Origin: a virus | UHGV virus genome: UHGV-1410056 | Length of the DNA: 40,444 nucleotides | Strand: one strand, 5' to 3' | In this document: positions 1 through 40,444 of the stretch, piece by piece | How the letters are laid out: each line of letters opens with the position of its first letter | How positions within the stretch are numbered: position 1 is the stretch's first letter | The notes under the pieces: generated by a model | Databases searched by the model: none | The model's input: the letters and a program-made list of their open reading frames with translations, nothing else | What the model was told of the DNA's origin: nothing | Translations under genes and position numbers: made by a program

Positions 1-17
1 ATTGAGTGGGAATGATT
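1..17 (+). repeat. attL core direct repeat ATTGAGTGGGAATGATT
   Basis: Exact 17-nt copy of 40428-40444; flanked by inverted repeat GGAATGA (9-15) / TCATTCC (38-44), a possible integrase core-binding pair. Confidence 0.7.
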
Positions 18-61
18 AACAGCTAACTCATAGCAACTCATTCCTATTCAGATACTAATTT

Positions 62-94
62 AACCCTCTGTAAAAACAGAGGGTTTTTGTTTTT
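62..94 (+). terminator. Rho-independent terminator just inside attL
   Basis: Stem AACCCTCTG (62-70), loop TAAAAA, stem CAGAGGGTT (77-85), then TTTGTTTTT. Confidence 0.6.
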
Positions 95-150
95 ATGTAT
101 TCATTTCTATTCACTATACACCATATTTTTCGTCGGTACAGGTGACGGTA

Positions 151-165
151 TTACCTTAAAGGTAT
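151..165. promoter_or_regulatory. Operator-like palindrome TTACC-ttaaa-GGTAT upstream of int (one mismatch to TTACC-N5-GGTAA)
   Basis: Member of the dispersed TTACC-N5-GGTAA family; nested in a larger inverted repeat GACGGTA (144-150) / TACCGTC (173-179). Confidence 0.5.
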
Positions 166-207
166 ACTCTCATACCGTCATGAAAATGGTTTCTATACGG
201 GTGAATT

Positions 208-1458
208 GTGCTTACCGATACAAAATTAAAAAACCTCAAGCCGCAGGACAAACTGTACAAGGTCTCCGATCGTGACGGGCTGTATGTAGCTGTGCTTACG
301 TCAGGCACGGTCTCGTTTCGCTATGACTACCGTATCAACGGTCGCCGCGAAACACTGGTAATCGGGCAGTATGGGCGTGACGGTATCAGCCTGGCAGAAG
401 CGCGAGAAGAACTGATTGCTGCAAAGAAGCTGCTTAAAGCAGGCCAGTCACCGGCTGCGGCTAAACGTGACGGTATCAAAAAGATTCGTGGTGCCGAGAC
501 GTTTGCGGTACATACCGACAGTTATATGAAACACGTCATCCTGGCTGACAGTACCCGCGCAATGAAACAGGCGGTGATCGACCGTGACATACTTCCGGTT
601 CTTGGCAATAAAATGATGGCTGAAATTACCACATCGATGGTTCGTGATTTGTGTGACCGGATTGTCGAACGCGGTGGCCGGGCAACAGCAGTGCAGGCCA
701 GGGAGATCATCAGTAGCGTATACCGTCACGCCAATGACCGTGGTCATGGTTTGTTTAATCCTGCGGCTGACATTAAACCTTCGTCTATCGCCATATTTAA
801 ACCACGAGAGCGAACACTGACACCAGAAGAAATTGGCCTGTTCTTCCGCACGCTGGATGCCATTGGTGCTATGGGCACTATGAAAATGGCTTTAAAACTG
901 GTGCTTATCACTATGGTTCGTAAGGGCGAATTCACCAATGCAACGTGGGATGAAATAGATTTTAAAAAATGGACATGGACAATTCCTCCAGACCGCATGA
1001 AGGGAAGCCGGGCGCACGTTATTTACCTGCCTAAACAGGCACAGGATATATTGGTCGGGTTGCAGATGTGCGCTGGTGGAAGTGAATATCTGGTTCCTGG
1101 TCGTTACAATTTCCGGAAGCCATTATCTAATGCCGCGCTGAACTCTCTGATCGACAGAACGGTGAAAATAATAAATGAAGATGGTGAGCATATTCAGGAC
1201 TTCACTGTACATGATATGCGCCGTACAGCCAGTACGTTGTTGCATGAGGCTGGTTATCCTTCAGACTGGATTGAAAAGGCTCTGGCACATGAGCAGAAAG
1301 GTGTGCGCGCCGTATATAACAAAGCGGAATACGCCAGACAGCGCGCCTACATGTTGCAGCAGTGGGCCGATATGATTGATTCATGGATTGACGGGGAGCA
1401 TACGGATCTGATTCCGTTCTCCCCGTCGAAGTTTGAGAAGTGGATGGCGGGGGAATAA
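208..1458 (+). CDS. int: Tyrosine recombinase, P4-type phage integrase
   Basis: 416-aa ORF, GTG start at 208; N-terminus LTDTKLKNLKP and C-terminal catalytic region (HDMRRTASTLLHEAG ... VRAVYNK) typical of P4-family integrases; adjacent to attL. Confidence 0.9.
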   Translation: MLTDTKLKNLKPQDKLYKVSDRDGLYVAVLTSGTVSFRYDYRINGRRETLVIGQYGRDGISLAEAREELIAAKKLLKAGQSPAAAKRDGIKKIRGAETFAVHTDSYMKHVILADSTRAMKQAVIDRDILPVLGNKMMAEITTSMVRDLCDRIVERGGRATAVQAREIISSVYRHANDRGHGLFNPAADIKPSSIAIFKPRERTLTPEEIGLFFRTLDAIGAMGTMKMALKLVLITMVRKGEFTNATWDEIDFKKWTWTIPPDRMKGSRAHVIYLPKQAQDILVGLQMCAGGSEYLVPGRYNFRKPLSNAALNSLIDRTVKIINEDGEHIQDFTVHDMRRTASTLLHEAGYPSDWIEKALAHEQKGVRAVYNKAEYARQRAYMLQQWADMIDSWIDGEHTDLIPFSPSKFEKWMAGE

Positions 1459-1461
1459 CGT

Positions 1462-1656
1462 TTAATAGTTCTGCTGATTTTCTTCCATCTCTGCTTCTGC
1501 TGCCAGTGATTCAATTTTGTTTTCGAATATTGCTGACAGTGTTGCAAATTCAGCATCAGTGACAGCGGGAATTGGAACAAACCTGATCCCGCTGTGTGCA
1601 AGCATGTTTGCAGTTTCAAGGCATTTTCTTAAATCTGCTGGTGATGCCCTGTTCAT
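1462..1656 (-). CDS. Hypothetical small protein (64 aa), translationally coupled to the methyltransferase
   Basis: ATG at 1656-1654 overlaps the methyltransferase stop (ATGA overlap); ends ...AEAEMEENQQNY; longer track ORF 1462..1776 overlaps the methylase in another frame. Confidence 0.5.
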   Translation of the reverse strand: MNRASPADLRKCLETANMLAHSGIRFVPIPAVTDAEFATLSAIFENKIESLAAEAEMEENQQNY

Positions 1657-2303
1657 GCAGCACGCTCCCGCCCCTGGATGTCTGTTGGTGACAGCGGAGC
1701 ATTGCTGAATGCATTTGTTAATCCGCCAATATCCAACGCGTATCCAGGGTGTAGTTGCACTGCCGGGTCTTCGCACTGATTACCCCAAACATCAAAGCCA
1801 TGAGACGTCTGGCGGGCGAACAGTTCAATGCGAGAAACATCGCCTAATAATTGCACAAGTTTTTCACGAACGATATCTGGCTTTCTTGAATGCTCAAGCC
1901 GCGGTGCGGTAAATGACTGAACGATCCCTGCATTAATGCGCGTAGGTAGTTTTCCCTTTACCGCAAACAGGCAATCTTCACTATTGGCGCGAGTCATGTG
2001 TCCCATACCCATAACCAGTTTATCTGGTTGTCGACTACCACATTTTATCCACGTGAAGCCCTTCATCGTCATCAGACGGAATCCCCAGGCTTCAACAACT
2101 TTTAGTGCTTCGAGTGGTTGTGTTGGCACCCACCACATGGCCAACAGACAGTTTTCATCGGCCAAATCCCACACAGGAAGGCGGCAGATATCCAGCACAC
2201 TCATAACCGGATATTTAAAACCGGCACCGCGATTACCATCTGCGGCTTTGTCCCGGTATACCCAGGGTGGATCTGCATAGATTAGTGTGTATTTCTTAGT
2301 CAT
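1653..2303 (-). CDS. DNA N6-adenine methyltransferase, MT-A70 family
   Basis: Catalytic DPPW motif in IYADPPWVY near the N-terminus; first ATG at 2303 (track ORF begins at GTG 2315). Confidence 0.8.
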   Translation of the reverse strand: MTKKYTLIYADPPWVYRDKAADGNRGAGFKYPVMSVLDICRLPVWDLADENCLLAMWWVPTQPLEALKVVEAWGFRLMTMKGFTWIKCGSRQPDKLVMGMGHMTRANSEDCLFAVKGKLPTRINAGIVQSFTAPRLEHSRKPDIVREKLVQLLGDVSRIELFARQTSHGFDVWGNQCEDPAVQLHPGYALDIGGLTNAFSNAPLSPTDIQGRERAA

Positions 2304-2547
2304 AAACCACCCCACAACATCCTATGCCGCTATAGTCGCCACGGCGAAGGCCGTTACCTTTTGTGATACATTGGTCCCTGCGAACCGCGATCCTTGCACG
2401 TTCAACATCACCAGAAGCAACATCCATACACTGAAGCCAAAGGTGAGCGGCAATGCGGAATTGCCCTTTTTTCTCTCTTTCAATCGCGCGTTTTTCGATC
2501 TCTATCGCCGCAGGAGTAACGGCGACAATCTTTGACGGACTGCGCAT
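2296..2547 (-). CDS. Hypothetical protein (about 83 aa)
   Basis: ORF in track (2296..2595); start chosen at ATG 2547 (MRSPSK...) with AAGG 8 nt upstream; 8-nt overlap with methylase start. Confidence 0.4.
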   Translation of the reverse strand: MRSPSKIVAVTPAAIEIEKRAIEREKKGQFRIAAHLWLQCMDVASGDVERARIAVRRDQCITKGNGLRRGDYSGIGCCGVVYD

Positions 2548-2704
2548 TGAAACCTTATTCATGTGATATTTTTCAAGTCGGCTTAACTTTCTCACTTAAT
2601 CCAACCCTCTCTGAAAATTAATGCCAGCAGATAAAGCCATGCTGAAACAGAGGCCAGGAATAAGTACCATCCTGACCATTTGCTCCAGTGCCTTAGCAGC
2701 GCAC

Positions 2705-2953
2705 TCATGCAGCGTTGCTCACGGGACGATATACACGTTGCTGAACAGGAGGCTTTTTACCCTGGAACTCTGCCGGGCTTGCTGCCTGACGTTCATCAAG
2801 CCAACGCTCAACTTCATCACGGTTCCATGCGCAGCGTTTATCGGTGATATACCAGCGTTTAGGAAATTCCCCTGCGCGCTCCATACGGTCGATAGTGCTC
2901 CATGACAGTGGCACCACCGCCAGGAGTTCTTTCTTACCTAATGCACCTTTCAT
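2705..2953 (-). CDS. AlpA-family DNA-binding protein (excisionase-like regulator)
   Basis: 82 aa; winged-helix-like core LSWSTIDRMERAGEFPKRWYITDKRCAWNRDEVERWL resembles AlpA/Xis family; SD AGAGAGG upstream. Confidence 0.6.
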   Translation of the reverse strand: MKGALGKKELLAVVPLSWSTIDRMERAGEFPKRWYITDKRCAWNRDEVERWLDERQAASPAEFQGKKPPVQQRVYRPVSNAA

Positions 2954-3002
2954 GAATACCTCTCTTGGTTGCAGTGCGGCGCACGTGGCGCCGCGGTGGT
3001 GG

Positions 3003-4025
3003 TTACTCGAATTCTGGACGCATATCGTTAAGCGTCATCATGAATTTTTGGTGATATTCATCACCGAGCTTTTCAGCCATGGTGTTAATTTCATTTTCAG
3101 CGCGCTTGAACATCGTTTTTGCATCTTCAGCAGATGGATCCAGGCTATTAAGTATCGCGATGATATATTCTCGAGCTTCTTCTCGTTCTGAATCTGAAAT
3201 TGGCGACAGGTGTTGACGCTCATCGTCAACTACGGAATATTCACCAGTGATAACAGCTGCGTTATCTTGGCTAAGTCCAGCTTCAGCGCGCTCATCCATA
3301 ACAACAGCCTTCTGCATTTCAATAGAAACAGGAAGATATTTGAACAGTCGGCGAATTACTGTTTTTTTAGCCATCTCATCGAAGTGATCAACCCATGGGC
3401 CACTGCTACCGGCTTTGCTCAGTGCACGAACTTTCTCAACGTCTGCCCGGCTCATAACTTCAAATTGGACTCCGCCATCTTTCAGTCGTGCAACGGCGTA
3501 AACGTGCGTTAATTCTCCGCGGTCACCTGTTTCGCAAGGTAAATGCTCGAGCGTTTCTTCCAGGCCGTATGAGTAGCTGAATTTGTCGTTTGTATGTACG
3601 GTACGAGCCGAGATACTCAGGATCTGCCCAGAGCGGCGGGCAAGGTCAATCATTCCGCGATAGCCGATAATCAGCTGTGCTTCTGTAGATACGGTTTCCC
3701 ATCTTCCATTTACTTTCTGGCGTTTGTCGAACGGTATCAGGTAAGCGTGTCCAAGAGCTCCGCCTGGTTCAAGACCCAATTGGGCACATTGCATAATTGC
3801 CCCCAGGAAGCTGGCTTGGTCGCATGATGCAAGTTTTGGAACCTTTCTGATCTCTGTGGTTGCTATGCGCGCCAGACGGTCTGCTGTCATGTGCTTTGGA
3901 AGTGCCAAAGCCATCTGAGCTTTAATTTTTGGGTCTGCCAGAAGTCCGGCCAGAGTTGTTGGTTTCTCATTATGATGTGCAACTTGGTTACCGGTAGCCG
4001 CTGCCTTAAGTGCATTGATAGACAT
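3003..4025 (-). CDS. recT: RecT-family single-strand annealing recombinase
   Basis: 340 aa; RecT-like core (ISARTVHTNDKFSYSYG ... HVYAVARLKDGGVQFEVMS); AAGGAG SD; immediately downstream of the YqaJ exonuclease gene. Confidence 0.8.
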   Translation of the reverse strand: MSINALKAAATGNQVAHHNEKPTTLAGLLADPKIKAQMALALPKHMTADRLARIATTEIRKVPKLASCDQASFLGAIMQCAQLGLEPGGALGHAYLIPFDKRQKVNGRWETVSTEAQLIIGYRGMIDLARRSGQILSISARTVHTNDKFSYSYGLEETLEHLPCETGDRGELTHVYAVARLKDGGVQFEVMSRADVEKVRALSKAGSSGPWVDHFDEMAKKTVIRRLFKYLPVSIEMQKAVVMDERAEAGLSQDNAAVITGEYSVVDDERQHLSPISDSEREEAREYIIAILNSLDPSAEDAKTMFKRAENEINTMAEKLGDEYHQKFMMTLNDMRPEFE

Positions 4026-4034
4026 TTTTTCTCC

Positions 4035-4934
4035 TTACTTCATTCTGAAGACGCGTTGTGTCGTTGTTGTTTTGAATTTTTCGAATAACTCAGGGTGTAC
4101 TGACTGGAATAGCTTCTGGTCGAATCTGTTGCTGATCTGAGATTTCCATGTGCAGAGCGGCTTTCCGTCCAGGGTCAGGACTGAGTGCTCTTGCATGTAC
4201 ATCTTCAGCTTCTCTTCTGATATAGCTATTTCTTCTTCCAGTGATTTTCTGCGTGATTTCATGTCTCGTAGATCGTTGAATAGTGCGAGTGCCTTTCCGT
4301 CAGCCTCGATACTTGTCCCGGCATCTTTCTCAAACATCAGCGATACATCGCTTACGCTGGTAGCTTCCGGCGGGTTAAGATTTTTCACTCGGTCCCAGAA
4401 AGCGATTTCTTTTTCTAAGATCGCCTGGATAGTTTCTTCATCACGCTCAACCCGATAGATTCGGAAGTCGTCGCCACCGATAAGCACACCGAAAACGCAT
4501 ACCTGTTTGTTTGTAACCATCAACCCGTGCATGGCCTGGGCCGTGTAATGCACAGGAATTGCATCTGTCTGGATTTCTCCCCATTCTTTGGCTTTGAACG
4601 GACTAACTGTTTTGATCTCAATGTTCTCGCCTGACGCTGCTTCTGCATCGATCTCAGCTGCAATAAAATCGTAATCACGGTGGATATAGCGGTTTCCGCG
4701 ATGAACGATTTCCATCCCTGTTTCCTCAGAAAGCAGGTCTATTACGTATGGCTCCATACGCTGGCCACGCGTGAAAACTTTCTGCTTGCTTGGGTCTACT
4801 GGTTTGACACGTGGCTGGACCTTATCCAGATAAACCTCAAGCGGGGTGCGCCATGGGCTAATTCCAAGAATCCCTGCAACATCGCTTCCTCCGATGTATT
4901 TTGTTCTATCCATGATTCCAGCGTTCCGCATCAT
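4035..4934 (-). CDS. YqaJ-type phage exonuclease (RecE/lambda-Exo-like partner of RecT)
   Basis: 299 aa; N-terminal GGSDVAGILGISPWRTP signature of YqaJ viral recombinase nucleases; ATGA overlap with upstream gene. Confidence 0.75.
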   Translation of the reverse strand: MMRNAGIMDRTKYIGGSDVAGILGISPWRTPLEVYLDKVQPRVKPVDPSKQKVFTRGQRMEPYVIDLLSEETGMEIVHRGNRYIHRDYDFIAAEIDAEAASGENIEIKTVSPFKAKEWGEIQTDAIPVHYTAQAMHGLMVTNKQVCVFGVLIGGDDFRIYRVERDEETIQAILEKEIAFWDRVKNLNPPEATSVSDVSLMFEKDAGTSIEADGKALALFNDLRDMKSRRKSLEEEIAISEEKLKMYMQEHSVLTLDGKPLCTWKSQISNRFDQKLFQSVHPELFEKFKTTTTQRVFRMK

Positions 4935-5230
4935 GCCGCGTCCCTCTGCCCATCAAGCTGATCCGCCAGATCCCAGCGCGCTATAATTGCCATTGCCTCG
5001 CGCCGGTAGGCATCCATCAGTTCTTCGAACTCAGGGCTGTCTTTAGCAGCCTCCAGCACTTCCTGACGAACGCCTTTGCCTGTTACAACGTCGAAAGTTG
5101 AGGACAGTTGATGAAGTCGGATGCTCTCAATCAGTTCAACTTGTCGGTCATATAGCTGTTCTGACAGGCGGTAGTCCTTGTCGAATGCCAGCATGATTTT
5201 TTGAAGATTTTTCTGCTGATTAACGTTCAT
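4931..5230 (-). CDS. Hypothetical protein (99 aa) of the leftward early operon
   Basis: ORF in track; start taken at ATG 5230 (MNVNQQ...) preceded by GGGAGGG. Confidence 0.5.
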   Translation of the reverse strand: MNVNQQKNLQKIMLAFDKDYRLSEQLYDRQVELIESIRLHQLSSTFDVVTGKGVRQEVLEAAKDSPEFEELMDAYRREAMAIIARWDLADQLDGQRDAA

Positions 5231-5232
5231 TA

Positions 5233-5385
5233 TCAGCCCTCCCATATCTCGTTATCGTTGGCTACATCGCGAGCTTCTTTGCTGACGAAAGCCCACTTAA
5301 TGCCTTCCTGTAAGGTGCGGAACTTCCAGCTCATGAATCCGCATGCAGTAACGCAGTACCAACCGTTGATGATTTTCCACTGCAT
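5233..5385 (-). CDS. Small hypothetical protein (50 aa, MQWKIINGWYCVTACGFMSWKFRTLQEGIKWAFVSKEARDVANDNEIWEG), first gene downstream of the putative PL promoter
   Basis: Not in the ORF track (<60 aa); ATG at 5385 with GAGG 9 nt upstream; ends 3 nt before the next gene start. Confidence 0.45.
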   Translation of the reverse strand: MQWKIINGWYCVTACGFMSWKFRTLQEGIKWAFVSKEARDVANDNEIWEG

Positions 5386-5404
5386 AACTTGTTACCTCGG
5401 TCTG

Positions 5405-5482
5405 TTACCGTTGGGGTAATAATTATGCTTATTTGGTTTGGTGTCAATAGATATGAGTTAAAAAAAATTACCCGTAAGGTAA
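5405..5482. promoter_or_regulatory. Putative OL/PL region: two perfect TTACC-N5-GGTAA palindromes (5405-5419, 5468-5482) flanking a leftward promoter
   Basis: Reverse-strand TTGACA (plus 5442-5447) then about 17 bp to an AT-rich -10; one operator overlaps the start region, one lies about 60 bp upstream. Confidence 0.6.
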
Positions 5483-5495
5483 TCTATCTGGCAAT

Positions 5496-5518
5496 AAAAA
5501 AGCCGCCATGAGGCGGCT
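5496..5518 (-). terminator. Rho-independent terminator downstream of the repressor gene
   Basis: Stem AGCCGCC (5501-5507) / GGCGGCT (5512-5518) with A-tract 5496-5500 on plus (T-tract on the transcribed minus strand). Confidence 0.65.
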
Positions 5519-5539
5519 TACTTACTGAAAACTATAGTT

Positions 5540-6124
5540 TTATTGTTTGCTTTTTTCGTTCTGGTTGATGACAAATTCAATGTAACTTTCGATCTTTGCT
5601 TTCTCGGTTTCGGGTAACAATGCGTAGCGTGAGCGGTCATAGTTGATAGTCGCAGGGTCGTGCGGGTGAATCAGTAGTTCATATCCGTGACGCCCGAATG
5701 CGGATGCAACATTCTCCAGGGTGGAAATGGAAACGCTGACCTCATTGTTTAACAGGCGGCTGATTGTCACCTGGGCGACGCCGGATGCGCGGTGAAGTTT
5801 TCCCTGTGTTGAAAGGTCGCGGCTTTCGCTCATCCAGCGTTCCAGGTTGTGAGCCGCCAGCTGACCTATATCGCTCGGGCCGACAGGCTGAAAACCCTCC
5901 TGAGAAAGCGAACGATCAATATCAAGCCAGTTACGGGGTTTATTGGCGGCAGCTTCAATTTTTCGTGCAACCTGGTCGCCGATAACCTTCTTGCCAAGAG
6001 CCCAGCGGTTTACCAGATTTGCCTGAGTTCCAAGTTTTTCTGCCATCCGCGTCTGAACACCATTGAATTCACGGTCGATCAAGTCGTTGAGATTTTGCCT
6101 GCGGACGTCCTGGATACTTTTCAT
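5540..6124 (-). CDS. CI-like phage repressor with two HTH (XRE-type) domains and no S24 peptidase domain
   Basis: 194 aa; two HTH-like segments (TRMAEKLGTQANLVNRW... and ASGVAQVTISRLLNNE...); no Ser/Lys autocleavage module; divergent from Cro-like gene; no SD before ATG (possibly leaderless). Confidence 0.7.
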   Translation of the reverse strand: MKSIQDVRRQNLNDLIDREFNGVQTRMAEKLGTQANLVNRWALGKKVIGDQVARKIEAAANKPRNWLDIDRSLSQEGFQPVGPSDIGQLAAHNLERWMSESRDLSTQGKLHRASGVAQVTISRLLNNEVSVSISTLENVASAFGRHGYELLIHPHDPATINYDRSRYALLPETEKAKIESYIEFVINQNEKSKQ

Positions 6125-6179
6125 TTTCTGGAAAATCGCCTCATATATGAATCAGTAGATGATTCAATTTAAAGCAATA

Positions 6180-6242
6180 TTACCCAACAGGTAAATGCAC
6201 CTCATAGGTAACTATCCTTGATTTTTGTTACCTTATGGGTGA
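6180..6242. promoter_or_regulatory. Putative OR region: three adjacent operators (6180-6194 perfect; 6197-6211 GCACC variant; 6228-6242 GGTGA variant)
   Basis: Lies between divergent repressor and cro-like genes; candidate rightward promoter TTGTTA-17-TATTAT overlaps the third site. Confidence 0.6.
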
Positions 6243-6278
6243 ATATTTATTATCTGAAATAAATATCAGGCAATAGCT

Positions 6279-6509
6279 ATGAGCGATAACGGACATTTCG
6301 ATTTCAAAAAGCACTGGCTTGCACTTACTCCGGATGAGCGTGAAGCCTTCGCACAGGAAGCCGGAACGACGAGTCACTATATCCAGACTCACTTAACAGG
6401 CAAGCGCAAAATGCCAGGTAAAGTATTGATGAATGGGCTTTTTAAAGCCTGTAAAACAAGACAATGGCTGCGCTCAAAAGCAGAACTGGCATACTTCTTC
6501 TACTCATGA
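6279..6509 (+). CDS. Cro/YdaS-like small HTH regulator
   Basis: 76 aa; divergent from repressor; HTH-like segment DEREAFAQEAGTTSHYIQTHLTGKRKMP. Confidence 0.55.
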   Translation: MSDNGHFDFKKHWLALTPDEREAFAQEAGTTSHYIQTHLTGKRKMPGKVLMNGLFKACKTRQWLRSKAELAYFFYS

Positions 6510-6530
6510 TATCCAGCCACAACCCTCTGT

Positions 6531-6556
6531 AGACCGCCATCCGGCGGTCTTTTCAT
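6531..6556 (+). terminator. Terminator-like hairpin after the cro-like gene
   Basis: Stem AGACCGCC (6531-6538) / GGCGGTCT (6543-6550) followed by TTTCAT; followed by a GCACC-N5-GGTAA variant operator at 6565-6579. Confidence 0.5.
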
Positions 6557-6657
6557 ATCTATTCGCACCTTAAGGGTAATAAAAAACCAAATCTGGTTGA
6601 TCAAATTTTCCAATTGTGCAAAATAGCCAATATCAATAACAAAAAGGGGCGGAAAAA

Positions 6658-6870
6658 TTGAAGATAGTAACCAGAATGGAGGCCGCAAAAGCCGGGTTAA
6701 ATCGCTATTTCACAGGAAAGCGGTGCCGTCACGGCCATCTCTCTGAAAGGTATGTTCTGAACGGAACATGTGTTGAATGTGCAATGAATAGCGCCAACCG
6801 CCATCGTAATGAATTTGCTTGTGCACTAAAGAGTGCAAGAGGGGAAACCTATGGCAAGCAGCTGGATTAA
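6658..6870 (+). CDS. Hypothetical small Cys/His-rich protein at the cII position
   Basis: 70 aa, TTG start with AGGGGCGG upstream; Cys/His cluster (CRHGH ... CVEC) suggests zinc binding; sits between cro-like and O-like genes. Confidence 0.4.
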   Translation: MKIVTRMEAAKAGLNRYFTGKRCRHGHLSERYVLNGTCVECAMNSANRHRNEFACALKSARGETYGKQLD

Positions 6871-7681
6871 GGTTGAAGTTATCACTCCTGATAAACCTGA
6901 AATTTTTCAGATAGCAGAAATTCTGGGTATTGATCCAGATGCTGTTCTTGGAAAGCTGGTTCGTATATGGGCATGGGCTGACCAGCAAACAATAGACGGT
7001 AACGCTGGCAGCGTTACAAAAGGAGTACTTGATAGACTCGCTTTTATTACAGGATTTGCTGACGCCCTCATTAGCGTCGGATGGCTTGCTTATCATGACG
7101 GCAAACTAATTCTTCCAAACTTTGAGCGACATAATGGAGAATCATCGAAAAAACGTGCACTTACGAATAGAAGAGTGGCAGAGCATAGAAAACGAGTAAC
7201 GCAAAAAGTAACGCCAACAGCGTTACAAAAGGAGTTACCAGAGGAAGAGGAAGAGGAAGATATATATAAAACCCCACACATAGCGCACGTGCGCGAGGGT
7301 GCTCCGACCAGTGAAGCGAACAGTACGCCGTTGCAGGTGGCAGAACCTGAATTTCTGGATGGCCTGAGTGAACCCATCGGGAAATTTCCGATGACAGATG
7401 GCTGGCTACCGTCGCCAGATTTTCGGCGGCGTGCTGCGCTGTGGGGAACGGCCCTGCCGGAACCGGAATTTACACCTGCTGAACTTGCTGCATTCCGGGA
7501 TTACTGGATGGCTGAGGGCAAAGTGTTCACGCAGGTTCAGTGGGAACAAAAATTCGCCAGGCACGTAAATCATATCAGGGGAAAATCAAAAAATGCCGGG
7601 AAAAGCGATGAGCTTGACTGGAATAACACTGACTGGATAGAAGGGGTGTGGGATGAAATCAACTCCAGAACTTCTCAATGA
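6851..7681 (+). CDS. Replication initiator / replisome organiser (O-like), with DnaT-like C-terminal region
   Basis: Start ATG 6851 with GAGGGG SD; acidic EEEEEED linker; immediately upstream of the lambda-P-like gene; contains iteron-like DNA repeats. Confidence 0.55.
   Translation: MASSWIKVEVITPDKPEIFQIAEILGIDPDAVLGKLVRIWAWADQQTIDGNAGSVTKGVLDRLAFITGFADALISVGWLAYHDGKLILPNFERHNGESSKKRALTNRRVAEHRKRVTQKVTPTALQKELPEEEEEEDIYKTPHIAHVREGAPTSEANSTPLQVAEPEFLDGLSEPIGKFPMTDGWLPSPDFRRRAALWGTALPEPEFTPAELAAFRDYWMAEGKVFTQVQWEQKFARHVNHIRGKSKNAGKSDELDWNNTDWIEGVWDEINSRTSQ
6999..7235. repeat. Iteron-like repeats inside the O-like gene: GTAACGC heptamers (6999, 7196, 7208) and inverted GCGTTAC (7011, 7220), plus 18-bp direct repeat CAGCGTTACAAAAGGAGT (7009-7026 and 7218-7235)
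   Basis: The 18-bp repeat is read in different frames in its two copies, so it is a DNA-level element rather than a protein repeat; candidate origin. Confidence 0.5.
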
Positions 7682-8429
7682 GTACGATCGCTTACGTGAG
7701 CATGGTGTTGCTGTGCATGAAGAGCGGCGTGACAGCAATGGCAAAAAGGAGCAGGTTGCTAGAATTTTCAATGAACTATTTGTCCAGTTACAGGCTGCAT
7801 TTCCTGCAAGCGTTTCGACCATAAGGGAGCAGAACAAACTTAATGAATTCCGTAAGCAATGGATGCTTGCGTTTCTGGAGAATGGGATCACTACAATGGA
7901 ACAGGTTAACGCTGGTATGCGCCACGCCCGCGCCAGTGAATCTCCGTTCTGGCCGTCGCCAGGGCAATTCATCAAGTGGTGCAAAGACAGCAAGATGGTT
8001 CTTGGCGTCACCATTGACGATGTGATGGCGGAGTTTCACCGGTACAGCAAGGAAAAAAGTTTATATCCTGGTGGTCCCGAAAGATTCCCGTGGCGGCATC
8101 CGGTTATGTACTGGGTCGTATGTGATACCCGTCGTGCAATGTATCAGCGCCAGCTTAGCGAGAGTGAGGTTGAGAAACACGCGCGCAGGCTGCTCGATGA
8201 TTGGGCGAAAAAGGTGGCTTCCGGACAGCAGATACCCGATCCGGTGATCAGCATACAGGCAAAGCCAGAGCCCATGAGTACACCTCCGGACACAGGGAGA
8301 GACGTTTACCATCCACCAGGGCGAAGTTTCGGGTGCATGCCTAACGCCGCCACCCTTGGGGGAATAACACCGGCGCAGTGGCTGATGGAGGAATACAGGC
8401 GGGGAAAGGCGGCAGGATTTATCAAGTAA
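7653..8429 (+). CDS. Replication protein P-like DnaB helicase loader
   Basis: 258 aa; long segment FPASVSTIREQNKLNEFRKQWMLAFLENGITTMEQVNAGMRHARASESPFWPSPGQFIKWCKD closely matches the lambda P family. Confidence 0.8.
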   Translation: MKSTPELLNEYDRLREHGVAVHEERRDSNGKKEQVARIFNELFVQLQAAFPASVSTIREQNKLNEFRKQWMLAFLENGITTMEQVNAGMRHARASESPFWPSPGQFIKWCKDSKMVLGVTIDDVMAEFHRYSKEKSLYPGGPERFPWRHPVMYWVVCDTRRAMYQRQLSESEVEKHARRLLDDWAKKVASGQQIPDPVISIQAKPEPMSTPPDTGRDVYHPPGRSFGCMPNAATLGGITPAQWLMEEYRRGKAAGFIK

Positions 8430-8466
8430 TACCAGCGCGATAGCGCATTTTTTTACGCCTCGATAA

Positions 8467-8543
8467 TTACCTGTTAGGTAACAAAATATTATAAACTCTA
8501 TTGATTTCATGTCTTATGTGGTTTTTAATTACCTCAGAGGTAA
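8467..8543. promoter_or_regulatory. Two perfect TTACC-N5-GGTAA operators (8467-8481, 8529-8543) immediately upstream of the gene starting at 8547
   Basis: Second site overlaps the SD (GAGG 8537-8540). Confidence 0.55.
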
Positions 8544-8546
8544 ATC

Positions 8547-8891
8547 ATGAGAAAACAGATACAGGCTCTTGGTCGACTCAAAACAGGCCAGATGAACAAA
8601 ACTGAATCTGCGTATTGCCAGCACCTTGAGCTGCGTAAACGTGCAGGGGAAATCGCCTGGTATCGATTCGAGGGTATCAAGCTGCGGTTAGCTGACAACA
8701 CGTTCTATACGCCAGATTTCGCTGTGATGCTCGCCACCGGAGAGATGGAACTGCACGAAGTGAAAGGTTTCTGGACCGACGACGCCAGGGTGAAAACCAA
8801 AGTCGCCGCAGATCAGTATCCGTTCCGAATCATCGGGGTAACGGTTAAACCAAAGAAAGCAGGTGGTGGCTGGAACATCGAAGAGTTCTGA
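8547..8891 (+). CDS. DUF1064-like phage protein (putative nuclease fold)
   Basis: 114 aa; pattern YCQHLELRKRAGEI ... YTPDFAV ... EVKGF resembles the DUF1064 family. Confidence 0.45.
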   Translation: MRKQIQALGRLKTGQMNKTESAYCQHLELRKRAGEIAWYRFEGIKLRLADNTFYTPDFAVMLATGEMELHEVKGFWTDDARVKTKVAADQYPFRIIGVTVKPKKAGGGWNIEEF

Positions 8892-8952
8892 ATCGACGAT
8901 CTTTTTAGTTATCAATGTAATCAATAAGTTATGTGGATAAGCGAGGGTAAAG

Positions 8953-9525
8953 ATGGAAAGTAATATCAAAGGGTTAGTTGCCGCCGGGCATGAGATGGCT
9001 TCGGAACTGAAAGCAGAATGTGGTGCCGTTGATATGCGCAGTGTGGCAAAGCTGATCAGCGATTTGGCAACGCAACTGGAAGTGCAACTGGTGCGTGCTA
9101 ATGCGCTGGCCGAAGACCAGCAGAAAGCGATTGAGTCAATTAAGCAGGCTGATGCGGCTGTTAAGTTGGCACACGAGAAGTTTTCGGCGCTGGCAGCGGA
9201 GAATGCGGCAATGCATGAAACTATTGAAGCCGTTCGCAGTGTTGCGGATAACTCCAGTGGAATTGCCGGATGGCATTTGAATGGCGATATCGCTACATGG
9301 GAAGAGATTCTTCCTGAAATTAACGATATCGAAACCCAAGCCACCGACGCTTTCCTGTCTGAAGTGCGGGCGCAGGGCGTGGAGATGCTGGCAAAAAATC
9401 ATCAGAGTATCGTCAATGCACTTAAGGGAGATTCTTTATTTTCTGATGGTGAATGCCGACATGCAGCTATTGTTTCCGCAGCTGTATATTTCGCTGCAGA
9501 GCTTCGCAAAGGAGGCAACCAGTGA
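8953..9525 (+). CDS. Hypothetical protein (190 aa)
   Basis: ORF with GAGGG SD; Ala/Glu-rich; no recognised motif. Confidence 0.5.
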   Translation: MESNIKGLVAAGHEMASELKAECGAVDMRSVAKLISDLATQLEVQLVRANALAEDQQKAIESIKQADAAVKLAHEKFSALAAENAAMHETIEAVRSVADNSSGIAGWHLNGDIATWEEILPEINDIETQATDAFLSEVRAQGVEMLAKNHQSIVNALKGDSLFSDGECRHAAIVSAAVYFAAELRKGGNQ

Positions 9526-10220
9526 GCGAAATTAACTATCAGGTACTGCGTGAAAAGGCAGAGAAAGCAACGTGTGGTGTGTGGTCGCTCGAATATGGAG
9601 AGGAGAAATTTGATGCTGGTGATGCGCTAATTCATCGTGAAGTTGTTGGATATATTCCCATTTGCAGAATTGAAGGAGCGCATCCTGAAAGCGGTTTCGA
9701 TGAAGATTTCCAAATGGAACAGCAGGCCAATGCTGAATTCATCGCCGCAGCCAGTCCAGCTACCGTGCTGGCACTGCTGGATGAACGGGAAAGAAACCAG
9801 CAATACATCAAACGCCGTGACCAGGAGAACGAGGATATTGCGCTAACGGTAGGGAAACTGCGTGTTGAGCTTGAGGAAGCAAAATCAAAACTCAACGAGC
9901 AACGCGAGTATTACGAAGGTGTTATCTCTGATGGGAGCAAGCGTATTGCTGAACTGGAAGCACGGGAAATAAAACCAGCCAAAGGTGAAGTTCTTGTCGT
10001 TGTTTCTGGTTTTACTGGTTGCGGAAAAAGCGCCATTGCCGGGGAAATAGAAATCGCGATGAAGGCTATTGGTGTACCGGTTAAGTGGACTAATGGCGAT
10101 GCAGAAAAGCGCATGACTGGCGCTGACTGGCTGACAGCGATTGAGATGTACAAACCAACTGTGCGCATCGTGGAAGTTAATGTGCCACGCGCCGCTGGCA
10201 TTCGCATCAAAGGAGAGTGA
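9522..10220 (+). CDS. Hypothetical protein, possibly ead/Ea22-like
   Basis: GTG start overlapping upstream stop (GTGA) with AAGGAGG SD; N-terminus SEINYQVLREKAEKAT and PATVLALLDERE resemble ead/Ea22-like proteins (from memory only). Confidence 0.4.
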   Translation: MSEINYQVLREKAEKATCGVWSLEYGEEKFDAGDALIHREVVGYIPICRIEGAHPESGFDEDFQMEQQANAEFIAAASPATVLALLDERERNQQYIKRRDQENEDIALTVGKLRVELEEAKSKLNEQREYYEGVISDGSKRIAELEAREIKPAKGEVLVVVSGFTGCGKSAIAGEIEIAMKAIGVPVKWTNGDAEKRMTGADWLTAIEMYKPTVRIVEVNVPRAAGIRIKGE

Positions 10221-10221
10221 T

Positions 10222-10509
10222 ATGGCAACTTTGCAGGAATTAATCGACCTGACGCCAGAACAGGAAAAAGCGTGGAATCGCCTTGTGAAGGCTGTAAAGG
10301 ATTTCAGGGCAGCCGGAGGAAAGTTTTATAGCGTCCTGGACACGCTGAGCGCATACAACGGCGAGCACGTTGCCAGCATTGATAACGATAAGGGCTACCA
10401 CACTGCAAGCGTCTATATGCCTAGCATTGATGCGCCAGGGCTAACCAGTTGGGCTGATGATTGGCACGGCATCACGCTGAAAGATGGCGTTGAAGTGGAT
10501 GAGGACTAA
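10222..10509 (+). CDS. Hypothetical protein (95 aa)
   Basis: ATG 10222 with AAGGAGAG SD. Confidence 0.5.
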   Translation: MATLQELIDLTPEQEKAWNRLVKAVKDFRAAGGKFYSVLDTLSAYNGEHVASIDNDKGYHTASVYMPSIDAPGLTSWADDWHGITLKDGVEVDED

Positions 10510-10512
10510 CAC

Positions 10513-11376
10513 ATGACAACGTTCACCGACAAAGAACTGATTAAAGAAATCAAAGAGCGTATAGGCAGCCTGGACGTCCGAGACAATATTGAGCGTCGGG
10601 CTTATGAAATCGCACTGGCATCGCTGGAAGCCGAGCCTGTTCTGTATCAGTCCTGCACTCGCCCCACCTGGAATAGCGGTGTTCCGTGGACGGAATGGAA
10701 AGAACGAAGTCGTGAGTGCTACGAAGACGATTTGCGCTTTACAGACACGCCTGACCATGCCGGTTGGATATACAAATGTCGAAAACTATATACCACTCCG
10801 CCAGCGCCGATAGCGTTAGAGGCCATTGAAAACGCAATTGAATACATCCGCAGTATCGCTTTTCACATCAATGAAGACGATTACCACGGCAAGCATATTG
10901 CGTATTTCATGCGACAAGCATTGGCCTGGCTGGAAGGGCATTCATGCAGCGACGACAGACTGGGTAAAGCCGAGAATCAAACAGTACACGGCAACCAGGC
11001 TGCCGAATCCAATCGCGGTAATGAGTGGACCGGCAATCCTGATATTGATAACGCCATCATCATGCTCGACCGCATAGATACGCTGGAAAATTGCGATGAT
11101 GACCGTATTGAGGCGGTTAAGGCTGTTTTGCGTAGACTGGCTGGCAACTCTCCGGGAACTCCGGATAGTTGGATAAGCTGTAGTGAGCGAATGCCGGAAG
11201 ACACCAAAATGTTACTGGCATTTAGTCAAGGTGAAATCGTGGCCGCATATTGGAACTGGGTTGTAAATCCAATTGATTACAAAAAATATAGAGCTTTCAC
11301 GTATTTATCAGGAAATATCTTGGATGACGTAACTCACTGGATGCCTCTACCAGAACCGCCGCAGGAGATGAAGTAA
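10513..11376 (+). CDS. DUF551-domain phage protein
   Basis: 287 aa; C-terminal HWMPLPEPP motif characteristic of DUF551. Confidence 0.55.
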   Translation: MTTFTDKELIKEIKERIGSLDVRDNIERRAYEIALASLEAEPVLYQSCTRPTWNSGVPWTEWKERSRECYEDDLRFTDTPDHAGWIYKCRKLYTTPPAPIALEAIENAIEYIRSIAFHINEDDYHGKHIAYFMRQALAWLEGHSCSDDRLGKAENQTVHGNQAAESNRGNEWTGNPDIDNAIIMLDRIDTLENCDDDRIEAVKAVLRRLAGNSPGTPDSWISCSERMPEDTKMLLAFSQGEIVAAYWNWVVNPIDYKKYRAFTYLSGNILDDVTHWMPLPEPPQEMK

Positions 11377-11660
11377 TGGACTCCTTCGCGAAATATACGA
11401 TTATTGACTGGATAGCATTCCTTCAGGTTTTGCTCATCTGGTTTTATATGGCTTACAGGAGTGGACAGTGGATTGTCGATGTAGCCTGTAGCAAGGGATG
11501 GCGTTGGTGGAACCGAAAGAATAAAAAAGCACTGGCATTGGATTCGTTTTACGAAGCATTCAATCTTAACAGCCTTCAGCCTGGTTCTGTCGTTGTAGTC
11601 ACCACTCAAAGCGGCATGACGATACAAATTCACAAGCCAAAGGAGGAAGGTCGTGGCTAA
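11376..11660 (+). CDS. Hypothetical protein (94 aa), hydrophobic N-terminus
   Basis: ORF with AGGAG SD; possible single TM segment. Confidence 0.45.
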   Translation: MDSFAKYTIIDWIAFLQVLLIWFYMAYRSGQWIVDVACSKGWRWWNRKNKKALALDSFYEAFNLNSLQPGSVVVVTTQSGMTIQIHKPKEEGRG

Positions 11661-11934
11661 CCTGCAACTTGCCGTCAAAGGTGAATACTTCGATGCCATG
11701 ATTCGTGGAGAGAAAACGGAAGAGTATCGCTTGTGTAATGACTACTGGAATAAGCGAATTATGTTCCGCGAGTATGGCCGCCTGATTATCACAAAGGGAT
11801 ATCCGAAGCGTGACGATTCCAGCCGCAGAATTGATGTCCCGTATGACGGATATGAAATCAAGACAATCACACATCCCCACTTCGGCGATAAACCGGTAAA
11901 GGTGTTCGCGATAAAGGTAAATATTGATGGCTAA
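11653..11934 (+). CDS. ASCH-like small protein
   Basis: 93 aa; GTG start after AGGAGG; motif GEYFDAMIRGEKTEEYR reminiscent of ASCH/DUF3850. Confidence 0.4.
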   Translation: MANLQLAVKGEYFDAMIRGEKTEEYRLCNDYWNKRIMFREYGRLIITKGYPKRDDSSRRIDVPYDGYEIKTITHPHFGDKPVKVFAIKVNIDG

Positions 11935-12265
11935 ATCAGCAGCAGAGCGCAAAGCCGCTCAGAGAGCCAGACAAGCTGCATCTGGTGTGCGTAAGCTGGA
12001 AATTGTGCTTGATGCTCAGGAAATTGAAATGCTGGAGCGTAACTGTGCCACGCGTCGCCCCGGGCGTGCGCCTTACGAATTTGGTGAGTATATAGCGTTA
12101 CTGATCCGCCAGGATGATGCACGCGTGCGCGGGCGTATAAAATCGATCAGCAGAAAATGTTGCGGTAAGTGCGGCGAGAGAGTTCCAGTTAATTCATGCC
12201 CGTGTAATGGTGACTCGCAATGCTGGGTGACTAAAGGCTGGCATGAAACGAAATTAATAGTGTGA
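11927..12265 (+). CDS. Hypothetical basic protein with C-terminal Cys cluster; candidate late-gene regulator by position
   Basis: 112 aa from ATG 11927; C-terminal CCGKCGERVPVNSCPCNGDSQC; last early gene before a terminator and terS. Confidence 0.35.
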   Translation: MAKSAAERKAAQRARQAASGVRKLEIVLDAQEIEMLERNCATRRPGRAPYEFGEYIALLIRQDDARVRGRIKSISRKCCGKCGERVPVNSCPCNGDSQCWVTKGWHETKLIV

Positions 12266-12273
12266 CATGTCAC
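12262..12273. promoter_or_regulatory. Perfect 12-bp palindrome GTGACATGTCAC overlapping the stop codon of the upstream gene
   Basis: One of three near-identical palindromes (also 14527-14538, 31765-31776), each next to an intrinsic terminator. Confidence 0.45.
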
Positions 12274-12314
12274 GAGTAGATTATGCATGATGAATTTGAT
12301 GGGTTTTGAATACT

Positions 12315-12340
12315 GCCGCCAACTATGGCGGCTTTATTTT
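12315..12340 (+). terminator. Rho-independent terminator (tR'-like) upstream of the terminase genes
   Basis: Stem GCCGCC (12315-12320), loop AACTAT, stem GGCGGC (12327-12332), then TTTATTTT. Confidence 0.7.
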
Positions 12341-12383
12341 GCATGGTACTATTACCACAACGGTAACTATTACCACGGTGGTT

Positions 12384-12980
12384 ATGATGCCTGCTGAACC
12401 TAAAACCTATAAACGCAAATCAACGCAATTTAAGCCACTAACAGCAATGCAGGAGGCTTATTGCCAGTCATACATCAAAACGCCTGAAAACCAGACTCAG
12501 GCAGCGATTAACGCAGGATTCTCCCCAAATACAGCGGCAGTTAAAGCCAGTGTCATGATGCGCGATGAACGCATTCAAAAACGGATTGCCGAGTTGATGG
12601 AGGAGCGCAACAAACGAATGCGCGTCAGTGCTGATTACGTTCTCATGCGCCTGGTGGAGATCGACCAGATGGACGTGATCGACATCCTCAACGACGATGG
12701 GAGCCTTAAACCAATCCGTGAGTGGCCGAAAATCTGGCGCACTACGCTTAGTGGCTTTGATCTGTCATCGACCATCATGAACATGAACGAGGATTCGATA
12801 GAGACAATCCTCAAAAAAATTAAATGGCCTGACAAGGTGAAGAACCTTGAGCTGATTGGTAAGCATGTTGATGTCAACGCGTTCAAAGAACGTCTGGATG
12901 TTAATGTGAATGTGACAATTGCTGATCGCATAGCAGCAGCCAGGAAGCGACTCAAAGAACGTCAGGATGGTAATCAGTGA
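12384..12980 (+). CDS. Terminase small subunit
   Basis: 198 aa from ATG 12384; N-terminal HTH-like region (AAINAGFSPNTAAVKAS); directly upstream of and overlapping the large subunit; track ORF start at 12306 lies inside a terminator hairpin. Confidence 0.65.
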   Translation: MMPAEPKTYKRKSTQFKPLTAMQEAYCQSYIKTPENQTQAAINAGFSPNTAAVKASVMMRDERIQKRIAELMEERNKRMRVSADYVLMRLVEIDQMDVIDILNDDGSLKPIREWPKIWRTTLSGFDLSSTIMNMNEDSIETILKKIKWPDKVKNLELIGKHVDVNAFKERLDVNVNVTIADRIAAARKRLKERQDGNQ

Positions 12981-14452
12981 CAGATACAGCGTTATCTCCT
13001 GAAGAGCAGTTGATCGAGGATATTGCAGGGTTCACTCACGATCCGCTTGGCTATGCCCTCTATGCGTTCCCGTGGGGGGAAGAGGGGACTGAACTGGCAC
13101 ATGCTACCGGCCCACGTCAGTGGCAGGCTGATGCGTTCCGAGAGATACGTGATCACCTGCAGAATCCAGAGACGCGCTATCAGCCGCTTATGCTGGCACG
13201 TGCTTCGGGTCACGGTATTGGTAAATCCGCATTCATCTCAATGCTGATCAACTGGGGCATGTCCACTTGCGAGGATTGTAAGGTCGTGGTGACCGCCAAC
13301 ACCGACAACCAGCTACGAACGAAGACCTGGCCGGAAATTATCAAGTGGTCGAACCTTGCTATCACGGAAGACTGGTTTACCTGTACCGCTACCGCGATGT
13401 ACAGCAATGACCCAGGGCACGACAAGCGGTGGCGGGCTGACGCAATACCCTGGTCTGAGCACAACACTGAGGCATTCGCCGGACTACACAACGAGCGCAA
13501 ACGCATCATCGTGGTATTCGATGAAGCGTCGAACATTGCCGATCTGGTGTGGGAGGTAGCAGAGGGTGCGCTGACGGACGAAGACACCGAAATCATCTGG
13601 GTGGCGTTCGGGAACCCGACGCGTAACACCGGGCGTTTCCGTGAATGTTTCCGCAAGTACAAACACCGCTGGAAGTGTGCGCAGATTGACAGCCGGACGG
13701 TGGAAGGCACTAACAAACAGCAGTTGCAGAAATGGGTTGATGACTACGGGGAAGACAGCGACTTCGTTAAAATCCGTGTGCGCGGCATATTCCCTGATGC
13801 ATCTGAATTGCAGTTTATCCCTACCGGTCTTACTGACGAGGCAATGAAACGGGTGGTAACCGCTGCGCAGGTTGCACATGCTCCGGTGATAATCGGCGTT
13901 GACCCGGCATACTCCGGCGTTGATGACGCTGTGATATACCTGCGGCAGGGGCTACACAGTAAGGTGCTGTGGACTGGCAACAAGACTACCGACGATCTGA
14001 TTATGGCGAAGCGTATCGCTGACTTTGAAGACCAGTATCAGGCTGACGCGGTGTTCATCGACTTCGGTTACGGAACCGGTTTGAAGTCAATCGGTGACGG
14101 CTGGGGTCGTACATGGCAACTTGTTCCGTTCGGTGGCGCGTCTACTGACCCGCAGATGCTCAACAAGCGTGGGGAGATGTTCAATTCATGCAAGACATGG
14201 CTGAGGCTTGGCGGCATGCTGGATGACCAGGAAACAGCAGACGACCTGTCGGCGGCAGAGTACAAAGTTCGAGTGGACGGTAAAATCGTTATCGAACCGA
14301 AGGAAGATATCAAGGAGCGGCTTGGGCGTTCACCGGGTAAAGGCGATGCGCTACTGCTGACGTTTGCGTTCCCTGTGTCTAAGCGTCTGCGAATTCCCGG
14401 GCAGCAGAACCAGCAAGGCAAGGCCATCACAGATTACGATCCCTATGCTTAA
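12977..14452 (+). CDS. Terminase large subunit (ATPase/nuclease)
   Basis: 491 aa; Walker-A-like SGHGIGKS, VVFDEASN-type Walker B region and C-terminal nuclease-like region; GTG start overlapping terS stop. Confidence 0.85.
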   Translation: MTDTALSPEEQLIEDIAGFTHDPLGYALYAFPWGEEGTELAHATGPRQWQADAFREIRDHLQNPETRYQPLMLARASGHGIGKSAFISMLINWGMSTCEDCKVVVTANTDNQLRTKTWPEIIKWSNLAITEDWFTCTATAMYSNDPGHDKRWRADAIPWSEHNTEAFAGLHNERKRIIVVFDEASNIADLVWEVAEGALTDEDTEIIWVAFGNPTRNTGRFRECFRKYKHRWKCAQIDSRTVEGTNKQQLQKWVDDYGEDSDFVKIRVRGIFPDASELQFIPTGLTDEAMKRVVTAAQVAHAPVIIGVDPAYSGVDDAVIYLRQGLHSKVLWTGNKTTDDLIMAKRIADFEDQYQADAVFIDFGYGTGLKSIGDGWGRTWQLVPFGGASTDPQMLNKRGEMFNSCKTWLRLGGMLDDQETADDLSAAEYKVRVDGKIVIEPKEDIKERLGRSPGKGDALLLTFAFPVSKRLRIPGQQNQQGKAITDYDPYA

Positions 14453-14494
14453 TCCGCTTGAGGGGATAATGTTGTTGATATCCTCTGATGAGGA

Positions 14495-14530
14495 TAAAAC
14501 AAAGCCAGCTCATAGGCTGGCTGTTTGTGA
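14495..14530. terminator. Bidirectional intrinsic terminator between convergent terL and Gp49-like gene
   Basis: Stem AGCCAGC (14503-14509) / GCTGGCT (14516-14522), T-rich on plus side (GTTTGTG) and on minus side (TTTGTTTT). Confidence 0.6.
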
Positions 14531-14538
14531 TATGTCAC
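14527..14538. promoter_or_regulatory. Palindrome GTGATATGTCAC (11 of 12 match to GTGACATGTCAC)
   Basis: Abuts the bidirectional terminator. Confidence 0.4.
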
Positions 14539-14542
14539 GGTG

Positions 14543-14914
14543 TTATTGCTCGCTTAACTTCTGCTTCAGCAAGTAACCTTCAAGCATCCAGATTTTGTTT
14601 ACAGCATTCTGTCGGGCAATCTTCCGACCAATTTCTGCATCAAAGTTTTCCGGGCTTGCACAGGCGCTCTCTCCGGTGACGGTGAAGCCGTTGCGCAGCA
14701 CCAGGACGCAGAACGTCAGCAGAGAAAGTGATTCGTGCGGCTGGTAGTTTACCTCTCCGCCAGTATGTTTCACTTTTATGGCTACGCCAAAGGCACCATC
14801 TTCTGCTGTGAAATATGCCTCCTGAGCAATAATGCTCTCGATATGGTCTGGCTTAACGCGCGGCGCGGCTAAACCTTTAGCCTGAATTTCAGATTCAATG
14901 TCTTTGTCACTCAT
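14543..14914 (-). CDS. Gp49-like (Phage_gp49_66 family) protein; reverse-strand moron
   Basis: 123 aa; motifs GLAAPRV ... NGFTVTGESACASPENF ... WMLEGYLL typical of the gp49 family; AAGGTGAG SD. Confidence 0.55.
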   Translation of the reverse strand: MSDKDIESEIQAKGLAAPRVKPDHIESIIAQEAYFTAEDGAFGVAIKVKHTGGEVNYQPHESLSLLTFCVLVLRNGFTVTGESACASPENFDAEIGRKIARQNAVNKIWMLEGYLLKQKLSEQ

Positions 14915-14930
14915 AGTCTAATCTCACCTT

Positions 14931-14954
14931 AAAAAAATGCCCGGCGAACCGGGC
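14931..14954 (-). terminator. Rho-independent terminator (minus strand) immediately upstream of the Gp49-like start
   Basis: Stem GCCCGG (14939-14944) / CCGGGC (14949-14954) with A7 on plus (T7 on minus). Confidence 0.6.
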
Positions 14955-15032
14955 GAACTGGAAGCAATGAGTTATGCCTTCCGTGGCTGTACGGGTTTAC
15001 AGCATGAAGTCATCGCAATGGCGTCCTGCTGT

Positions 15033-15074
15033 AAAAAGGGCGGTGATAGTCCCTCAAGGGAAACCATCACCGCC
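15033..15074 (-). terminator. Terminator-like hairpin downstream of tRNA-Arg (minus strand)
   Basis: 9-bp stem GGCGGTGAT (15039-15047) / ATCACCGCC (15066-15074), with A5 on plus 15033-15037. Confidence 0.45.
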
Positions 15075-15117
15075 AAGCACCTGGAACTTCTGGCATCACG
15101 GTCCTTAGGCGTGATTC

Positions 15118-15194
15118 TGGCGTGGCATGCAGGATTCGAACCTGCGACCAACCGCTTAGAAGGCGGTTGCTCTGTCCAACTGAGCTAATGCCAC
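15118..15194 (-). tRNA. tRNA-Arg, anticodon UCU (reads AGA)
   Basis: 77 nt; manual fold gives 7-bp acceptor stem GUGGCAU/AUGCCAC, D-stem GCUC/GAGC, anticodon stem ACCGC/GCGGU with loop CUUCUAA, T-arm GCAGG-UUCGAAU-CCUGC, encoded CCA. Confidence 0.9.
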
Positions 15195-15516
15195 AACGCT
15201 GAGAGCACTTAGCCTGTTAAGGCGCCACACTTTGTCGCGGCTCCATAAATGCTCTCATCGTTGTACCCTCGTCTCTTCCGAGGCGTCACACCGAATCGCC
15301 GGGATGGTGAATCCCCGTGCGCGGAATAAAACCGCTCGACTTGCACATTCCGGCTACCTGGTTCGTTTGCCCGAGCAAGGGAGGGTGCCCCTTAAACGTA
15401 TCCAGACCGCTATCGGCGCATGTGCCATACGCCGTACTGCTCAAAATAAAAGCTCACTCCACCTGTTCAATTTAACGACAAGCCAGTCAGGTTAGTAACC
15501 GGAATGAACTCTTTGG

Positions 15517-15531
15517 TTACCTGAAAGGTAA
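15517..15531. promoter_or_regulatory. Perfect TTACC-tgaaa-GGTAA operator between the divergent tRNA/moron transcript and the structural operon
   Basis: Adjacent reverse-strand TTGACA (plus 15549-15554) 17 bp from a TACCTT -10 candidate. Confidence 0.5.
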
Positions 15532-15621
15532 TAATTTGTGCGTTAAATGTCAACTATCTACGATAAATAAATCATATGTGGTTAAATTGGTAATAATTTA
15601 ATTGCGTACGGAGTCATTGAT

Positions 15622-15828
15622 ATGTGCATGGGTAGCTCACCATCAGTGCCTGCAACACCAGAAGTTCAGGCAGCACCACAGGAGCAGGATGCCGCCGTTG
15701 TTGATGCCCGCGACGAAGAAACACGTCGCCGTCGCGCTGCTGCTGGTCGTAGTTCTACGCTGCTTACCGGTTCTCAGGGCGACACATCAACCGCTAATAC
15801 CAGCGGTAAAACGCTGCTTGGTCAGTAA
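15622..15828 (+). CDS. Small low-complexity protein (68 aa) preceding the portal gene
   Basis: ATG 15622 preceded by CGGAGTCATTGA, the same 12-nt initiation region that precedes the portal ATG. Confidence 0.45.
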   Translation: MCMGSSPSVPATPEVQAAPQEQDAAVVDARDEETRRRRAAAGRSSTLLTGSQGDTSTANTSGKTLLGQ

Positions 15829-15842
15829 CCGGAGTCATTGAA

Positions 15843-17522
15843 ATGGCGGAAACAACTAAAGAGCGATTGAACAAACAGTTCGCACAACTTGAAAGCGAGC
15901 GTCAGTCGTTCGAGCCGCACTGGCGCGAGTTGAGTGATTACATCAACCCGCGTGGTTCCCGCTTTCTGACTTCTGAGGTTAACCGTAACGATCGACGCAA
16001 TACACGCATTATTGATTCGACCGGGACTATGGCGGCGCGCACTCTCGCCAGCGGCATGATGTCAGGCATCACAAGCCCCGCGCGTCCGTGGTTTCGCCTG
16101 GCTACGCCAGATCCTGAAATGATGGATTATGGCCCTGTTAAGTTGTGGCTTGAGGCGGTGCAGAACCGCATGAACGATATGTTCAATAATTCGAATCTCT
16201 ATCAGTCGCTGCCGCAGTTATACGGAAGCCTCGGCACATACAGCACTGGTGCAATGGCAGTGCTGGAGGATGACGAGGACATCATTCGCACAATGCCATT
16301 CCCGATAGGCAGTTACTACCTGGCTAACTCACCTCGTGGCAGTGTGGACACCTGTTTTCGCAAGTTCTCTATGACTGTTCGTCAGCTTGTTCAGGAGTTC
16401 GGGCTAAATAACGTCAGCGAATCCGTAAAAAGCATGTGGGAAAGCGGAACCTACGAGAAGTGGATTGAAGTGATGCATTCGGTTTACCCGAACATTGACC
16501 GCGATACATCGAAGCTGGATAGCAAGAACAAGCCATTCAAATCGGTTTATTACGAGGTTGGTGGCGATAACGACAAGTTGTTGCGTGAGTCCGGATTCGA
16601 TGAGTTTCCAATTATGGCTCCGCGCTGGGAAGTTAACGGCGAAGATGTTTATGGATCATCATGCCCGGGTATGCTGGCGCTTGGACCTGTTAAGGCATTG
16701 CAGCTTCTCCAGAAGCGCAAGTCGCAGTTGATTGATAAAGCCACCAATCCGCCGATGGTTGCTCCGACTTCCCTCAAGAATCAGCGTGCCTCCCTTCTTC
16801 CTGGCGACATCACGTATATCGATCAGATTACTGGTCAGGATGGTTTCAGGCCTGCTTATCTGGTTAACCCCAGTACAGCAGATTTGGTGGCAGACATTCA
16901 GGACACCCGTCAAATCATTAACAGCGCCTACTTTGTCGATCTGTTCATGATGTTGCAGAACATCAATACCCGCTCGATGCCTGTTGAAGCGGTGATCGAA
17001 ATGAAAGAAGAAAAACTTCTGATGTTGGGGCCGGTTCTGGAGCGTCTGAACGACGAATGTCTTAATCCTCTCATTGATCGCGCTTTCTCGATGATGGTGC
17101 GTAAAAACATGCTGCCGCCACCGCCTGACGCGATGGAAGGTATGCCCCTGAAGGTCGAATACATTTCCGTCATGGCTCAGGCGCAGAAGTCTATCGGCCT
17201 GTCCAGTCTGGCGTCTACGGTCAACTTCATTGGTCAACTTGCGCAAGCGAAACCAGAAGCTCTCGACAAACTCAACGTTGATCAGGCGATCGATGCATTC
17301 GCTGATATGTCCGGAGTGTCTCCAACCGTCATTGTTCCGCAGGAACAGGTTGAGCAGGCTCGCCAGCAACGGGCACAGCAACAACAGCAGCAACAAATGA
17401 TGGCGATGGGGATGGCGGCGGCACAGGGTGCCAAGACGCTAAGCGAAGCTAAAACTTCGGATCCGAGTGTTTTGTCAGCTATGGCGAATGCAGTTAGTGG
17501 TCAGGGTGGGCAATCACAATGA
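15843..17522 (+). CDS. Portal (head-to-tail connector) protein, T7 gp8-like
   Basis: 559 aa; C-terminal Gln/Ala-rich tail (QQRAQQQQQQQMMAMGMAAAQGAKTL...) closely resembles the T7 gp8 C-terminus; follows terminase. Confidence 0.75.
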   Translation: MAETTKERLNKQFAQLESERQSFEPHWRELSDYINPRGSRFLTSEVNRNDRRNTRIIDSTGTMAARTLASGMMSGITSPARPWFRLATPDPEMMDYGPVKLWLEAVQNRMNDMFNNSNLYQSLPQLYGSLGTYSTGAMAVLEDDEDIIRTMPFPIGSYYLANSPRGSVDTCFRKFSMTVRQLVQEFGLNNVSESVKSMWESGTYEKWIEVMHSVYPNIDRDTSKLDSKNKPFKSVYYEVGGDNDKLLRESGFDEFPIMAPRWEVNGEDVYGSSCPGMLALGPVKALQLLQKRKSQLIDKATNPPMVAPTSLKNQRASLLPGDITYIDQITGQDGFRPAYLVNPSTADLVADIQDTRQIINSAYFVDLFMMLQNINTRSMPVEAVIEMKEEKLLMLGPVLERLNDECLNPLIDRAFSMMVRKNMLPPPPDAMEGMPLKVEYISVMAQAQKSIGLSSLASTVNFIGQLAQAKPEALDKLNVDQAIDAFADMSGVSPTVIVPQEQVEQARQQRAQQQQQQQMMAMGMAAAQGAKTLSEAKTSDPSVLSAMANAVSGQGGQSQ

Positions 17523-17815
17523 CAGATTACGAAGACGATCAACTGAAAGAAGAAAACGCCCGTAAGCAACGTGACATGGCACAGCGTGAAATTGATGACA
17601 TTTGCTTTGTCATGAGCAGTGAACAGGGGCGTCGCGTTGTCTGGTCGGTGCTGGAGAAAGGCCGTGTGTTTTCCGCTATCTCACCGATGGACGCTATGGC
17701 AATGGCATTTAATGAGGGGCAACGCAATCTGGCGCTGGAACTGTTTCAGCGCGTTATGGCGCATTGCCCTGAACAGTATTTGAAGATGGCCAAAGAGGCC
17801 AGTGAACAGGAGTGA
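17519..17815 (+). CDS. Hypothetical protein (98 aa) between portal and scaffold
   Basis: ATGA overlap with portal stop. Confidence 0.5.
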   Translation: MTDYEDDQLKEENARKQRDMAQREIDDICFVMSSEQGRRVVWSVLEKGRVFSAISPMDAMAMAFNEGQRNLALELFQRVMAHCPEQYLKMAKEASEQE

Positions 17816-17817
17816 TC

Positions 17818-18513
17818 ATGAATTTATTTGAGCGTTTGCTGTATCGCCGTCTTTGCAATGAGCAACCAGTCGATGGTGGAGCAGCTCCGGCTGCGTCAGA
17901 ACCGTCAGCGCCTGCAGGTGATAACCCTGCTCCAGTTGGTGATCCATCACAACAGGAAGGTGATAAGCCACAACCTGTTGCTGATGGCGATAAACCTGCT
18001 GATGACAAAAAGCCTGAAAACGATAAGCAGGATGAAAAAAAGGACGGCGATAAACCAGAGGGTGCGCCAGAAAAGTACGAGTTTCAGGCTGCCGAAGGCG
18101 TAGAGCTGGATACAGAAGCGTTGAAGGAATTCGAGCCGGTGGCGCGAGAACTAAACCTGACCAACGAGCAAGCGCAAAAGCTGGTTGATGCTTATCCGAA
18201 GATTCTGGCAGGTGTTCAGCAGCGCCAGGCAGAAGCCTGGCAGAAAACAACCGAGCAGTGGGCTGCGGATGTAAAAGCCGACAAAGAAATCGGTGGCGAC
18301 AAGTTGATTTCTAACCTTAGCGCCGCACAGCGTGCGCTTGACCAGTTCGGGACACCTGAACTCAAAGAATATCTGAACACCACCGGGCTGGGTAATCACC
18401 CTGATCTGGTCAAAACGTTCGTGAAAATCGGAAAGGCGATGTCTGAAGATGGCATGGTCACCGGTGGTAATGAAGGCCAGCGTAGTGCGGCCGAAGTGCT
18501 CTATGGCAAATAA
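17818..18513 (+). CDS. Putative scaffolding protein
   Basis: About 231 aa; Pro/Ala/Asp/Lys-rich acidic N-terminal half; immediately upstream of major capsid gene; ACAGGAG SD before ATG 17818. Confidence 0.5.
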   Translation: MNLFERLLYRRLCNEQPVDGGAAPAASEPSAPAGDNPAPVGDPSQQEGDKPQPVADGDKPADDKKPENDKQDEKKDGDKPEGAPEKYEFQAAEGVELDTEALKEFEPVARELNLTNEQAQKLVDAYPKILAGVQQRQAEAWQKTTEQWAADVKADKEIGGDKLISNLSAAQRALDQFGTPELKEYLNTTGLGNHPDLVKTFVKIGKAMSEDGMVTGGNEGQRSAAEVLYGK

Positions 18514-18527
18514 GAGAGGAAATGACA

Positions 18528-19514
18528 ATGGCTGTTAAAGGCTTAACTGCGCTAACGCTGGCTGACTGGGGTAAGCGCGTCGATCCAAACGGGAAAGTCG
18601 ATAAGATTATCGAGCTTCTCGGTCAAACTAACCCGATCCTTCAGGATATGCCTTTTGTCGAAGGGAACCTTCCTACCGGACACCGAACCACCATTCGTTC
18701 TGGTTTACCTTCAGCTACCTGGCGTTTGCTGAACTATGGCGTACAGCCAAGCAAATCAACCACAGTGCAGGTAACCGATTCCGTTGGCATGCTGGAAACC
18801 TATGCGGAAGTCGATAAGTCACTGGCTGATCTGAACGGCAATACCGCCGAATTCCGCCTTTCTGAAGACCGCGCATTTATTGAAGCGATGAATCAGCAGA
18901 TGGCGCAGACGCTGTTTTATGGTGATTCCAGCGTTAACCCTCAGCAGTTTATGGGACTGTCCTCCCGCTATTCCAGCCTGTCTGCGGGTAATGCTCAGAA
19001 CATCATTGATGCTGGTGGCACGGGTACAGATAACACCTCAATCTGGTTAGTGGTGTGGGGCGAAAACACCGTGCATGGCATCTTCCCGAAAGGGCAGAAG
19101 GCTGGCATCCAGATGGAAGATAAAGGCCAGGTGACACTGGAAGATGCTAATGGCGGCAAGTACGAAGGCTATCGCACCCATTACAAATGGGATAACGGAC
19201 TTGCTCTGCGTGACTGGCGTTATGTTGTTCGCATTGCAAACATCGATGTCAGCAATCTTTCAGAACCATCCTCTGCCGCAAATATTGCGAAGTTGATGGT
19301 TAAAGCACTACATCGCATTCCAAACCGTGGCATGGGCCGCCCGGTGTTCTACATGAACCGCACTGTAGGCCAGGCTCTTGATCTGCAGTCTCTGGAGAAA
19401 ACATCTCTGGCTATCAGCGTAAAAGAGACAGAAGGCGAGTGGTGGACTTCATTCCGTGGTGTACCAATCCGTGAAACTGATGCGCTTCTGGAAACAGAAG
19501 CCCGCGTGGTGTAA
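18528..19514 (+). CDS. Major capsid protein (HK97-fold, podovirus-type)
   Basis: About 328 aa; position after scaffold; SD GAGAGGA 8 nt before ATG 18528. Confidence 0.65.
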   Translation: MAVKGLTALTLADWGKRVDPNGKVDKIIELLGQTNPILQDMPFVEGNLPTGHRTTIRSGLPSATWRLLNYGVQPSKSTTVQVTDSVGMLETYAEVDKSLADLNGNTAEFRLSEDRAFIEAMNQQMAQTLFYGDSSVNPQQFMGLSSRYSSLSAGNAQNIIDAGGTGTDNTSIWLVVWGENTVHGIFPKGQKAGIQMEDKGQVTLEDANGGKYEGYRTHYKWDNGLALRDWRYVVRIANIDVSNLSEPSSAANIAKLMVKALHRIPNRGMGRPVFYMNRTVGQALDLQSLEKTSLAISVKETEGEWWTSFRGVPIRETDALLETEARVV

Positions 19515-19565
19515 CGCCTGTTATTAACCTGTGGGTCGTAACAGACCCACTAATGGAGAAAGAAG

Positions 19566-20003
19566 ATGATCACCGACAAACTGTTGATGTTCTCCGAAGC
19601 ACAGGCGGTAACTGATACCGCGGCTTCTACTGACGTAATCGATCTCGGTCCAATTGACGGAAAACGTCGTGATATCGGCGTTGGTTACCCGCTTGAGTTT
19701 TGGGCGCTGGTTAACACAGCCGCCGCGGCAAGCGGTGATGCAACTGTAAACATCCAGTTGCAGACGAGTGAAAATAACAGCTCATGGACCACTATTTATG
19801 ATAGTGGCGCACTGGCAAAGACCGCCCTGACAGCAGGTAAACGAGTTGTTTCTGCAAAGGTGCCTGCCGGTGTTCAGCGATATCTGCGTGTTAACTACTC
19901 CGTCGCAACTGGCCCACTAACGGCTGGCGAATTCACTGCTGGTATCAGTCTTGATGTTGATGCCAATACGCCGTATCCGATCCGCTCAAAAGTAACTGGT
20001 TAA
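19566..20003 (+). CDS. Putative capsid decoration/cement protein
   Basis: 145 aa, beta-rich; directly follows the major capsid gene. Confidence 0.4.
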   Translation: MITDKLLMFSEAQAVTDTAASTDVIDLGPIDGKRRDIGVGYPLEFWALVNTAAAASGDATVNIQLQTSENNSSWTTIYDSGALAKTALTAGKRVVSAKVPAGVQRYLRVNYSVATGPLTAGEFTAGISLDVDANTPYPIRSKVTG

Positions 20004-20013
20004 GGTGATATCG

Positions 20014-20349
20014 ATGTCAGGTGAGAAACCAAGATACCTCGTTCTGCGCCTCTCTCATATCCATAACACTCTGTGGCCGGAGGGGGCAGAAATCGAATAC
20101 GAAGGTGAGCCTGGTAGCGCACTGGAACCTGTTAACGATGCAGCCAGACAGGCAAAAGCAAAAGTTGCAGGAAAGGTGTCAATGGCAGCAACCAGCACCA
20201 AAATCATCAACGATGTGTCAGATGATGGTGAACTGGATAAGCTCCGTGAAGAGTACGAATTGCTCTTTAACGAGAAGCCACACCATAACGCTAAAGCCAA
20301 AACGCTCCGCGAGAAGATCGCAGATAAGCGTAAAGAACTAGGCGTGTAA
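20014..20349 (+). CDS. Hypothetical virion-module protein
   Basis: ATG 20014 with AAGGTGA SD. Confidence 0.45.
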   Translation: MSGEKPRYLVLRLSHIHNTLWPEGAEIEYEGEPGSALEPVNDAARQAKAKVAGKVSMAATSTKIINDVSDDGELDKLREEYELLFNEKPHHNAKAKTLREKIADKRKELGV

Positions 20350-20366
20350 GCCTCGCGAATCCGACA

Positions 20367-20387
20367 AGGGGCTTCGGCCCCTTTATT
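20367..20387 (+). terminator. Terminator-like hairpin after the capsid gene cluster
   Basis: Stem AGGGGC / GCCCCT with loop TTCG, followed by TTATTG. Confidence 0.4.
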
Positions 20388-20399
20388 GCAGGAGTGTAT

Positions 20400-20723
20400 A
20401 TGGAACTCGTAAACCTCAAAACCGGCACTGACAGCTACCAGGATGAGAGCGGAGAAACCAGAACTCGCGATGAATACCCGTGGGGGCTGTGCATCACTCT
20501 TAATAACGACACATTGAATAAGCTGAAGGCGCAACCTCAGGGCGTCGGAACAGAAGTGATGATAACTGCAAAAGCTGTTATTCGAGGCCTGTCTGCCAGA
20601 GAAACTGACGATGGTGTTAATCGCAGCGCCGATCTGCAGATCACTGATATGGCGATCGCTCCTGTTTCCGGTGATGTAGAAAAATCAGCGGCTGAAACCC
20701 TCTACGGTAACGGGGGTGAGTGA
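20400..20723 (+). CDS. Hypothetical virion-module protein
   Basis: ATG 20400 with AGGAG SD. Confidence 0.45.
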   Translation: MELVNLKTGTDSYQDESGETRTRDEYPWGLCITLNNDTLNKLKAQPQGVGTEVMITAKAVIRGLSARETDDGVNRSADLQITDMAIAPVSGDVEKSAAETLYGNGGE

Positions 20724-21328
20724 TGGCCTCTGTAGTAGAGATCTGTAATCGTGCGCTGTCCAATATTGGCAACAGCCGCAGCATTAACAGCCTGACGGAA
20801 GCCAGCAAGGAAGCAGGGGAATGTTCGCTGCACTTTGAGGCCTGCCGTGATGCTGTGCTTTCTGATTTTGACTGGAACTTTGCTACCAAACGCGTGGCGC
20901 TTGCAGATACGAACAATCCACCGCCTGACTGGGAATATGCGTACCAGTACCCGTCCGATTGTCTGCGCATTACTGAAATTATGCTTCCTGGTGTACGCAA
21001 TCCAACAGCAGCAATGCGCGTTCAGTACGAAGTTGGTGCAGACACCAACGGAACAGGAAAGTTGATCTACACAGACCAGCCGCAGGCATGGCTCAAGTAT
21101 GTCTCTCGCGTTTCAGATGTGAACATGTTTGATGCCATTTTTATGGAGGCGTTGGCCTGGCGTCTTGCGGCAGCTATTAACATGGCGCTGACTGGGAATG
21201 CAGACCTCGGTACGTTTGCCCTCAATATGTACAATCGCGTGATTCTTAGTGCTGGCTCGCATAGCCAGAATGAATCACAGGAACCACAGCCACCGGTTGA
21301 TGAGTTTACCATTGCGAGGTTGTCCTGA
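20723..21328 (+). CDS. Tail adaptor / tubular protein A-like (T7 gp11-like)
   Basis: About 201 aa; N-terminal pattern NRALSNIGNSRSINSLTE resembles the T7 gp11 N-terminus; followed by a large gp12-sized gene. Confidence 0.45.
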   Translation: MASVVEICNRALSNIGNSRSINSLTEASKEAGECSLHFEACRDAVLSDFDWNFATKRVALADTNNPPPDWEYAYQYPSDCLRITEIMLPGVRNPTAAMRVQYEVGADTNGTGKLIYTDQPQAWLKYVSRVSDVNMFDAIFMEALAWRLAAAINMALTGNADLGTFALNMYNRVILSAGSHSQNESQEPQPPVDEFTIARLS

Positions 21329-23799
21329 TGGCTATCAGTTGGATCCAGCCCAGCTTTGCCGGTGGTGAGATTGGACCGTCGTTGTACGGGCGTATTGACA
21401 TGGCGAAGTACCAGGTGGCATTGCGCAAGTGCGATAACTTTATCGTGCGGCAGTATGGCGGCGTTGAGAATCGACCTGGTACGCGTTTTGTCGGTGCCGC
21501 CAAATACCCAAATCGGAAATGCCGCCTGATCCCGTTCCAGTTCTCGACGGTTCAGACCTATGCTCTGGAGTTCGGACACCAGTACATGCGCGTTATCAAA
21601 GATGGTGCGTTGGTGCTGAACAGCAGCAATGTTATTTATGAAATTGCCACGCCATATACTGAAGCCGATCTGTTCCGAATTAAATTCACGCAAAGCGCCG
21701 ACGTGCTTACGCTGGTTCATCCGGCATACCCGCCGAAAGAGTTGCGTCGCTATGCGCATGACAACTGGCAACTGGTTGATGTGGTAACGAAGAACGGGCC
21801 ATTTGAAGATATCAATATTGACGAGTCAGTGACGGTTTATGCCAGCGCCAGCACCGGGACAATTACGTTAACGGCAAGCGCCTCTATTTTTGGCGCGGAG
21901 CAGGTAGGCAAATTGTTCTATCTGGAACAGCCTGCAGTGGATTCTGTGCCGGTATGGGAAACCAGTAAGAGTACGTCGATTGGCGATATTCGCCGTGCAG
22001 ACAGTAACTACTATCGCGCCGTTACAGCAGGCAAAACAGGTACTTTGCGCCCTTCGCATACAGAAGGCACATCATGGGATGGCTGGGGCGGATCCGGTGA
22101 TGATGATACTGGCATTGAGTGGGAGTATCTGCACAGTGGTTTTGGCATTGCCAGTATAACTGCTGTAAATGGCACTACTGCAACTGCTGAGGTGATTTCC
22201 TATATCCCTTCGCAGGTCGTTGGCGAGGATAATGCCAGCTATAAATGGGCTAAATATGCCTGGAACAGTGTTAATGGTTATCCTGGCACTGTTGTTTATT
22301 ATCAACAGCGTCTTTACTTCGCCGCATCGACTGCGTTCCCTCAGACTATCTGGGCCAGCCGTACCGGGGATTATAAGGATTTTGGCAAAAGCAATCCTAC
22401 GCAGGATGACGACAGAATTATCTACACCTATGCCGGGCGTCAGGTTAATGAGATCCGCCACCTGATTGATGTTGGTTCTCTGGTGGCGCTGACTTCCGGA
22501 GGTGAGTACGTCATCACCGGCGACCAGAACAAAGTGTTAACCCCATCATCATTTGCATTCAGCTCTCAGGGATCAAATGGCTCGAGCAATGTCCCACCAA
22601 TTGCCGTGGCGAATATTGCTCTGTTCGTCCAGGAGAAAGGCAGTGTTGTCCGTGATCTGGCCTACTCATTCGATGTTGACGGCTATCAGGGGAACGACCT
22701 TACTATCCTTGCCAATCATCTTTTTCAGAAGCACAGCATTGTTGACTGGTGCTTCTCGATTGTCCCTTACTCCAGTGCCTTCTGCATTCGTGATGACGGT
22801 AAATTACTGGTGATGACCTATTTGCGTGATCAGCAGGTTTTTGCATGGGCACCACAATCCAGTACCGGAAAATATGAAAGCACATGCAGTATCAGCGAAG
22901 GCAATGAAGATGCGGTGTATTTCGTCGTTAACAGAACCGTTAACGGGCAAACAGTGAGATACATCGAGAGACTGTCCAGCCGTTTATTTACCAGCGATGA
23001 AGATGCTTTCTTTGTTGATTCTGGCCTTAGCTATGATGGAAGAAATACGTCTGACAGAACGATGACCATCACTGGTGGTTCTGGCGAATGGGATTACCGC
23101 GCGGAATATACAATCAGTGTTTCTGGTGGTGCGTACTTCACCAGTAGTGATGTCGGTGCGCAACTACAGTTCCCTTATACCGGAACTGCTCCTGATACTG
23201 GCGATGAAGTGTCAAAAGAATTACGTTGCGACATTATTTCTGTAACCAGCAATACCGCTGTAGTGGTTCGTGCTAACAGGAACGTCCCGCCATCCCTCAG
23301 GAATGTGGCCACCACGAACTGGCAGATGGCGCGCCGGACATTTGGAGGCCTGTCTCATCTTGAAGGCCAGACCGTAAACATTCTCTCTGATGCGAACGTG
23401 GAACCACAGAAAGTGGTTTCCGGAGGTGCCGTCACGCTGGAATCTCCGGGGGCTGTAGTGCACATCGGCCTGCCAATAACTGCTGAATTCGAAACACTGG
23501 ATATCAACATTAACGGACAGGAAACGCTGCTGGACAAAAAACAGGTGATCCCCTCCGTTACTCTGGTTGTGAATGCCAGTCGCGGCATCTGGGCGACTAC
23601 GCCCGGCGGTAAATGGTACGAATATCCACAGCGTGAATTCGAGTTCTACGATGATCCTGTTGATGATGCTACCGGAAAAGTAGAAGTGAAACTGGACAGT
23701 AACTGGGGCAAAAACGGACGTGTAAAAATCCGTCAGCTTGATCCGTTGCCGCTGTCTGTTCTTGCCGTTATTCCTCGCCTTACTGTTGGGGGATTCTGA
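21328..23799 (+). CDS. Tail tubular protein B / nozzle-like (T7 gp12-like by size and synteny)
   Basis: 823 aa; position immediately after the gp11-like gene. Confidence 0.45.
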   Translation: MAISWIQPSFAGGEIGPSLYGRIDMAKYQVALRKCDNFIVRQYGGVENRPGTRFVGAAKYPNRKCRLIPFQFSTVQTYALEFGHQYMRVIKDGALVLNSSNVIYEIATPYTEADLFRIKFTQSADVLTLVHPAYPPKELRRYAHDNWQLVDVVTKNGPFEDINIDESVTVYASASTGTITLTASASIFGAEQVGKLFYLEQPAVDSVPVWETSKSTSIGDIRRADSNYYRAVTAGKTGTLRPSHTEGTSWDGWGGSGDDDTGIEWEYLHSGFGIASITAVNGTTATAEVISYIPSQVVGEDNASYKWAKYAWNSVNGYPGTVVYYQQRLYFAASTAFPQTIWASRTGDYKDFGKSNPTQDDDRIIYTYAGRQVNEIRHLIDVGSLVALTSGGEYVITGDQNKVLTPSSFAFSSQGSNGSSNVPPIAVANIALFVQEKGSVVRDLAYSFDVDGYQGNDLTILANHLFQKHSIVDWCFSIVPYSSAFCIRDDGKLLVMTYLRDQQVFAWAPQSSTGKYESTCSISEGNEDAVYFVVNRTVNGQTVRYIERLSSRLFTSDEDAFFVDSGLSYDGRNTSDRTMTITGGSGEWDYRAEYTISVSGGAYFTSSDVGAQLQFPYTGTAPDTGDEVSKELRCDIISVTSNTAVVVRANRNVPPSLRNVATTNWQMARRTFGGLSHLEGQTVNILSDANVEPQKVVSGGAVTLESPGAVVHIGLPITAEFETLDININGQETLLDKKQVIPSVTLVVNASRGIWATTPGGKWYEYPQREFEFYDDPVDDATGKVEVKLDSNWGKNGRVKIRQLDPLPLSVLAVIPRLTVGGF

Positions 23800-24263
23800 T
23801 GATCGATGTTCAAATTATTCCCGCAACCGAAGAGCATCTTCAGATGATTTTGCCGGATGTTCGTCAGGCTGATATTGACGAACTGTATGCGGTATCACTG
23901 ATGACTACCGAAGATGCGCTGCGTGTTGGTCTGCGTACTGCGACTATGGCCTGGTCAGGATTTGCGAACGGAGAACTGGTAACCATGTTTGGCGTATCTC
24001 CGGCGTCAATGATCGGTGGCAATGGTACGCCCTGGCTGGTCGGAACCAGCCGTATCGAAAAATATCAGAAGACATTTCTTCGCCACTGCCGCCCTGTATT
24101 GCAGCAGATGCTGGCAGTTTATCCGCGCCTGGAAAACTATGTCGACGAGCGAAACCATGTTGCCAAAGCATGGCTGCACTGGCTTGGATTCAGGCTTGAA
24201 GAAGCCGCGCCTTATGGTGCTCTTGGTCTTAATTTCCACAGATTTCACATGGAGAGAAAATAA
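23799..24263 (+). CDS. Hypothetical virion protein (154 aa)
   Basis: ATGA overlap with upstream gene. Confidence 0.45.
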   Translation: MIDVQIIPATEEHLQMILPDVRQADIDELYAVSLMTTEDALRVGLRTATMAWSGFANGELVTMFGVSPASMIGGNGTPWLVGTSRIEKYQKTFLRHCRPVLQQMLAVYPRLENYVDERNHVAKAWLHWLGFRLEEAAPYGALGLNFHRFHMERK

Positions 24264-24802
24264 TGTGTAACCCAGCCATCGCTTTGGTTGCCGTCACAGT
24301 GGCATCCACAGCCGCGTCAATGTACAGCCAGAGCAAGCAGGCAAAATACCAGTCAGCCATAGCTGATCGGAATGCTGAAATTGCTGAAGCTCAGGCACAG
24401 GATTCAATCAATCGTGGGAATATTGAAGCGGATCAGCGTCGTCGTGAAATGCGTCAACGCTCAGGCACTGCGGCGGCCACTATGGGGGCTACCGGTGCGG
24501 AATTAAGTAGCGGAACAGCTCTTGACGTTTTTGCGGATAATGCTCAGTTCGGCACTCTTGATGCGTTAACGACAGTGAATAATGCTCAGCGTGAGGCATA
24601 TGGGTATCAGGTTCAGGGAATGAATGCTCAGGCACAGGGGGCTGCTGCTCAGTCGGCTGCTAAATCATCGATGACCAGCACTTTGTTAACGGCACCACTA
24701 AAAGCATACGGTGCATACCAGATGGGCGGCGGAACGTGGAGCCCGTTCTCTCAGAAGGCTGCGCCGATTTCTGCTGCTGTTGGCACTCCAACCGGTCGAT
24801 AA
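24263..24802 (+). CDS. Internal virion protein (T7 gp14-like by composition and position)
   Basis: 179 aa; N-terminal hydrophobic segment then Ala/Gln-rich region. Confidence 0.4.
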   Translation: MCNPAIALVAVTVASTAASMYSQSKQAKYQSAIADRNAEIAEAQAQDSINRGNIEADQRRREMRQRSGTAAATMGATGAELSSGTALDVFADNAQFGTLDALTTVNNAQREAYGYQVQGMNAQAQGAAAQSAAKSSMTSTLLTAPLKAYGAYQMGGGTWSPFSQKAAPISAAVGTPTGR

Positions 24803-24814
24803 GGGGATAATAAG

Positions 24815-27328
24815 ATGCCAGTTGTACCAACAACATCGGGCCGTCAGGTTCAGAGCAGAGGGATTTCGACGCAGGGATTCTCATCGTTTCAGACACCAAA
24901 TGTCGGTGATGTACTTGGCGATGTTGCAGAGCAATATGCAGGTATTATTGCGCAGGCAAAACAGCGTGCGAATGTTGCTATGGCTCAGGATGCTTCTCTT
25001 AGCTTAAGCCAGATAAGCAGCGATCTGCTGAATAACCCTGAAACAGGTTTGCTTAACCTGAAAGGGAAAAATGCTATTGGAAAAGGTCAGGAGTATACGC
25101 AGCAGTTTGATGCTCAGGTCGAACAACTGGCTATGTCGCTGCCGGATGAACAGGCTCGTAATGCTTTCATGCAGCAGGCGCAGCAGCAGCGCATTCAGTT
25201 CACTACGCAGGCCGGGCGGCACGAGATAGGGCAAATAAATGCCTACGAAGAAGGCCAGTTTCAGGCTACGCTGCTGAACAATGGTAAAAATGCCGCAGCA
25301 TTGTATGGCGACAACGCCGCATACGTATTGGCTAATAAGCAAACTTTCCAGCAAATTGAGGATTACGGCATTGCACATGGCTGGAGTGACGAGCAAATCC
25401 AGGCCAAGAAAATCGAGTTTAAAGAAGCAACAGCAAAAGCAACTGCTCAAAATGCTATTGGAGCAAACTATCTTCAGGTAAGACAGCAAAACGGCGAGTT
25501 AAGCGATACTGCTGCTGGTTCTCGCCGTGCTGTAGCAGATAGTGGCTCTTCCGATCGTACCCGCGGTATACGCAACAATAACCCCGGCAATCTTGAATAC
25601 AGCAAAACTAATCCGTGGGTTGGGCAGACTGGTGATGATGGTCGCTTTGCCAAATTCGAAACCCCTGAACACGGTATTCGTGCATTAGGGCGGAACCTGA
25701 TGTCGTATCAGCGGCAGGGTATTGATACCGTCAGCGAGATAATTAATCGCTGGGCACCGCCTACTGATAAAAATGACACTATGTCGTATATCAAAGCAGT
25801 GTGCGAACAACTTGGCGTTTCTGCTGATGAGCCTCTCGATGCATCAAATCCTGATACCCTGAAGGCGCTTTGTGCAGCCATTATCCATCATGAAAACGGT
25901 AGCCAGCCATACAGTGATCAGCAGTTAACTGCAGGTGTTAGTGCTGCGCTGGGGCTTTCTCAGCTACCGACAAAAAATAAACGTTATACCGGTGTAGCCT
26001 GGTTCGATGCTTTAAGTGAATCAGATCAGGCCAGCGTGTTGCGACAGACTGATGCACTAGCCAGACAACAGCAGGCTGAATATAAAACGATGCTCGACAG
26101 CCGGGTTCGCGATGCGACGGCTGCGTATATGCGTGGCATTGAATTTCCTAACCCACCTGGTGAGGATGATTTTATTGCAGCTTATGGAGTCAGAGAAGGA
26201 AACCTGCGATATACCGAGTTTAAGAATACGCAGATCGCCGGACAGTATATAGGCTCTTTCCGCAACATGCCGACAAGCAGCATTACAGCATATGTTGAGC
26301 AATTACGCCCGGATACTGGTGATACAGGGGAGGGGTATGCGGCACGCGCAACTCTTTATGACAACGTTGTTTCGGCTGCAAATCAGGTGATAAAGCAGCG
26401 GCAGTCGGATCCTGTGCAGTTCTCTCTTGCCTCCGGACAGGCAAAGCCTATCGACATGAGCAATAAGGATAACTTTGGACAGAGCGTTGCCTTGCGTGCC
26501 GCTCAGGTCAGTGACCTTGCTAAGTCATATGGCACTCCACTGACGTTCTTTTCCAAATACGAGGCCAATCAGATCGGTGTTTTCTTTCGTGATGCTCCAG
26601 TTTCCCAACAGGCAGCATATCTCGATACCATCAGGCAGAGCACTGGTGGTGGGCAGGTGTATATGTCAGCACTACAGCAGATCAGTGCCAACGCTCCATC
26701 TGCTGCCGTTGCCGGGATACTGATGGATAAGCCTGGTGGTATTTTGGCAGAAAAAAACTGGTTTAATCCGGATGTTTCCGTGTCTCCTGAAACCGCTGCG
26801 CAGACAATTCTTGCTGGCGCGGCGGCTCGTAAAGGTACTGATGATGCGAAAGGTATTCCGATGCCTAAAGATGCTGATCTTCGCCTTGAGTTTTCTGACA
26901 TGGTGAAGGATGCATTTGCTGGTGACGCTCAGGGCGCATCAATGGCATACGAGATCGCAAAGGATTATTACGCTGGTGTGATGGCGAAAAAAGGCGTGGT
27001 ATCAGGCGAAATTGACAATGATGTCTGGAAACAGGCTGTTAACGTAGCTACAGGTGGCGTGCATGACTATAACGGAATGGGGAATGTCCTTTTGCCGTGG
27101 GGAATGTCTGCAGAGCAATTCGATAAGCAGGTTAATCAGGCTTGGAATGAACAAGTTGTCGGCTCCGGGATAAAAACACCGCCTGGTCAGTATGGTTTGC
27201 AAAGTTACGGCGATAGTCAGTACCTGGTGAAACTTGGTACTGGTTATCTGCTGAAAGATGATGGTTCTCCCGTTGTTCTTAATCTGACACAGAAGCGTCA
27301 GAGATTCTCCGGAGATATTCCGCAATGA
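24815..27328 (+). CDS. Internal virion / ejection protein with conserved RNNNPGN-containing domain
   Basis: 837 aa; segment RGIRNNNPGNLEY ... FAKFETPEHGIRALGRNL ... IINRWAP; possible cell-wall-acting domain (inference). Confidence 0.45.
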   Translation: MPVVPTTSGRQVQSRGISTQGFSSFQTPNVGDVLGDVAEQYAGIIAQAKQRANVAMAQDASLSLSQISSDLLNNPETGLLNLKGKNAIGKGQEYTQQFDAQVEQLAMSLPDEQARNAFMQQAQQQRIQFTTQAGRHEIGQINAYEEGQFQATLLNNGKNAAALYGDNAAYVLANKQTFQQIEDYGIAHGWSDEQIQAKKIEFKEATAKATAQNAIGANYLQVRQQNGELSDTAAGSRRAVADSGSSDRTRGIRNNNPGNLEYSKTNPWVGQTGDDGRFAKFETPEHGIRALGRNLMSYQRQGIDTVSEIINRWAPPTDKNDTMSYIKAVCEQLGVSADEPLDASNPDTLKALCAAIIHHENGSQPYSDQQLTAGVSAALGLSQLPTKNKRYTGVAWFDALSESDQASVLRQTDALARQQQAEYKTMLDSRVRDATAAYMRGIEFPNPPGEDDFIAAYGVREGNLRYTEFKNTQIAGQYIGSFRNMPTSSITAYVEQLRPDTGDTGEGYAARATLYDNVVSAANQVIKQRQSDPVQFSLASGQAKPIDMSNKDNFGQSVALRAAQVSDLAKSYGTPLTFFSKYEANQIGVFFRDAPVSQQAAYLDTIRQSTGGGQVYMSALQQISANAPSAAVAGILMDKPGGILAEKNWFNPDVSVSPETAAQTILAGAAARKGTDDAKGIPMPKDADLRLEFSDMVKDAFAGDAQGASMAYEIAKDYYAGVMAKKGVVSGEIDNDVWKQAVNVATGGVHDYNGMGNVLLPWGMSAEQFDKQVNQAWNEQVVGSGIKTPPGQYGLQSYGDSQYLVKLGTGYLLKDDGSPVVLNLTQKRQRFSGDIPQ

Positions 27329-29127
27329 GTTACTTTGGCCTTAATCCAGTAAACCAGAATCAGCAGCTTGACGAAGCAGCATCAAATCCAGCTGGCTTTA
27401 ACAGCGATGTTGGTTTTTTCGACAATGCTGTAGGAGCGGCATTGTCTGGTTTGTACTCCGGGCTGGTGGCAAAGCCAGATCAGTTGCTATGGGCAGGGAT
27501 GGATAAAATCGTATCCCCGATTGCTCAGTTTGTTAACGAAAACACCTCGATCAATGACACTTCAGTTTCATACATTGCTGAGCAGAGAAAACTAGCAGAG
27601 CAGCAGGTTAAGCGGCTGACGCCTGATGCCGCGACAACCGGAACCGCCGGGCAGGTCCTTTATGGGTTGTTCGATATGGGCGGGCAGGCTGTTGTCGGTA
27701 CAACGCTCGGTGGTCCGGTCGGAGGTGCTGCGGCGGTAACTTCTCTACAGGGTTTTTCTGAGTTTGAACGGCTTACAGCACAGGGTGTTGATTTCAGGAC
27801 GGCGCAGGAAGCGGGATTAGTGCAGGGTATTACTGCTGGTGCCGGAACACTGATCCCTATGAGCCTCGGGTTACGTGCTGGTGGTGCGCTGGCGGAAGGT
27901 GTGGCGGCTCAGCTTGCGCGGACGGGTGAAAGTTCAGTGCGACGCGCCGCAGCAACAGCAGTACGTGCAACGCCAGATATTGCCTATGCCGCAGGTACAA
28001 ATATTGCGTTCGGTATGGCACAGCGTGGGCTTACTGCAAAAACGCTTCGTGATGGTGGCTATAGCGAAATGGCTAACCAGTATGATGTGTTGGATCGACA
28101 GGCAATTGCTATTGATGCTGTTCTTGGGGTGGCGTTTGGTGGTGTCGGCAGATTTATTAACTCTCGCGGCGAGTCTACAAGCGCACCAAATTTTTCACCA
28201 GTTGATATCGATGCTGCACTGGCGGCGAATGCCGCTCATCATGCTGAAATTGATATTGCTCCCGGCGTGCCGATCAACGTGCTTTCGCGTAATTCGCACA
28301 TTCAGGCTCTGCGAAAAGCCATGTCTGATGTTAGCCAGGGGAGACCTGTAGACGTTGCCAGCATTGTTGAGTCTGCATCTTTCAGTGAAATTCCTGGACG
28401 CAAGAGTCTGCTGTCTCAGGCAGTTAATGAGGCTCTGTCATCTGTAGATGATGGAGTAACGGCGCGCGCTATAGAAAATCGGTTGCTTGAAGAACAGGCC
28501 GCGCAGCTTTTGCCGCGTGGCGATAGACAGGTTTACCAGTCTGAAATCGCTAATAGCCAACGAATTATTGAAAATCTCACTGAACAGCGCGCACAAATTC
28601 TTGCAGAAGATCCAGCCGGTAGCGGTAAAGCTTTGTCTCGTGCTCGATCAGATAAACAGGCCAGACTTCGGGATATTGACCAACGAATCCGGCAGGCACA
28701 AGAACGCCTGGAATTTTCCCGTAACGCGTTGGCACCGCATGAGCCTGGCGGTCAGTTTTTTGAAGCTCGAGCAGAACTGGCTCGGAGACAGCAGGCAGAA
28801 AGTGAACTTAATGCTCAGGCTGTTTCATTCTATAAAACAGCAGAGGTCAGGACGCCAGACGAAGTAGCTCCTTTTGATCCCGGTAAGATATTGCAACAGA
28901 CAGAACAAAAAATGATGGCAGATCCGGCAGGAGATATTGATCTGCGTATAGCTGAAGACTCGCTGCTTGAATATCCGGACATGATAATCACCGTGCTGGA
29001 TGATGATGGTAATCCACAATCGCGCAGCGCGCGTGAAGTACTGGATGAAGCGAACAGGGAAAGTGAGCAGGCAATACAGGATTCCAGCCTGTTTGATGTC
29101 GCTGTGGCGTGTTTCTTGAGAGGTTAA
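27325..29127 (+). CDS. Internal virion / ejection protein
   Basis: 600 aa; Gly/Ala-rich N-terminal half; ATGA overlap with upstream gene. Confidence 0.45.
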   Translation: MSYFGLNPVNQNQQLDEAASNPAGFNSDVGFFDNAVGAALSGLYSGLVAKPDQLLWAGMDKIVSPIAQFVNENTSINDTSVSYIAEQRKLAEQQVKRLTPDAATTGTAGQVLYGLFDMGGQAVVGTTLGGPVGGAAAVTSLQGFSEFERLTAQGVDFRTAQEAGLVQGITAGAGTLIPMSLGLRAGGALAEGVAAQLARTGESSVRRAAATAVRATPDIAYAAGTNIAFGMAQRGLTAKTLRDGGYSEMANQYDVLDRQAIAIDAVLGVAFGGVGRFINSRGESTSAPNFSPVDIDAALAANAAHHAEIDIAPGVPINVLSRNSHIQALRKAMSDVSQGRPVDVASIVESASFSEIPGRKSLLSQAVNEALSSVDDGVTARAIENRLLEEQAAQLLPRGDRQVYQSEIANSQRIIENLTEQRAQILAEDPAGSGKALSRARSDKQARLRDIDQRIRQAQERLEFSRNALAPHEPGGQFFEARAELARRQQAESELNAQAVSFYKTAEVRTPDEVAPFDPGKILQQTEQKMMADPAGDIDLRIAEDSLLEYPDMIITVLDDDGNPQSRSAREVLDEANRESEQAIQDSSLFDVAVACFLRG

Positions 29128-29132
29128 ATTAA

Positions 29133-31607
29133 ATGAGACAGGAATGTATACAAGCGGTCCAGCAGGCGGCGCAGCGCACGTTAACGGCGCGAGAAATACA
29201 GAACATTGAAGACCGCATTTATCGAAATATGCGCTCCATTGCTCGTGATGACCCGATGTCGTGGAGACAACTTTCCGAATCAGAGCGGCTATATCGAGCA
29301 GCACAATTGGCATCTGAAGAATTACAGCGAGAAGCGGCATTAAAGAAACGTCGTGTGACTCTCACTATAGCCGCGCGTCAGAGATTGGATAAATTTATCA
29401 ATAGCTATCAAGGGGCTGATGGGAAACTTGGCGCTCTTAACCGTACTATAGCTTTTAATGCAGACGGTAAATCTAATTTCCTCTCTGTTGAATCCAGAAC
29501 AAAAGCCACCCGTGATTATGCATTGAGTCAATTGCAGGAGGCATTCGAAGCAGTTGATCCTCGCTTTTTTGGTCTGTTTGAAGATGAAGCGGGCGTACGT
29601 GACCTGGTATATGAAATGCGGGGGCAAAATACTGGCAATGCTAAAGCAAGAAACGGTGCTAAGGCGTGGAGAGAAGTTACAGAGCTGCTGCGCCGCCGGT
29701 TTAATGATGCTGGTGGGGACATTGGCTATCTCGAAAACTGGGGGATCCCTCAACATCATTCTATGGAAAAGGTTGGGGCAGTATCAAAGGATAAGTGGGT
29801 TAGCGATGTTATAGGTAAGCTGGATCGCAAATATTATATCCGAGCCGATGGACAACTGATGAACGATGCCGAGTTGTCTTCATTTCTTGGAGAGGCTTAT
29901 AACACGATCGCTACTGGTGGGCTGAATAAGCTTACTGATACCGGAATGCGAATTTCCGGCGCACGTGCTAACCGTGGTAATGCATCACGACAGATACATT
30001 TCAAAGATGCAGATTCCTATCTGCAATATCAGCAACTTTATGGCGATCGCTCTCTATGGGAAATCATGGTCGGTCACCTGGAAGGTATCAGTAAAGATAT
30101 TGCACTGGTGGAAACATATGGCCCAAACCCCGATCATGTTTTCCGCTCTCTTCTTGATCAGGTGAAGGCAGAAACGGCAACAGCTAACCAGAGTAAAACC
30201 GGTAAAGTCGAGCGGCTGGCGAACAACACAGAGAATCTGTACAACTTTATTTCCGGAAAGACACAGCCTGTAGCGAATCCGCACATCGCGCGATGGTCTG
30301 ACAATATCCGCAACTGGCTGGTTGCCAGCAGACTCGGATCCGCGTTGCTGTCATCGTTCTCTGATCTTGGAACCATGTATCTGTCTGCGAAGGTTACCAA
30401 CCTTCCAATGAACCAGTTATTCCGCAACCAGCTTGAAGCTATGGACCCAACGAACCGTACAGAACTTGCGCGGGCGCGCCGCGCTGGTCTGGCGATGGAA
30501 TCTCTACTTGGCAGCGTTAACCGCTGGGCGATGGATAATATGGGGCCGTCAGTGTCTCGTTGGGCGGCAACGGCGGTAATGCGTGCCAGTGGGCTTACAG
30601 CATGGTCAGATGCGCACAAGCGCGCCTATGGCGTAACCATGATGGGAAGCCTGGGAGAAGTAGTGTCACGTACACCAGACCTTCGTAGCCTCGATGACTC
30701 TGATTTTCGTATCCTGAAAAGCAAAGGGATTACTGACACAGACTGGAGCGTATGGAAGCTGGCGAAACAGGAGGACTGGGGGAACGGTAATAATACGATG
30801 CTGACACCGGAAAGCATTATGCGTATCCCTGATTCAGCAGTTAAACATCTTGGTGAGCCTGAACGCGTGAAATTTGAGGCAATGCGTAAACTGCTCGGTG
30901 CCGTAACTGAAGAAGTTGATATGGCTGTTATTACACCGGGAGCACGTGAGCAACTGATAACCGGTTCTGGTATTCAGCGTGGAACATGGAAAGGTGAATT
31001 AACGAGAAGTGTTTTCCTGTTTAAATCGTTCCCTATCTCGGTGGTTATGCGTCACTGGTCACGCGCTATGGGTATGCCGTCTGCTGGTGGGCGTGCGGCA
31101 TATATTGCGACGTTTATTGCCAGTACGACCATTCTTGGCGCTTTGTCGCAGCAACTTAACGACCTTGCGTCTGGTCGTAATCCTCGCGAGATGACAGGAG
31201 AAGATGCTGCTAAATTTTGGCTTGGTGCTCTACTGAAAGGTGGTGGTCTTGGCCTTTACGGTGACTTTTTATTGTCAGATCACACTAGGTACGGAAGCGG
31301 CGCGCTGGCGTCGATGCTTGGCCCGGTAGCTGGTCTGGTTGATGACGTAGTGAAGATTGCTCAGGGCATACCGTTAAATGCTGTGGAAGGGAAGAGTGAG
31401 CAGACTGGTGGTGATCTGGTTAAGCTGGGGAAAGGTCTGATGCCAGGTGCGAATCTCTGGTACTTGAAGGCGGCTCTCGATCACATGATCTTTAACCAGA
31501 TGCAGGAGTATTTTTCACCAGGTTATTTGCGTAAAATGGAGCAACGTTCGAAGAAAGAGTTTAACCAGACATACTGGTGGCGACCACAGGATGTCACTCC
31601 GCAATAA
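29133..31607 (+). CDS. Large internal virion / ejection protein
   Basis: 824 aa; last gene of the virion block before the accessory island. Confidence 0.45.
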   Translation: MRQECIQAVQQAAQRTLTAREIQNIEDRIYRNMRSIARDDPMSWRQLSESERLYRAAQLASEELQREAALKKRRVTLTIAARQRLDKFINSYQGADGKLGALNRTIAFNADGKSNFLSVESRTKATRDYALSQLQEAFEAVDPRFFGLFEDEAGVRDLVYEMRGQNTGNAKARNGAKAWREVTELLRRRFNDAGGDIGYLENWGIPQHHSMEKVGAVSKDKWVSDVIGKLDRKYYIRADGQLMNDAELSSFLGEAYNTIATGGLNKLTDTGMRISGARANRGNASRQIHFKDADSYLQYQQLYGDRSLWEIMVGHLEGISKDIALVETYGPNPDHVFRSLLDQVKAETATANQSKTGKVERLANNTENLYNFISGKTQPVANPHIARWSDNIRNWLVASRLGSALLSSFSDLGTMYLSAKVTNLPMNQLFRNQLEAMDPTNRTELARARRAGLAMESLLGSVNRWAMDNMGPSVSRWAATAVMRASGLTAWSDAHKRAYGVTMMGSLGEVVSRTPDLRSLDDSDFRILKSKGITDTDWSVWKLAKQEDWGNGNNTMLTPESIMRIPDSAVKHLGEPERVKFEAMRKLLGAVTEEVDMAVITPGAREQLITGSGIQRGTWKGELTRSVFLFKSFPISVVMRHWSRAMGMPSAGGRAAYIATFIASTTILGALSQQLNDLASGRNPREMTGEDAAKFWLGALLKGGGLGLYGDFLLSDHTRYGSGALASMLGPVAGLVDDVVKIAQGIPLNAVEGKSEQTGGDLVKLGKGLMPGANLWYLKAALDHMIFNQMQEYFSPGYLRKMEQRSKKEFNQTYWWRPQDVTPQ

Positions 31608-31616
31608 GGATGAGAA

Positions 31617-31757
31617 ATGATTGCTTTTATTCTTGTTGTGTTTGCGCTTGTTGCACTTGGCGTTATGAACCGTAAATGTATCATTGACGATGGCGAATTT
31701 GCTGTTGCAGTTATTATGATATTATCTGGTGTAGCAGGGTACATAGGCTTGTCATAA
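31617..31757 (+). CDS. Small membrane protein (46 aa, MIAFILVVFALVALGVMNRKCIIDDGEFAVAVIMILSGVAGYIGLS)
   Basis: Not in the ORF track; ATG 31617 with AAGGATGAG SD 9 nt after the upstream stop; two hydrophobic segments. Confidence 0.45.
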   Translation: MIAFILVVFALVALGVMNRKCIIDDGEFAVAVIMILSGVAGYIGLS

Positions 31758-31764
31758 CGTGAGC

Positions 31765-31776
31765 GTGACATGTCAC
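31765..31776. promoter_or_regulatory. Perfect 12-bp palindrome GTGACATGTCAC
   Basis: Identical to 12262-12273; immediately followed by terminator 31777-31801. Confidence 0.45.
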
Positions 31777-31801
31777 AGGCCGCTTTCGCGGCCTTGTTTT
31801 T
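31777..31801 (+). terminator. Rho-independent terminator ending the virion operon
   Basis: Stem AGGCCGC / GCGGCCT with loop TTTC, followed by TGTTTTT. Confidence 0.7.
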
Positions 31802-31961
31802 AACGAATGCCACCGCCGCCCGGACGGGAGTCCGCAGAACGCCCACCGCAGCGGGAGCCGTCAGCAGCAGTGTCGCTGTCGTGCTGACAACGACCGGCAA
31901 AGGCCTGAGTTGAAGCTACCAGAGACAACAAAACGAACAGTGCAGCAAATGCTTTTTTCAT
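31800..31961 (-). CDS. Small secreted Cys-containing peptide (53-aa precursor; predicted signal peptide MKKAFAALFVLLSLVASTQAFA)
   Basis: Start ATG 31961 chosen inside track ORF 31800..32033; canonical signal peptide with AFA-G cleavage site; candidate promoter TTGACG-17-TATAGA upstream; weak SD. Confidence 0.45.
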   Translation of the reverse strand: MKKAFAALFVLLSLVASTQAFAGRCQHDSDTAADGSRCGGRSADSRPGGGGIR

Positions 31962-32032
31962 TGTGAAATTTCCATCTATAAGCCACCTCAATGTGGCGTC
32001 AATGAGTGTAGCACTGACTTTTGTTTCGTCCA

Positions 32033-32055
32033 CAAAAAAGCCCGCAGCGCGGGCT
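32033..32055 (-). terminator. Rho-independent terminator (minus strand) after the AT-rich two-gene cassette
   Basis: Stem AGCCCGC (32039-32045) / GCGGGCT (32049-32055), A6 on plus (T6 on minus); stem overlaps the stop codon at 32054-32056. Confidence 0.6.
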
Positions 32056-32494
32056 ATTCTTCTTCATCATTAAAAAGCGGATTGTTGTTTCCATCTGATG
32101 AAAGGAAAGGTATGTGTTCTCTTGAAAATCCAACAATGACAATTTCATTATCATTTTTTGCATAATGAATGCATTCATTAGAATGCCTTCCGCCAGGGTT
32201 GAAATTTAAGTTAATGGTATAATTCTTAAATGTGTTTGGATACCATGTTGGCCCACAATGATAATGCCAATAATTCTCTTGCTCATAATTGTCTGAGCCG
32301 GGAATTTTATCATGGTTATCATCAACCCACGAGGGCTTGTTTTTTCCAACAAGCGCCCTTCCATTGGCAACATCCTCTAAAAAACTTTGTATGATTTTTA
32401 TTTCATCATCAGTAAGGAAAGGTCCGTCTACAGCGAAAGGGGTGTTGCTTTCCCCATGTAGAAAACTATTAGATATTCTAATGTTAAACTTCAA
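32054..32494 (-). CDS. AT-rich hypothetical protein (146 aa, TTG start), unknown function; second gene of a two-gene cassette
   Basis: Track ORF 32054..32635 has no internal Met and its N-terminal 47 codons overlap the upstream small gene; TTG at 32494 preceded by AGGAG (6-nt spacer); His/Cys-rich segments (HYHCGPTW, GRHSNECIHY); markedly lower GC than surroundings. Confidence 0.45.
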   Translation of the reverse strand: MKFNIRISNSFLHGESNTPFAVDGPFLTDDEIKIIQSFLEDVANGRALVGKNKPSWVDDNHDKIPGSDNYEQENYWHYHCGPTWYPNTFKNYTINLNFNPGGRHSNECIHYAKNDNEIVIVGFSREHIPFLSSDGNNNPLFNDEEE

Positions 32495-32514
32495 GGAAAA
32501 CTCCTGATGTGCTT

Positions 32515-32682
32515 CTATTTGGAGCGAAATGCCGCCTTGAAGTCGCTGAAAGATGTTCCTGTCTGGTAAACCATATCCTTGTCGCGCTCTTTGCTTGCGC
32601 GGCCAAGCATAACTTTTCCAATGACATCCCAGCATTGCTTGGCTTGTTCATTGTGCTGAGTACGATTTTTCAACGCTGTCAT
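32515..32682 (-). CDS. Small hypothetical protein (55 aa, MTALKNRTQHNEQAKQCWDVIGKVMLGRASKERDKDMVYQTGTSFSDFKAAFRSK); first gene of the two-gene cassette
   Basis: Not in the ORF track; ATG 32682 with AGGAGG 6 nt upstream; operator 32695-32709 immediately upstream. Confidence 0.5.
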   Translation of the reverse strand: MTALKNRTQHNEQAKQCWDVIGKVMLGRASKERDKDMVYQTGTSFSDFKAAFRSK

Positions 32683-32694
32683 ATCGCGCCTCCT

Positions 32695-32709
32695 TTACCT
32701 TTAAGGTAA
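32695..32709. promoter_or_regulatory. Perfect TTACC-tttaa-GGTAA operator upstream of the two-gene cassette
   Basis: Lies 13 bp upstream of the start codon of the 55-aa gene. Confidence 0.5.
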
Positions 32710-32781
32710 TAGTACGCTATTCACCCACAGTCTGCAATCTGTACAGAATTATTTAAAGGCACATCCCTGTGCCACCGCCCG

Positions 32782-33492
32782 TCAGAAGAACCCTGCCTTG
32801 TCGTTGATGTATTCCGCGTGGGTCTGGATATCACGCAGGCATTTGCTCACACCGACGATGTAGCAGAACATGGTGGTCAGCTCCGCCGCCGCGCCCGATA
32901 CGTCGTGCCCGTCGTCCTGTAACTGGTTCAGCAGATTCATCAGCAGTGAGTTCTCCGTCAGGCCGAGAACACCAGACGGCGAATTAATCAGGCTGCGGTA
33001 GCCGGGCTTCAGTGGGGCGCTGTAGGTTTTGTTCTCTATCTTCATCGCCTGCATTACTGCTGACGCCGTGGCGTTGGCTACCTGGTCGGCAACCATCTTT
33101 ATGCGTTCTTCCTGCGGGAGCGAGTTTTTAATGTAGCTTCCGGTGCGGCGGATCTGAGGAAGAACCTCACCCGTAACCCATTTACGAAAGCGGTAGGGGA
33201 TAGTGCCTGGTGTCACTGCGTCGCGGCAGCGGAGGATCAGTGTGTAGAGGCCTGACTCGGAGATGATGTTGATCTCTTTTACTCGGCTGTCAAAAATTGC
33301 ACGATGTTCATGCCCTATGTTGAACATAGACCTTTCATCATCATCCAGTTTTTCAAGTGCTTGGGTGACGTTTTGGATACGCAGCGCACTACAAACGTCT
33401 TGGGCTACAAACCATGGTTGGCCATCGATAATGATGGAACGGATAGGGTTAACAGATTCAAATTTGAAGATGGAAGTTTGAGCATTAGCCAT
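32782..33492 (-). CDS. Antirepressor (Bro-N / AntA-type N-terminal domain plus C-terminal domain)
   Basis: About 236 aa from ATG 33492; N-terminal Bro-N-like region (FKFESVNPIRSIIIDGQPWFVAQDVCSAL); C-terminal 80 aa paralogous to the LexA-box gene at 34641-34898. Confidence 0.7.
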   Translation of the reverse strand: MANAQTSIFKFESVNPIRSIIIDGQPWFVAQDVCSALRIQNVTQALEKLDDDERSMFNIGHEHRAIFDSRVKEINIISESGLYTLILRCRDAVTPGTIPYRFRKWVTGEVLPQIRRTGSYIKNSLPQEERIKMVADQVANATASAVMQAMKIENKTYSAPLKPGYRSLINSPSGVLGLTENSLLMNLLNQLQDDGHDVSGAAAELTTMFCYIVGVSKCLRDIQTHAEYINDKAGFF

Positions 33493-33510
33493 GGTGGTTA
33501 TCTCCACTTA

Positions 33511-33524
33511 GTGATTTTAATCAC
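33511..33524. promoter_or_regulatory. 14-bp palindrome GTGATTTTAATCAC just upstream of the antirepressor start
   Basis: Perfect inverted repeat GTGATT/AATCAC 19 bp upstream of ATG 33492. Confidence 0.35.
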
Positions 33525-33648
33525 CACCGCAACGCCAATTACTGGTGGTGAACTGGACAAGGTTGGCGTACCGGCCTAAGTGGTACCGGCGTCCTTTCGG
33601 ACCCCTGCCCAGCCCACCATAATTCGGATATAGCTGTGCTTAACGCAT

Positions 33649-33782
33649 AAAAAAACCACGTCTGGCGTGGTATGCGCCACTTAGTAACCCGGGACGCCAA
33701 TCCCGGCACTGGATTTTGCCAGTGCCCGATTACTATGGCACAAGAGGAGTGCGATGTAAATTTACCGCAAAGGTAATGATAA
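33649..33782 (-). ncRNA. Candidate small RNA or attenuated leader (about 120 nt) upstream of the antirepressor gene
   Basis: Reverse-strand promoter TTGATT (plus 33800-33805) - 17 bp - TATCAT (plus 33777-33782), overlapped by operator 33762-33776; transcript contains hairpins (GGCACTGG/CCAGTGCC; CCGGGA/TCCCGG) and ends at intrinsic terminator CCACG-N5-CGTGG + T7 (plus 33649-33670); no credible ORF. Confidence 0.4.
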
Positions 33783-33869
33783 ACGCGGAGAAATATCAAA
33801 ATCAACCGTATTTGGTTGGTGGCGTTTAACGCTTGATCACCTGAAAGCAAGATATTACCTTTAAGGTAA
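33762..33869. promoter_or_regulatory. Two perfect TTACC-N5-GGTAA operators (33762-33776, 33855-33869) in the divergent control region between the antirepressor side and the zinc-ribbon gene
   Basis: Second operator sits 20 bp upstream of ATG 33890. Confidence 0.5.
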
Positions 33870-33889
33870 TGTTATTGTGAGGAAAAGCA

Positions 33890-34618
33890 ATGGAAGTTTT
33901 CTGGATAGTTGTTGGTGTGGTTGCGGTGATTATTTACGTTATCAACCAGAACAAGACTAAGATCTCTGATCGTACGGTCGTTAATCATAACAAAACGATA
34001 AAGACCGAAGATGGGGAGATAACGATTAATCGTACACAGGTGATAGAACACACCTCTACTCAGTTTCAAAAAACTGGAGGTAATGCGCCTAATATTTCCG
34101 AACCTCCTGCTTATGATAGTGCGGTAATCCAGACATATTGTAAACAGCAGGAGTTAGCAAAAGAGAGGCAACTGATTCAGCCAAAGCCGTTTACAGCTGA
34201 GCTTCCACCTGGAGTATCAATGCGTCCGGCATATCATGGAAGATTCCCTGGTGATGACATATCGTCTCAGTCATCTAAAAAAGCACCTCAGGCAGTATCA
34301 GAGCCAGCAAGAATACCTTCTGTATCGCCGCCAAAAGAAGAATCAGCTAACAGAGTTTCAAGTGGCCGCAAGCAGTGTTTGCGATGCAGAATAAACCTTC
34401 CATATGACAAATTCCGGAAATCGTCAAAAAATCCAGATGGATTGACTAAGTGGTGTGCAAGGTGTCTCGATGGCCCAAAGAATACACGCCATATGAAGTG
34501 GTGCCCAATTTGTAATGTCCGCAGAAAACGGACCAGCTTTTACCCTAATAATCAAAATGCGGACGGCTTAATGGCATGGTGCAAAACGTGCTGGGACGAG
34601 CACAAAGCGAAACGATAG
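33890..34618 (+). CDS. Membrane-anchored protein with C-terminal tandem CxxC zinc-ribbon-like repeats; unknown function
   Basis: 242 aa; N-terminal TM helix (EVFWIVVGVVAVIIYVI); C-terminal repeats CLRCRINLPYDKFRKSSKNPDGLTKWCARC and CPICNVRRKRTSFYPNNQNADGLMAWCKTC. Confidence 0.55.
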   Translation: MEVFWIVVGVVAVIIYVINQNKTKISDRTVVNHNKTIKTEDGEITINRTQVIEHTSTQFQKTGGNAPNISEPPAYDSAVIQTYCKQQELAKERQLIQPKPFTAELPPGVSMRPAYHGRFPGDDISSQSSKKAPQAVSEPARIPSVSPPKEESANRVSSGRKQCLRCRINLPYDKFRKSSKNPDGLTKWCARCLDGPKNTRHMKWCPICNVRRKRTSFYPNNQNADGLMAWCKTCWDEHKAKR

Positions 34619-34640
34619 GCCGCTCTTGCGGCCTTTAAAT

Positions 34641-34898
34641 TTACCGGGTTTGTTTTCGTAATTGTTCGGCACAATAGTCGAGATGTGTTTGCAGATCCTG
34701 CATAGACATCTGTGAGCTGGTGACGTAGTTAATCAGTGCAGTCAGTTCGGCAAGTGGGCCATCGACATTAAATCCATCCTTATCGAGATCCCGGAGTAAT
34801 TTCATCAAGTGCGATCCCTCCACCAGTGACCTGACGCCTCCCGGCGTGTGAATCCTTTCGGTAAATCCGTCTTCCAGTGGATAGTGATACTGCTGCAT
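34641..34898 (-). CDS. Small LexA-controlled protein (85 aa) homologous to the antirepressor C-terminal domain; candidate SOS-induced antirepressor
   Basis: Start ATG 34898 (GGAGAAG SD) within track ORF 34641..34916; about 40% identity by eye to the C-terminus of the Bro-N antirepressor (shared GV..L.E.S.LM.LL..L..DG..V.G...ELT ... D.QTH); LexA box immediately upstream. Confidence 0.6.
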   Translation of the reverse strand: MQQYHYPLEDGFTERIHTPGGVRSLVEGSHLMKLLRDLDKDGFNVDGPLAELTALINYVTSSQMSMQDLQTHLDYCAEQLRKQTR

Positions 34899-34919
34899 CT
34901 TATCTTCTCCATGCAATAA

Positions 34920-34935
34920 CTGTATATTTATACAG
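34920..34935. promoter_or_regulatory. LexA (SOS) box CTGTATATTTATACAG
   Basis: Perfect CTGT-N8-ACAG with AT-rich spacer (extended TAACTGTATATTTATACAGTAT, 34917-34938), 4 bp from the first ATG of the minus-strand gene. Confidence 0.75.
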
Positions 34936-34974
34936 TATCAAATAATTTGTTTGCTATCCAGCACGTTTTGCAAA

Positions 34975-34989
34975 TTACCTGAAAGGTAA
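34975..34989. promoter_or_regulatory. Perfect TTACC-tgaaa-GGTAA operator between the LexA-controlled gene and the tailspike gene
   Basis: Same 15-bp sequence as the site at 15517-15531. Confidence 0.5.
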
Positions 34990-35093
34990 TATCTATTCGT
35001 ATTTACAGCCTTTCTATCCATATGTGGTTTTCCAGGTAATAGAATAACCAGATATGCGGCGCAACGGGTGCTGCGACTATCTGGAGATTTAAC

Positions 35094-38000
35094 ATGACGG
35101 TCTCAACCGAAGTTGACCACAACGAATACACCGGTAACGGCGTTACGACATCGTTTCCGTATACTTTTCGAATTTTCAGAAAATCAGACCTGGTTGTTCA
35201 GGTGTCTGACCTGAACGGAAACGTAACAGAATTGGTTCTGGATACCGGTTATACGGTAACTGGGGCGGGCACTTATAGTGGCGGTTCTGTGGTTCTTCCG
35301 TCTCCGCTTGCTACTGGATGGCGAATTACGATAGATCGTGTGCTTGATGTAGTGCAGGAGACAGACCTTCGCAATCAGGGAAAATTTTTCCCCGAAGTGC
35401 ATGAAGATGCCTTTGACTACCTGACGATGCTGATCCAGCAATGTTTTGGGTGGTTCAGACGTGCATTGATGAAACCATCTTTGCTTGCAAAATATTACGA
35501 TGCAAAGCAAAACAAAATTTCTAACCTTGCAGATCCATCATTTGAGCAGGACGCTGTAAATAATCGCTCAATGCGTAATTATGTCGATGCTGCAATCGCC
35601 GGGGTTGTTGGTGGTTTTGGTTGGTTTATTCAGTATGGTTCTGGGGCTGTGTACCGAACGTTCCAGGATAAAATGCGTGATGCTATTAGCCCCAAAGATT
35701 TTGGAGCTGTTGGTGATGGTATAAATGACGATTCCACTGCAATAAGCGCGTGCCTTGAAGCCTCATCTCCAGGTTATAAAATTGACGGATTAGGGCTTAC
35801 TTTTAAAGTATCAACTCTTCCGGATGTCAGTCGATTTAAAAATGCTCGTTTTTTATTTGAGAGAATACCGGGCCAGCCTCTTTTTTATGCTTCTGAAGAT
35901 TTTATCCAGGGAGAGTTATTTAAAATTACAGATACACCGTGGTACAACGCCTGGACGCAGGATAAAACGTTTGTATATGACAATGTCATCTATGCGCCTT
36001 TTATGGCTGGAGACCGCCATGGTGTAAATAACCTCCATGTTGCATGGGTTCGCTCAGGAGATGACGGGAAGACCTGGACAACGCCGGAATGGCTTACAGA
36101 TTTACATGAAAACTATCCCACAGTTAACTATCACTGCATGAGTATGGGGGTTGTCAGAAATCGCCTTTTTGCTGTAATTGAGACGCGGACCGTGAGCGGA
36201 AATAAACTGCAGGTTGCAGAGTTGTGGGATCGCCCAATGAGTCGCAGCCTTCGCGCTTATGGTGGTATAACGAAAGCAGCAAATCAGCAAGTCGCTTATA
36301 TTCGCATTACTGATCACGGATTATTTGCTGGTGATTTTGTCAACTTCTCAAACTCTGGTGTTACAGGTGTTACCGGGAATATGACGGTGACTACTGTTAT
36401 TGATAAAAATACTTTTACAGTTACGACGCAAAATACCCAGGATGTGGATCAGAATAACGAGGGTAGATACTGGAGTTTTGGTACATCATTTCACTCGTCA
36501 CCATGGAGAAAAACCAGTCTTGGAACTATTCCTTCTTTTGTTGACGGAAGCACTCCTGTTACTGAGATTCACAGTTTTGCGACGATTAGCGATAACAGTT
36601 TTGCTGTTGGCTACCATAATGGTGATATTGGTCCACGCGAGCTTGGGATACTCTATTTCTCTGATGCTTTCGGTTCTCCTGGTAGCTTTGTTCGCAGACG
36701 CATACCTGCAGAATATGAGGCGAATGCATCTGAGCCATGTGTAAAATATTATGATGGCATTCTGTATCTGACGACCAGGGGGACATTAAGTACTCAACCC
36801 GGTAGTTCATTGCACAGAAGCTCTGATTTAGGTACATCATGGAATTCTCTTCGCTTCCCAAATAATGTTCATCACTCAAACCTTCCTTTTGCCAAAGTTG
36901 GCGATGAGCTGATTATTTTTGGCAGTGAGCGCGCATTTGGTGAGTGGGAAGGAGGAGAACCTGATAACCGTTATGCAGGAAATTATCCAAGAACATTTAT
37001 GACCAGAGTTAACGTCAATGAGTGGAGTCTGGATAATGTAGAGTGGGTTAATGTTACTGATCAGATTTATCAGGGCGGAATAGTTAACTCTGCAGTTGGT
37101 GTTGGTTCAGTTTGTATCAAAGACAACTGGCTGTACTACATTTTCGGTGGGGAAGACTTTCTAAACCCATGGAGCATAGGGGATAACAACAGAAAATATC
37201 CTTATGTTCACGATGGTCACCCGGCTGATTTGTATTGTTTCAGGGTGAAAATTAAACAGGAAGAATTTGTTTCAAGGGATTTTGTCTACGGAGCCACTCC
37301 TAACAGAACGCTTCCTACTTTTATGTCGACGTCAGGCGTGAGGACGGTTCCTGTACCCGTTGATTTCGCAGATGATGTTGCCGTCCAGTCACTGACTGTC
37401 CATGCAGGTACATCAGGACAAGTTCGCGCGGAAGTCAAACTTGAGGGTAATTACGCCATTATTGCGAAGAAAGTACCGTCTGATGATGTTACCGCTCAGA
37501 GATTAATCGTTAGCGGCGGTGAAACAACGTCTTCAGCAGATGGTGCAATGATAACGTTGCATGGTTCCGGAAGCAGTACTCCACGTCGCGCGGTATATAA
37601 CGCACTCGAACATCTTTTTGAGAACGGAGATGTTAAACCTTATCTTGATAATGTAAATGCTCTTGGTGGTCCGGGAAACAGGTTCTCGACAGTTTATCTT
37701 GGCTCCAATCCTGTGGTTACCAGTGACGGAACATTAAAGACAGAGCCGGTCTCTCCTGACGAAGCATTGCTGGATGCCTGGGGTGACGTCAGGTATATCG
37801 CTTATAAATGGCTGAACGCTGTCGCTATAAAGGGGGAAGAAGGGGCGAGGATACATCATGGTGTAATCGCGCAGCAACTTCGTGATGTTCTTATTTCTCA
37901 CGGACTCATGGAAGAAGAAAGCACAACATGCCGCTATGCCTTTCTTTGCTATGACGATTATCCCGCAGTATATGATGACGTCATTACTGGCCAAAGGGAA

Positions 38001-38213
38001 ATGCCGCTGACTGATAATGACGGGAGCATCATTGTTGATGAGGATGATAATCCAGTGATGGTAATGGAAGACATCATTGAGCGCGTTGAAATAACGCCAG
38101 CAGGATCTAGATGGGGGGTCAGACCTGATCTCTTATTCTATATCGAGGCAGCATGGCAGCGCAGAGAAATGGATAAGATAAAAGAGCGGATTCAGTCTCT
38201 GGAAGAACGTTAA
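35094..38213 (+). CDS. Tailspike: endo-N-acetylneuraminidase (endosialidase) with C-terminal intramolecular chaperone domain
   Basis: 1039 aa; T7 gp17-like N-terminal head-binding region; two sialidase Asp-boxes (SGDDGKTW, SSDLGTSW); long collinear match to K1F-type endosialidase catalytic region as I recall it; C-terminal about 162 aa resemble the autocleaving chaperone domain with predicted cleavage at Ser877/Asp878 (37722-37727). Confidence 0.8.
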   Translation: MTVSTEVDHNEYTGNGVTTSFPYTFRIFRKSDLVVQVSDLNGNVTELVLDTGYTVTGAGTYSGGSVVLPSPLATGWRITIDRVLDVVQETDLRNQGKFFPEVHEDAFDYLTMLIQQCFGWFRRALMKPSLLAKYYDAKQNKISNLADPSFEQDAVNNRSMRNYVDAAIAGVVGGFGWFIQYGSGAVYRTFQDKMRDAISPKDFGAVGDGINDDSTAISACLEASSPGYKIDGLGLTFKVSTLPDVSRFKNARFLFERIPGQPLFYASEDFIQGELFKITDTPWYNAWTQDKTFVYDNVIYAPFMAGDRHGVNNLHVAWVRSGDDGKTWTTPEWLTDLHENYPTVNYHCMSMGVVRNRLFAVIETRTVSGNKLQVAELWDRPMSRSLRAYGGITKAANQQVAYIRITDHGLFAGDFVNFSNSGVTGVTGNMTVTTVIDKNTFTVTTQNTQDVDQNNEGRYWSFGTSFHSSPWRKTSLGTIPSFVDGSTPVTEIHSFATISDNSFAVGYHNGDIGPRELGILYFSDAFGSPGSFVRRRIPAEYEANASEPCVKYYDGILYLTTRGTLSTQPGSSLHRSSDLGTSWNSLRFPNNVHHSNLPFAKVGDELIIFGSERAFGEWEGGEPDNRYAGNYPRTFMTRVNVNEWSLDNVEWVNVTDQIYQGGIVNSAVGVGSVCIKDNWLYYIFGGEDFLNPWSIGDNNRKYPYVHDGHPADLYCFRVKIKQEEFVSRDFVYGATPNRTLPTFMSTSGVRTVPVPVDFADDVAVQSLTVHAGTSGQVRAEVKLEGNYAIIAKKVPSDDVTAQRLIVSGGETTSSADGAMITLHGSGSSTPRRAVYNALEHLFENGDVKPYLDNVNALGGPGNRFSTVYLGSNPVVTSDGTLKTEPVSPDEALLDAWGDVRYIAYKWLNAVAIKGEEGARIHHGVIAQQLRDVLISHGLMEEESTTCRYAFLCYDDYPAVYDDVITGQREMPLTDNDGSIIVDEDDNPVMVMEDIIERVEITPAGSRWGVRPDLLFYIEAAWQRREMDKIKERIQSLEER

Positions 38214-38219
38214 AAAAAA

Positions 38220-38239
38220 GCCCGCAATATTTTGCGGGT
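38220..38239. terminator. Hairpin immediately after the tailspike stop; terminator-competent mainly for the minus direction
   Basis: Stem CCCGCAA / TTGCGGG with loop TATT; A8 precedes it on plus (T8 after it on minus); plus-side downstream is TATCAAAAA (poor U-tract). Confidence 0.45.
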
Positions 38240-38519
38240 ATCAAAAACGGAGTTTGTGAAAAGTTATCTTTGAATTCTATCATGAATCAGTACGTATTTT
38301 AAATACATGTTCAGGTTTATTACACCATAGCATTATTAAATACAAAATTAAGTCTATGGTTCCTGTACAACTGCCCCCACTCTGCTGGCTCGTTCTGTAA
38401 AATCATTAGTACTTTTATTGAGATATATGATATGGAACAATAATGATTCATATATGGTTTACTATGCGGGTTTAGTCATCAATAATTGACTGGCTTATAG
38501 ATAGTAAACAGGAGAAAGT

Positions 38520-38924
38520 ATGTCTGCTCAAGTAACAAGTGAGCAATTAAATCAGTTGCTTAGTTTTAGTTCTCTTGCTGCGGTTATTGCAGGTGCCCCT
38601 CCGGAGGTTGCTTTAGGGGCTTTGGCTGGGGCGGTAATTTTTGTTACCTCTGCAGTAGAGTACCCCATCCGTCGCCGGGTGCTCCTGTCGATGCTCAGCT
38701 TTCTTTGCGGCCTTCTCTTTTACAAACCAGCAGCATCAATTCTTATCGGCATAGCCAGCCTGATCCCTACCATCACGCAGGACTCTTTTGAAAAAGGGAT
38801 TGTTTTCTCTGCAGGCGCATTCGTGTCAGCAATTGTCGCTGTGCGTATTGGTATATGGCTCTATCACCGTTCCGATAATCCACGCGAGTTAATTCCGGGG
38901 AGAAAAGACGATGGTAACGCATGA
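38520..38924 (+). CDS. Putative holin (multi-pass membrane protein)
   Basis: 134 aa; 3-4 hydrophobic segments; first gene of lysis cassette; CAGGAGAAAG SD. Confidence 0.5.
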   Translation: MSAQVTSEQLNQLLSFSSLAAVIAGAPPEVALGALAGAVIFVTSAVEYPIRRRVLLSMLSFLCGLLFYKPAASILIGIASLIPTITQDSFEKGIVFSAGAFVSAIVAVRIGIWLYHRSDNPRELIPGRKDDGNA

Positions 38925-39219
38925 GTTTTTTTTGCTTATCACCAATGCAGTTATTTGCACTGGCATAGCAATTCGCGTTGTCACATTCCGGCGTAACGGC
39001 TCTCAACATCGAAGGTGGGGAGGATGGCTTGCTTATTTCCTGATTGTTGCTGCGGCCAGTATTCCTGTTCGAGTCGCCTATGCAATCTGGTTACGTACGC
39101 CAATGGCTGTGGATTTATCTGAGGTCATTATCAACGCTGTCATGCTGGCTGCGGTTATTAAAACGCGCGGTAACGTCGTTCAAATTTTTAAAGTATCGAG
39201 GTCTAAACATGGAGATTAA
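38911..39219 (+). CDS. Second small membrane protein of the lysis cassette (holin/antiholin-like)
   Basis: 102 aa; 2-3 hydrophobic segments; overlaps neighbours at both ends. Confidence 0.45.
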
Positions 39220-39838
39220 ACAATTCCAGCGAGCTGCTGGTATCAGCGAGGCACTGGCCGCACGCTGGTTCTCGCATATAACTTCTGCGATGAAAGAGTT
39301 TGGTATCAGCAAAGCAGAAGATCAGGCAATGTTTATTGCTCAAGTCGGGCATGAGTCTGGGGGCTTCACCAGGTTGCAGGAGAATTTCAACTACAGTGTC
39401 AGCGGACTGGCTAACTTCGTTCGGGCTGGGCGTCTCACTCAGGGGCAGGCTAATGCACTGGGGCGCCGTGCTGGTGAACCACCATTGCCACTTGAGCGCC
39501 AGCGCGCGATCGCAAATCTGGTATACAGCAAACGCATGGGGAACAATGCCCCTGGTGATGGCTGGAATTACCGAGGGCGCGGACTTATCCAGATTACCGG
39601 TTTGAATAACTATCGTGATTGCGGAAACGGTCTGAAGGTTGACCTGCTGGAGAGCCCTGAACTGCTGGCGCAGGACGAATATGCGGCTCGTAGCGCGGCG
39701 TGGTTCTTCGCCAGCAAAGGATGCATGAAGTATACCGGCGATATTGCACGTGTAACTCTGATTATCAATGGTGGCCGGAACGGCATCGACGACCGGCGAG
39801 CGCGGTACATCACTGCCAGTAAGGTGCTGGCGGTATGA
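39209..39838 (+). CDS. Endolysin, glycoside hydrolase family 19 (chitinase-like lysozyme)
   Basis: 209 aa from ATG 39209 (GAGG SD); GH19 signature [12 protein letters not shown]; track ORF 39044..39838 has an implausible N-terminal extension. Confidence 0.75.
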
Positions 39839-40317
39839 TCTGGGCATTCGTAAAAGCATACTGGAAACAGTTTCTTATCGTGGCAGTGCTTGCTGTTCTG
39901 GTCATATCAGGAGTGGTTGCCTGGAATATACACGGCAGTCGCCAGTACGATGCCGGGTATGCTCAGGCGGAAGAAGACCGCAAAGCCGAAGAAGACAAAG
40001 TTCGTCAGTACTACGAACAGGAGAAAGTGACCAATGAACGTGAAGCTCAGCAGAGGATCGACCAGGCGCGCAATGATGCTCTTGATGCTGCCGCTAGCGC
40101 TGGCCGGTTGCAGCAACAACTCTTTGCCATCCGTGAGCAGCTCAGGCAGTATAACGCCATTGTCGGCGCTGGGTCGTCAGCCGCAGACACCGGAGTTTTG
40201 CTTGCCGACGTGCTCAGCAAATCTCTCGAGAGAAACAGACAACTGGCAGAGTATGCTGACCGGGCAGCCGAAGCCGGAAGAGTCTGCGAAAAACAGTACG
40301 ACACTTTGACCAGATAG
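39835..40317 (+). CDS. Rz-like i-spanin
   Basis: 160 aa; N-terminal TM segment then coiled-coil-like charged region; ATGA overlap with endolysin stop; contains an embedded +1-frame lipoprotein gene. Confidence 0.6.
40034..40309 (+). CDS. Rz1-like o-spanin (outer-membrane lipoprotein) embedded in the Rz reading frame
   Basis: Signal peptide with lipobox LALAG-C; Pro-containing mature region; entirely within Rz in another frame. Confidence 0.55.
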   Translation: MNVKLSRGSTRRAMMLLMLPLALAGCSNNSLPSVSSSGSITPLSALGRQPQTPEFCLPTCSANLSRETDNWQSMLTGQPKPEESAKNSTTL

Positions 40318-40427
40318 CATGGCATTTTTCATGGTACTGATTTCCGGTGACGGTATATAAAACGGTACGGGAAAAATTGAGATTTGGAAAAATGTTATCA
40401 CTCAATTGGTTATGGTTATCGTAAATA

Positions 40428-40444
40428 ATTGAGTGGGAATGATT
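40428..40444 (+). repeat. attR core direct repeat ATTGAGTGGGAATGATT
   Basis: Exact copy of 1-17; adjacent inverted repeat CACTCAATT (40399-40407) / AATTGAGTG (40427-40435). Confidence 0.7.

What the first reader, a model, noticed from the sequence alone, without database searches (positions are those of the whole stretch)
31617..35093. 3.5-kb accessory island between the ejection-protein genes and the tailspike, resembling the P22 immI position
In T7-like virion modules the tail fibre gene directly follows the internal virion genes. Here, between them, lie a terminator and seven mostly minus-strand genes: a small membrane protein, a secreted Cys peptide, the two-gene AT-rich cassette, a Bro-N antirepressor, a candidate sRNA, a membrane zinc-ribbon protein and the LexA-controlled small gene. 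P22 carries its immI region (mnt-arc-ant, with sieA nearby) at the same relative position, upstream of the tailspike. The island therefore looks like a second immunity/induction and lysogenic-conversion region, but with different components.
Basis: inference. Interest (0 to 1): 0.6.

Follow-up and report, generated by a model that had tools for sequence, protein, structure and literature searches.

The report
Prophage antirepressor hub with inserted cargo
This stretch of an E. coli prophage is its induction-control region: two antirepressor genes, one held off by the host SOS repressor LexA and one by a P1-type antisense RNA, with a few cargo genes inserted between them; the parts are known kinds and only their combination is modestly new.

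Summary

The window is a Uetakevirus (phiV10/epsilon15/SPC32H-like) prophage inserted next to guaA. Two of the seven genes are genus core, not accessory:
- the 46-aa membrane gene;
- the LexA-controlled small gene, which is the ortholog of SPC32H Ant (PDB 5D50).

The true insert is 31796-34616. It sits between two near-identical copies of one terminator hairpin.

The "candidate sRNA" is a P1/P7-type immI cassette: promoter, isrK-like leader (a1/b1), C4 antisense RNA, then a2/b2 over the Shine-Dalgarno sequence of the Bro-N gene. C4 and its four targets covary in 71 of 73 parsed related loci. The Bro-N protein ends in an Ant-like domain, so two differently controlled antirepressors probably hit the same non-cleavable repressor.

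The cargo is:
- a signal-peptide moron;
- an orphan RelE-fold toxin-like protein with a conserved small partner;
- a membrane tandem-zinc-finger protein.

Predicted repressor operators overlap the promoters of the last two and flank the C4 promoter. That argues against expression in the lysogen.

The immI analogy is supported. Lysogenic conversion is not. This is a new variant of known kinds, of moderate interest.

The parts
31617..31757 (+). 46-aa two-helix membrane protein. It is the last gene of the virion operon and is genus core, not cargo.
   Evidence: phrog_7892 E 1e-32. Present at the same place in phiV10, SPN1S, SPC32H and PAS61. Replaced by another small gene in some relatives.
31777..31794 (+). 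Terminator hairpin, left copy (AGGCCGCTTTCGCGGCCT followed by a T-run). It marks the left edge of the insert.
   Evidence: Identical at 16 of 18 positions to 34617-34634. PAS61 has a single hairpin joining 31795 to 34617.
31800..31961 (-). 53-aa protein with a signal peptide (...STQAFA|GRC) and a 31-aa mature part with two Cys. Moron-like unit with terminators on both sides and no repressor operator.
   Evidence: phrog_14503, 'moron' category, E 2e-40. Sources call it 'transmembrane anchored protein' only. Module borders at 31761-75 and 32066-77.
32039..32055 (.). Bidirectional terminator hairpin between the peptide gene and the two-gene cassette.
   Evidence: reported on both strands.
32054..32494 (-). 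146-aa protein of an orphan family with a RelE/ParE-superfamily fold. Candidate toxin. 35.6% GC.
32515..32682 (-). 55-aa partner gene, 20 nt upstream of the 146-aa gene. Candidate antitoxin.
   Evidence: phrog_8607. A homologous small gene precedes the 146-aa homolog in Pectobacterium, Proteus and Klebsiella prophages.
32694..32737 (-). Promoter-like TTGCAG-17-TACTAT (32737-32709). A predicted Rep operator, TTTACCTTTAAGGTAAT (32694-32710), covers about -8 to +9 of it. This unit drives the two-gene cassette.
   Evidence: Read from sequence; operator scan. An operator is also kept in front of two different cassettes in TL-2011b and EC.W1-9, with the central 5 bp varied. TL-2011b homology starts exactly at 32694.
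32782..33492 (-). 236-aa antirepressor. N-terminal Bro-N domain plus a C-terminal domain (residues ~153-234) homologous to the small Ant.
   Evidence: Pfam Bro-N E 9e-20. phrog_450 E 5e-35 on residues 153-234, the same family as Ant. BLASTP against Ant: 41% identity, E 2e-18. 107 of 109 ORFs behind isrK-C4 leaders in IMG/VR carry this C-terminal domain.
33504..33538 (-). a2 (33532-33538, TTGGCGT) and b2 (33504-33511, CTAAGTGG), the downstream targets of C4. b2 overlaps the Shine-Dalgarno GGAG of the Bro-N gene.
33541..33624 (-). C4 antisense RNA. a' = ACGCCAA (33563-33569); b' = CCACTTAG (33576-33583).
   Evidence: Rfam RF01695, 66 bits against gathering score 45. Complementarity and covariation.
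33649..33738 (-). isrK-like leader carrying a1 (33694-33700) and b1 (33677-33684), with an intrinsic terminator at 33655-33671.
   Evidence: RF01394, 67.7 bits against 50. RF03163 (c4-a1b1), 44.1 bits against 46.7. Terminator. In the read-through RNA the minimum-energy fold pairs a1/b1 with a'/b' in cis, z = -4.7.
33732..33777 (-). Promoter of the isrK-C4-antirepressor operon: TTTACA-17-CATAGT with an extended -10 TG. A predicted Rep operator (33761-33777) abuts its -35 hexamer.
   Evidence: Conserved in 7 relatives.
33854..33870 (.). Perfect predicted Rep operator ATTACCTTTAAGGTAAT, 20 nt upstream of the zinc-finger gene.
33890..34618 (+). 242-aa protein: N-terminal transmembrane helix, low-confidence linker, C-terminal tandem zinc finger. 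Function unknown.
   Evidence: phrog_6762. Weak Stc1 matches: Pfam E 3e-4 and Foldseek 2luy E 9e-3. Model confident (pLDDT mostly above 90) only for residues ~1-10 and 161-240. Orphan family whose named members are all Enterobacterales. Homologs sit beside the internal-virion gene in Providencia and Serratia podovirus prophages; in Providencia between it and the tailspike.
34617..34634 (+). Terminator hairpin, right copy. It marks the right edge of the insert.
34641..34898 (-). ant: 85-aa antirepressor, ortholog of SPC32H Ant. Genus core.
   Evidence: PDB 5D50 chain E, E 4e-47 over residues 2-84. Present in epsilon15 (gp19), SPN1S, SPC32H, phiV10 and PAS61. Found in 531 of 5426 complete E. coli genomes.
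34920..34935 (.). LexA box CTGTATATTTATACAG in the ant promoter region.
   Evidence: A box is conserved upstream of ant in 12 relatives, including a Pectobacterium prophage.
34974..34990 (.). Perfect predicted Rep operator ATTACCTGAAAGGTAAT between ant and the tailspike gene.
   Evidence: The same site in epsilon15 is annotated in RefSeq as protein_bind 'repressor'.

Best explanation
The stretch is the antirepressor (induction-control) region of a Uetakevirus prophage. It has been enlarged by 2.8 kb of modular DNA inserted into the terminator that, in minimal relatives, separates the last virion-operon gene from ant.

The prophage repressor Rep has no autocleavage domain, so it must be removed by antirepressors. 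The region provides two.

1. The SOS arm. The 85-aa Ant is transcribed from a promoter covered by a perfect LexA box. DNA damage removes LexA, Ant is made, and Ant takes the Rep tetramer off its operators, as shown for SPC32H.

2. The RNA arm, built like P1/P7 immI.
- A promoter makes an isrK-like leader that mostly stops at its own terminator.
- Read-through RNA carries the C4 antisense RNA and then the Bro-N antirepressor gene.
- C4 pairs through two short sequences, a' and b', with a2/b2, and b2 covers the ribosome-binding site. The antirepressor mRNA is therefore made but not translated.
- The leader carries the same targets (a1/b1) and can soak up C4.
- The Bro-N protein ends in a domain homologous to Ant. 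It probably acts on the same Rep.

The cargo between the two arms is:
- a signal-peptide moron;
- a RelE-fold toxin-like protein with a small partner;
- a membrane tandem-zinc-finger protein.
The last two have predicted Rep operators over their promoters. They are probably switched on at infection or induction rather than in the lysogen.

Shown here: homologies, RNA family matches, base complementarity and covariation, site positions, variability among relatives.
Inferred: Ant-Rep binding in this phage, Rep binding to the palindromes, the decoy role of the leader, toxin activity, timing of cargo expression.
For: Identity of the phage:
- Uetakevirus prophage next to guaA.

SOS arm:
- Ant matches 5D50_E at E 4e-47.
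- Rep matches 5D50_A at E 3.5e-42 over its full length.
- Rep has only HTH domains and no Peptidase_S24.
- The LexA box is perfect and conserved in 12 relatives.

RNA arm:
- Rfam C4 and isrK both score above their gathering thresholds.
- They are also present in phiV10, TL-2011b, phiv142-3, 118UI, XJ55 and EC.W1-9.
- a'/b' are perfectly complementary to a1/b1 and a2/b2, and b2 overlaps the SD.
- Coordinated changes occur at all sites in 7 relatives. In IMG/VR, 71 of 73 parsed loci are fully complementary, with 2 a-types, 4 b-types and 7 combinations.
- The Bro-N C-terminus belongs to the Ant family. 107 of 109 ORFs behind such leaders carry it, with Bro-N or another N-terminal domain.
- Overexpressing the Bro-N antirepressor of the related phage ZX5 lowered lysogens about 1000-fold (PMC9782041).
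- c4 blocking ant translation is established for P1/P7 (PMC12197685). IsrK upstream of an antirepressor is established for Gifsy-1 (PMC4825925).

Insert borders and modules:
-.

Operators:
- ATTACC-N5-GGTAAT with at most 1 mismatch occurs 12 times against 0 in shuffles.
- In SPC32H there are three copies between rep and cro, three just past rep, and single copies before the other operons.
- epsilon15 RefSeq annotates one as a repressor site.
- In relatives the half-sites are kept while the centre varies.

Cargo:
-.
Against: - There are no expression data or binding data for this prophage.
- I could not read the two SPC32H primary papers. The identity of the Rep operator rests on position and on a database annotation.
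- The operator at the C4 promoter lies at about -36 to -52. From there it could activate or be neutral rather than repress.
- The promoter in front of the two-gene cassette is weak by consensus (7 of 12).
- In phiV10 the Bro-N protein is truncated inside the Ant-like domain, so this arm can decay.
- The 73 parsed IMG/VR loci are related to each other, so they are not independent events. The independent signal is the 7 type combinations.
Confidence: 0.75

Rival explanations
1. The cargo part is a lysogenic-conversion or anti-phage defence hotspot, as the reader partly proposed. The peptide, the toxin-like pair and the membrane zinc-finger protein would be expressed in the lysogen for the host's benefit (exclusion, abortive infection, surface change). 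The antirepressor genes would simply be neighbours.
For: - The cargo is variable. Among 5426 E. coli genomes, the cassette is in 77, the zinc-finger gene in 129 and ant in 531.
- The toxin-like gene has low GC, and terminators flank the units.
- Other toxin-antitoxin-type genes sit in the same slot in relatives: a YafO family toxin in TL-2011b and a TacA-like gene in M9682-C1.
- P22 keeps sieA at the same relative place.
- The peptide gene has no operator.
Against: - Predicted Rep operators overlap the core promoters of the cassette and of the zinc-finger gene. They are kept in relatives even in front of different cassettes.
- PADLOC finds no hit for any of the seven proteins.
- No known conversion enzyme is present.
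Confidence: 0.25
2. The 17-bp palindromes are not Rep operators. They would bind another factor, or be recombination sites that merely mark module joints. In that case the cargo genes and the C4 operon are not under repressor control.
For: - Two module joints coincide with palindromes: 32694, and 33759-33786.
- Binding has not been tested.
- Sites also occur in front of late operons, which is unusual for a lambda-type repressor.
Against: - In both the window and SPC32H, clusters lie exactly where OR and OL are expected, on either side of rep.
- epsilon15 annotates one as a repressor site.
- The Rep N-terminal region is well conserved across these phages.
Confidence: 0.15
3. The C4/isrK-Bro-N arm is an inactive remnant in this prophage. 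Induction would run through LexA/Ant alone.
For: - Minimal relatives do without this arm.
- phiV10's Bro-N protein is truncated.
- The window's C4 scores lower than some relatives: 66 against 78-80 bits.
Against: - The ORF is intact at 236 aa.
- All four targets are perfectly complementary to the window's own C4.
- The window's type combination (a = CG, b = AGTGG) recurs in 9 IMG/VR loci.
- The leader is found in 457 E. coli genomes.
Confidence: 0.1

Closest known systems
SPC32H antirepression system (Rep, Ant, LexA; Kim and Ryu 2013; structures 5D4Z and 5D50)
   Same: - Ant ortholog (E 4e-47).
- Rep homolog over its full length, with no S24 peptidase domain.
- LexA box in front of ant.
- ant lies divergently from, and directly upstream of, the tailspike gene, with the same 17-bp palindrome in between.
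   Different: - SPC32H has only the 46-aa gene, a terminator and ant here.
- The window has 2.8 kb more, including a second, longer antirepressor that carries the same C-terminal domain.
P1/P7 immI (c4 antisense RNA - icd - ant)
   Same: - Order a1/b1 - c4 - a2/b2 - antirepressor gene.
- c4 loops are complementary to both target pairs, and b2 covers a ribosome-binding site.
- Specificity types differ by matched changes, as between P1 and P7 (PMC12197685).
   Different: - There is no icd-like ORF. b2 covers the antirepressor's own Shine-Dalgarno sequence, 48 nt after C4.
- The protein is Bro-N plus an SPC32H-Ant-like domain.
- The primary repressor is an SPC32H-type Rep, not P1 C1.
- The host phage is an integrated podovirus, not a plasmid myovirus.
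Gifsy-1 isrK - orf45 (STnc1160) - anrP locus of Salmonella
   Same: - An isrK-family leader with its own terminator.
- Read-through into an antirepressor gene.
- A processed RNA downstream that is complementary to IsrK.
   Different: - No orf45 for translational coupling.
- No antQ neighbour.
- It is not known whether the short leader activates translation here as IsrK does.
P22 immI (mnt - arc - sar - ant, with sieA nearby)
   Same: - Same relative position, between the ejection-protein genes and the tailspike gene.
- Same role as a second immunity region.
   Different: - The window has no Arc or Mnt, no sar RNA and no P22_AR_N domain.
- The relative TL-2011b does carry arc-sar-ant here. Its Ant ends in the same C-terminal domain as the window's Bro-N protein.
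APSE phages of Hamiltonella (c4 and isrK next to a Bro-N gene; PMC7313666)
   Same: A podovirus with c4 and isrK RNAs beside a Bro-N protein gene. The c4 a'/b' match the region upstream of that gene.
   Different: No LexA/Ant arm was reported there. The host and the cargo differ.
Type II toxin-antitoxin systems of the RelE/ParE superfamily
   Same: - The predicted fold of the 146-aa protein.
- A small gene directly upstream that is kept across different phage contexts.
   Different: - No sequence-family membership.
- About 50 extra residues.
- The promoter carries a phage repressor operator rather than an obvious autoregulatory site.

Membership tests
SPC32H-type LexA/Ant antirepression | Small Ant protein homologous to SPC32H Ant | tested here: met
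   5D50_E, E 4e-47, residues 2-84.
SPC32H-type LexA/Ant antirepression | Cognate Rep of the SPC32H type, lacking an autocleavage domain | tested here: met
   5D50_A, E 3.5e-42, residues 1-190. Pfam finds HTH domains only and no Peptidase_S24.
SPC32H-type LexA/Ant antirepression | LexA box at the ant promoter | tested here: met
   CTGTATATTTATACAG at 34920-34935. Conserved in 12 relatives.
SPC32H-type LexA/Ant antirepression | Ant binds Rep and releases it from DNA; induction depends on ant | not testable with these tools
   Needs pull-down or EMSA, and deletion mutants.
P1/P7 immI (c4-controlled antirepressor) | C4 antisense RNA | tested here: met
   RF01695, 66 bits against gathering score 45.
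P1/P7 immI (c4-controlled antirepressor) | Upstream a1/b1 and downstream a2/b2 targets complementary to a'/b', with b2 over a ribosome-binding site | tested here: met
   7- and 8-nt perfect matches at all four sites. b2 overlaps GGAG, 9 nt before the ATG. The RF03163 match scores 44.1 bits, just under its 46.7 threshold.
P1/P7 immI (c4-controlled antirepressor) | Matched (compensatory) changes between c4 and its targets across variants | tested here: met
   Five type combinations among 7 relatives. 71 of 73 parsed IMG/VR loci are fully complementary, in 7 combinations.
P1/P7 immI (c4-controlled antirepressor) | icd-like ORF between c4 and ant, translationally coupled to ant | tested here: not met
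   Only 48 nt lie between the end of C4 (33541) and the ATG (33492). There is no ORF.
P1/P7 immI (c4-controlled antirepressor) | Antirepressor homologous to P1 Ant1/Ant2 | not tested
   The P1 Ant sequence was not fetched. Pfam and PHROG show Bro-N plus an SPC32H-Ant-like domain.
P22 immI | Position between the ejection-protein genes and the tailspike gene | tested here: met
   P22 annotation compared with the window.
P22 immI | Arc/Mnt ribbon-helix-helix repressors and sar antisense RNA | tested here: not met
   No such Pfam hit. No sar match in an E-value-mode Rfam search. sar is found only in the relative TL-2011b.
Gifsy-1 isrK locus | IsrK RNA with its own terminator, upstream of an antirepressor gene | tested here: met
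   RF01394, 67.7 bits against 50. Terminator at 33655-33671.
Gifsy-1 isrK locus | orf45 whose translation is coupled to the antirepressor | tested here: not met
   The ATG after the terminator is followed by a stop at the third codon in the window. A 24-codon ORF in the phiV10-type sequence is not conserved.
RelE/ParE-superfamily type II toxin-antitoxin | Toxin with the RelE-like fold | tested here: met
RelE/ParE-superfamily type II toxin-antitoxin | Adjacent small partner gene inherited together with the toxin | tested here: met
   A homologous small gene lies upstream in Pectobacterium (47% identity), Proteus and Klebsiella prophages.
RelE/ParE-superfamily type II toxin-antitoxin | Membership of a curated toxin sequence family | tested here: not met
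   No Pfam, NCBIfam or PADLOC hit. hhalign against the TL-2011b YafO toxin gives probability 0.15%. No PDB sequence hit.
RelE/ParE-superfamily type II toxin-antitoxin | Toxicity that is neutralised by the partner | not testable with these tools
   Needs expression assays.

The most novel reading that the evidence does not exclude
The locus would be a multi-input induction hub built from interchangeable parts.

One constant Rep-targeting C-terminal domain is delivered in several forms:
- alone, as Ant;
- behind a Bro-N domain;
- behind a second, non-Bro-N N-terminal domain;
- behind a P22_AR_N domain.

Each copy has its own sensor:
- LexA for DNA damage;
- the C4/isrK RNA balance, for heteroimmune superinfection or physiological cues;
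- Arc/sar or a TacA-like repressor in relatives.

In addition, the variable cargo (an orphan RelE-fold toxin pair and a membrane zinc-finger protein) would belong to the Rep regulon. It would act at infection or induction rather than as lysogenic-conversion genes. The operator palindromes would double as the joints at which modules are exchanged.
Probability: 0.35. Interest if true: 0.6.

Novelty: new variant of a known kind. Interest (0 to 1): 0.42.

Why it matters
About one in ten complete E. coli genomes carries this ant region: 531 of 5426, of which 457 also have the C4/isrK leader. None of the 12 sampled matches to the leader has an annotated feature.

If two or three differently controlled antirepressors converge on one repressor, induction of these prophages depends on more than DNA damage. 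This window carries a K1-capsule endosialidase tailspike, and relatives infect O157 and other pathogenic E. coli.

The combinatorial C4 types would define heteroimmunity groups among otherwise near-identical prophages.

The analysis also gives:
- a clean natural set of compensatory changes for the c4 mechanism;
- a new RelE-fold family to test;
- an example of cargo genes wired to a phage repressor.

None of this overturns current understanding. It extends known systems.

Tried and rejected
- The SPC32H primary papers could not be opened. What I say about them rests on my own knowledge, on the PDB entries, and on how PMC9638917 describes them.
- Is the 146-aa protein a YafO toxin, like the gene in the same slot of TL-2011b? 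No. hhalign gives probability 0.15%, NCBIfam and Pfam give nothing, and the PDB sequence search gives only noise. Only the fold comparison was informative.
- PADLOC found no defence-system match for any of the seven proteins.
- The zinc-finger protein gave only a weak Stc1 tandem zinc-finger match (Pfam E 3e-4; Foldseek E 9e-3) on a model that is confident only at its two ends. I assign no function.
- The PHROG hits of that protein to endonuclease VII, Lar and HNH cover only the zinc ribbons. I do not read them as nuclease function.
- The Rfam Trp_leader match at 32032-32138 (21.5 bits against 41, E 0.55) is the terminator hairpin, so it is chance.
- Source names for the 53-, 55- and 46-aa proteins are uninformative.
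- A formal pair count on alignment A2 was dropped. The b-loop indel puts the window and phiV10 out of register. Exact complementarity was scored by script instead.
- Duplex-energy cross tables did not separate cognate from non-cognate pairs cleanly. I do not use them as evidence of specificity.

Full report
**What the window is.**
- The window matches phiV10-like Uetakevirus phages and several hundred E. coli prophages at 94-98% DNA identity.
- A 95-98% identical prophage in strain MS20653 lies next to guaA. Its gene order is: integrase, early genes, an HTH repressor, replication genes, terminase, head genes, three large internal virion proteins, the region in question, an endosialidase tailspike, and lysis genes.
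- In the window the three internal proteins end at 31607 and the tailspike starts at 35094.

**Check of the observation.**
- Terminator-like hairpins are enriched, 17 found against 3.8 expected.
- The 146-aa gene is 35.6% GC against 48.8% for the window.
- The LexA box CTGTATATTTATACAG at 34920-34935 is perfect. It is one of only three CTGT-N8-ACAG matches in 40 kb.
- The "candidate sRNA" is two Rfam families above their gathering scores: C4 antisense RNA (33541-33624, minus strand) and isrK (33649-33725, minus strand). The c4-a1b1 target motif overlaps the latter.

**Borders.**
- I aligned 31000-35600 to eleven related loci.
- The minimal phage PAS61 joins window 31795 directly to 34617; SPN1S keeps the same two flanking blocks (31000-31801 and 34647-35440) and epsilon15 keeps the right one.
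- Both ends of the extra DNA are copies of one terminator hairpin, AGGCCGC-TTTC/TCTT-GCGGCCT, identical at 16 of 18 positions.
- The accessory DNA is therefore 31796-34616, inserted at the terminator.
- The 46-aa membrane gene and the small LexA-controlled gene are genus core.
- Inside the insert, homology breaks define four modules. The breaks are at about 32066-77, 32694-32771 and 33759-86.
  - The peptide gene.
  - A cargo slot holding different two-gene cassettes in different phages.
  - The Bro-N gene with its RNA leader.
  - A second cargo slot.

**The SOS arm.**
- The 85-aa protein is the ortholog of SPC32H Ant (PDB 5D50 chain E, E 4e-47).
- The window's repressor (5540-6124, minus strand) aligns end to end with SPC32H Rep (5D50 chain A, E 3.5e-42). 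It has HTH domains only, with no S24 peptidase.
- As I recall the SPC32H work (Kim and Ryu 2013; Kim et al. 2016), Rep is not cleaved after DNA damage. It is inactivated by Ant, whose promoter is covered by a LexA box. PMC9638917 describes Ant as a tetramer that takes apart the DNA-bound Rep tetramer. I could not open the primary papers.
- A LexA box is kept in front of ant in all 12 relatives examined.
- The ant region occurs in 531 of 5426 complete E. coli genomes.

**The RNA arm.** On the minus strand the order is as follows.
- A promoter, TTTACA-17-CATAGT with an extended -10 TG (33760-33732).
- An isrK-like leader ending in an intrinsic terminator.
- C4.
- 48 nt of spacer.
- The Bro-N gene.

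C4 carries a' (ACGCCAA) and b' (CCACTTAG). Perfect complements occur twice:
- in the leader, as a1 (33694-33700) and b1 (33677-33684);
- just before the gene, as a2 (33532-33538) and b2 (33504-33511), where b2 overlaps the GGAG Shine-Dalgarno sequence.

This is the layout of P1/P7 immI, where c4 RNA blocks antirepressor translation and differences in c4 explain P1/P7 heteroimmunity (PMC12197685; PMC8201110).

The strongest evidence that it works is covariation.
- Among seven relatives, a' and b' differ, and a1, a2, b1 and b2 change to match.
- An IMG/VR scan with a conserved leader word gave 133 leader instances, counting the window and the loci fetched earlier.
- 73 of these could be parsed strictly, and 71 had all four targets complementary to their own C4.
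- They fall into two a-types, four b-types and seven combinations. The loci are related, so the independent signal is the number of combinations, not 71.

In the read-through RNA the minimum-energy fold pairs a1/b1 with a'/b' in cis (z = -4.7). This fits a decoy role for the leader. It also fits the Gifsy-1 finding that short IsrK turns on translation of the downstream antirepressor (PMC4825925).

Two differences from the models: there is no icd or orf45-like coupling ORF, and C4 targets the antirepressor's own ribosome-binding site.

c4 and isrK beside a Bro-N gene were already noted in APSE podoviruses (PMC7313666). This module is therefore not new in kind.

**One effector domain, several deliveries.**
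- The Bro-N protein's residues 153-234 match the same PHROG as Ant (E 5e-35). They align to Ant at 41% identity (E 2e-18).
- Of 109 complete ORFs behind isrK-C4 leaders, 107 carry this C-terminal domain.
- The N-terminal part resembles the window's Bro-N domain in 92 of those ORFs. In 15 of the rest it is a second, non-Bro-N domain; the last 2 have neither domain.
- In TL-2011b a P22-type Ant (P22_AR_N domain), preceded by arc and sar, ends in a nearly identical copy of the same domain.
- The constant C-terminal part is therefore the likely Rep-binding module. This is an inference.
- Overexpressing the Bro-N antirepressor of the related phage ZX5 cut lysogens about 1000-fold (PMC9782041).

**Predicted repressor operators.**
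- The palindrome ATTACC-N5-GGTAAT, allowing one mismatch, occurs 12 times in the window against none in shuffles.
- In the window, two copies lie just past rep. One good copy and two weaker ones lie between rep and cro.
- In SPC32H there are three between rep and cro, three past rep, and single copies before the terminase, portal, tailspike, lysis and integrase genes.
- epsilon15's RefSeq record annotates the copy between gp19 (ant) and the tailspike gene as a repressor site.
- Four of the window's twelve copies are in the region studied:
  - over the -10/+1 of a promoter-like element in front of the two-gene cassette (32694-32710);
  - abutting the -35 of the C4 promoter (33761-33777);
  - 20 nt before the zinc-finger gene (33854-33870);
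  - between ant and the tailspike gene (34974-34990).
- In relatives the half-sites are kept while the central 5 bp vary. An operator also precedes the different cassettes of TL-2011b and EC.W1-9.
- My inference is that Rep silences the cassette and the zinc-finger gene in the lysogen.
- The site at about -44 of the C4 promoter could be neutral or activating. That would make sense, because C4 must be made in the lysogen.

**Cargo.**
- The 53-aa gene has a signal peptide and a 31-aa mature part with two Cys. It has terminators on both sides and no operator. It is the only unit that looks like a classical moron.
- The 146-aa protein belongs to a 34-member orphan family; the members whose source organism is named are all Enterobacterales or Pasteurellaceae. 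Its invariant motifs are GKNK.SW, WHYHCG and H127.P, with IHY nearly invariant.
  - A homologous small gene sits directly upstream in Pectobacterium, Proteus and Klebsiella prophages.
  - I read the pair as a toxin-antitoxin-like module of a new sequence family. The fold and the gene pairing are shown; activity is not.
- The 242-aa protein has a transmembrane helix and a C-terminal tandem zinc finger, with weak Stc1 resemblance.
  - Its homologs recur in Providencia and Serratia podovirus prophages beside the internal-virion gene. In Providencia the homolog lies between that gene and the tailspike gene, next to an Ant homolog.
  - Its function is unknown.
- In complete E. coli genomes the cassette is in 77, the zinc-finger gene in 129, and the whole region at 80% coverage or more in 39.

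- The positional analogy to P22 immI is correct.
- "Second immunity/induction region" is correct.
- The components are known from SPC32H and from P1/Gifsy-1/APSE rather than being new.
- "Lysogenic conversion" is not supported, except possibly for the peptide gene.

**Verdict.** The finding is real and can be explained. It is a new combination, or variant, of known systems. The testable extras are:
- convergent antirepressors that share one domain;
- combinatorial C4 types;
- cargo tagged with repressor operators;
- an orphan RelE-fold pair.

Interest is moderate.

Noticed in passing
window 35094-38213 (+): The tailspike is a K1-capsule endosialidase (End_N_terminal, End_beta_propel, End_beta_barrel, End_tail_spike, Peptidase_S74 chaperone) fused to a Uetakevirus N-terminal adaptor. 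Homology with relatives that carry other tailspikes stops at about 35440-35528. The receptor-binding part is therefore swapped behind a conserved ~115-145-aa head-binding part.
   Followed up: partly
window 150, 5404, 5467, 6179, 8466, 8528, 12351, 12369, 15516 (17-bp sites): The predicted Rep operator also sits in front of int, the leftward early operon, cro, a post-replication gene block, the terminase genes and the portal gene. SPC32H shows the same pattern. One repressor may therefore silence every operon directly. The two sites at 12351-12385 fall inside the annotated 5' end of the small-terminase ORF, whose true start is probably near 12387 (by comparison with the 198-aa SPC32H gene).
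   Followed up: partly
L003 (TL-2011b) 780-5240: TL-2011b carries three antirepressor units side by side: P22-type arc-sar-ant, the C4/isrK-Bro-N unit, and LexA-ant. The first two proteins share a near-identical Ant-like C-terminal domain, to which the small Ant is homologous (37-39% identity).
   Followed up: partly
L009 (E. coli M9682-C1) 2413-3307: In this variant the C4/isrK leader is missing. A TacA-like (DUF1778, ribbon-helix-helix) gene overlaps the start of the Bro-N gene instead. This may be a third kind of control for the same antirepressor.
   Followed up: no
L002 (phiV10) 2419-3003: phiV10's Bro-N protein is truncated in the middle of the Ant-like C-terminal domain. In the type phage of this group that arm may be inactive.
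   Followed up: no
window 32694-32710 and 33759-33786: Two homology breakpoints between modules coincide with operator palindromes. In phiV10 the central 5 bp of the operator at the C4 promoter are in the opposite orientation (GCAAA against TTTGC). This hints that the palindromes serve as recombination joints.
   Followed up: no
window 31617-31757: In several E. coli relatives the 46-aa membrane gene is replaced by an unrelated 98-144-aa gene. The breakpoints are at 31610 and 31761. This is a further small variable slot at the end of the virion operon.
   Followed up: no
window 33493-33780; E. coli genomes: The C4/isrK leader is present in 457 of 5426 complete E. coli genomes. All 12 matches sampled across the ranking show no annotated feature under the match.
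   Followed up: no
L018 (Pectobacterium prophage) 1160-3447: A distant prophage has the same neighbourhood: a LexA box, an 87-aa Ant homolog, a Bro-N gene, then the 56-aa and 148-aa homologs of the toxin-like pair, next to a tail gene. The association of these parts is therefore older than the E. coli phages.
   Followed up: partly
window 15121-15194 (-): A tRNA gene lies between the terminase and portal regions (Rfam tRNA, 73 bits). It is annotated tRNA-Arg in the related prophage and in SPC32H.
   Followed up: no

Follow-up and report, generated by a model that had tools for sequence, protein, structure and literature searches.

Gene content and signals of the cassette

The window analysed here, by which we mean the whole stretch of 40,444 nucleotides, belongs to Escherichia phage phiv142-3, a prophage of E. 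coli K1, and contains a cassette of two small genes located on the minus strand (32054-32709). Gene A (32515-32682; equivalent to phrog_8607, WP_000125783.1 and Orf9 of MN187550) encodes a basic protein of 55 aa with a pI of 9.8, a putative antitoxin. Gene B (32054-32494; equivalent to phrog_5954 and WP_000671198.1) follows after a gap of 20 nt and encodes an acidic protein of 146 aa with a pI of 4.9, a putative YafO-like endoribonuclease toxin of the RelE/ParE fold. Shine-Dalgarno sequences, read directly from the minus strand, are located 6 nt 5' of both start codons: AAGGAGG (32689-32695) for the ATG of gene A and AGGAG (32501-32505) for the TTG of gene B at position 32494. On the same strand, an intrinsic terminator consisting of AGCCCGCGCTGCGGGCT and TTTTTG (32033-32055), with a 7-bp stem that includes 6 GC pairs and a 3-nt loop, overlaps the TAG stop codon of gene B.

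The region upstream of gene A contains a perfect palindrome with arms of 7 nt, TTACCTTAAAGGTAA (TTACCTT-A-AAGGTAA; 32695-32709), which is a putative operator. Its first base is also the final T of a -10-like hexamer, TACTAT (32709-32714, minus strand). A -35-like hexamer, TTGCAG (32732-32737, minus strand), was read directly 17 nt 5' of TACTAT; the promoter is a weak match to the consensus (7/12) and TTGCAG was not listed by the promoter scan. The TTGCAG sequence is nearly invariant in the six variants of this region that carry different payloads, as described below. Further upstream, a hairpin with the sequence GGCACA-GGGA-TGTGCC (32758-32773, minus strand) is located 3' of the stop codon of the ant gene; this weak terminator-like structure separates ant from the promoter and is invariant in all six variants. 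The features that a first-pass annotation of the DNA had described for the cassette were thus all found in place on the minus strand.

The G+C content of gene B is 35.6%, as compared to 48.8% for the window, and equally low values were obtained for 0.15% of segments of 441 bp. This supports a foreign origin of the gene, in line with the earlier suggestion that it was acquired separately. The description of its product as rich in His and Cys was overstated, since the protein contains 7 His and 2 Cys residues. A zinc-finger or Cys-rich protein was rejected because there are only two Cys residues, of which C80 varies across the wider family.

Start codon and reading frame of gene B

The TTG start codon of gene B is supported in three ways: i) the phrog_5954 profile aligns to the protein from end to end (residues 1-142 against positions 1-143 of 143), ii) the RefSeq PGAP pipeline calls an identical CDS of 441 bp (WP_000671198.1), and iii) homologues begin at the equivalent aligned position with ATG, TTG or GTG codons, 2-20 nt past the stop codon of the partner gene. 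A mechanically called ORF of 193 aa that starts with ATG at position 32635 runs out of frame over gene A and is not conserved, which bears out the earlier suspicion that the automated call included a junk N-terminal extension. The gene calling has gone wrong also in GenBank, where a 52-aa ORF called orf10 (QGF19616.1; 32206-32364, minus strand) is annotated out of frame inside gene B, covering codons 44-97. In the homologues, the gene B frame is open over 141-172 aa and the orf10 frame contains 7-12 stop codons. Gene B is conserved down to sequence identities of about 25-40%, with retention of the invariant residues. A 5'-truncated pseudogene, which the first-pass annotation had named as a refuting outcome, was rejected since the 146-aa protein is conserved and spans the full length of the phrog_5954 profile and of all its homologues.

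An exchangeable cargo slot with a putative phage-wide operator

The promoter, the palindrome and the terminator represent the conserved backbone of a slot in the epsilon15-like (Uetakevirus) prophages, in which the cassette is exchangeable cargo. Five other payloads are located in the slot in other E. coli prophages, and two of these are YafO-family toxin pairs, annotated as YafO, that consist of a small basic partner and a large acidic or neutral protein. The palindrome precedes all six payloads and the homology ends immediately after it, while the terminator sequence recurs 3' of the YafO payload in phage TL-2011b. The first-pass annotation had placed the cassette in a hotspot next to the tailspike gene. 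The swapping of payloads agrees with a hotspot; the distance to the tailspike gene is about 2.4 kb, and ant and a gene for a 242-aa protein are located between the two.

To quantify the palindrome in the window, we counted matches to TTACC-N5-GGTAA with at most 1 mismatch. There were 14 copies, compared to an expected number of 0.59, and none of 100 shuffled sequences reached 14 copies. The combined arrangement of the -10 hexamer and the palindrome is repeated at positions 8529 (TTTAAT-TACC) and 12352 (TACTAT-TACC), and the gene for the HTH repressor of the prophage, a protein of 194 aa encoded at 5540-6124, is flanked by pairs of the palindrome. The excess over the expected number indicates that the palindrome is a putative phage-wide operator. 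The idea that the cassette has an operator of its own was therefore abandoned, as both the promoter and the palindrome are shared with the other payloads.

The gene B family and its predicted fold

The gene B family was collected in an exhaustive profile search that yielded 121 cluster representatives, and the conservation of residues was calculated over 94 sequences. The only invariant residues were H77, H79 and H127, while G50, N52, K53, S55, Y78, Y111 and F130 were conserved in at least 90% of the sequences. We found no description of the family in literature searches with the accession numbers, with YafO and anti-phage, or with Uetakevirus and toxin-antitoxin. The family is overwhelmingly phage-borne, with members on 77 viral contigs that are located in the nin or moron regions of several types of phages, and is carried by about 1.4% of the complete E. 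coli genomes and by many Pasteurellaceae prophages.

Searches based on sequence profiles were largely blank. Single-sequence and whole-family scans of Pfam and NCBIfam yielded no match for either protein, and the Pfam models for toxins (ParE_toxin, YoeB, YafQ, HigB, BrnT and others) matched 0 of 25 and 0 of 94 members of the gene B family. Profile searches of the PDB yielded spurious matches only for both proteins, with no RelE match for gene B, and in PHROGs both were assigned only to families of unknown function. None of the 5,027 models in PADLOC-DB v2 matched the two proteins of the cassette, the products of the neighbouring genes or the other payloads of the slot. At the level of the sequence, similarity of gene B to any known toxin family is hence below standard significance.

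The structure of the gene B product was predicted with AF2 (pLDDT 91.7, pTM 0.86). The model shows a RelE/ParE fold, with N-terminal helices packed on an antiparallel sheet of 3-4 strands. In Foldseek searches, RelE/ParE-type toxin families came out on top, albeit with weak scores (E 0.16-1). All of the top 25 structural neighbours of the model were metal-independent toxins, and the PaaA2-ParE2 structure (5czf) was also among the neighbours. A search against the viral structures in BFVD gave nothing significant. According to the model, gene B folds like the mRNA-interferase toxins RelE, YafQ, YoeB and HigB. A gyrase poison of the ParE type is less likely, because the ParE structures rank below the RNase-type toxins and because His, Lys and Tyr residues are conserved. 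Of the follow-up proposed in the first-pass annotation, the structure searches thus pointed to a RelE/ParE fold and the defence catalogue returned nothing.

A conserved partner upstream of gene B

Gene A has no relative in Pfam, NCBIfam, PADLOC or the PDB. The ORFs located directly 5' of the gene B homologues share with gene A a conserved motif of about 45 aa at the C-terminus. An HMM for this partner matched the ORF directly upstream in 73 of the 77 viral loci (E ≤ 1e-5), and among 7,913 six-frame ORFs only one match was located at another position; the remaining 4 loci contain divergent partners that were recognised by eye. The gap between the two genes in the viral loci is mostly 7-52 nt. 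The linkage was also observed in at least 17 genomic loci from Pasteurellaceae, Neisseriaceae, Aeromonas and Klebsiella, so that gene B homologues are accompanied by the partner in essentially every locus that we inspected, across Enterobacterales, Pasteurellaceae, Neisseriaceae and Aeromonas. Between accA and mtnA of Erwinia aeris, the pair is located by itself.

With two small neighbouring genes in the same orientation, a short gap between them, a putative antitoxin gene in the upstream position and a conserved linkage, the cassette corresponds to the layout of type II toxin-antitoxin systems. The resemblance to such modules had been noted earlier from the order of the small and the larger gene, and is strengthened here by the fold of gene B and the partner linkage. 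Scans of Pfam and NCBIfam identified no DNA-binding domain in gene A or in longer variants of the partner, unlike in type II systems that regulate themselves, and autoregulation by the pair is for this reason probably absent. The polarity of charge, with an acidic gene B product and a basic gene A product, is the reverse of that in classical RelE/RelB pairs, and an acidic protein is unexpected for a toxin that binds ribosomes or RNA.

Comparison with known toxin-antitoxin systems

The layout of motifs in gene B is most similar to that of the YafO family. Like the cassette, the YafN-YafO system of E. coli (PF13957 for YafO) has a small gene upstream of a larger gene. The motifs that can be matched between YafO and gene B are colinear and consist of G-K/R-D/N, a strand with x-H-x-H, S...h-h-Y, and an invariant His located 3-5 residues past a hydrophobic strand. 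An alignment with hhalign paired GKNK, WHYH, TS..VIHY and IvgfS..H in gene B with GKD, RHTH, TSdsfLVY and lvmFf.d.dAH in YafO, which places H77, H79, Y111 and H127 opposite H74, H76, Y121 and H140. The score of 20.5 is of marginal significance (E 0.02), with a probability of only 2-3%, and was reached by 3 of 199 column-shuffled null alignments. An AF2 model of a YafO-family protein has the same order of secondary structure elements as gene B and the motifs on matching elements, with only 1 of 5 models being confident. The PF13957 model matched neither 25 close members of the gene B family (E ≤ 10) nor the 94 members (E ≤ 0.01), whereas the positive controls gp44 and IH5 were matched at E-values of 8.1e-6 and 7e-4, respectively.

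The phage-borne YafO pairs of TL-2011b (gp45/gp44) and E. coli IH5 share with the cassette the slot, the promoter, the palindrome, the terminator and the polarity of a basic partner and an acidic toxin. Unlike YafO, gene B contains a strand with the sequence GKNKPSW, and an insert of about 25 residues separates its HxH strand from its Y strand; the helices at the C-terminus of gp44 are missing from gene B. YafN, which is of the Phd/YefM type, is not related to gene A, and similarity between gene A and gp45 was undetectable; no Phd/YefM match was obtained for gene A or for the partners of the phage YafO proteins, gp45 and the 108-aa protein of IH5. As stated in PMC7180214, citing Zhang 2009, experiments have identified YafO as a ribosome-dependent endoribonuclease.

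The RelE-RelB, YafQ-DinJ, YoeB-YefM and HigB-HigA systems are likewise two-gene operons, which have in common with the cassette that the gene for the (putative) antitoxin comes first. H127 is located just after the last beta-strand of gene B, which is the position of the catalytic His in YafQ (H87) and YoeB (H83). With 146 aa and two insertions, gene B is longer than these toxins (85-120 aa), it is acidic whereas they are basic, and sequence similarity is undetectable. The DNA-binding domains of antitoxins that pair with toxins of the RelE/ParE superfamily, which are of the RHH, Phd/YefM or HTH type, are absent from gene A. In this respect the cassette resembles the PaaR2-PaaA2-ParE2 system of E. 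coli O157:H7, in which an antitoxin of about 60 aa without a DNA-binding domain neutralises a toxin of the RelE/ParE fold. Transcription of that system is controlled by a separate regulator, in a prophage-like context. The differences are that ParE2 is of the ParE type, whereas gene B is closer to the RNase branch (higher Z) and has the His typical of catalysis, and that the cassette contains no dedicated third gene for a regulator, a role that the repressor network of the phage would fill.

Reinterpretation of the orf10 mutant

The orf10 frame was deleted in the published DE142 delta-orf10 mutant. The Lambda-Red homology arms used for the deletion map to positions 32365-32424 and 32146-32205, and the gene disrupted in this serum-resistance mutant is the toxin-like gene B. 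The mutant, which has an internal deletion of gene B and an intact gene A, is a viable strain with normal growth in LB (PMC7724020), which fits the loss of a toxin rather than the loss of an antitoxin. A role of gene A as the toxin was rejected since the strain without gene B is viable and since the enzyme-like invariant residues are located in gene B. [quoted passage not shown] In the published transcriptome, orf10, i.e. gene B, was up-regulated 17-fold (2^4.12) in serum, while orf9, i.e. gene A, was not among the up-regulated genes. An increase for gene B without a listing of gene A is an odd observation that fits poorly with a simple bicistronic operon.

Proposed function and alternative explanations

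On balance, the cassette probably represents a type II toxin-antitoxin-like module that is carried as cargo in the Uetakevirus slot, with gene B as a putative endoribonuclease toxin and gene A as a putative antitoxin. The gene B product would act as an endoribonuclease, probably on translated mRNA, and its catalytic centre may be formed by H77-x-H79 on a beta-strand, H127 past the last strand and the strand with G50-K51-N52-K53. Gene A would provide the neutralising partner, in which the conserved stretch of about 45 residues at the C-terminus would bind and block the toxin. Transcription is more likely to be set by the slot promoter and the phage-wide palindrome than by the pair itself, and the probable binder of the palindrome is the HTH repressor of the prophage. 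The weak TTG start codon of gene B would hold the synthesis of the toxin below that of the antitoxin. The module may serve to maintain the prophage, to exclude other phages or to modulate the expression of host genes.

The serum phenotype could also be explained if gene B is a phage-encoded modulator of host expression that does not arrest growth, with gene A as a cofactor or regulator. Its RelE fold would then serve, for instance, to cleave selected mRNAs or to bind ribosomes, with effects on traits such as the expression of the K1 capsule and survival in serum. Consistent with this, serum survival, kps transcripts and chicken loads were lowered in the delta-orf10 mutant and restored by the plasmid (PMC7724020), gene B was induced in serum, and the protein is acidic, unlike the classical mRNA interferases. 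However, the effects are modest and may have arisen indirectly, through toxin activity at a low level or through the FRT scar, and PMC7724020 does not state how far the complementing fragment extends. Moreover, the K1 capsule is absent from many hosts of the gene B family, and the strict pairing across distant taxa as well as the autonomous two-gene islands are the signature of a toxin and its antidote. We consider a pure modulator unlikely. A primary role in anti-phage defence, by abortive infection or superinfection exclusion with an infecting phage that frees or activates the RNase, seems comparably improbable. Several toxin-antitoxin systems act as Abi systems, the slot is variable prophage cargo shared with other toxin-like payloads, the family is found mostly in phages, and the promoter is wired to the phage-wide operator. 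However, that other cargo occupies the slot is no more than circumstantial evidence, the PADLOC models gave no match, and defence is a statement about the role that can hold together with the toxin-antitoxin-like reading.

It is very unlikely that gene B encodes an enzyme that depends on a metal, or a protein that binds one, through a three-His site (H77, H79 and H127), for which the RelE-like topology is a scaffold without RNase activity. Metal sites commonly combine an H-x-H motif on one strand with another invariant His close by, and these three His are the sole invariant residues in the 94 sequences. Against this, the top structural neighbours are all metal-independent, N52, K53 and Y111 are conserved too, as in the acid-base sites of RNases, and YafO, with an equal pattern of His residues, is a ribosome-dependent endoribonuclease according to PMC7180214. 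There is hardly any likelihood that genes A and B are unrelated small morons with a common promoter, or that the real product is the 52-aa orf10. The latter is annotated in GenBank and has been assigned a phenotype in a paper, but its frame is riddled with stop codons in homologues in which the gene B frame is open and its invariant residues are kept, and the partner is linked to gene B in about 100% of the loci.

Under the toxin-antitoxin-like reading, the APEC delta-orf10 result, with less serum resistance and colonisation, can be reread as the knockout of a toxin-like gene. There is a modest chance, well short of even, that the pair represents a previously unrecognised and largely phage-borne toxin-antitoxin family, in which an acidic toxin of the RelE fold is combined with an antidote of about 45 residues that has no DNA-binding domain, and which is wired to prophage repressor operators and not autoregulated. 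If so, toxin activity would be coupled to the lysis-lysogeny state and would measurably alter virulence traits of the host, such as serum resistance and capsule expression, and the phenotype would move from the non-existent orf10 to the toxin. The RelE/ParE toxins would gain a family that is now hypothetical in Pfam, NCBIfam, PHROGs and PADLOC, along with a partner family that has no known relatives. Gene B would also open a structural approach to the YafO-type toxins; a review from 2020 pointed out that structural information on these was lacking (PMC7180214). The Uetakevirus slot, which is bounded by the promoter and operator on one side and the terminator on the other and has at least six alternative payloads, is a place to seek accessory and defence genes.

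Architecture of the cassette

The 821-bp cassette region matched Escherichia phage phiv142-3 (MN187550) at 100% identity; this epsilon15-like phage of the genus Uetakevirus is a prophage in the APEC strain DE142. Of 5,426 complete E. coli genomes, 77 contained at least 80% of the region. Both genes are on the minus strand and have the Shine-Dalgarno sequences described in the first-pass annotation. Gene A (32682 to 32515) codes for a protein of 55 aa (pI 9.8) and has AAGGAGG located 6 nt ahead of its ATG, while gene B (32494 to 32054) codes for a protein of 146 aa (pI 4.9) and has AGGAG located 6 nt ahead of a TTG codon. The proposed TTG start was supported, in that phrog_5954 matched the protein end to end, PGAP makes the identical call (WP_000671198.1), and the homologues have the same aligned first residue (ATG, TTG or GTG), 2-20 nt past the stop codon of the partner gene. 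The overlap of terminator and stop codon was also recovered: on the minus strand, a 7-bp GC-rich hairpin followed by TTTTTG (32055-32033) covers the TAG of gene B. Likewise, gene B is far more AT-rich than its surroundings, as noted earlier, with a GC content of 35.6% versus 48.8% for the window, a value this low being reached in just 0.15% of equal-sized windows. The description of its product as His/Cys-rich was an overstatement since it contains 7 His and 2 Cys.

The cassette, a real, conserved and mobile module of two genes, most plausibly represents a type II toxin-antitoxin-like pair, consisting of a RelE-fold, YafO-like putative toxin and a novel, minimal putative antitoxin. Our searches of the searchable literature retrieved no description of the gene B family, which does not in itself prove that there is none.

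Gene B and its relationship to YafO

A word-indexed search identified 34 clusters of gene B homologues, in Enterobacterales and Pasteurellaceae, and an exhaustive profile search yielded 121 family representatives. No model in Pfam, NCBIfam or PADLOC matched gene B, and the same was true of 94 relatives; gene B also matched no PDB sequence. In the 94 aligned sequences H77, H79 and H127 were invariant, and F11, G50, N52, K53, S55, Y78, Y111 and F130 were conserved in at least 90%. The AlphaFold model was confident (pLDDT 91.7, pTM 0.86) and shows, at the level of a predicted structure, a RelE/ParE fold; Foldseek placed RelE/ParE-type toxin families on top, but with E-values of 0.16-1.

At the identical position, a pair annotated as "YafO family toxin" is present in phage TL-2011b and in many prophages of E. 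coli; we confirmed this annotation against PF13957. YafO has been experimentally characterised as a ribosome-dependent endoribonuclease and was classed apart from RelE for want of a structure (PMC7180214). We compared the gene B family using hhalign with an alignment of IH5, K-12 YafO and relatives of the TL-2011b protein gp44. The score was only 20.5 (E = 0.02, probability 2-3%), a level reached in 3 of 199 column-shuffled controls, yet the alignment was colinear across 107 columns and paired the invariant residues of both families (G50-K51/G56-K57, H77/H79 with H74/H76, Y111/Y121 and H127/H140). Moreover, the AF2 model of a YafO-family protein (pLDDT 83 for the best model, the remaining four being poor) had the same succession of elements as gene B and carried the motifs on corresponding strands. 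We accordingly regard gene B as a YafO-like protein of the RelE/ParE superfamily, but not as a member of PF13957. The charge polarity, an acidic gene B and a basic gene A product, is the reverse of that in classical RelBE but the same as in the phage YafO pairs that occupy this position. Gene B probably codes for an RNase; its three invariant histidines could alternatively constitute a metal site.

Linkage to the partner gene

Gene A has few close homologues, and the distant ones were revealed upstream of gene B homologues. We ran an HMM built from the enterobacterial 55-aa proteins on 25 loci (2,000 six-frame ORFs), and each of its 13 best matches was the ORF directly upstream of a gene B homologue (E = 0.002-0.05 for Haemophilus and 0.021 for Klebsiella, with noise from E > 3). 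The part in common is the C-terminal ~45 residues, containing an aromatic residue, then V-L-x-R and then F/Y-x3-S-x-D/E-D/E-h. An HMM of this motif matched the directly upstream ORF in 73 of 77 IMG/VR loci (E ≤ 1e-5) and a single ORF elsewhere among 7,913; in the other four loci the partner was overlapping or more divergent. The N-terminal part ranges from nil (proteins of 55-60 aa) to ~160 residues and contained no Pfam domain in any partner; the partner of gene B lacks a DNA-binding domain. In Erwinia aeris (locus L010, 2191-2941) accA and mtnA, both housekeeping genes, flank the pair, which stands alone and has no phage genes in its vicinity. It is this linkage, strict and phylogenetically wide, in combination with the toxin fold that argues most for a toxin-antidote pair; it supports the resemblance to toxin-antitoxin modules suggested earlier.

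Two groups of loci showed further variation. In the nin region of Klebsiella lambdoid prophages (L004-L007, 3391-4486), genes for 95 and 102 aa lie ahead of a gene B homologue called at 161 aa, and the likeness to gene A is confined to the C-terminal ~45 residues of the 102-aa protein. In Pasteurellaceae prophages (L011-L023), the pair is located downstream of the tape-measure gene and the partners, of 160-211 aa, have a hydrophobic N-terminus that resembles a signal peptide or transmembrane segment, such as MTNLSLNPIFESFAPIFKQLKVAAMSALFIAPLA, with no Pfam domain; such an N-terminus is uncommon for an antitoxin.

A phage cargo slot with exchangeable payloads

The slot is bounded by the Bro-N antirepressor gene (ant) and a gene for a 53-aa membrane protein, and holds at least five other payloads. 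Alignment of six E. coli prophages with different payloads showed a near-invariant succession of the ant stop codon, a hairpin, the putative promoter TTGCAG-N17-TACTAT and the palindrome arms TTACC/GGTAA (in the window TTACCTTAAAGGTAA, 32695-32709). Homology breaks right past the palindrome and returns ~12 nt ahead of the stop codon and the terminator. Besides genes A and B (55+146 aa), the payloads were two pairs of the YafO family (59+181 and 108+170 aa), a pair of 62+110 aa and a single 210-aa protein, both without family match, and a 179-aa DUF4760 protein (L002 3167-3866, L029 733-1255, L030 766-1398, L031 835-1374 and L032 749-1574); none of these five was present in PADLOC. Promoter, palindrome and terminator therefore belong to the phage and not to the cassette, contrary to the initial view that the cassette has its own operator. 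The promoter is weak by consensus, and a promoter scan reported a different candidate, GTGGCA-16-AATAAT (32775-32748). The cassette is cargo of this defined slot in Uetakevirus prophages, under a putative phage-wide operator.

Probable reassignment of the orf10 phenotype

Deletion of "orf10" in phiv142-3 lowered serum resistance and colonisation of chicken blood and heart, and halved the kps transcripts (PMC7724020, 2020). In the serum-versus-LB transcriptome of that study, orf10 was up 2^4.12-fold and ant was up by log2 1.31 (Supplementary Table S1), and orf9 (gene A), which shares the strand of these two genes and lies between them, is absent from the up-regulated list. The published orf10 (QGF19616.1, 52 aa) is located at 32206-32364 on the minus strand, out of frame within gene B, and its frame is full of stops in the gene B homologues. 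The homology arms used for Lambda-Red recombination correspond exactly to 32365-32424 and 32146-32205, from which it follows that the deletion took out codons 44-97 of gene B, including the GKNKPSW and WHYHCG motifs. Most probably, the mutant phenotype belongs to gene B, a reassignment of a published virulence phenotype that adds somewhat to the interest of the cassette. The mutant grew normally in LB (PMC7724020), which fits gene B being the toxin and not the antidote.

Distribution of the palindrome

TTACC-N5-GGTAA occurs in 14 copies in the window (≤1 mismatch; 11 exact) versus 0.59 expected, at 151, 5405, 5468, 6180, 6228, 8467, 8529, 12352, 12370, 15517, 32695, 33762, 33855 and 34975. Every copy falls between genes, close to a gene start and heading a transcription unit. 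A gene for a 194-aa HTH_3 repressor-like protein (5540-6124) has a pair on either side, an OL-cI-OR-like layout, and other copies are located in the ant region and at the head of the terminase operon. Judged from this distribution, the copies probably make up the operator set of the phage's repressor or Cro. The palindrome is also found ahead of the homologous cassette of a Pectobacterium prophage, and in the Klebsiella lambdoid prophage loci, of unrelated backbone, the sole copy in 8.5 kb heads the 95+102+161-aa operon; the palindrome may have travelled with the cassette.

Two palindrome copies are also located upstream of a gene divergent from ant (33890-34618, plus strand), which codes for a 242-aa protein (phrog_6762) with an N-terminal hydrophobic segment and two C-terminal Cys-rich repeats that weakly matched profiles of the Stc1, endonuclease VII, HNH and Lar-like kinds. 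The 1,039-aa tailspike ORF (35094-38213, plus strand) is annotated in a near-identical prophage as an endosialidase (K1-capsule depolymerase); in the GenBank record of the phage it is represented only by orf6, a 709-aa "tail fiber". Besides gene B, the window has one more patch of marked AT-richness (~35% GC), made up of the 3' end of the tailspike gene and the next spacer (38100-38520).

Follow-up and report, generated by a model that had tools for sequence, protein, structure and literature searches.

The window analysed here, a 40,444-nucleotide stretch of the virus genome UHGV-1410056, appears to be a prophage or phage that is epsilon15-like (Uetakevirus-type). On its minus strand it carries the ant gene (32782..33492), which encodes a BRO-N antirepressor of 236 amino acids (Pfam Bro-N, E = 9.4e-20). 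The ATG at 33492 is the same start as given in RefSeq for a prophage that is 99.7% identical. In the related phage ZX5, the antirepressor at the same genome position promotes the lytic cycle if it is overexpressed (PMC9782041). Upstream of ant, on the same strand, lies a module of two RNA genes, an IsrK-type leader and a C4 RNA, preceded by two promoter-like sites and an operator palindrome. The module is located between the tail-spike and internal-protein genes of the podophage, and it is unannotated in RefSeq and in phage records.

The IsrK-type leader RNA and its promoters

In the Rfam scan, positions 33649..33725 of the minus strand matched isrK (RF01394) over model positions 1-77 of 77, with 67.7 bits against a gathering score of 50 (E = 1.6e-12). 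The c4-a1b1 model (RF03163) matched in full length at 33738-33686 (E = 7.9e-10), and its 44.1 bits are below the gathering score of 46.7, which is passed by P1, Gifsy-1, CP-1639 and Stx phi296. A sequence-only reading of this region had pointed to a small RNA or leader, and, judged by these sequence matches, the minus-strand region is a regulatory sRNA/leader element of the known IsrK (c4-a1b1) family. Regulators of this type are already known and well supported, and the present one is a new member in an epsilon15-like element.

The minimum free energy fold of the 77-nt RNA (-30 kcal/mol, z = -2.4) has a pair of neighbouring hairpins at the 5' end, then a linker and a Rho-independent terminator, so that both hairpins and the terminator of the sequence-only reading were reproduced. 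Hairpin 1 (33725-33706, minus strand) shows compensatory changes in 5 of its 6 pairs across 16 homologues, and hairpin 2 (33705-33690, minus strand) holds the a1 box in its loop. The terminator scan recovered the clean intrinsic terminator that had been described ahead of ant (ACCACG-CCAGA-CGTGGT plus T7, 33671-33649, minus strand), with a hairpin energy of -7.1 kcal/mol. Its distance to the ATG of ant, estimated earlier as about 160 bp, is 157 nt. In addition, an outer helix between GGCGCAU (33678-33672) and AUGCGUU (33648-33642) is predicted on the minus strand (33642..33678), and this helix would enclose the terminator hairpin and the U tract and be formable only in the read-through RNA. 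The arms of the outer helix covary in the family, as GCGCAU/AUGCGU, GCGACAA/UUGUCGC and GCGGACA/UGUCCG, the last of which includes P1. RNAalifold on the leader alignment missed the terminator and the outer helix because MAFFT set that part out of register, and per-sequence folds were used instead. No partner for the near-invariant hairpin-1 loop GCAAAAUC was found in C4 or the ant leader, and this conserved loop has none in the C4 switch described below. A copy of AAAAUC beside the b2 box in the window is absent from the homologues.

The promoter scan predicts a distal sigma-70-like promoter, TTGATT-18-TATCAT, at 33776..33805 on the minus strand. Both hexamers named by the sequence-only reading are present (TTGATT at 33805-33800 and TATCAT at 33781-33776), but the spacer is 18 nt and not 17 nt. 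The scan found 4 promoter-like sites against 3.8 expected, and likeness alone is not significant. Among related phages there are two alternative upstream contexts, each with a promoter-like pair (TTGATT-18-TATCAT or TTGCAA-17-TATATT) whose -10 abuts the operator. The promoter noticed earlier is probably this distal, operator-controlled one.

A second predicted promoter, overlooked by that reading, is positioned between the distal promoter and the hairpins at 33760-33732. This proximal promoter-like site (TTTACA-17-TGcCATAGT, extended -10; 33732..33760, minus strand) ends 6 nt before 33725, the predicted +1. Among 63 unique related sequences, the site does not vary. The proximal promoter, and not the distal one, is kept in every homologue, and in each of them the -10 hexamer ends 6-7 nt before hairpin 1, including P1, where the promoter is annotated as P1c4/P51b, and Gifsy-1, where it is PisrK. 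Since the proximal promoter places +1 at about 33725, the conserved RNA would be about 77 nt long and not about 120 nt as first estimated, while its two hairpins stand.

The palindromic operator that had been noticed over the promoter is present as a perfect 5+5 repeat, TTACC-TTTGC-GGTAA, at 33762..33776. It overlaps the last base of the distal -10 hexamer and the predicted start site. In the numbering of the distal promoter it extends from about -7 to +8, and in that of the proximal one from -37 to -51. The window contains 14 copies of TTACC-N5-GGTAA where 0.59 would be expected, and none of 100 shuffles reached 14; a search for the N6-spaced version found none, N5 being the correct spacing. 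Each of the 14 palindromes lies between genes or at the start of one, and four of them flank the double-HTH gene at 5540-6124. We infer that a protein binds these palindromes. A second copy in the same intergenic region, TTACC-TTTAA-GGTAA (33855..33869, read on the plus strand), lies upstream of the divergent ORF 33890-34618.

The C4 antisense RNA and the a and b boxes

Downstream of the terminator, the Rfam scan identified a full-length C4 antisense RNA (RF01695) at 33541..33624 on the minus strand, with 66 bits against a gathering score of 45 (E = 8.6e-11). Compensatory changes were observed in 18 of the 24 consensus pairs among 18 homologues. The sequence-only reading overlooked this RNA (33624-33541), which is outside the region it had marked. 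From the ends of P1 C4, the mature RNA is predicted to be 33618-33544, probably excised by RNase P as in P1, where the flanks are like those here, with 5' (A)AUUAU|GGUGGG and 3' CACC.

The C4 RNA, and not the leader, would be the actual antisense repressor of this locus. Its b' box CCACUUAG (33583-33576, minus strand) is located in a hairpin loop, and its a' box ACGCCAA (33569-33563, minus strand) is single-stranded. In the leader, the a1 box UUGGCGU (33694..33700, minus strand) in the hairpin-2 loop is complementary to a', and the b1 box CUAAGUGG (33677..33684, minus strand), before the terminator, is complementary to the b' loop. The same two boxes are found again downstream of C4: a2 (UUGGCGU, 33532..33538, minus strand) directly at its 3' side, and b2 (CUAAGUGG, 33511-33504, minus strand) at the ant translation start. 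The b2 box sits in the loop of a predicted GGUGGU/ACCACC hairpin and overlaps the ant Shine-Dalgarno sequence GGAG (33505-33502) by 2 nt, whereas b1 is followed by CG and not by the AG needed to complete a Shine-Dalgarno sequence. The b' box pairs with b1 and with b2 over 8 of 8 bp (-9.9 kcal/mol), and a' pairs with a1 and with a2 over 7 of 7 bp (-9.3 kcal/mol). Whole-molecule RNAduplex energies (-52 kcal/mol for C4 with the leader and -37 kcal/mol for C4 with the translation start) were set aside because they ignore intramolecular structure.

The 18 loci compared differ in their boxes, with about 15 versions of b and 9 of a, and each C4 fits its own a1/a2 and b1/b2. Taking the smaller of the leader and translation-start matches, the mean was 8.1 nt for cognate and 5.3 nt for non-cognate combinations in 17 of the 18 loci, Gifsy-1 being left out. 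Non-cognate matches of at least 8 nt were mostly between loci with the same b box; the two exceptions were the C4 RNAs of Tyrion and Kp4865-1 against the Salmonella 118970_sal3 targets. In nearly all of the 18 loci, b2 overlaps the Shine-Dalgarno sequence.

Of 79 IMG/VR loci with Ant relatives, 78 have the module upstream of the gene and the remaining one ends at a contig edge; among 5426 complete E. coli genomes, 457 carry the module. Twelve phage loci were also fetched; the annotated ones carry the module upstream of an antirepressor or BRO-N gene, and in two of the 12 records an annotated CDS overlies the RNA region instead. A scan of viral_contigs with GCAAAATC-N6-CCGGG..., a pattern one base too long for this lineage, still usefully returned 10 distant loci, and the same pattern in genome_contigs gave mostly chance matches in unrelated taxa. 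Gifsy-1 was not among the hits when the phage collection was searched by BLAST with the isrK consensus.

A rival reading is that the region is protein-coding, or a degraded gene, as the 103-aa ORF 33539-33850 or as an 'Ash family'/orf45-like protein. The 103-aa frame is open, related records label the region 'Ash family protein' or 'similar to hypothetical protein', and Pfam Phage_ASH matches a Hafnia CDS exactly over its isrK and C4 region. The 103-aa ORF, however, has no Pfam or NCBIfam match and lies in a different frame from the 'Ash' similarity, and the 'Ash' frame of the window contains two stop codons, inside b1 and b' (tblastn). Across isrK and C4, none of the frames remains open in the 14 loci checked, in agreement with the earlier remark that there is no credible ORF, and the variation follows RNA pairing, with compensatory stem changes and co-varying a and b boxes. 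A coding origin is therefore very improbable.

The sequence-only reading had likened the RNA to P22 sar. In P22, sar is a cis-antisense RNA that overlaps the ant ribosome-binding site and is transcribed from the other strand, and Arc and Mnt are protein repressors. P22 immI is likewise a case of negative control of an antirepressor gene at the RNA level in a temperate podophage, and this common theme is all that speaks for a sar-like RNA across the ant ribosome-binding site here. The conserved RNA genes share the strand of ant and precede it, and between 32500 and 35200 the plus strand has a single promoter-like site, at 34404-34432, which is distant from the start of ant. The whole-window Rfam scan gave no sar match, the gene annotation contains no arc or mnt equivalent in the window, and the operator is a dispersed palindrome. 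We give the sar-like explanation practically no weight.

Proposed control of antirepressor translation

With the family membership, the complementarities, the co-variation of the boxes and the synteny with ant in hand, we consider it likely that the IsrK-type element and the downstream C4 together form an RNA switch of the phage P1 type on antirepressor translation. The earlier proposal of a regulatory RNA tied to ant control is borne out by the isrK match and its C4 partner. In the scheme that follows, the transcript ends, the processing, the control of the distal promoter by the repressor and the mimic role in this phage are inferred. Transcription would start at about 33725 from the conserved proximal promoter, and the distal promoter overlapping the operator would probably fire too when the phage repressor is absent. 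The first 77 nt, with two hairpins and a leaky intrinsic terminator, would carry a1 and b1; terminated transcripts would give the short IsrK-like RNA, and read-through transcripts would extend into the C4 RNA and the ant mRNA. The loop b' and the single-stranded a' of C4 would then pair with b2 and a2 at the ant translation start, and, since b2 overlaps the Shine-Dalgarno sequence, this pairing would block ant translation and keep the antirepressor off in the lysogen. As perfect copies of the a2 and b2 cores without a Shine-Dalgarno sequence, a1 and b1 would serve as target mimics, either in cis on the read-through transcript itself or, in the form of the short RNA, in trans. Because they would compete for C4, a burst of leader transcription would relieve repression and switch ant on. 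Repression of ant translation by C4, with competition for C4 by the mimic sites of the IsrK-like leader or short RNA, is in our view the most likely mode of action.

The sequence-only reading had left the choice between an sRNA and a terminator-containing leader; the element appears to be both, as Gifsy-1 IsrK exists as a short terminated RNA and as a read-through mRNA, only part of the transcripts reading through (PMC4825925). This partial read-through and the intrinsic terminator between promoter and ant would also suit a plain attenuated leader, in which the terminator only reduces read-through, a phage antiterminator is needed, and the short RNA is an inert by-product. In contrast, a1 and b1 co-vary with C4 over about 15 specificities, which is not expected of an inert leader, and short IsrK is active in trans in Gifsy-1 (PMC4825925). 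There was also no sign of a protein antiterminator, and no nut/qut-like element was identified near the site, so that the suggested dependence of ant on antitermination found no support. We regard a plain leader as quite improbable.

Attenuation as in phage P4 deserves somewhat more attention, although we still think it unlikely. There, C4 would pair with nascent a1/b1 and raise termination at 33671-33649, limiting its own synthesis and ant transcription, beside or in place of translational control. P4 immunity is alike in having a small RNA processed from a leader transcript, with complementary sites up- and downstream, but what it brings about is a premature end of transcription in the replication operon and not occlusion of an antirepressor ribosome-binding site. 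In the window, b1 ends only 5 nt before the terminator stem, with its last 2 nt in the outer helix, and all homologues, P1 among them, have a terminator-like hairpin between b1 and C4. The Gifsy-1 authors themselves raised this possibility for STnc1160, an RNA of about 80 nt that is processed from the read-through RNA, citing P4 CI and seqA/seqC as structural analogue (PMC4825925). However, there is no conserved antiterminator alternative, as UGGCG/CGCCA is available here and homologues have only 4-bp GC-rich matches; for this region, a pairing of the 3' end of b1 with the terminator loop is not claimed. Constitutive STnc1160 increased, rather than reduced, IsrK-mediated toxicity in Gifsy-1 (PMC4825925), and the position of b2 over the Shine-Dalgarno sequence in nearly all loci points to translational control.

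Returning to the C4 switch, a more specific hypothesis is that the 77-nt RNA is a dedicated 'anti-antisense' mimic of the C4 target made on the same transcript as C4, and that Gifsy-1 IsrK and the a1/b1 leader of P1 are the same device. We put this at slightly below an even chance. If it is true, the leaky terminator would set the ratio of mimic, repressor and target, and the distal promoter, under control of the repressor, would flip this ratio on induction. The co-varying a and b 'barcodes' would let co-resident prophages run independent antirepressor switches, and 'orf45', like the Pfam 'Ash protein family', would for the most part represent this RNA locus in translation. The analysis offers a concrete wiring diagram of how an epsilon15-like prophage may keep its antirepressor silent. 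Its value is mainly in annotation, in that such intergenic regions can be labelled as isrK/C4 RNA genes and not as 'Ash family' or hypothetical proteins, and the a and b box sequences could serve to predict heteroimmunity groups.

Comparison with P1 and Gifsy-1

Among the nearest characterised systems is immI of phages P1 and P7, with its c4 antisense RNA. In P1, C4 represses at a2 and b2. The order of elements in P1 immI is the same as here: the operator of the repressor and a tandem pair of promoters (predicted in the window), hairpin 1, hairpin 2 with a1, and b1, then a terminator-like hairpin in an outer helix, C4, a2, b2 at a ribosome-binding site, and the antirepressor. The C4 of P1 also has b' in a loop and a' single-stranded, and operators for the phage repressor are dispersed, as for P1 C1. 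The order annotated in GenBank is Oc4, P51a, P51b, a1, b1, C4, a2, b2, with the role of a1/b1 given as putative only. P1 P2c4/P51a is the positional counterpart of the distal promoter, and the C1 operator Oc4/Op51 is the analogue of the operator at 33776-33762.

The two systems also differ in several respects. First, b2 of P1 covers the ribosome-binding site of icd, to which ant is translationally coupled, whereas no ORF of any kind lies between C4 and ant here; instead of an icd-like small ORF, the P1 C4 target, b2 abuts the Shine-Dalgarno sequence of ant itself, a layout that is common to many homologues. Second, the leader terminator is stronger, with U7 against UAUUUUUGU in P1, so that a discrete short RNA is expected. 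Third, the box sequences differ from those of P1, giving a different specificity. Fourth, the operator is symmetric and lies over the distal -10 and +1, while that of P1 is asymmetric and lies over the -35. Finally, the host element is an epsilon15-like podophage and not a plasmid prophage.

The isrK-orf45-anrP locus of Gifsy-1 shares the arrangement predicted here, of a promoter, a 77-nt RNA with full-length match to the same Rfam family (RF01394) and a leaky terminator, a C4-family element (STnc1160) and a2. Besides isrK, the c4-a1b1 and C4 models match the Gifsy-1 locus (C4 with 69 bits), and the b2 box there adjoins the Shine-Dalgarno sequence and is followed by an antirepressor-like gene, as here. 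The a box is identical (UUGGCGU/ACGCCAA), and the b box differs. The Gifsy-1 neighbours antQ and isrJ are absent from the window, and the operator found here is absent from Gifsy-1.

According to the Gifsy-1 authors, activation occurs via translation of a small ORF, orf45, across the C4 region, coupled to that of the antirepressor; their model invokes no C4-type repressor, and mentions neither c4 nor P1 (Hershko-Shalev et al. 2016, PMC4825925). In the window, the orf45 frame, which opens at the AUG on the 5' side of the C4 stem, meets a stop after 14 codons, unlike in Gifsy-1, so that translational coupling through orf45 cannot operate and the authors' mechanism is not directly transferable. 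In Gifsy-1, compensatory mutations confirmed the pairs G28-C162 and G31-C159, and short IsrK supplied in trans raised antirepressor translation more than 100-fold, for which G28 and G31 were needed (PMC4825925). When we mapped these positions, both pairs fell in a1:a'. Mutations of a1 in cis raised, and did not lower, basal translation (PMC4825925), so the cis a1:a' pairing in Gifsy-1 belongs to the inactive fold, a feature that a pure titration model does not predict. Since the pairs proven by mutation are a1:a' of the P1 scheme, we suggest that IsrK-type RNAs act as mimics for C4-type repressors. This reading of the Gifsy-1 data is a reinterpretation by the present analysis and not the view of the authors, and it links P1 c4 and Salmonella IsrK, which are treated separately in the literature searched.

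Leader RNA and antisense RNA upstream of ant

When the whole window was scanned with Rfam at the gathering thresholds, three matches were obtained, namely a tRNA gene (15121-15194, minus strand, 73.3 bits), isrK and C4 antisense RNA. The isrK match (RF01394) covers 33725-33649 on the minus strand at full length, its 67.7 bits exceeding the gathering score of 50 (E = 1.6e-12), and a more permissive Rfam scan placed c4-a1b1 (RF03163) at 33738-33686 on the same strand with 44.1 bits, the gathering score being 46.7. Based on these matches, the flagged element is an IsrK-family RNA. About 25 nt downstream of it lies the C4 antisense RNA (RF01695; 33624-33541, minus strand), which matches at full length with 66 bits against a gathering score of 45 (E = 8.6e-11) and is followed by ant, which encodes a BRO-N antirepressor (Pfam E = 9.4e-20). 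The sequence-only reading, which covered 33649-33805, had stopped short of this key antisense RNA.

The two hairpins of that reading were located at 33725-33706 (hairpin 1) and 33705-33690 (hairpin 2) by reading the minus strand over 33200-34200, which bore out all the sequence features given there. The clean terminator that it placed about 160 bp before ant was also recovered: ACCACG-CCAGA-CGUGGU followed by U7 (33671-33649, minus strand; stem -7.1 kcal/mol) ends 157 nt upstream of the ATG at 33492, and this start matches the RefSeq start in a 99.7% identical prophage. The homologue alignment revealed compensatory changes in 5 of the 6 pairs of hairpin 1 and in 18 of the 24 pairs of C4. An outer helix, GGCGCAU (33678-33672) with AUGCGUU (33648-33642) on the minus strand, closes around the terminator together with the U tract; it lies outside the Rfam isrK model, can form only in read-through RNA, covaries across the family including P1, and occupies the same position in all homologues. 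It may serve in processing, in stability or in presenting the b1 box.

The hairpin-1 loop (33712-33719, minus strand) reads GCAAAAUC and is nearly invariant across the family, with GCAAAUUC in P1. No complement of it was found in C4 or the ant leader, and it may bind Hfq or make a tertiary contact. In three loci (L192 and two identical IMG/VR loci), the loop and inner stem are reverse-complemented (CTGGATTTTGCCAG versus CTGGCAAAATCCAG), a natural hairpin-flip variant in which the stem is kept and the conserved loop is complemented.

C4 carries two boxes, located with a repeat finder and a script, that are complementary both to the leader and to the region of ant translation start, all on the minus strand. 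Box b' (CCACUUAG, 33583-33576) lies in a C4 hairpin loop, and its exact complement CUAAGUGG occurs as b1 (33684-33677), in the stretch separating hairpin 2 from the terminator, and as b2 (33511-33504). The single-stranded box a' (ACGCCAA, 33569-33563) has its exact complement UUGGCGU in a1 (33700-33694), in the hairpin-2 loop, and in a2 (33538-33532), directly 3' of C4. The ant Shine-Dalgarno GGAG (33505-33502) shares 2 nt with b2. Since b1 is followed by CG and not AG, it reproduces the target but leaves the Shine-Dalgarno incomplete. The read-through RNA is predicted to fold (z = -5.3) with C4 in the structure typical of its family and with b2 and the Shine-Dalgarno looped out by a GGUGGU/ACCACC hairpin.

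Coding potential, distribution and co-variation of the boxes

A protein-coding reading of the region was also considered, the candidates being an Ash family or orf45-like product and a 103-aa ORF (33539-33850). In related phage records an 'Ash family protein' is annotated here, Pfam Phage_ASH (PF10554) matches a CDS of Hafnia phage yong2 (L217:988-1671) exactly over the isrK and C4 region, and the Ash frame of the window (33470-33740, minus strand) retains 50% identity over 70 residues. However, this frame is broken by two stop codons, which fall inside the b1 and b' boxes, the 103-aa ORF matched no protein family, and a frame open across isrK and C4 was found in none of the 14 loci checked. 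The region is RNA-coding. Gifsy-1 orf45 is the same frame as Ash, read from an AUG that lies within the 5' arm of the C4 stem. Because of this identity and of the stops in b1 and b', the Ash similarity may come about when a conserved RNA locus is read as protein, and the 'Ash family protein' annotations at these loci are probably wrong. The orf45 coupling proposed for Gifsy-1 is ruled out here, since the frame ends after 14 codons.

Among IMG/VR loci gathered via Ant relatives, the module lies upstream of ant in 78 of 79, the exception ending at a contig edge. It was also found in 256 phage GenBank records, Stx, Salmonella, Yersinia, Klebsiella, Hafnia and Enterobacter phages among them, and in 457 of 5426 complete E. 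coli genomes. With Rfam, the isrK and C4 pair was found at fixed spacing in all but one of 12 fetched phage loci; in the exception, Salmonella phage SW-37, C4 is matched without isrK and hairpin 1 differs. In annotated loci the module precedes an antirepressor or BRO-N gene, except for two records with a CDS over the RNA region. On two IMG/VR contigs with distant C4 loci (L006 and L010), the type II hammerhead ribozyme was matched several times (52-69 bits) within 1-2 kb of the C4 RNAs.

The boxes were compared across 18 loci: 10 phage records, 5 IMG/VR contigs, P1, Gifsy-1 and the window itself. Some 15 distinct b boxes and 9 distinct a boxes were observed among them. In each locus a' matches its own a1 and a2, usually over 7 of 7 bp. 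The match of b' to its own b1 and b2 spans 6-13 bp, here and there with a G-U pair, and b2 ends at or in the Shine-Dalgarno or start codon. Cognate matches average 8.1 nt versus 5.3 nt for non-cognate ones in 17 loci (Gifsy-1 left out), and non-cognate matches of at least 8 nt mostly involve loci with an identical b box.

Promoters and a candidate operator

Both hexamers of the promoter proposed earlier, TTGATT-17-TATCAT, are present on the minus strand (33805-33800 and 33781-33776), but the promoter scan gave a spacer of 18 nt, not 17. Promoter-likeness alone is not significant, as 4 promoter-like sites were found versus 3.8 expected. The perfect operator described over this distal site holds: TTACC-TTTGC-GGTAA (33776-33762) is a 5+5 palindrome overlapping the end of the -10 and the expected start. 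TTACC-N5-GGTAA occurs 14 times in the window (11 perfect) versus 0.59 expected, and 0 of 100 shuffles reached 14. These 15-bp sites, at 151, 5405, 5468, 6180, 6228, 8467, 8529, 12352, 12370, 15517, 32695, 33762, 33855 and 34975, are all intergenic or at a gene start; four flank a double-HTH gene (194 aa, 5540-6124, minus strand), and further copies lie in front of the tail spike and of the terminase region. Based on the enrichment, the placing and the four flanking copies, the palindrome looks like a candidate operator of the phage's main repressor, and the sites resemble operators scattered over the genome for a single master repressor, as with C1 of P1.

A divergent 242-aa ORF (33890-34618, plus strand) starts 20 nt past the second operator (33855); it has an N-terminal hydrophobic segment, a Cys-rich C-terminus and a weak resemblance to the Stc1 domain that falls short of the Pfam cutoff (E = 3e-4). 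Between it and the tail spike, a stand-alone 91-aa ORF (34641-34916, minus strand), adjoined by the operator site at 34975, is a paralogue of the Ant C-terminal domain (41% identity over 74 aa, E = 2e-14). End_beta_propel, End_tail_spike and Peptidase_S74 chaperone domains mark the tail spike (35094-38213, plus strand) as an endosialidase, which implies a phage specific for the K1 capsule. As a whole, the window looks like an epsilon15-like (Uetakevirus-type) phage or prophage.

The scan also gave a proximal promoter, TTTACA-17-TGcCATAGT (33760-33732, minus strand), which is invariant in 63 unique related sequences. A sigma-70-like promoter with its -10 ending 6-7 nt before hairpin 1 is present in every homologue, including P51b of P1 and PisrK of Gifsy-1. 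Because it is kept in place throughout, the conserved RNA is predicted to start at ~33725 and to be ~77 nt long, rather than the ~120 nt described earlier after the distal promoter. Upstream of a recombination breakpoint at ~33782, where the distal promoter is situated, related phages carry either TTGATT-18-TATCAT or TTGCAA-17-TATATT, and either context gives a promoter-like pair with its -10 abutting the operator. This arrangement parallels P1, in which the operator-controlled P51a lies upstream of P51b. Since the operator is centred at ~-44 relative to the proximal promoter, its predicted effect there could be repression, sparing or even activation.

Proposed mechanism and comparison with P1 and Gifsy-1

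Family membership, complementarity, co-variation and synteny were observed directly, and we infer all expression steps in the window phage as follows. In the lysogen, the proximal promoter would make the leader, and many transcripts would end at 33649 to give a short RNA. Read-through would yield C4, probably freed by RNase P as in P1. C4 would pair with a2 and b2, and no antirepressor would be made because this pairing occludes the ant Shine-Dalgarno. The leader boxes a1 and b1 would be mimic sites for C4; that IsrK acts as a C4 mimic is our own reading. When leader output rises, via the repressor-sensitive distal promoter or under stress conditions known to raise IsrK, the extra mimic sites, in cis and in trans, would compete for C4 and ant would be translated. 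In Gifsy-1, a1 mutations in cis raise basal translation (PMC4825925), which is awkward for a pure titration model. C4 may also act on termination in the leader in a P4-like way. The feature is in all likelihood real and functional. The earlier proposal holds in part, as regards a small RNA and leader controlling ant; the element is neither sar-like nor dependent on an antiterminator.

The Rfam scan of the Gifsy-1 antQ-anrP interval, with the isrK locus at 34131-34316 on the minus strand of L222 (Gifsy-1), gave isrK (79.3 bits), c4-a1b1 (48.1 bits, above the gathering score) and C4 (69 bits), the last inside orf45/STnc1160. We verified the published numbering (PMC4825925), as both AUGs of orf45, numbered nt 107 and 119, agree with the fetched sequence. 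By this numbering, G28-C162 and G31-C159, two pairs that compensatory mutations had proven (PMC4825925), correspond exactly to a1:a' pairing in the P1 scheme. In addition to this pairing, Gifsy-1 shows read-through, as the IsrK terminator is leaky, processing of a ~80-nt RNA from the read-through transcript, and trans-activation, in which short IsrK raises antirepressor translation more than 100-fold in a G28- and G31-dependent manner (PMC4825925). That study compared IsrK with P4 CI/seqA and never mentioned P1 or c4, a 2025 review gives IsrK and c4 as separate systems, and an APSE phage study noted both Rfam matches beside a BRO-N gene. The present analysis adds a better annotation, an explicit link between IsrK and P1 c4, and evidence that an RNA locus, when translated, would give rise to the 'Ash' and orf45 similarities.

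The window is colinear with P1 immI, in which the GenBank annotation gives the order Oc4/Op51 (C1 operator), P2c4 (P51a), P1c4 (P51b), a1, b1, C4, a2, b2, icd and ant1/2, and in which C4 repression has been demonstrated. Both have a1 in the second-hairpin loop, a terminator-like hairpin between b1 and C4, and (A)AUUAU|GGUGGG at the C4 5' end. The element is isrK/c4-a1b1 plus C4, with the known logic of P1 immI.

Follow-up and report, generated by a model that had tools for sequence, protein, structure and literature searches.

A membrane-anchored protein with tandem zinc ribbons from prophage immunity regions is a candidate phage-versus-phage interference factor

A gene for a predicted inner-membrane protein with a cytoplasmic tandem zinc-ribbon domain lies in the immunity region of an epsilon15/phiV10-like prophage of E. 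coli, and the family to which it belongs makes a good candidate for a new factor through which phages interfere with each other. The window analysed here is a stretch of 40,444 nucleotides of viral DNA (UHGV virus genome UHGV-1410056), in which the gene occupies positions 33890-34618 on the plus strand. Prophage immunity regions are the source of the classical exclusion systems rexAB, sieA, and sieB; members of the family fill classical exclusion slots in several unrelated phage lineages, yet are labelled 'hypothetical' everywhere. Our tentative reading, drawn by analogy with the proteins AbiP and PdpSau, is that the protein is a membrane-tethered nucleic-acid binder that would serve superinfection exclusion or abortive infection.

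The ORF encodes 242 residues, and the anatomy proposed in the initial annotation (a membrane anchor, a linker, and tandem zinc-ribbon-like repeats) was found to be right overall by hydropathy, AlphaFold modelling, and the cysteine pattern. The protein contains one hydrophobic segment, with the best Kyte-Doolittle 19-mer beginning at residue 1 (2.33) and no window past residue 25 exceeding 1.0. AlphaFold placed a helix over residues 3-22 (33896-33955, plus strand) at a pLDDT of ~90, in agreement with hydropathy and with the single N-terminal TM helix claimed at the outset. The helix is preceded by 'ME' and followed by 15 residues with a net charge of +2; by the positive-inside rule, it is predicted to be an N-out/C-in signal-anchor, with the C terminus in the cytoplasm. 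Because only M-E precede the helix, there is no periplasmic domain; a periplasmic sensor or ToxR-like regulator was rejected on this ground, and the earlier suggestion of a sensor finds no support as regards external signals.

The sequence of the TM helix is conserved (majority fraction 0.79). It leads into a juxtamembrane segment of residues 23-52 (NQNKTK...TIKTEDGEI..RTQV; 33956-34045, plus strand), for which AlphaFold predicted a β-hairpin of strands 29-39 and 42-52 at a low pLDDT of ~50. The segment is retained in distant members with 21-43% identity, and residues N21, T39, and G42 are invariant among homologues. Since the TM and juxtamembrane parts are as conserved as the zinc-ribbon domain, the sequences point to a specific membrane-level activity over a passive anchor. 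When this N-terminal module of TM helix and hairpin was used as a lone query, only truncated fragments of the same family were recovered, which speaks neither for nor against module swapping. Residues 53-158 (34046-34363, plus strand) form a P/S/Q-rich linker of variable length (13% Pro, 13% Ser) that is predicted to be disordered, with pLDDT mostly <50, in keeping with the low-complexity linker first described. Conservation is lowest here, with a majority fraction of 0.26 versus 0.7-0.8 in the rest of the protein.

The C-terminal domain is composed of two zinc-ribbon units, the first covering residues 159-196 (C163, C166, C189, and C192; 34364-34477, plus strand) and the second, together with a basic C-terminal helix, residues 197-242 (C205, C208, C231, and C234; 34478-34615, plus strand). 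Both are exact fits to C..C.{16}DGL..WC..C; the two CxxC...DGL-x2-WC-x2-C units of the initial annotation were therefore upheld, with the spacing corrected from x20-24 to x16 and with 22 residues separating the two CxxC pairs within a unit. The units are homologous to one another (35% identity, E 2e-7), and the eight cysteines are invariant or nearly so among 30 homologues. Structure prediction, which had been recommended earlier, gave pLDDT values >90 for unit 1; when the C-terminal 87 residues were modelled apart, a confident treble-clef/ribbon-like fold was obtained. The two Cys4 sets, by pattern and model, probably bind zinc, and the net charge of the whole domain is +15. The alternative of a secreted domain rich in disulphides was rejected in view of the acidic N terminus, the positive charges after the helix, and the occurrence of homologous repeats in cytoplasmic nucleases.

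Profile searches relate the repeat to Pfam Stc1 (PF12898), which matched residues 161-193 at 21.6 bits (E 3e-4) over model positions 52-83 of 84 only; as this score is below the gathering cut-off of 24.8, the repeat appears to be a relative of Stc1 and not a formal member. Stc1 matches at E <1e-4 were obtained for 47 of 102 relatives of the repeat. In addition, a phrog_1035 match covers residues 142-192, unit 2 matches the zinc-ribbon portions of PHROG families annotated as 'endonuclease VII', 'HNH', and 'Lar-like', and the repeat gave a profile match to PacI residues 2-41. A Cys4 zinc module of the fold seen in HNH/Endonuclease VII proteins is present in the ORF protein. Matches to PHROG 'endonuclease' profiles span only positions 45-95/271, 8-52/142, 5-48/171, and 48-92/211, which are probably zinc-ribbon arms and not catalytic cores. 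The HNH and Endonuclease_7 Pfam models gave no match to the ORF protein even at E values up to 10, and a nuclease function was rejected because neither a catalytic motif nor a model match could be found.

The zinc ribbons would on these comparisons be non-catalytic Stc1-like modules of the type that accompanies phage HNH, Endonuclease VII, and Bro-N/KilA-N proteins, with nucleic-acid binding as their most likely activity. Stc1-type fingers also make protein-protein contacts in eukaryotes, and DNA binding is for this reason not assured. A Foldseek search of the PDB with the full-length model returned nothing below E 2.8, the disordered middle probably swamping the signal, and a RING match from a single-sequence PDB search was dismissed as a chance match.

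The full-length protein matched PHROG 6762, a family annotated as function unknown, from end to end (E 1.1e-148; residues 1-242 on profile positions 1-242/242). The initial view that it could not be assigned to a family therefore holds in one respect only: a family exists and the repeats are Stc1-like, but no characterised family covers the full length. The Pfam search proposed earlier yielded the sub-threshold Stc1 match and no family for the full-length protein, and NCBIfam and PADLOC gave no matches. Literature searches for a characterised prophage protein combining a TM helix with a zinc ribbon, or for an 'Stc1 domain' in phages, found none.

Two outcomes had been named in advance as counting against the gene, namely homology to a housekeeping family, of which none was found, and disruption or poor conservation of the ORF in related elements, which is contradicted by its being intact in 58/58 related loci checked. 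The ORF has a pN/pS of 0.2-0.4 (~0.65 in the linker and ~0.1 in the zinc-ribbon domain) and is under purifying selection. Of 5426 complete E. coli genomes, 129 carry it, APEC O2:K1 strains among them, and homologues across Enterobacterales were found down to 39% identity. A scan of species-representative genomes gave 2 loci only, and IMG/VR scans were far richer; an exhaustive profile search yielded, among its best 150 matches, ~40 additional 50%-identity clusters of the same architecture. Most of the contigs recovered for distant members were shorter than 2 kb. The complete arrangement of domains is preserved from E. coli to Aeromonas, as well as in members from loci of 37-61% G+C, at 21-43% identity, and the family extends across Proteobacteria.

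These data also weigh on the idea that the gene is a non-functional relic, namely a homing endonuclease reduced by decay to its zinc-ribbon arm, to which a hydrophobic leader became fused by chance. Such repeats are otherwise attached to HNH/Endo VII catalytic domains, which are missing here. A relic would nevertheless be hard to square with an architecture kept from E. coli to Aeromonas at this level of divergence, with purifying selection and intactness in all loci, or with the dedicated, conserved promoter and terminator described below; the conservation data effectively refute it, and we give it very little credence.

The gene is divergent from an immI-like unit on the minus strand (32782-33725), which comprises isrK (33649-33725), a C4 antisense RNA (33541-33624), and a Bro-N antirepressor (32782-33507). 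The reported divergence from an antirepressor control region was thereby borne out, isrK and C4 lying upstream of the antirepressor. The operator said to lie about 20 bp from the start is likewise present: TTACCTTTAAGGTAA is found at 33855-33869, within the perfect 17-bp palindrome ATTACCTTTAAGGTAAT at 33854-33870, 19-20 bp ahead of the ATG. Allowing up to one mismatch, TTACC-N5-GGTAA occurs at 14 sites in the window, 11 of them perfect, where 0.59 would be expected, and none of 100 shuffles reached 14 sites. Given these 14 copies, some of which lie between the repressor and a cro-like gene, the palindrome is evidently the immunity operator. Operators at 6180 and 6228 fall between an HTH_3 prophage repressor (5540-6124, minus strand) and a divergent 76-aa ORF, and this repressor is presumed to bind the palindrome. 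ORF21 of phage ZX5, to which it is homologous, acts as a repressor (PMC9782041). A second operator near the gene (33762-33776) covers the upstream, leftward-firing promoter of isrK-C4-ant; in phiV10 the corresponding site also has an operator, with no cassette to its right.

A promoter of the gene's own is predicted from the -35 hexamer TTGATC (33833-33838, plus strand), a 17-nt spacer, and the -10 element TACCTT (33856-33861), which lies inside the perfect palindrome, so that a copy of the immunity operator overlaps the core promoter. A generic promoter scan missed it, and cross-genus comparison alone revealed it. The same layout of -35, 17-nt spacer, and -10 inside the palindrome is found at Enterobacter, Citrobacter, and Salmonella loci (TTGACC), at one further locus (L074; TTGATC), and at Serratia and Providencia loci (TTGAAC); in Providencia the palindrome is changed and the promoter layout is kept in step. 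Across 52 E. coli alleles the -35 TTGATC shows no variation and the palindrome is altered in only 1, while positions -123 to -60 are polymorphic. What the overlap of the operator with the -10 element implies for expression in the lysogen had not been considered in the initial annotation. Translation would start from a Shine-Dalgarno sequence, GAGGAA (33879-33884, plus strand), 5-6 nt ahead of the ATG, and the ORF is closed by an intrinsic terminator, AGGCCGC-TCTT-GCGGCCT followed by TTTAAATTT (34617-34634, plus strand).

In phiV10, ZX5, and other phages, only the sequences on either side of this segment match, phiV10 having ~75 bp in place of the ~0.9 kb that holds the operator, ORF, and terminator. 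As gene, promoter, and terminator are missing together from phiV10-type relatives, they constitute an autonomous accessory ('moron'-type) cassette.

With the -10 element inside a perfect immunity operator, the gene of the window's phage should be repressed in the lysogen and turned on at infection or induction. This is a poor fit to a classical exclusion gene expressed in the lysogen. The initial proposal of superinfection exclusion or injection blocking gains real support from genomic context, members occupying sieA and rexAB slots, and is disfavoured by the operator on the gene's own promoter. Under the tight repression predicted, a resting lysogen would go unprotected, unlike the usual Sie logic, and a requirement for the protein early in infection or induction would fit equally.

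One such function would be in the phage's own lysis-lysogeny switch, where the tethered module might sequester or stabilise a regulator (repressor, antirepressor, or CII-like) or inhibit a membrane protease such as FtsH, following the logic of lambda CIII and RexA. In all cases the gene lies within an immunity module (with isrK-C4-ant, Ant, Mnt, or CI as neighbours), and its immunity-operator control mirrors that of lambda cII and cIII, which CI represses and which act as soon as a cell has been infected. This early phase of infection is also the sole time at which all the wirings observed in the family (CI-linked, Mnt-linked, and operator-controlled) would give expression, and protein contacts of the kind made by Stc1-type fingers in eukaryotes would suit such a role. 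We nonetheless think a switch modulator unlikely: the gene is dispensable, phiV10 and ZX5 sharing the repressor, operator, and ant set-up without it; the +15 domain and the nuclease association favour a nucleic acid over a protein partner; and the cassette is a single gene with no co-varying partner. Were the protein to tune the switch, P1-like immI systems would gain a new, membrane-linked input into the choice between lysis and lysogeny.

Members of the family occupy the interval from the ejection-protein genes to the tailspike, alongside antirepressors, in at least 10 diverse loci as well as in the window; elsewhere they are found downstream of Ant genes. In a P22-type immI region with sar RNA (L010), the member follows an Mnt-like repressor by 12 bp, the post-mnt place that is taken by sieA in P22 (PMC10883804). 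At L158 and in Aeromonas phage phiARM81mr, members lie 17-18 bp after a CI repressor (Cro<->CI with an S24 peptidase in the former, annotated Cro<->CI in the latter), and in L163-166 they lie 16 bp after an HTH_3 regulator. The place just downstream of cI is the lambda rexAB position. Although the family is always within phage immunity regions, these are hot spots for any accessory gene, and position alone is therefore weak evidence. CI- or Mnt-linked members should be co-transcribed with the repressor and expressed in lysogens.

These varied settings bear on two further readings. The protein might anchor the phage's own DNA to the membrane in early lytic growth, as does p16.7 of phi29, an early integral membrane protein that brings replicating phage DNA to the membrane (PMC4974454). 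Its general design, in which an N-terminal TM helix is joined to a putative DNA-binding domain in the cytoplasm, is that of p16.7, and the operator-controlled promoter should give early expression. However, the gene is accessory and missing from phiV10-type phages, elsewhere it follows lysogeny repressors at 12-18 bp in the same orientation and would be off in lytic growth, and its product has no fold relation to p16.7; moreover, phages of the window's type are not known to use protein-primed replication. A role as DNA anchor is accordingly judged improbable. Equally hard to sustain is a toxic or host take-over function, switched on at repressor loss, in which the nucleoid is tethered non-specifically to the membrane or division is disturbed in a Kil-, Icd-, or Noc-like manner. 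Repressor control would keep such a product off in the lysogen, a basic, putatively DNA-binding domain is joined to a membrane anchor, and in P1 immI the division inhibitor gene icd stands beside ant as a parallel. Co-transcription with CI or Mnt elsewhere, though, would mean that lysogens produce a toxic protein all the time, and Pfam and PHROG searches revealed no resemblance to any known Kil or Icd protein.

Interference with other phages, our tentative reading, would work as follows. A bitopic inner-membrane protein, its N terminus barely reaching into the periplasm, would carry a conserved TM helix and juxtamembrane hairpin, then a ~100-residue flexible linker and, in the cytoplasm, a tandem Cys4 zinc-ribbon domain of strongly basic character. 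Kept close to the inner membrane on its cytoplasmic side, the domain could capture nucleic acid where foreign DNA enters. A Sie-type outcome would be a block to productive DNA entry of competing phages; in an Abi-type outcome, the TM/hairpin module might bring about membrane failure or replication arrest, as may be compared with AbiP and PdpSau. In the window's phage, the repressor would shut the gene off, with expression upon fresh infection or induction.

A more specific and more doubtful version is a one-polypeptide 'mini-Rex', a membrane-anchored DNA sensor-effector in which zinc ribbons on the ~100-residue tether seize foreign DNA at the inner membrane, or replication intermediates, and clustering of the TM/hairpin modules plugs entry or depolarises the membrane. 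Were it true, the family would be a new single-gene anti-phage class that is widespread, reaching from Enterobacterales through Aeromonas to further groups, and that current defence catalogues do not list. For an exclusion or Abi factor in general, the combination of TM anchor and tandem zinc ribbon would add a new domain solution to the few membrane-anchored nucleic-acid-binding defence proteins and give the Stc1-like ribbon a function outside nucleases. Such a factor would also bear on phage therapy against pathogenic E. coli carriers, K1-encapsulated strains among them.

Among known systems, the repeat CxxC...DG..(W)CxxC and the fold match are shared with phage HNH/Endonuclease VII arms, PacI, Hpy99I, and Stc1 (PF12898). 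HNH and Endonuclease VII have a beta-beta-alpha-Me catalytic motif that the ORF protein lacks, and a fusion to a TM anchor and linker is undescribed for any of these families. E. coli ZipA, a division protein of the host with a C-terminal FtsZ-binding domain, resembles the ORF protein in architecture only, with an N-out/C-in anchor, a P/Q-rich tether, and a globular cytoplasmic binding domain; ZipA has no zinc ribbon and no homology to the ORF protein. phi29 p16.7 has an N-terminal TM helix, as does the ORF protein, and a DNA-binding domain in the cytoplasm, as predicted for it (PMC4974454), but has another fold and is tied to protein-primed replication, not being an accessory gene of an immunity region.

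Closer in genomic position are the exclusion systems. The post-cI place of lambda RexA/RexB is shared by the L158 and phiARM81mr members, and Rex combines a DNA-binding and a membrane component, as the ORF protein would; Rex, however, consists of two proteins, with a polytopic RexB, where the ORF encodes one bitopic chain without homology to either. P22 SieA, which blocks DNA injection by superinfecting phage, is likewise a prophage accessory inner-membrane protein, encoded in the ejection genes-tailspike interval beside mnt/arc/ant; its conserved part is cytoplasmic, as is predicted for the ORF protein. SieA has three TM helices in ~162 aa and a cytoplasmic FxRYPxEAxxFNK motif (PMC10883804); the ORF protein has one TM helix, no such motif, and a tandem zinc ribbon that SieA lacks, and is related to it in neither sequence nor fold. 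The sieA promoter is its own and active in lysogens, whereas that of the ORF carries the immunity operator.

In design, the closest systems are lactococcal AbiP and staphylococcal PdpSau, the latter a prophage accessory gene, in which an N-terminal membrane anchor is joined to a cytoplasmic, positively charged nucleic-acid-binding domain and which cause abortive infection (PMC10127798), a phenotype that goes with membrane depolarisation. Their binding domain is OB-fold-like where the ORF protein has a tandem Cys4 zinc ribbon of another fold, with no detectable sequence relation to them and no PADLOC match; their hosts are Gram-positive, no long disordered linker is described for either, and PdpSau lies beside lysis genes and not in an immunity region. 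What the ORF protein has in common with them is the single-gene organisation, the N-terminal helix (residues 3-22), and a charged C-terminal part (+15) that the positive-inside rule places in the cytoplasm.

The gene at 33890..34618 (+), encoding a protein of 242 aa, is real. It was found in 129 of 5426 complete E. coli genomes, always at full length and annotated in all 129 as 'hypothetical protein', and its frame, whose disruption or lack of conservation in related elements the initial annotation had named as grounds for doubt, is open in the 58 IMG/VR loci where the conserved gene start could be located. Comparison with the E. coli alleles that diverge most gave a pN/pS of 0.2-0.4, with about 0.65 for the linker and about 0.1 for the C-terminal zinc domain. 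Superficieibacter, Enterobacter, Citrobacter, Salmonella, Serratia, Providencia, Pectobacterium and Buttiauxella have homologues, with identities as low as 39%; a near-invariant TM helix, a juxtamembrane motif and all eight Cys are common to these homologues, and their linkers differ in length and sequence. A decayed nuclease relic is ruled out by the conservation data. With the C-terminal domain as profile, 1.84 billion cluster representatives were searched exhaustively, which returned 2954 proteins (E below 1e-3), and about 40 of the best 150 (21-43% identity) share the same overall design: 150-240 aa, with an N-terminal hydrophobic helix, N..(K/S)T, a hairpin motif and a linker that leads to two ribbons. 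Family members are present in Yersinia phages YeP4-6 and Aeromonas phage phiARM81mr, as well as in loci with a G+C of 37-61%, and none was found among PLSDB plasmids. In the GenBank record of Escherichia phage TL-2011b (JQ011317 34513-35241; 4377-5105 of its locus, L001), the homologue has no CDS annotation and its region is marked solely by a misc_feature of 1089 bp with the text 'similar to hypothetical protein'; the 242-aa ORF is there and intact despite the missing CDS.

For the anatomy of the protein, a combination of hydropathy, motif fitting and AlphaFold2 (with a 30-sequence alignment) was used, and the single N-terminal TM helix, linker and two Cys units of the initial annotation were recovered. 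The only hydrophobic segment lies at the extreme N-terminus, where AlphaFold2 placed a confident helix (residues 3-22), followed by two low-confidence strands (29-39 and 42-52), mostly disordered residues between 53 and about 158, and a C-terminal domain (160-242) with pLDDT above 92. Each Cys unit fits C..C.{16}DGL..WC..C, the spacing thus being 16 in both units and not the 20-24 first proposed; in all other points the initial description proved exact. The units are mutually homologous (35% identity, E 2e-7). Only 'ME' precedes the TM helix and the next 15 residues carry a net charge of +2, a pattern of short N-terminus and following positive charge that is kept across the family. By the positive-inside rule the C-terminus would be cytoplasmic, as Cys4 zinc sites also require; a sensor role, which had been suggested, is disfavoured by the absence of any periplasmic sensor domain. 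The TM helix and hairpin are as strongly conserved as the zinc ribbons, and may therefore serve oligomerisation or contact with a membrane partner. In the homologue of Yersinia phage YeP5 (L167 1900-2634), which is annotated as beginning about 29 codons before the conserved MEIFW start, a (TK)n expansion, NQTKTKTKTKTKTKTKTKTND, directly follows the TM helix, suggesting that the juxtamembrane basic stretch tolerates repeat slippage.

The protein had been considered unassignable to any family. It matches PHROG 6762 from end to end, so a family does exist; the earlier view holds in that the function of PHROG 6762 is unknown and that the Pfam search returned a sub-threshold Stc1 match alone (21.6 bits against a cut-off of 24.8). 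No NCBIfam or PADLOC model matched. The repeats match limited stretches of PHROGs named endonuclease VII, HNH endonuclease and Lar-like, which we read as the zinc-ribbon portions of those profiles, and residues 2-41 of PacI match the family profile weakly (E 0.075). In a viral structure library, 42 proteins matched at E below 1e-3, mostly nucleases of the HNH, Endo VII or beta-beta-alpha-Me kind and proteins that bear the name 'Stc1 domain' or 'Zn-finger'. Among 102 relatives of the repeat outside the family, many of them arrays of 3-10 repeats, Stc1 was matched in 47, Endonuclease_7 and HNH in 12 each, Bro-N in 2 and KilA-N in 1. None of the catalytic nuclease models matches the studied protein, which therefore has the accessory ribbon and lacks the nuclease part. 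Given the association with nucleases and a net charge of +15 (family median +14, minimum +6), the zinc domain is probably a nucleic-acid-binding module.

The window is a nearly complete epsilon15/phiV10-like (Uetakevirus-type) E. coli prophage, encoding an integrase (208..1458), an HTH repressor (5540..6124, -), a small terminase subunit (12306..12980) and large virion proteins. Around the studied gene the closest phage is TL-2011b (94.7%, covering 99% of the query); for phiV10, ZX5, phiv142-3 and others the match is confined to the two flanks. The tailspike (35094..38213, +) is a complete endosialidase with End_N_terminal, End_beta_propel (E 1e-233), End_beta_barrel, End_tail_spike and a Peptidase_S74 chaperone, its N-terminal ~120 residues resembling the N-terminus of the TL-2011b tail fibre. 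The prophage is K1-capsule-specific, which fits the matches in O2:K1 APEC genomes. To the left of the gene, on the minus strand, lie isrK RNA, C4 RNA and a Bro-N antirepressor, so the reported divergence from an antirepressor control region was confirmed. This P1-type immI module (32782-33776, -) has two candidate leftward promoters, the downstream one (TTTACA-17-TGnCATAGT) predicted to start at the isrK 5' end. Serratia, Superficieibacter, Enterobacter-type, Providencia and other loci have the isrK-C4-ant trio too. To the right (34641-34935, -), a near-consensus LexA box, CTGTATATTTATACAG (34920-34935), precedes by 22 bp the start codon (ATG at 34898) of a small ORF matching PHROG 450, the C-terminal domain of Ant-type antirepressors; this looks like a putative SOS-controlled small antirepressor with Tum/Gifsy-like logic. 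The window's remaining two CTGT-N8-ACAG matches, both GC-rich at the centre, seem to be due to chance.

The perfect operator reported 20 bp from the start was likewise found: a core palindrome, TTACCTTTAAGGTAA, occupies 33855-33869 within a perfect 17-mer (33854-33870) that lies 19-20 bp upstream of the ATG. The window has 14 copies of TTACC-N5-GGTAA where 0.59 would be expected (151, 5405, 5468, 6180, 6228, 8467, 8529, 12352, 12370, 15517, 32695, 33762, 33855 and 34975). Copies flank the repressor gene on both sides, those at 6180 and 6228 separating it from a divergent 76-aa ORF; others stand at the divergent early region (8467, 8529), precede int and the small terminase gene, or lie in the immI region, where that at 33762 (33762-33776) overlaps the upstream promoter of isrK-C4-ant. 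The ZX5 homologue of the window repressor behaves as a repressor (PMC9782041). From this homologue and the placement of the palindrome, we conclude that the latter is probably the immunity operator; no description of a dispersed operator regulon in Uetakeviruses was found in the literature. The 14 dispersed copies form a regulon, we conclude, like that of P1 C1. On the minus strand (15121-15531), a consensus promoter (TTGACA-17-TACCTT) has its -10 inside the operator at 15517-15531 and points leftward to a phage tRNA gene (15121-15194). The core at 32695-32709, identical to that before the studied gene, lies at least 60 bp upstream of the listed start of a 193-aa ORF (32054-32709, -; PHROG 5954, unknown function; no Pfam or PADLOC match). 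As its PHROG match does not begin until residue 49, the real start could lie downstream of the listed one. The ORF is a second gene of unknown function near an operator copy in the same region.

The promoter of the studied gene, missed by a generic promoter scan, was located by comparing upstream regions across genera. The layout of -35, 17 nt and -10 is conserved, and the palindrome's left arm is formed by the -10. E. coli has TTGATC-17-TACCTT (33833-33838 and 33856-33861), as does L074; Enterobacter, Citrobacter and Salmonella have TTGACC-17-TACCTT, Serratia has TTGAAC-17-TACCTT, and Providencia has TTGAAC-17-TAACCT, with the palindrome changed to TTAACC-N5-GGTTAA. Among 52 E. coli alleles there is almost no variation at positions -57 to -1, and -123 to -60 are polymorphic. 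If the palindrome is the immunity operator, the prediction is that the gene is kept repressed in a lysogen and released from repression upon infection or induction. Such wiring would also suit a modulator of the switch, a reading that we regard as rather unlikely. In Superficieibacter, Enterobacter, Citrobacter and Salmonella-type loci (L066-L072), a second palindrome, TGTGACATGTCACA, absent from the E. coli window, lies about 60-75 bp upstream of the family gene and about 2-18 bp upstream of the predicted -35, following the terminator of the preceding antirepressor gene. In the window a terminator (34617-34634) lies 3' of the stop codon of the studied gene, and about 0.9 kb, made up of the operator before the gene, the ORF and the terminator, is missing from phiV10, so these are a self-contained accessory cassette.

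In Enterobacterales, the gene always sits in the accessory region that separates the ejection/virion protein genes from the tailspike, adjoining antirepressors (Ant, Bro-N or KilA-N) often preceded by isrK and C4. In one locus, L010, the region takes the form of a P22-type immI with arc, sar RNA, ant and mnt, and the gene begins 12 bp after mnt, at the place where P22 carries orf59a and sieA (PMC10883804). The genes of more remote members begin 17-18 bp behind a CI repressor divergent from cro (HTH_3 plus Peptidase_S24 in L158; CI and Cro so annotated in phiARM81mr), or 16 bp after an HTH_3 regulator (L163-166). The slot directly after a CI-type repressor is that of lambda rexAB. Through the slots after mnt, CI and HTH_3, several independent lineages tie the gene to lysogeny-maintenance repressors. 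Anchoring of the phage's own DNA, as by phi29 p16.7, and a host-directed toxic function both sit poorly with co-transcription with repressors in these lineages and with dispensability of the gene in close relatives; each is improbable, and less likely than interference or switch modulation.

A conserved bitopic protein with a basic tandem ribbon, in a single-gene accessory cassette at immunity-region slots under operator control, was read or computed directly. Its nucleic-acid-binding domain would hang from a long flexible tether at the membrane's inner face, the only site at which incoming phage DNA has to emerge. The main tension with phage-versus-phage interference is that a perfect operator predicts expression at infection or induction, not in the resting lysogen. 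T4 Imm/Sp and T5 Llp are precedents for exclusion expressed early. On induction, P22 sieA is upregulated (PMC10883804). No description of a protein that joins an N-out anchor, hairpin and tether to Stc1-like ribbons was found in the searchable literature, and the family is uncharacterised; as a kind, accessory membrane proteins of prophage immunity regions are already known. The only characterised proteins found with the same membrane-anchored nucleic-acid-binder logic are AbiP and PdpSau, abortive-infection proteins with a membrane anchor and a cytoplasmic, positively charged nucleic-acid-binding domain (PMC10127798), and the genomic slots of SieA and Rex coincide with those of the studied family. 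On this likeness and these slots, we tentatively favour interference between phages, by exclusion or abortive infection, as a possible function.

Follow-up and report, generated by a model that had tools for sequence, protein, structure and literature searches.

A putative LexA-controlled antirepressor switch of the SPC32H type in an epsilon15-like prophage of Escherichia coli

The prophage, its small ant gene and its repressor

The window, by which we mean the whole stretch of 40,444 bp that was analysed, is a complete prophage of the phiV10/epsilon15 type. A 17-bp core, ATTGAGTGGGAATGATT, lies at positions 1-17 and is repeated at 40428-40444, and the same attachment core has been reported for phiV10, epsilon15 and ZX5 (PMC9782041). 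The DNA around the locus described here was 92-98% identical to that of the Escherichia phages HEMP4, TL-2011b, phiv142-3, ZX5 and phiV10, all of which belong to the genus Uetakevirus (epsilon15-like podophages). The genes and sites that frame the locus are:

208-1458: integrase gene
34641-34898, minus strand: small ant, an 85-aa antirepressor of the SPC32H type, assigned by homology to SPC32H Ant; ATG at 34898, stop codon at 34641-34643
34907-34910, minus strand: Shine-Dalgarno sequence GGAG of small ant, 8 nt before the ATG and invariant in 10 aligned phage loci
35094-38213: gene for the tailspike, an endosialidase; ATG at 35094, divergent from small ant

The small ant gene stands alone between the injection-protein genes, which it follows, and the divergent tailspike gene, and it is convergent with a gene for a 242-aa protein. 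The order in which ant lies downstream of the injection-protein genes and diverges from the tailspike gene is shared by the window, SPC32H, epsilon15 and phiV10. The conserved GGAG 8 nt upstream, together with the alignment to homologues, indicates that the open reading frame and its start are real. The prophage in the window is K1-specific.

The small gene encodes a close relative of a crystallised antirepressor. Its product was 88% identical over 83 aa (E 4e-47) to chain E of PDB entry 5D50 ('Anti-repressor protein', 86 aa), the one PDB entry that it matched, and by tblastn it was 88% identical to the product of the gene annotated as ant in Salmonella phage SPC32H (KC911856). It also matched phrog_450, and Pfam and NCBIfam searches found no family for it, DinI, ANT and KilA-C included. 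In a tblastn search of 50,697 phage records it matched 35, all of the Uetakevirus type; the copy in ZX5 was identical to that of the window. The ant unit was present in 531 of 5,426 complete E. coli genomes (~10%), and among the matches listed, 12 of 534 rows, the RefSeq label of ant was 'hypothetical protein' in all 12.

The window also encodes the presumed target of Ant. The repressor gene and the palindromes near it and near small ant are:

5540-6124, minus strand: rep, a 194-aa non-cleavable repressor and presumed Ant target, with a full-length match to chain A of 5D50
5404 and 5467: copies of the palindrome beside rep
6179-6195: palindrome copy ATTACCCAACAGGTAAA, with 1 mismatch, in the rep-cro intergenic region
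34974-34990: 17-bp palindrome ATTACCTGAAAGGTAAT, a putative Rep operator between ant and the tailspike gene, conserved in 10 of 10 loci

Residues 1-190 of Rep matched chain A of 5D50, 'Repressor', with an E value of 3.5e-42, and a C-terminal fragment, 5D4Z, was matched too, so that both partners of the crystallised complex have a homologue in the window. By tblastn, the crystallised proteins are the Ant and Rep of SPC32H (Kim & Ryu 2013, J Virol 87:11775; Kim et al. 2016 PNAS; PDB 5D50 and 5D4Z). Pfam placed an HTH_3 domain at residues 106-147 of Rep and a weak second HTH-like match at 21-61 and found no S24 peptidase domain, in agreement with a preliminary description of this DNA, made from its letters, that had given the repressor two HTH domains and no peptidase domain. 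Rep was 99.5% identical to the Rep of phiV10 and ZX5. Because it was merely 43% identical to SPC32H Rep (52% in the N-terminal half and 41% in the C-terminal, Ant-binding half), the binding of Ant to the window's Rep is extrapolated from SPC32H. The small Ant was 84-88% conserved between these branches. Ant and Rep were found in largely overlapping sets of phage records (35 and 37, respectively).

The palindrome ATTACC-N5-GGTAAT is a putative operator of Rep. Fifteen copies with ≤2 mismatches were present in the window (1.1 expected), most of them intergenic, and the homologous epsilon15 sites are annotated in GenBank as 'protein_bind: repressor, lysogeny', which is an in-silico annotation.

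The LexA box and the candidate ant promoter

Two overlapping features lie immediately upstream of small ant:

34918-34937: LexA (SOS) box AACTGTATATTTATACAGTA, 18 of 20 positions matching the consensus TACTGTATATATATACAGTA
34932-34960, minus strand: candidate ant promoter with -35 TGGATA (34960-34955), a 17-nt spacer and -10 TACTGT (34937-34932), placed from invariant columns and conserved geometry

The LexA box upstream of ant is of high quality and is unique in the window. The plus strand from 34917 to 34938 reads TAACTGTATATTTATACAGTAT. A search of the window that allowed ≤3 mismatches returned 34918-34937 as its sole match, and there were no matches in 100 shuffles. The less demanding pattern CTGT-N8-ACAG occurred three times in the window (0.51 expected), and the other two sites had G+C-rich spacers. 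We also scored the box with an approximate weight matrix derived from 20 SOS boxes of E. coli; it reached 27.4 bits, higher than all 20 training sites (maximum of 26.6 bits), compared with 11.3 bits for the next best site in the window and 19.4 bits for the best site in 200 shuffles. We considered and rejected further LexA sites, for example at the large antirepressor gene described below or at rep; the other matches to CTGT-N8-ACAG or CTG-N10-CAG were G+C-rich and scored ≤11.3 bits. The preliminary description had put a near-consensus SOS box 4 bp from the first ATG of the small gene. The box held up, and so did its standing when scored with a LexA weight matrix as that description had proposed, but the distance did not: the nearby ATG at 34912-34910, to which the 4 bp refer, is in another reading frame, and the true start codon of ant is 19 nt from the box.

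The box is conserved across phages of several genera of host. The stretch between ant and the tailspike gene was aligned for ten loci, those of the window, phiV10, SPC32H, SPC32N, epsilon15, Tyrion, BUCT554, BUCT711, Kp4865-1 and ST512phi13.3. The SOS box, the GGAG and the ATG of ant were kept in these nine other Uetakevirus-type loci, which come from phages of Escherichia, Salmonella, Enterobacter and Klebsiella, and a small ant with its box was present in every member examined. In the Klebsiella relatives (three phages), ATG replaces CTG in the distal half-site and the score is 17-18 bits, so that in this branch LexA may repress ant less strongly or no longer.

A natural variant of the box was found in SPC32N. 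Across the 5.2-kb locus SPC32H and SPC32N differ at just 2 nt, and one of the two differences is a change of CAG to AAG in the box that lowers its score from 25.1 to 18.5 bits. Kim & Ryu reportedly described, in 2013, SPC32N as a phage two nucleotides away from SPC32H that has a point mutation in the LexA site and makes Ant constitutively. The change of CAG to AAG agrees with this phenotype.

The likely promoter of ant has its -10 inside the LexA box. In the arrangement TGGATA-17-TACTGT, which matches the consensus at 7 of 12 positions, the candidate -10 TACTGT overlaps the left arm of the box, and the geometry, TGGAxA 17 nt upstream of TACTGT (TATATG in Klebsiella), was kept in 10 of 10 loci. 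No sigma-70 site came up at the box in a scan for consensus promoters. Another arrangement picked by eye, TTGATA-17-TATTGC, was rejected as the ant promoter, since it would start transcription inside the Shine-Dalgarno sequence.

A second antirepressor with the same domain

The window encodes a second, larger antirepressor that is preceded by genes for two small RNAs. The features of this unit are:

32782-33492, minus strand: large antirepressor, 236 aa, with a Bro-N head (residues ~17-112) and an Ant-like C-terminal domain (residues ~150-236)
33504-33538, minus strand: C4 targets a2 (33538-33532, TTGGCGT) and b2 (33511-33504, CTAAGTGG), identified by exact complementarity to C4
33541-33624, minus strand: C4 antisense RNA gene (Rfam RF01695, 66 bits against a gathering score of 45)
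33649-33725, minus strand: isrK-like sRNA or leader with terminator (Rfam RF01394, 67.7 bits against 50)
33671-33655: terminator-like hairpin of the isrK-like RNA
33700-33694 and 33684-33677, minus strand: C4 targets a1 and b1, respectively, inside the isrK-like RNA, identified by complementarity to C4
33732-33870, minus strand: promoter-like sites of the isrK-C4-ant unit, TTGATT-18-TATCAT (33805-33776) and TTTACA-17-CATAGT (33760-33732)
33761-33777 and 33854-33870: copies of the ATTACC-N5-GGTAAT palindrome at these promoter-like sites

The C-terminal domain of the large antirepressor is a paralogue of the small Ant. By BLASTP the two proteins shared 30 of 74 residues (41%, E 1e-14), close to the value of about 40% that had been estimated by eye, and residues 160-236 of the large protein matched chain E of 5D50 (5D50_E, E 2.4e-12). 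Both proteins matched phrog_450, phrog_15539 and phrog_1760. The head of the large protein matched Pfam Bro-N (PF02498, E 1e-19, residues 22-117 in the 241-aa reading); Bro-N was the only match, and the ANT and KilA-C profiles, which the preliminary description had suggested for both proteins, matched neither. When nine small Ants and four large C-terminal domains were aligned, 16 columns were invariant. A tblastn search found no third Ant-like copy in the window.

The split between the small and the large forms appears to be old. Small and large Ant were 36-43% identical in every phage examined, which indicates an old split and rules out a recent duplication of the domain. The motif DGHDVSGAAAE was common to the Klebsiella small Ants and all of the large copies, a sharing that hints at exchange between the two lineages.

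The Ant-like domain was rare among known proteins. When 1.84 billion representative proteins were searched with a profile of it, just 62 clusters came up; among them are proteins of 80-95 aa in which the domain stands alone and others that carry it at the C-terminus, behind a Bro-N, AntA, Phage_pRha or ORF6N head. On these matches the Ant-like domain is a small, narrowly distributed module that occurs alone or behind classic antirepressor heads. Iyer, Koonin and Aravind reportedly described, in 2002, domain shuffling in the modular antirepressor proteins with Bro-N, KilA-N, Rha and ORF6N domains. The module found here resembles theirs in its position behind several kinds of head, and differs in that it has no Pfam family, is unusually also free-standing and, in SPC32H, suffices alone as an inducer. 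The small gene had been read as a stand-alone copy of one domain of the larger protein, with a hint at how such antirepressors arise. The paralogy was borne out; as to the direction, the two are old paralogues and the domain is found both free-standing and fused to four heads, so which form came first cannot be said.

The large antirepressor was present in some of the related phages. It was 81% identical overall to ORF4 of ZX5, labelled 'anti-repressor', with 2 substitutions after residue 69. Full-length homologues were found in Tyrion, Kp4865-1, ST512phi13.3 and ZX5, the phiV10 copy was truncated (194 aa), and no copy was found in SPC32H, epsilon15, BUCT554 or BUCT711. The window scans found no LexA box near the large gene, which argues that it has no direct SOS input.

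The large gene appears to be under antisense-RNA control of the kind known from P1. The predicted loop sequences of C4 are ACGCCAA and CCACTTAG, and the targets in both pairs, a1/b1 and a2/b2, are perfectly complementary over 7-8 nt to the same C4 positions (56-62 and 42-49). Target b2 overlaps the Shine-Dalgarno sequence GGAG (33505-33502) of the large ant. A match to the c4-a1b1 element (RF03163) at 33686-33738 fell just short of its gathering score (44.1 against 46.7 bits). Of the two palindromes at the promoter-like sites, the one at 33761-33777 shares 2 bp with the first -10 of the unit and abuts the second -35; if the palindrome is a Rep operator, then Rep itself would repress the large ant and may influence the small ant too. 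The C4 cassette also precedes the large ant in phiV10, Tyrion, Kp4865-1, ST512phi13.3 and ZX5. In P1 immI, the order is c4 antisense RNA, icd and ant, and C4 targets gate the antirepressor. The unit in the window, for the large ant only, is like P1/P7 immI and the isrK-orf45-anrP genes of Gifsy-1 (PMC4825925) in having isrK-like and C4 RNAs upstream, duplicated a and b targets complementary to C4 with the downstream pair over the ribosome-binding site, and repressor-operator-like sites at the promoters. It differs from P1 immI in that the target appears to be the Shine-Dalgarno sequence of the large ant itself, the effector is SPC32H-Ant-like, and the repressor is Rep rather than P1 C1. The immI-like control of the large ant is new at the level of annotation.

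The proposed switch, its alternatives and its wider meaning

Based on the comparisons above, the gene at 34641-34898 is very probably the Ant of a phiV10/epsilon15-like (Uetakevirus) prophage that works as in SPC32H; by every sequence criterion that we applied, the locus is a member of the SPC32H Ant/Rep family. In a lysogen, host LexA bound to the box at 34918-34937, over the likely -10, would keep ant silent, and Rep, which has no autocleavage domain, would shut the lytic promoters through the dispersed ATTACC-N5-GGTAAT operators. Upon DNA damage, RecA would become active, LexA would cleave itself and ant would be transcribed, and the 85-aa Ant would then bind Rep and the prophage would be induced. 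The large Ant would most likely target the same Rep, as a second input that is Rep-sensitive and RNA-gated.

The proposed switch follows that of SPC32H. Kim & Ryu reportedly found in 2013 that SPC32H Rep stays uncleaved during SOS induction, that the small Ant inactivates Rep, and that the ant promoter overlaps the LexA site. SPC32H and the window are alike in their orthologous Ant (88%), in having Rep proteins that are homologous over their full length, in the LexA box directly upstream of ant, in the genomic slot that ant occupies, with the injection-protein genes on one side and the divergent tailspike gene on the other, and in genus (Uetakevirus). They differ in that the host of the window's prophage is E. 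coli, that Rep is 43% identical, and that the window has both the isrK/C4-controlled antirepressor, in which Bro-N is fused to the Ant-like domain, and the 242-aa insert gene, neither of which is present in SPC32H. Reviews describe how LexA cleavage frees Ant, which inhibits the repressor (PMC7380047, citing Kim & Ryu 2013), and how an SPC32H Ant tetramer binds two Rep dimers and breaks up the DNA-binding Rep tetramer (PMC9638917). ZX5, with its identical small Ant and 99.5% identical Rep, is inducible with mitomycin C (PMC9782041), which lends the proposed switch indirect support.

Induction by a LexA-derepressed antirepressor, which the preliminary description took to be the natural reading, is thus supported by the 88%-identical Ant and the homologous Rep of SPC32H, and SPC32H Ant is the right precedent rather than the two that were named there. 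GfoA, GftA and GfhA of Gifsy-1/-2/-3 are alike in being small, LexA-controlled antirepressors that are encoded outside the immunity region and that bind and inactivate a non-cleavable repressor (PMC3121763). However, the Gifsy genes lie in a dinI-ant-irsA operon (PMC3121763), whereas the window's ant is alone and without a dinI homologue, and the repressors belong to different families (GfoR/DicA-like in Gifsy and SPC32H Rep-like in the window). In phage 186, similarly, a LexA-repressed promoter, p95, drives an antirepressor that blocks DNA binding by CI (186 annotation), but that protein, Tum, has 146 aa and a DinI-like half; its BLASTP similarity to the small Ant was not significant (E 0.061), the small Ant has no DinI match in Pfam, and a relationship to Tum was rejected.

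The large Bro-N protein could instead be the real inducer in the E. coli branch, with the small gene being redundant, a modulator, or mainly a factor that acts in trans on other resident prophages; we consider this improbable. In ZX5, overexpression of ORF4, the Bro-N protein, lowered the prophage titre from 1e9 to 1e6, ~1000-fold (PMC9782041). That paper, the one experimental study of a phage with exactly this small Ant and a near-identical Rep, dealt with the large antirepressor alone and mentions neither LexA nor the small gene (PMC9782041). Among the antirepressors of phages with this Rep, ORF4 alone has been tested, and its overexpression lowered lysogeny. It carries the same Ant-like domain as the small Ant, and the conservation of Ant (84-88%) against that of Rep (43%) between the branches would fit a broadly acting factor, as in the cross-talk among Gifsy phages (PMC3121763). 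Against this reading, the large gene has no LexA box nearby and so no direct SOS input, and it is missing from SPC32H, epsilon15, BUCT554 and BUCT711 and truncated in phiV10, whereas the small ant and its box are present in every member.

We regard it as very unlikely that the small Ant has changed partner, such that with the divergence of Rep it would no longer bind the phage repressor and would serve some other role linked to the SOS response. The C-terminal domain of Rep, at 41% identity to that of SPC32H, leaves room for such a change, and no curated family defines the function of the small Ant. However, the small Ant is 88% identical to a protein that was crystallised in complex with Rep, it occurs with Rep homologues in largely the same records, its position and box are conserved, and its domain has a paralogue in a protein with antirepressor activity in a phage of the same immunity type. 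It is scarcely credible that the resemblance to a LexA site arose by chance in A+T-rich DNA, or that the palindrome controls the divergent tailspike gene instead of ant: the intergenic region is indeed shared with the tailspike gene (ATG at 35094) and a simple scan gave no clear promoter, but the shuffles contained no comparable site, the score exceeds those of known SOS boxes, the box is 19 nt from the ATG of ant versus 156 nt from that of the tailspike gene, and it is conserved across genera and carries the point mutation that separates SPC32N from SPC32H.

The LexA-Ant-Rep switch in the window is not a discovery, since its mechanism was worked out in publications of 2013-2016 on a phage of the same genus whose Ant is an 88%-identical orthologue. 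The locus is the E. coli version of a characterised switch of epsilon15-like prophages and is largely ordinary. Three aspects are mildly new: the effector end of modular antirepressors has a homologue in the free-standing Ant; one prophage has both forms of Ant, one under LexA and the other under C4-RNA control; and the ant gene is unannotated in E. coli genomes although the ant unit is in ~10% of the complete ones.

A wider reading is possible, and we offer it tentatively. One repressor-binding module may serve twice in this prophage, each time with a sensor of its own: as a free-standing protein it would answer to LexA, and in the fusion to Bro-N to C4/isrK and Rep operators. Both forms would converge on one non-cleavable Rep as a damage trigger and a Rep-sensitive latch; the same module may be the effector of Bro-N, AntA, Rha and ORF6N antirepressors and may cross-induce heteroimmune relatives. 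If so, the second antirepressor would be derepressed once Rep is lost, and induction would then reinforce itself; an uncatalogued Ant-like domain would be the effector part of 'antirepressors' with Bro-N, AntA, Rha and ORF6N heads, and the pairing of a conserved Ant (84-88%) with a fast-diverging Rep (43%) would allow cross-induction of heteroimmune relatives.

The analysis opens no new mechanism, and its main value is practical. With two antirepressors that share one effector domain and are placed under LexA and antisense-RNA controls, the prophage is a modest example of how modular antirepressors are built. Transfer of the annotation from SPC32H explains how common E. coli prophages, including O157, O103 and ST131 relatives, would sense DNA damage.

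Prophage boundaries and the dispersed palindrome

The ends of the window define a single prophage. Identical copies of the 17-bp direct repeat ATTGAGTGGGAATGATT lie at window positions 1-17 and 40428-40444, and phiV10, epsilon15 and ZX5 have this same sequence as their reported att core, at the 3' end of guaA (PMC9782041). We conclude that the window is exactly one prophage, attL to attR.

A 17-bp palindrome, ATTACC-N5-GGTAAT, is a putative operator for Rep, the non-cleavable phage repressor. It occurs at 15 sites in the window, a 13-fold over-representation, and the sites include those starting at 150, 5404, 5467, 6179, 8466, 8528, 12351, 12369, 15516, 32694, 33761, 33854 and 34974. The sites are mostly intergenic; those at 12351 and 12369 fall within the listed ORF for the terminase small subunit. 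The epsilon15 record annotates the same palindrome as a repressor site, and it is unchanged between the epsilon15 and phiV10 branches, although the N-terminal domain of Rep is only 52% identical between them. These scattered putative operators recall P1 C1, which has many dispersed operators.

Genes around the two antirepressors

The region of the small antirepressor (ant) gene and the large antirepressor gene contains two further ORFs.

33890-34618, plus strand: 242-aa gene (phrog_6762), inserted between small ant and the isrK-C4-ant cassette
32054-32635, minus strand: 193-aa ORF (phrog_5954), downstream of large ant

The 242-aa gene is convergent with small ant and has a terminator-like hairpin at its end (34617-34634). 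Its product has a hydrophobic N-terminal segment and, at the C-terminus, repeated CxxC zinc-ribbon-like motifs with weak matches to Stc1, endonuclease VII and Lar-like proteins. phiV10 and ZX5 lack this gene, and in them a single strand carries small ant, the isrK and C4 RNAs and large ant. The 193-aa ORF had no Pfam or NCBIfam match, and is preceded by a copy of the palindrome (32694-32710).

The type phage, phiV10, may have an inactive large antirepressor. Its gene (L003, 3071-3750) encodes a truncated protein of 194 aa that has lost most of the Ant-like domain, and a 29-aa ORF comes after it.

Variation and distribution of the small antirepressor locus

The SOS box upstream of ant scores 17-18 bits with the LexA weight matrix in the three Klebsiella phages BUCT711, Kp4865-1 and ST512phi13.3, versus 22-27 in the others; in these three (about 2457-2476 of L007-L009), one half-site is ATG rather than CTG. 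The motif DGHDVSGAAAE is found in the Klebsiella small Ants and in all large antirepressors, but not in other small Ants.

SPC32H and SPC32N (L001 and L002) have, besides the SOS-box mutation, a second difference, G>A at position 2284, which falls in the tailspike gene at roughly its fifth codon, 187 nt from the first. Both differences are confined to this single ant-tailspike locus.

The stretch comprising ant and its control region (window 34641-35093) was present in 531 of 5,426 complete E. coli RefSeq genomes, mostly at 95-99% identity. Among the matches listed, all 11 rows covering the gene call it 'hypothetical protein'.

Late region and tailspike

15118-15194, minus strand: tRNA-Arg (anticodon TCT), between the terminase and portal genes
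35094-38213, plus strand: tailspike gene, encoding an endosialidase

The tRNA gene sits inside a late region that is otherwise plus-strand. The tailspike has End_N_terminal, beta-propeller, beta-barrel, tail-spike and Peptidase_S74 chaperone domains (E down to 1e-233), and the tailspikes of relatives are quite unlike this endosialidase. The window prophage is an epsilon15-like phage with K1-capsule specificity.

Follow-up and report, generated by a model that had tools for sequence, protein, structure and literature searches.

Which phage carries the endosialidase tailspike gene found near one end of the viral genome UHGV-1410056, which host does it infect, and how did an enzyme so close to that of phage CUS-3 come to stand behind the adaptor of another virus family? 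The 40,444-nucleotide stretch that was analysed is called the window here. Domain content and genome context make it very probable that the gene encodes the receptor-destroying K1 tailspike of an epsilon15/phiV10-like prophage that is complete, probably inducible and located at the 3' end of guaA.

The gene is a single ORF of 1039 codons with an ATG start, exactly as the sequence-only reading gave it (Table 1). Its start and stop agree with the annotation of phage vB_EcoP_ZX5 and with the PGAP annotation of Escherichia coli APEC O1, and it has 99.8% nucleotide identity to both genes (QTH80017.1 and WP_000218907.1, respectively). The Pfam matches are far above chance. End_N_terminal (PF12218), End_beta_propel (PF12217), End_beta_barrel (PF12195) and End_tail_spike (PF12219) were all matched over their full length, and Peptidase_S74 (PF13884; E = 1.7e-10) scored 41.4 bits against a cutoff of 22.

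Table 1. Features of the spike gene and of the prophage that carries it (positions in the window)
Feature	Position	Strand	Evidence
attL core ATTGAGTGGGAATGATT	1-17	.	sequence
Tyrosine integrase	208-1458	+	Pfam Arm-DNA-bind_3, Phage_int_M, Phage_integrase
RecT annealase	3003-4025	-	Pfam RecT, E = 4e-57
YqaJ exonuclease	4035-4934	-	Pfam YqaJ, E = 3e-23
Portal, T7 gp8 Pfam family	15843-17522	+	PF12236, E = 3.8e-187
Major capsid protein, epsilon15 GP7 family	18522-19514	+	PF20911, E = 2.1e-149
Tail adaptor/connector, probable docking partner of spike	20720-21328	+	Carin-1 connector 8ck1_E, E = 2.8e-26; PHROG tail proteins
Nozzle, probable docking partner of spike	21328-23799	+	Carin-1 tail nozzle 8ck1_A, E = 5.7e-217; PHROG tail proteins
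Endosialidase tailspike gene, 1039 aa + stop	35094-38213	+	ORF list; five Pfam domains
Adaptor domain D1, beta-sandwich, aa 8-87, predicted to dock spike on tail	35115-35354	+	AF2, Foldseek, phmmer
Helical neck, ~aa 102-200, probably trimeric coiled coil, ends at recombination junction	35397-35693	+	AF2 model; Dpo31 D2 homology
Endosialidase N-terminal extension, aa 205-271, with shared GAxGDGxxDD motif	35706-35906	+	PF12218, E = 5.9e-32
Block in common with CUS-3 siaK1, 99.4% nt (propeller, barrel, stalk, most of chaperone)	35792-38184	+	local blastn
Catalytic six-bladed beta-propeller, aa 272-721	35907-37256	+	PF12217, E = 1.2e-233
H309 codon	36018-36020	+	aligned to endoNF H350
Asp-box SGDDGKTW, aa 321-328	36054-36077	+	sequence
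Beta-barrel inserted in propeller, aa 383-465	36240-36488	+	PF12195, E = 7.9e-46
E547 codon	36732-36734	+	aligned to endoNF E581
R562 codon	36777-36779	+	aligned to endoNF R596
Asp-box SSDLGTSW, aa 576-583	36819-36842	+	sequence
R613 codon	36930-36932	+	aligned to endoNF R647
Stalk domain, aa 722-876, C-terminal end of predicted mature protein	37257-37721	+	PF12219, E = 1.9e-77; aligns to endoNF 1v0e chain end
Predicted cleavage site S877/D878 in VVTS/DG	37722-37727	+	sequence; endoNF alignment
C-terminal intramolecular chaperone/Peptidase_S74, aa 877-1039	37722-38210	+	PF13884, 41.4 bits; 3gw6 match
K882 codon	37737-37739	+	sequence
GC-rich stem-loop immediately 3' of spike stop codon	38221-38238	.	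sequence; terminator-like scan
Lysis cassette: two holins, GH19 endolysin, DUF2514 spanin-like protein	38520-40317	+	Pfam
attR core ATTGAGTGGGAATGATT	40428-40444	.	sequence

Phage endosialidases (endo-N-acetylneuraminidases) belong to CAZy family GH58. A PDB search matched residues 205-876 of the spike to endoNF of phage K1F (1v0e/3gvl; E = 0, 1045 bits). Gap-free alignment to these chains, cross-checked by the Arg-to-Ala change in the mutant chain 3gvj, placed the endoNF active-site residues H350, E581, R596 and R647 at H309, E547, R562 and R613, so that four of four are conserved. The two Asp-boxes that had been proposed for a sialidase domain both lie at their motifs in what is, by Pfam and the endoNF structures, a complete endosialidase; the best homologues are endosialidases in which these boxes are conserved. 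The region of the GAxGDGxxDD motif has 87-90% nucleotide identity over ~40 nucleotides to otherwise unrelated tailspikes.

The endoNF chaperone (3gw6) matched residues 858-1038 (E = 4.4e-59), and S877 and K882 in VVTSDGTLKTE line up with S911 and K916 of its cleavage region, which we take to be the Ser nucleophile and the Lys five residues downstream (MEROPS S74). With these matches, the chaperone with a conserved Ser-Asp autocleavage context that was predicted from the letters was borne out. By analogy with endoNF and the CUS-3 endosialidase, the spike would trimerise aided by this C-terminal domain, which would then remove itself by a Ser877/Lys882-dependent cut between S877 and D878, leaving a mature spike of 876 residues.

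The N-terminal adaptor had been called T7 gp17-like, and this holds for its fold and not for its sequence. BLASTP against T7 gp17 (from NC_001604) gave just a 22-aa motif (E = 0.01), and PF03906 (Phage_T7_tail) scored 15.9 bits against a cutoff of 25.2, over residues 135-161 only. Membership of PF03906 was therefore dropped and the fold was compared. The AF2 model is confident only at residues 9-85 (pLDDT ~90); the neck helices (103-122, 157-172 and 183-197) have low pLDDT, as expected of a monomer model of a trimer. In a Foldseek search of the PDB with this model, ranks 1-20 were all podophage fibre N-termini, the best being the Carin-1 fibre (8ck1_B, E = 2.6e-11, 48% identity). Matches to the T7 gp17 N-terminus all had a probability of 1.00, at E-values of about 1e-5 to 5e-4 (8dsp, 9e-6; 7ey9, 2e-4; 7boz, 5e-4); their TM-scores were just 0.3-0.5 because half of the model is of low confidence. 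As modelled, the adaptor is the counterpart of the T7 gp17 anchor in fold and role, outside its Pfam family.

The closest solved structure for the adaptor is the Dpo31/Dpo36 fibre (8CK1, 28LX) of Carin-1, a podovirus of the marine bacterium Cobetia marina, and phmmer also matched it (E = 1.5e-32). The Carin-1 nozzle and connector are homologous to tail proteins of the window, whereas its depolymerase domain differs from that of the spike. In the Dpo31 paper, D1 is a beta-sandwich of residues 8-87 joined to the virion base, and D2, homologous to the neck of the spike, is a three-helix coiled coil. Beta-sandwich and neck may likewise seat the trimer on the adaptor/nozzle at the short tail, in the manner of the gp17 N-terminus and the Carin-1 fibre.

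The window holds integrase, repressor, terminase, portal, capsid, tail and lysis genes, with the lysis genes in the order found in ZX5 and APEC O1. The portal is indeed T7 gp8-like, as had been noted. The proposed gp11/gp12-like tube has indirect support: these proteins had no Pfam match, and in the PDB they matched tail proteins of Carin-1 and LME-1, not of T7, the closest solved relatives being the Carin-1 connector and nozzle. The claim of a non-P22 platform stands; that it is T7-like as such does not, as the capsid family and 97-98% nucleotide identity to phiV10, HEMP4 and phiv142-3 make it epsilon15/phiV10-like. This identity, which extends to ZX5, covers 82-91% of positions 12000-35000. 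Between 31600 and 35100 the best match in 5426 complete E. coli genomes was 97.8% over 91%, and none was exact. Both ends carry the 17-bp core ATTGAGTGGGAATGATT, shown experimentally to be the attP/attB core of ZX5, phiV10 and epsilon15 at guaA; the APEC O1 copy of the prophage adjoins yfgI. By its sequence, the window is a complete Uetakevirus prophage at the 3' end of guaA, and it is probably inducible.

Downstream of the spike, the stem-loop is followed by ~280 nucleotides of AT-rich non-coding DNA and then by the holin gene. Pfam and PHROG scans of the adjoining ORFs found no conversion gene. The reported absence of neuO and AAGACTC repeats beside the tailspike was confirmed: tblastn with the NeuO-type acyltransferase of APEC O18 gave nothing better than E = 2.7, and the window has no tandem heptad array, only one lone AAGACTC at 28955.

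Of 5426 complete E. coli genomes, 72 carry the gene at full length; APEC O1, IHE3034, CE10 (O7:K1) and O1:K1:H7 APEC isolates are among them. All carriers with a stated capsule type are K1, namely CE10, the O1:K1:H7 isolates and the ZX5 host (O87:H52:K1). These near-identical genes in strains named or typed K1 support the suggestion that K1 E. coli is the probable host, and the window's own host would, judged by its relatives, also be K1.

ZX5 (MW722083) forms both plaques and lysogens with E. coli YO1 (O87:H52:K1), and the same 17-bp core serves for its integration at guaA; its ORF7 was annotated in 2022 (Pathogens) as having an N-terminus like that of T7 tail fibres, followed by an endosialidase and a chaperone (PMC9782041). 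The ORF7 protein differs from the spike at three residues, and ZX5 has the same Uetakevirus virion and lysis modules and integrase, with 96-99.7% identity over 82% of the window. The other 18%, comprising early and moron regions, is not shared: the window has the RecT/YqaJ pair where ZX5 has RecT/RecE-like early genes, and a 242-aa Cys-rich membrane protein (33890-34618) is absent from ZX5. While ZX5 was isolated as a free phage, the window is an integrated copy. CUS-3, cited beforehand as the known temperate K1 endosialidase phage, is P22-like as was said, but it is not the sole one, since ZX5 is of the same phage type as the window and has the same gene. Nor is the spike new, as had been implied, since ZX5 and the 72 genomes have this gene on a virus of this kind. 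The tailspike reading is correct, ordinary and already known: gene, architecture, epsilon15-like carrier and K1 host are in GenBank and the 2022 paper, and therefore the finding alone raises no new question.

The activity of the spike is predicted from SiaK1 of CUS-3 (CP000711), a P22-like prophage (Lederbergvirus) found in E. coli K1 RS218. Nucleotides 699-3091 of the spike gene form the block in common with siaK1. In protein this block is 99.2% identical; 6 of 792 residues differ (A266V, A388V, A759T, G826R, T866I and A891T), none of them catalytic. In GenBank, siaK1 is annotated with endo-alpha-sialidase activity on the evidence of a direct assay (PMID 16689790). With such identity to the SiaK1 catalytic block, the spike probably cleaves alpha-2,8-polysialic acid. 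The propeller (E547, R562, R613 and H309), with polysialic-acid-binding sites in barrel and stalk, would bind and depolymerise the K1 capsule and thereby let the virion through to the outer membrane of its K1 E. coli host. The endoNF protein (1V0E, 3GVL, 3GW6) has the domain order, fold family, catalytic residues and Ser/Lys pair of the spike, but its sequence has clearly diverged and shows an indel of 7 residues after residue 480, and its phage K1F is a strictly lytic T7-like member of the Autographiviridae, whereas the window is a prophage. The N-terminal adaptor of endoNF is also of the T7 gp17 type.

The six substitutions relative to SiaK1 might be taken to indicate a sialidase-fold enzyme of another specificity (K92 mixed alpha-2,8/2,9 polymer, only the O-acetylated polymer, or another nonulosonic-acid glycan), on a host not necessarily K1. 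This is extremely unlikely, since no catalytic residue is affected, the near-identical SiaK1 is recorded as assayed and K1 is the only capsule type stated for carriers. A defective prophage remnant, whose spike gene is a mere leftover or has been put to use by the host (in capsule turnover, for instance) and does not serve in virions, would fit the IS-disrupted copies in some lysogens (23CRST038 and SF-088) and the 18% of the window not in common with plaque-forming ZX5. It is nevertheless improbable to a high degree: the virion, lysis, integration and immunity genes are all full-length ORFs, both att cores are intact, the spike is only three residues from that of ZX5 and the segments absent from ZX5 encode ordinary alternative early genes.

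Comparison with both relatives suggests a mosaic spike gene, in which a Uetakevirus adaptor is joined to an endosialidase with an interior nearly identical to siaK1. The spike gene of EC.W1-9, a Uetakevirus, is 97% identical up to position 35689 (residues 1-196 nearly identical), where identity to the EC.W1-9 backbone stops. The same adaptor and a virion backbone of 97-98% identity are found in phiV10, epsilon15, EC.W1-9 and other Uetakeviruses, whereas their receptor-binding parts are unrelated: an 'eliminase' in EC.W1-9, GH28-related or SGNH hydrolases in others. O-antigen is the target of phiV10 and epsilon15, and both have genes for serotype conversion. CUS-3 and the window's prophage are alike in being temperate and in residing in K1 ExPEC/APEC, where one genome often has the two. 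However, their N-terminal 192 residues are unrelated, a P22-type head-binding domain in CUS-3 and the epsilon15/T7-gp17-fold adaptor in the window, and CUS-3 has phase-variable neuO with AAGACTC heptads directly downstream and integrates at argW, whereas in the window the spike gene is followed by lysis genes and the integration site is guaA. The P22-type N-terminus, neuO with poly-psi heptads and argW of a CUS-3-like (P22-like) K1 prophage are thus all absent from the window.

The junction of ~100 nucleotides and the last 29 nucleotides of the gene match neither EC.W1-9 nor CUS-3, though they are homologous to CUS-3, which rules out a simple two-parent crossover between an EC.W1-9-like phage and CUS-3. 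A search for a third-parent donor of the junction (35640-35800; residues ~197-233) found none, the sequence being carried only by the ZX5 and Phi05 records. Immediately beyond the siaK1 block the flanks are homologous to CUS-3 but ~40-50% divergent, as expected if a patch was replaced within an endosialidase gene that was already in place.

Both prophage types appear to be present in about 43-48 genomes, and APEC O18, ST95-32, GPEC505-623, 729_270514 and IHE3034 have both. In the four double lysogens in which alleles were compared, the co-resident endosialidase copies share genome-specific alleles in tracts, an apparently new side result. The sister alleles 729_U and GPEC505_U differ at eight sites, all of them within one 615-nucleotide tract. 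In that tract 729_U is identical to the CUS-3-type copy of its own genome, with 0 differences, against 16 outside the tract (P ~ 5e-4). An A at nucleotide 1686 was found only in both ST95-32 copies among the alleles compared, and fixed differences between platforms are confined to the edges of the siaK1 block. The shared alleles and the 615-nucleotide tract suggest gene conversion between unrelated co-resident prophages. Recombination between two prophages sharing a K1 host would keep the siaK1-like interior near-identical. That such conversion recurs in double lysogens, between CUS-3 at argW and the epsilon15-like prophage at guaA (~170 kb away), is a tentative proposal to which we give slightly less than an even chance; if so, virus families that each keep their own adaptor would have a receptor-destroying domain in concerted evolution. 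The RecT/YqaJ pair of the prophage is a possible driver of the exchange.

The likeness to siaK1 may alternatively stem from one past module transfer followed by independent descent, with allele sharing due to chance, strain ancestry or cross-polishing of repeats, an explanation that is doubtful but deserves weight. The comparison covers four double lysogens, many alleles shared by co-resident copies are simply the common allele and the GPEC505-623 copies are not especially close (24 differences). Hybrid assemblies are able to homogenise 2.4-kb repeats, and the shared tracts could in part have arisen when two such near-identical copies were assembled or polished. Against this, independent descent does not readily account for a tract that holds every difference between two sister alleles and equals the co-resident copy, for the A restricted to ST95-32, or for platform-fixed differences lying only at block edges beside divergent flanks.

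K1-specific endosialidases are tools for typing capsules and have been explored as a means to reduce virulence, making the spike a medically relevant module, and its temperate carriers bear on the biology of E. coli strains that cause neonatal meningitis or disease in birds. If gene conversion is confirmed, homogenised modules in co-resident prophages would be a clean natural example of host-range modules moving between phage lineages within a lysogen.

The tailspike gene has precisely the boundaries given by the sequence-only reading, and the same boundaries are found in the annotation of Escherichia phage vB_EcoP_ZX5 (MW722083; ZX5) and in the PGAP annotation of APEC O1. It encodes five Pfam domains in the canonical endosialidase order (table). 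Peptidase_S74 scored above its cutoff, residues 205-876 matched solved structures of endoNF (the endosialidase of phage K1F) with E = 0, and the endoNF chaperone structure 3gw6 matched with E = 4e-59. Active-site residues were mapped through gap-free alignment blocks; the mutant chain 3gvj, in which an Arg is replaced by Ala, served as a check on the numbering. All four are conserved in the alignment: endoNF H350, E581, R596 and R647 correspond to H309, E547, R562 and R613 of the spike. Both Asp-boxes of the sialidase domain and the Ser-Asp autocleavage context lie exactly where they had been placed, the predicted cleavage falling between S877 and D878. K882 is five residues past S877, matching the spacing of S911 and K916 in endoNF. 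The earlier observation is therefore confirmed in full and its interpretation is supported, with corrections to the phage platform and the N-terminal adaptor.

Positions of the tailspike gene, its domains and mosaic segments, and other features of the prophage
Feature	Position	Strand	Remark
Tailspike gene	35094-38213	+	ATG start, 1039 codons (ORF listing)
End_N_terminal	aa 205-271		Pfam E 6e-32
End_beta_propel	aa 272-721		Pfam E 1e-233
End_beta_barrel (inserted)	aa 383-465		Pfam E 8e-46
End_tail_spike	aa 722-876		Pfam E 2e-77
Peptidase_S74	aa 877-937		Pfam 41.4 bits, cutoff 22
Uetakevirus backbone	34618-35689		97% to EC.W1-9 (local blastn)
Junction, aa ~197-233	35690-35791		homologue of CUS-3 endosialidase N-extension, only ~50-70% identical (local blastn)
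CUS-3 siaK1 block	35792-38184		99.4% nt; six aa differences, none catalytic (local blastn)
Last 29 nt of tailspike gene			CUS-3 homologue, only ~50-70% identical (local blastn)
RecT + YqaJ-type exonuclease recombination module	3003-4934	-	
tRNA-Arg (anticodon TCT)	15118-15194	-	between terminase and portal genes
242-aa ORF	33890-34618	+	between antirepressor and tailspike genes

The virion module had been read as having a T7 gp8-like portal and a gp11/gp12-like tube. A T7-like phage is rejected as the identity of the window: the portal does belong to the T7 gp8 family, but the platform is epsilon15-like, with a capsid of the epsilon15 GP7 family. Positions 12000-35000 show 97-98% nucleotide identity to phiV10, HEMP4, phiv142-3 and ZX5, as well as to O157 typing phages 9 and 10 (in which the same tRNA-Arg is annotated), compared with ~76% to epsilon15. 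Tail proteins of 823 and 202 aa match the nozzle (E 6e-217) and connector (E 3e-26) in the tail complex of the Cobetia marina podovirus Carin-1 (8CK1). Both window ends are ATTGAGTGGGAATGATT, and ATTGAGTGGGAATGATT is the attP/attB core at the guaA 3' end, established experimentally for ZX5, phiV10 and epsilon15 (PMC9782041). In APEC O1 the same prophage adjoins yfgI. As att cores at both ends enclose an integrase, an HTH repressor, a BRO-N antirepressor, RecT/YqaJ, terminase, virion genes and a lysis cassette (holin-holin-GH19-DUF2514), the window is a complete Uetakevirus prophage, attL to attR. Megablast found no match in ZX5 to 3007-4930, and ZX5 is annotated with RecT and a RecE-like exonuclease rather than the YqaJ type, indicating that the recombination module of the early region has been swapped.

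The 242-aa ORF upstream of the spike encodes a protein that is hydrophobic at the N-terminus and contains two Cys-rich motifs resembling zinc ribbons. Its PHROG match is family 6762, of unknown function; matches to endonuclease VII/Lar-like families are weak, and a Pfam Stc1 match is sub-threshold. The ORF is missing from ZX5 and APEC O1 and found in the GPEC505 and 729 prophages.

Other Uetakeviruses (EC.W1-9) have tailspikes whose N-terminus is near-identical to residues 1 to ~196 of this spike. The same residues match 22 PHROG tailspike/fibre families, which diverge downstream. This adaptor had been called T7 gp17-like. Its Pfam Phage_T7_tail score was 15.9 bits, under the 25.2 cutoff, and BLASTP of the spike against authentic T7 gp17 gave nothing beyond one 22-residue motif. 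In a model built from a 38-sequence alignment assembled by database search, residues 9-85 form a confident β-sandwich (pLDDT ~90), while the helical rest is of low confidence. The top Foldseek match of this model in the PDB was the Carin-1 fibre (2.6e-11), and the next ~20 were all N-terminal fibre anchors of podophage tail complexes, including PhiM1, LME-1, Kp7/Kp9, P-SCSP1u and HRP29. T7 gp17 was also among the matches (8dsp, 7ey9, 7boz; E 9e-6 to 5e-4, probability 1.00). The Dpo31 paper describes D1 of the Carin-1 fibre, which is homologous to the adaptor, as a β-sandwich (residues 8-87) that sits on the virion base and leads into a coiled coil. Given the Foldseek matches, the sub-cutoff Pfam score and the single BLASTP motif, the adaptor is gp17-like in fold and role, not at the level of Pfam membership.

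In E. coli genomes that match window positions 31600-35100, the same prophage backbone can have a different spike at the same position; at least four such types occur (GH28-related, SGNH/GDSL hydrolase, 'phage tail protein' and 'tail fiber domain-containing'). The variety illustrates cassette-like exchange downstream of a conserved adaptor. A 277-aa protein of Kluyvera cryocrescens (P0010) has the same adaptor at 80% identity, followed by a Pfam-called endosialidase N-terminal extension and an abrupt end; in this other genus it may represent an endosialidase-like spike cut short by truncation or frameshift.

The att cores are the only host DNA in the window, and over 31600-35100 it had no exact match among complete E. 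coli genomes. Of 5426 such genomes, 72 carry the spike gene at 99.6-99.9% nucleotide identity, among them CE10 (O7:K1), O1:K1:H7 and O2:K1 APEC isolates, APEC O1 and IHE3034. The propagation host of ZX5 was typed O87:H52:K1 (Pathogens 2022, PMC9782041). For this prophage a K1 host is a prediction, well supported by these relatives. In the lysogens 23CRST038 (NZ_AP045810.1) and SF-088 (NZ_CP012635.1) an IS3-family element splits the endosialidase gene, and the spike is therefore inactivated in some hosts.

The spike gene and its carrier are already known. The published annotation of ORF7 of ZX5, a phage placed in Uetakevirus, runs from an N-terminal part like a T7 tail fibre through a central endosialidase to a C-terminal endosialidase chaperone (Pathogens 2022, PMC9782041), and the RefSeq name is 'endosialidase catalytic beta-propeller domain-containing protein'. 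Three residues distinguish the spike from ORF7 and two distinguish it from the APEC O1 protein. The literature search found a Uetakevirus endosialidase described nowhere besides the ZX5 paper.

CUS-3 is a P22-like temperate K1 prophage, with endosialidase gene siaK1 and O-acetyltransferase gene neuO. Its neuO poly-psi array of 19 AAGACTC heptads starts 160 nt past siaK1, and in APEC O18 and ST95-32 an acyltransferase gene lies downstream of the CUS-3-type spike. The earlier reading was right that the window differs here: a sequence scan detected no AAGACTC array, and tblastn no NeuO homologue (best E 2.7). Instead, downstream of the spike come a stem-loop, then 280 nt of AT-rich non-coding DNA, then the lysis genes. 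The AT-rich stretch (38239-38519, from terminator-like hairpin to holin gene) has no plus-strand ORF of at least 50 aa; EC.W1-9 has two small annotated ORFs there.

The left module junction of the mosaic spike gene falls on a GAxGDGxxDD motif common to many depolymerase spikes, even at the nucleotide level. Exactly at this junction, ~40 nt (35694-35735) encode FGAVGDGINDDSTA and show 87-90% nucleotide identity to tail-fibre genes of unrelated phages; matches include Escherichia phage EC1-UPM and a 'pectin lyase fold' protein of a Vibrio phage. This is a shared patch of microhomology. Apart from ZX5, the divergent junction (35690-35791) was found only in two 'Phi05' phage records, both unannotated.

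Among complete E. coli genomes, 186 contain the catalytic block (gene nt 699-3091), at 247 places in all and with a maximum of four per genome. The CUS-3-type junction is present in 157 genomes and the Uetakevirus type in 72, of which about 43-48 have both (by inclusion-exclusion, assuming no third type). NZ_CP025328.1 (ExPEC XM) has four blocks and NZ_CP042246.1 (PU-1) three; as two prophage types do not account for these numbers, a third carrier or prophage duplication may be involved.

Both copies were taken from APEC O18, ST95-32, GPEC505-623 and 729_270514, and the 2393-nt block was compared across 12 alleles. Fixed differences separate the platforms only at nt 729 and nt 3078-3084, on the edges of the block, and A at nt 1686 is unique to the pair of copies in ST95-32. 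Four of the five differences between the Uetakevirus-type copies of ST95-32 and APEC O18 (nt 1686-2597) match the co-resident CUS-3-type allele. For the sister Uetakevirus-type alleles of 729 and GPEC505, all eight differences lie inside one 615-nt tract, within which the 729 allele has no differences from its co-resident copy, compared with 16 outside; by simulation, P for this clustering is ~5e-4. The GPEC505 pair shows no special closeness. This tract-wise, genome-specific sharing of alleles suggests that gene conversion may occur between unrelated co-resident prophages, although the sample is small (four double lysogens) and cross-polishing of repeats during assembly is possible. With its homologous, divergent flanks, the allele pattern is what two endosialidase genes on one chromosome would show after repeated patch conversion, a process that the prophage's own RecT/YqaJ pair could promote. 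No link between endosialidases and gene conversion was found in the literature searched. Receptor-binding modules of co-resident but unrelated prophages may evolve in concert.
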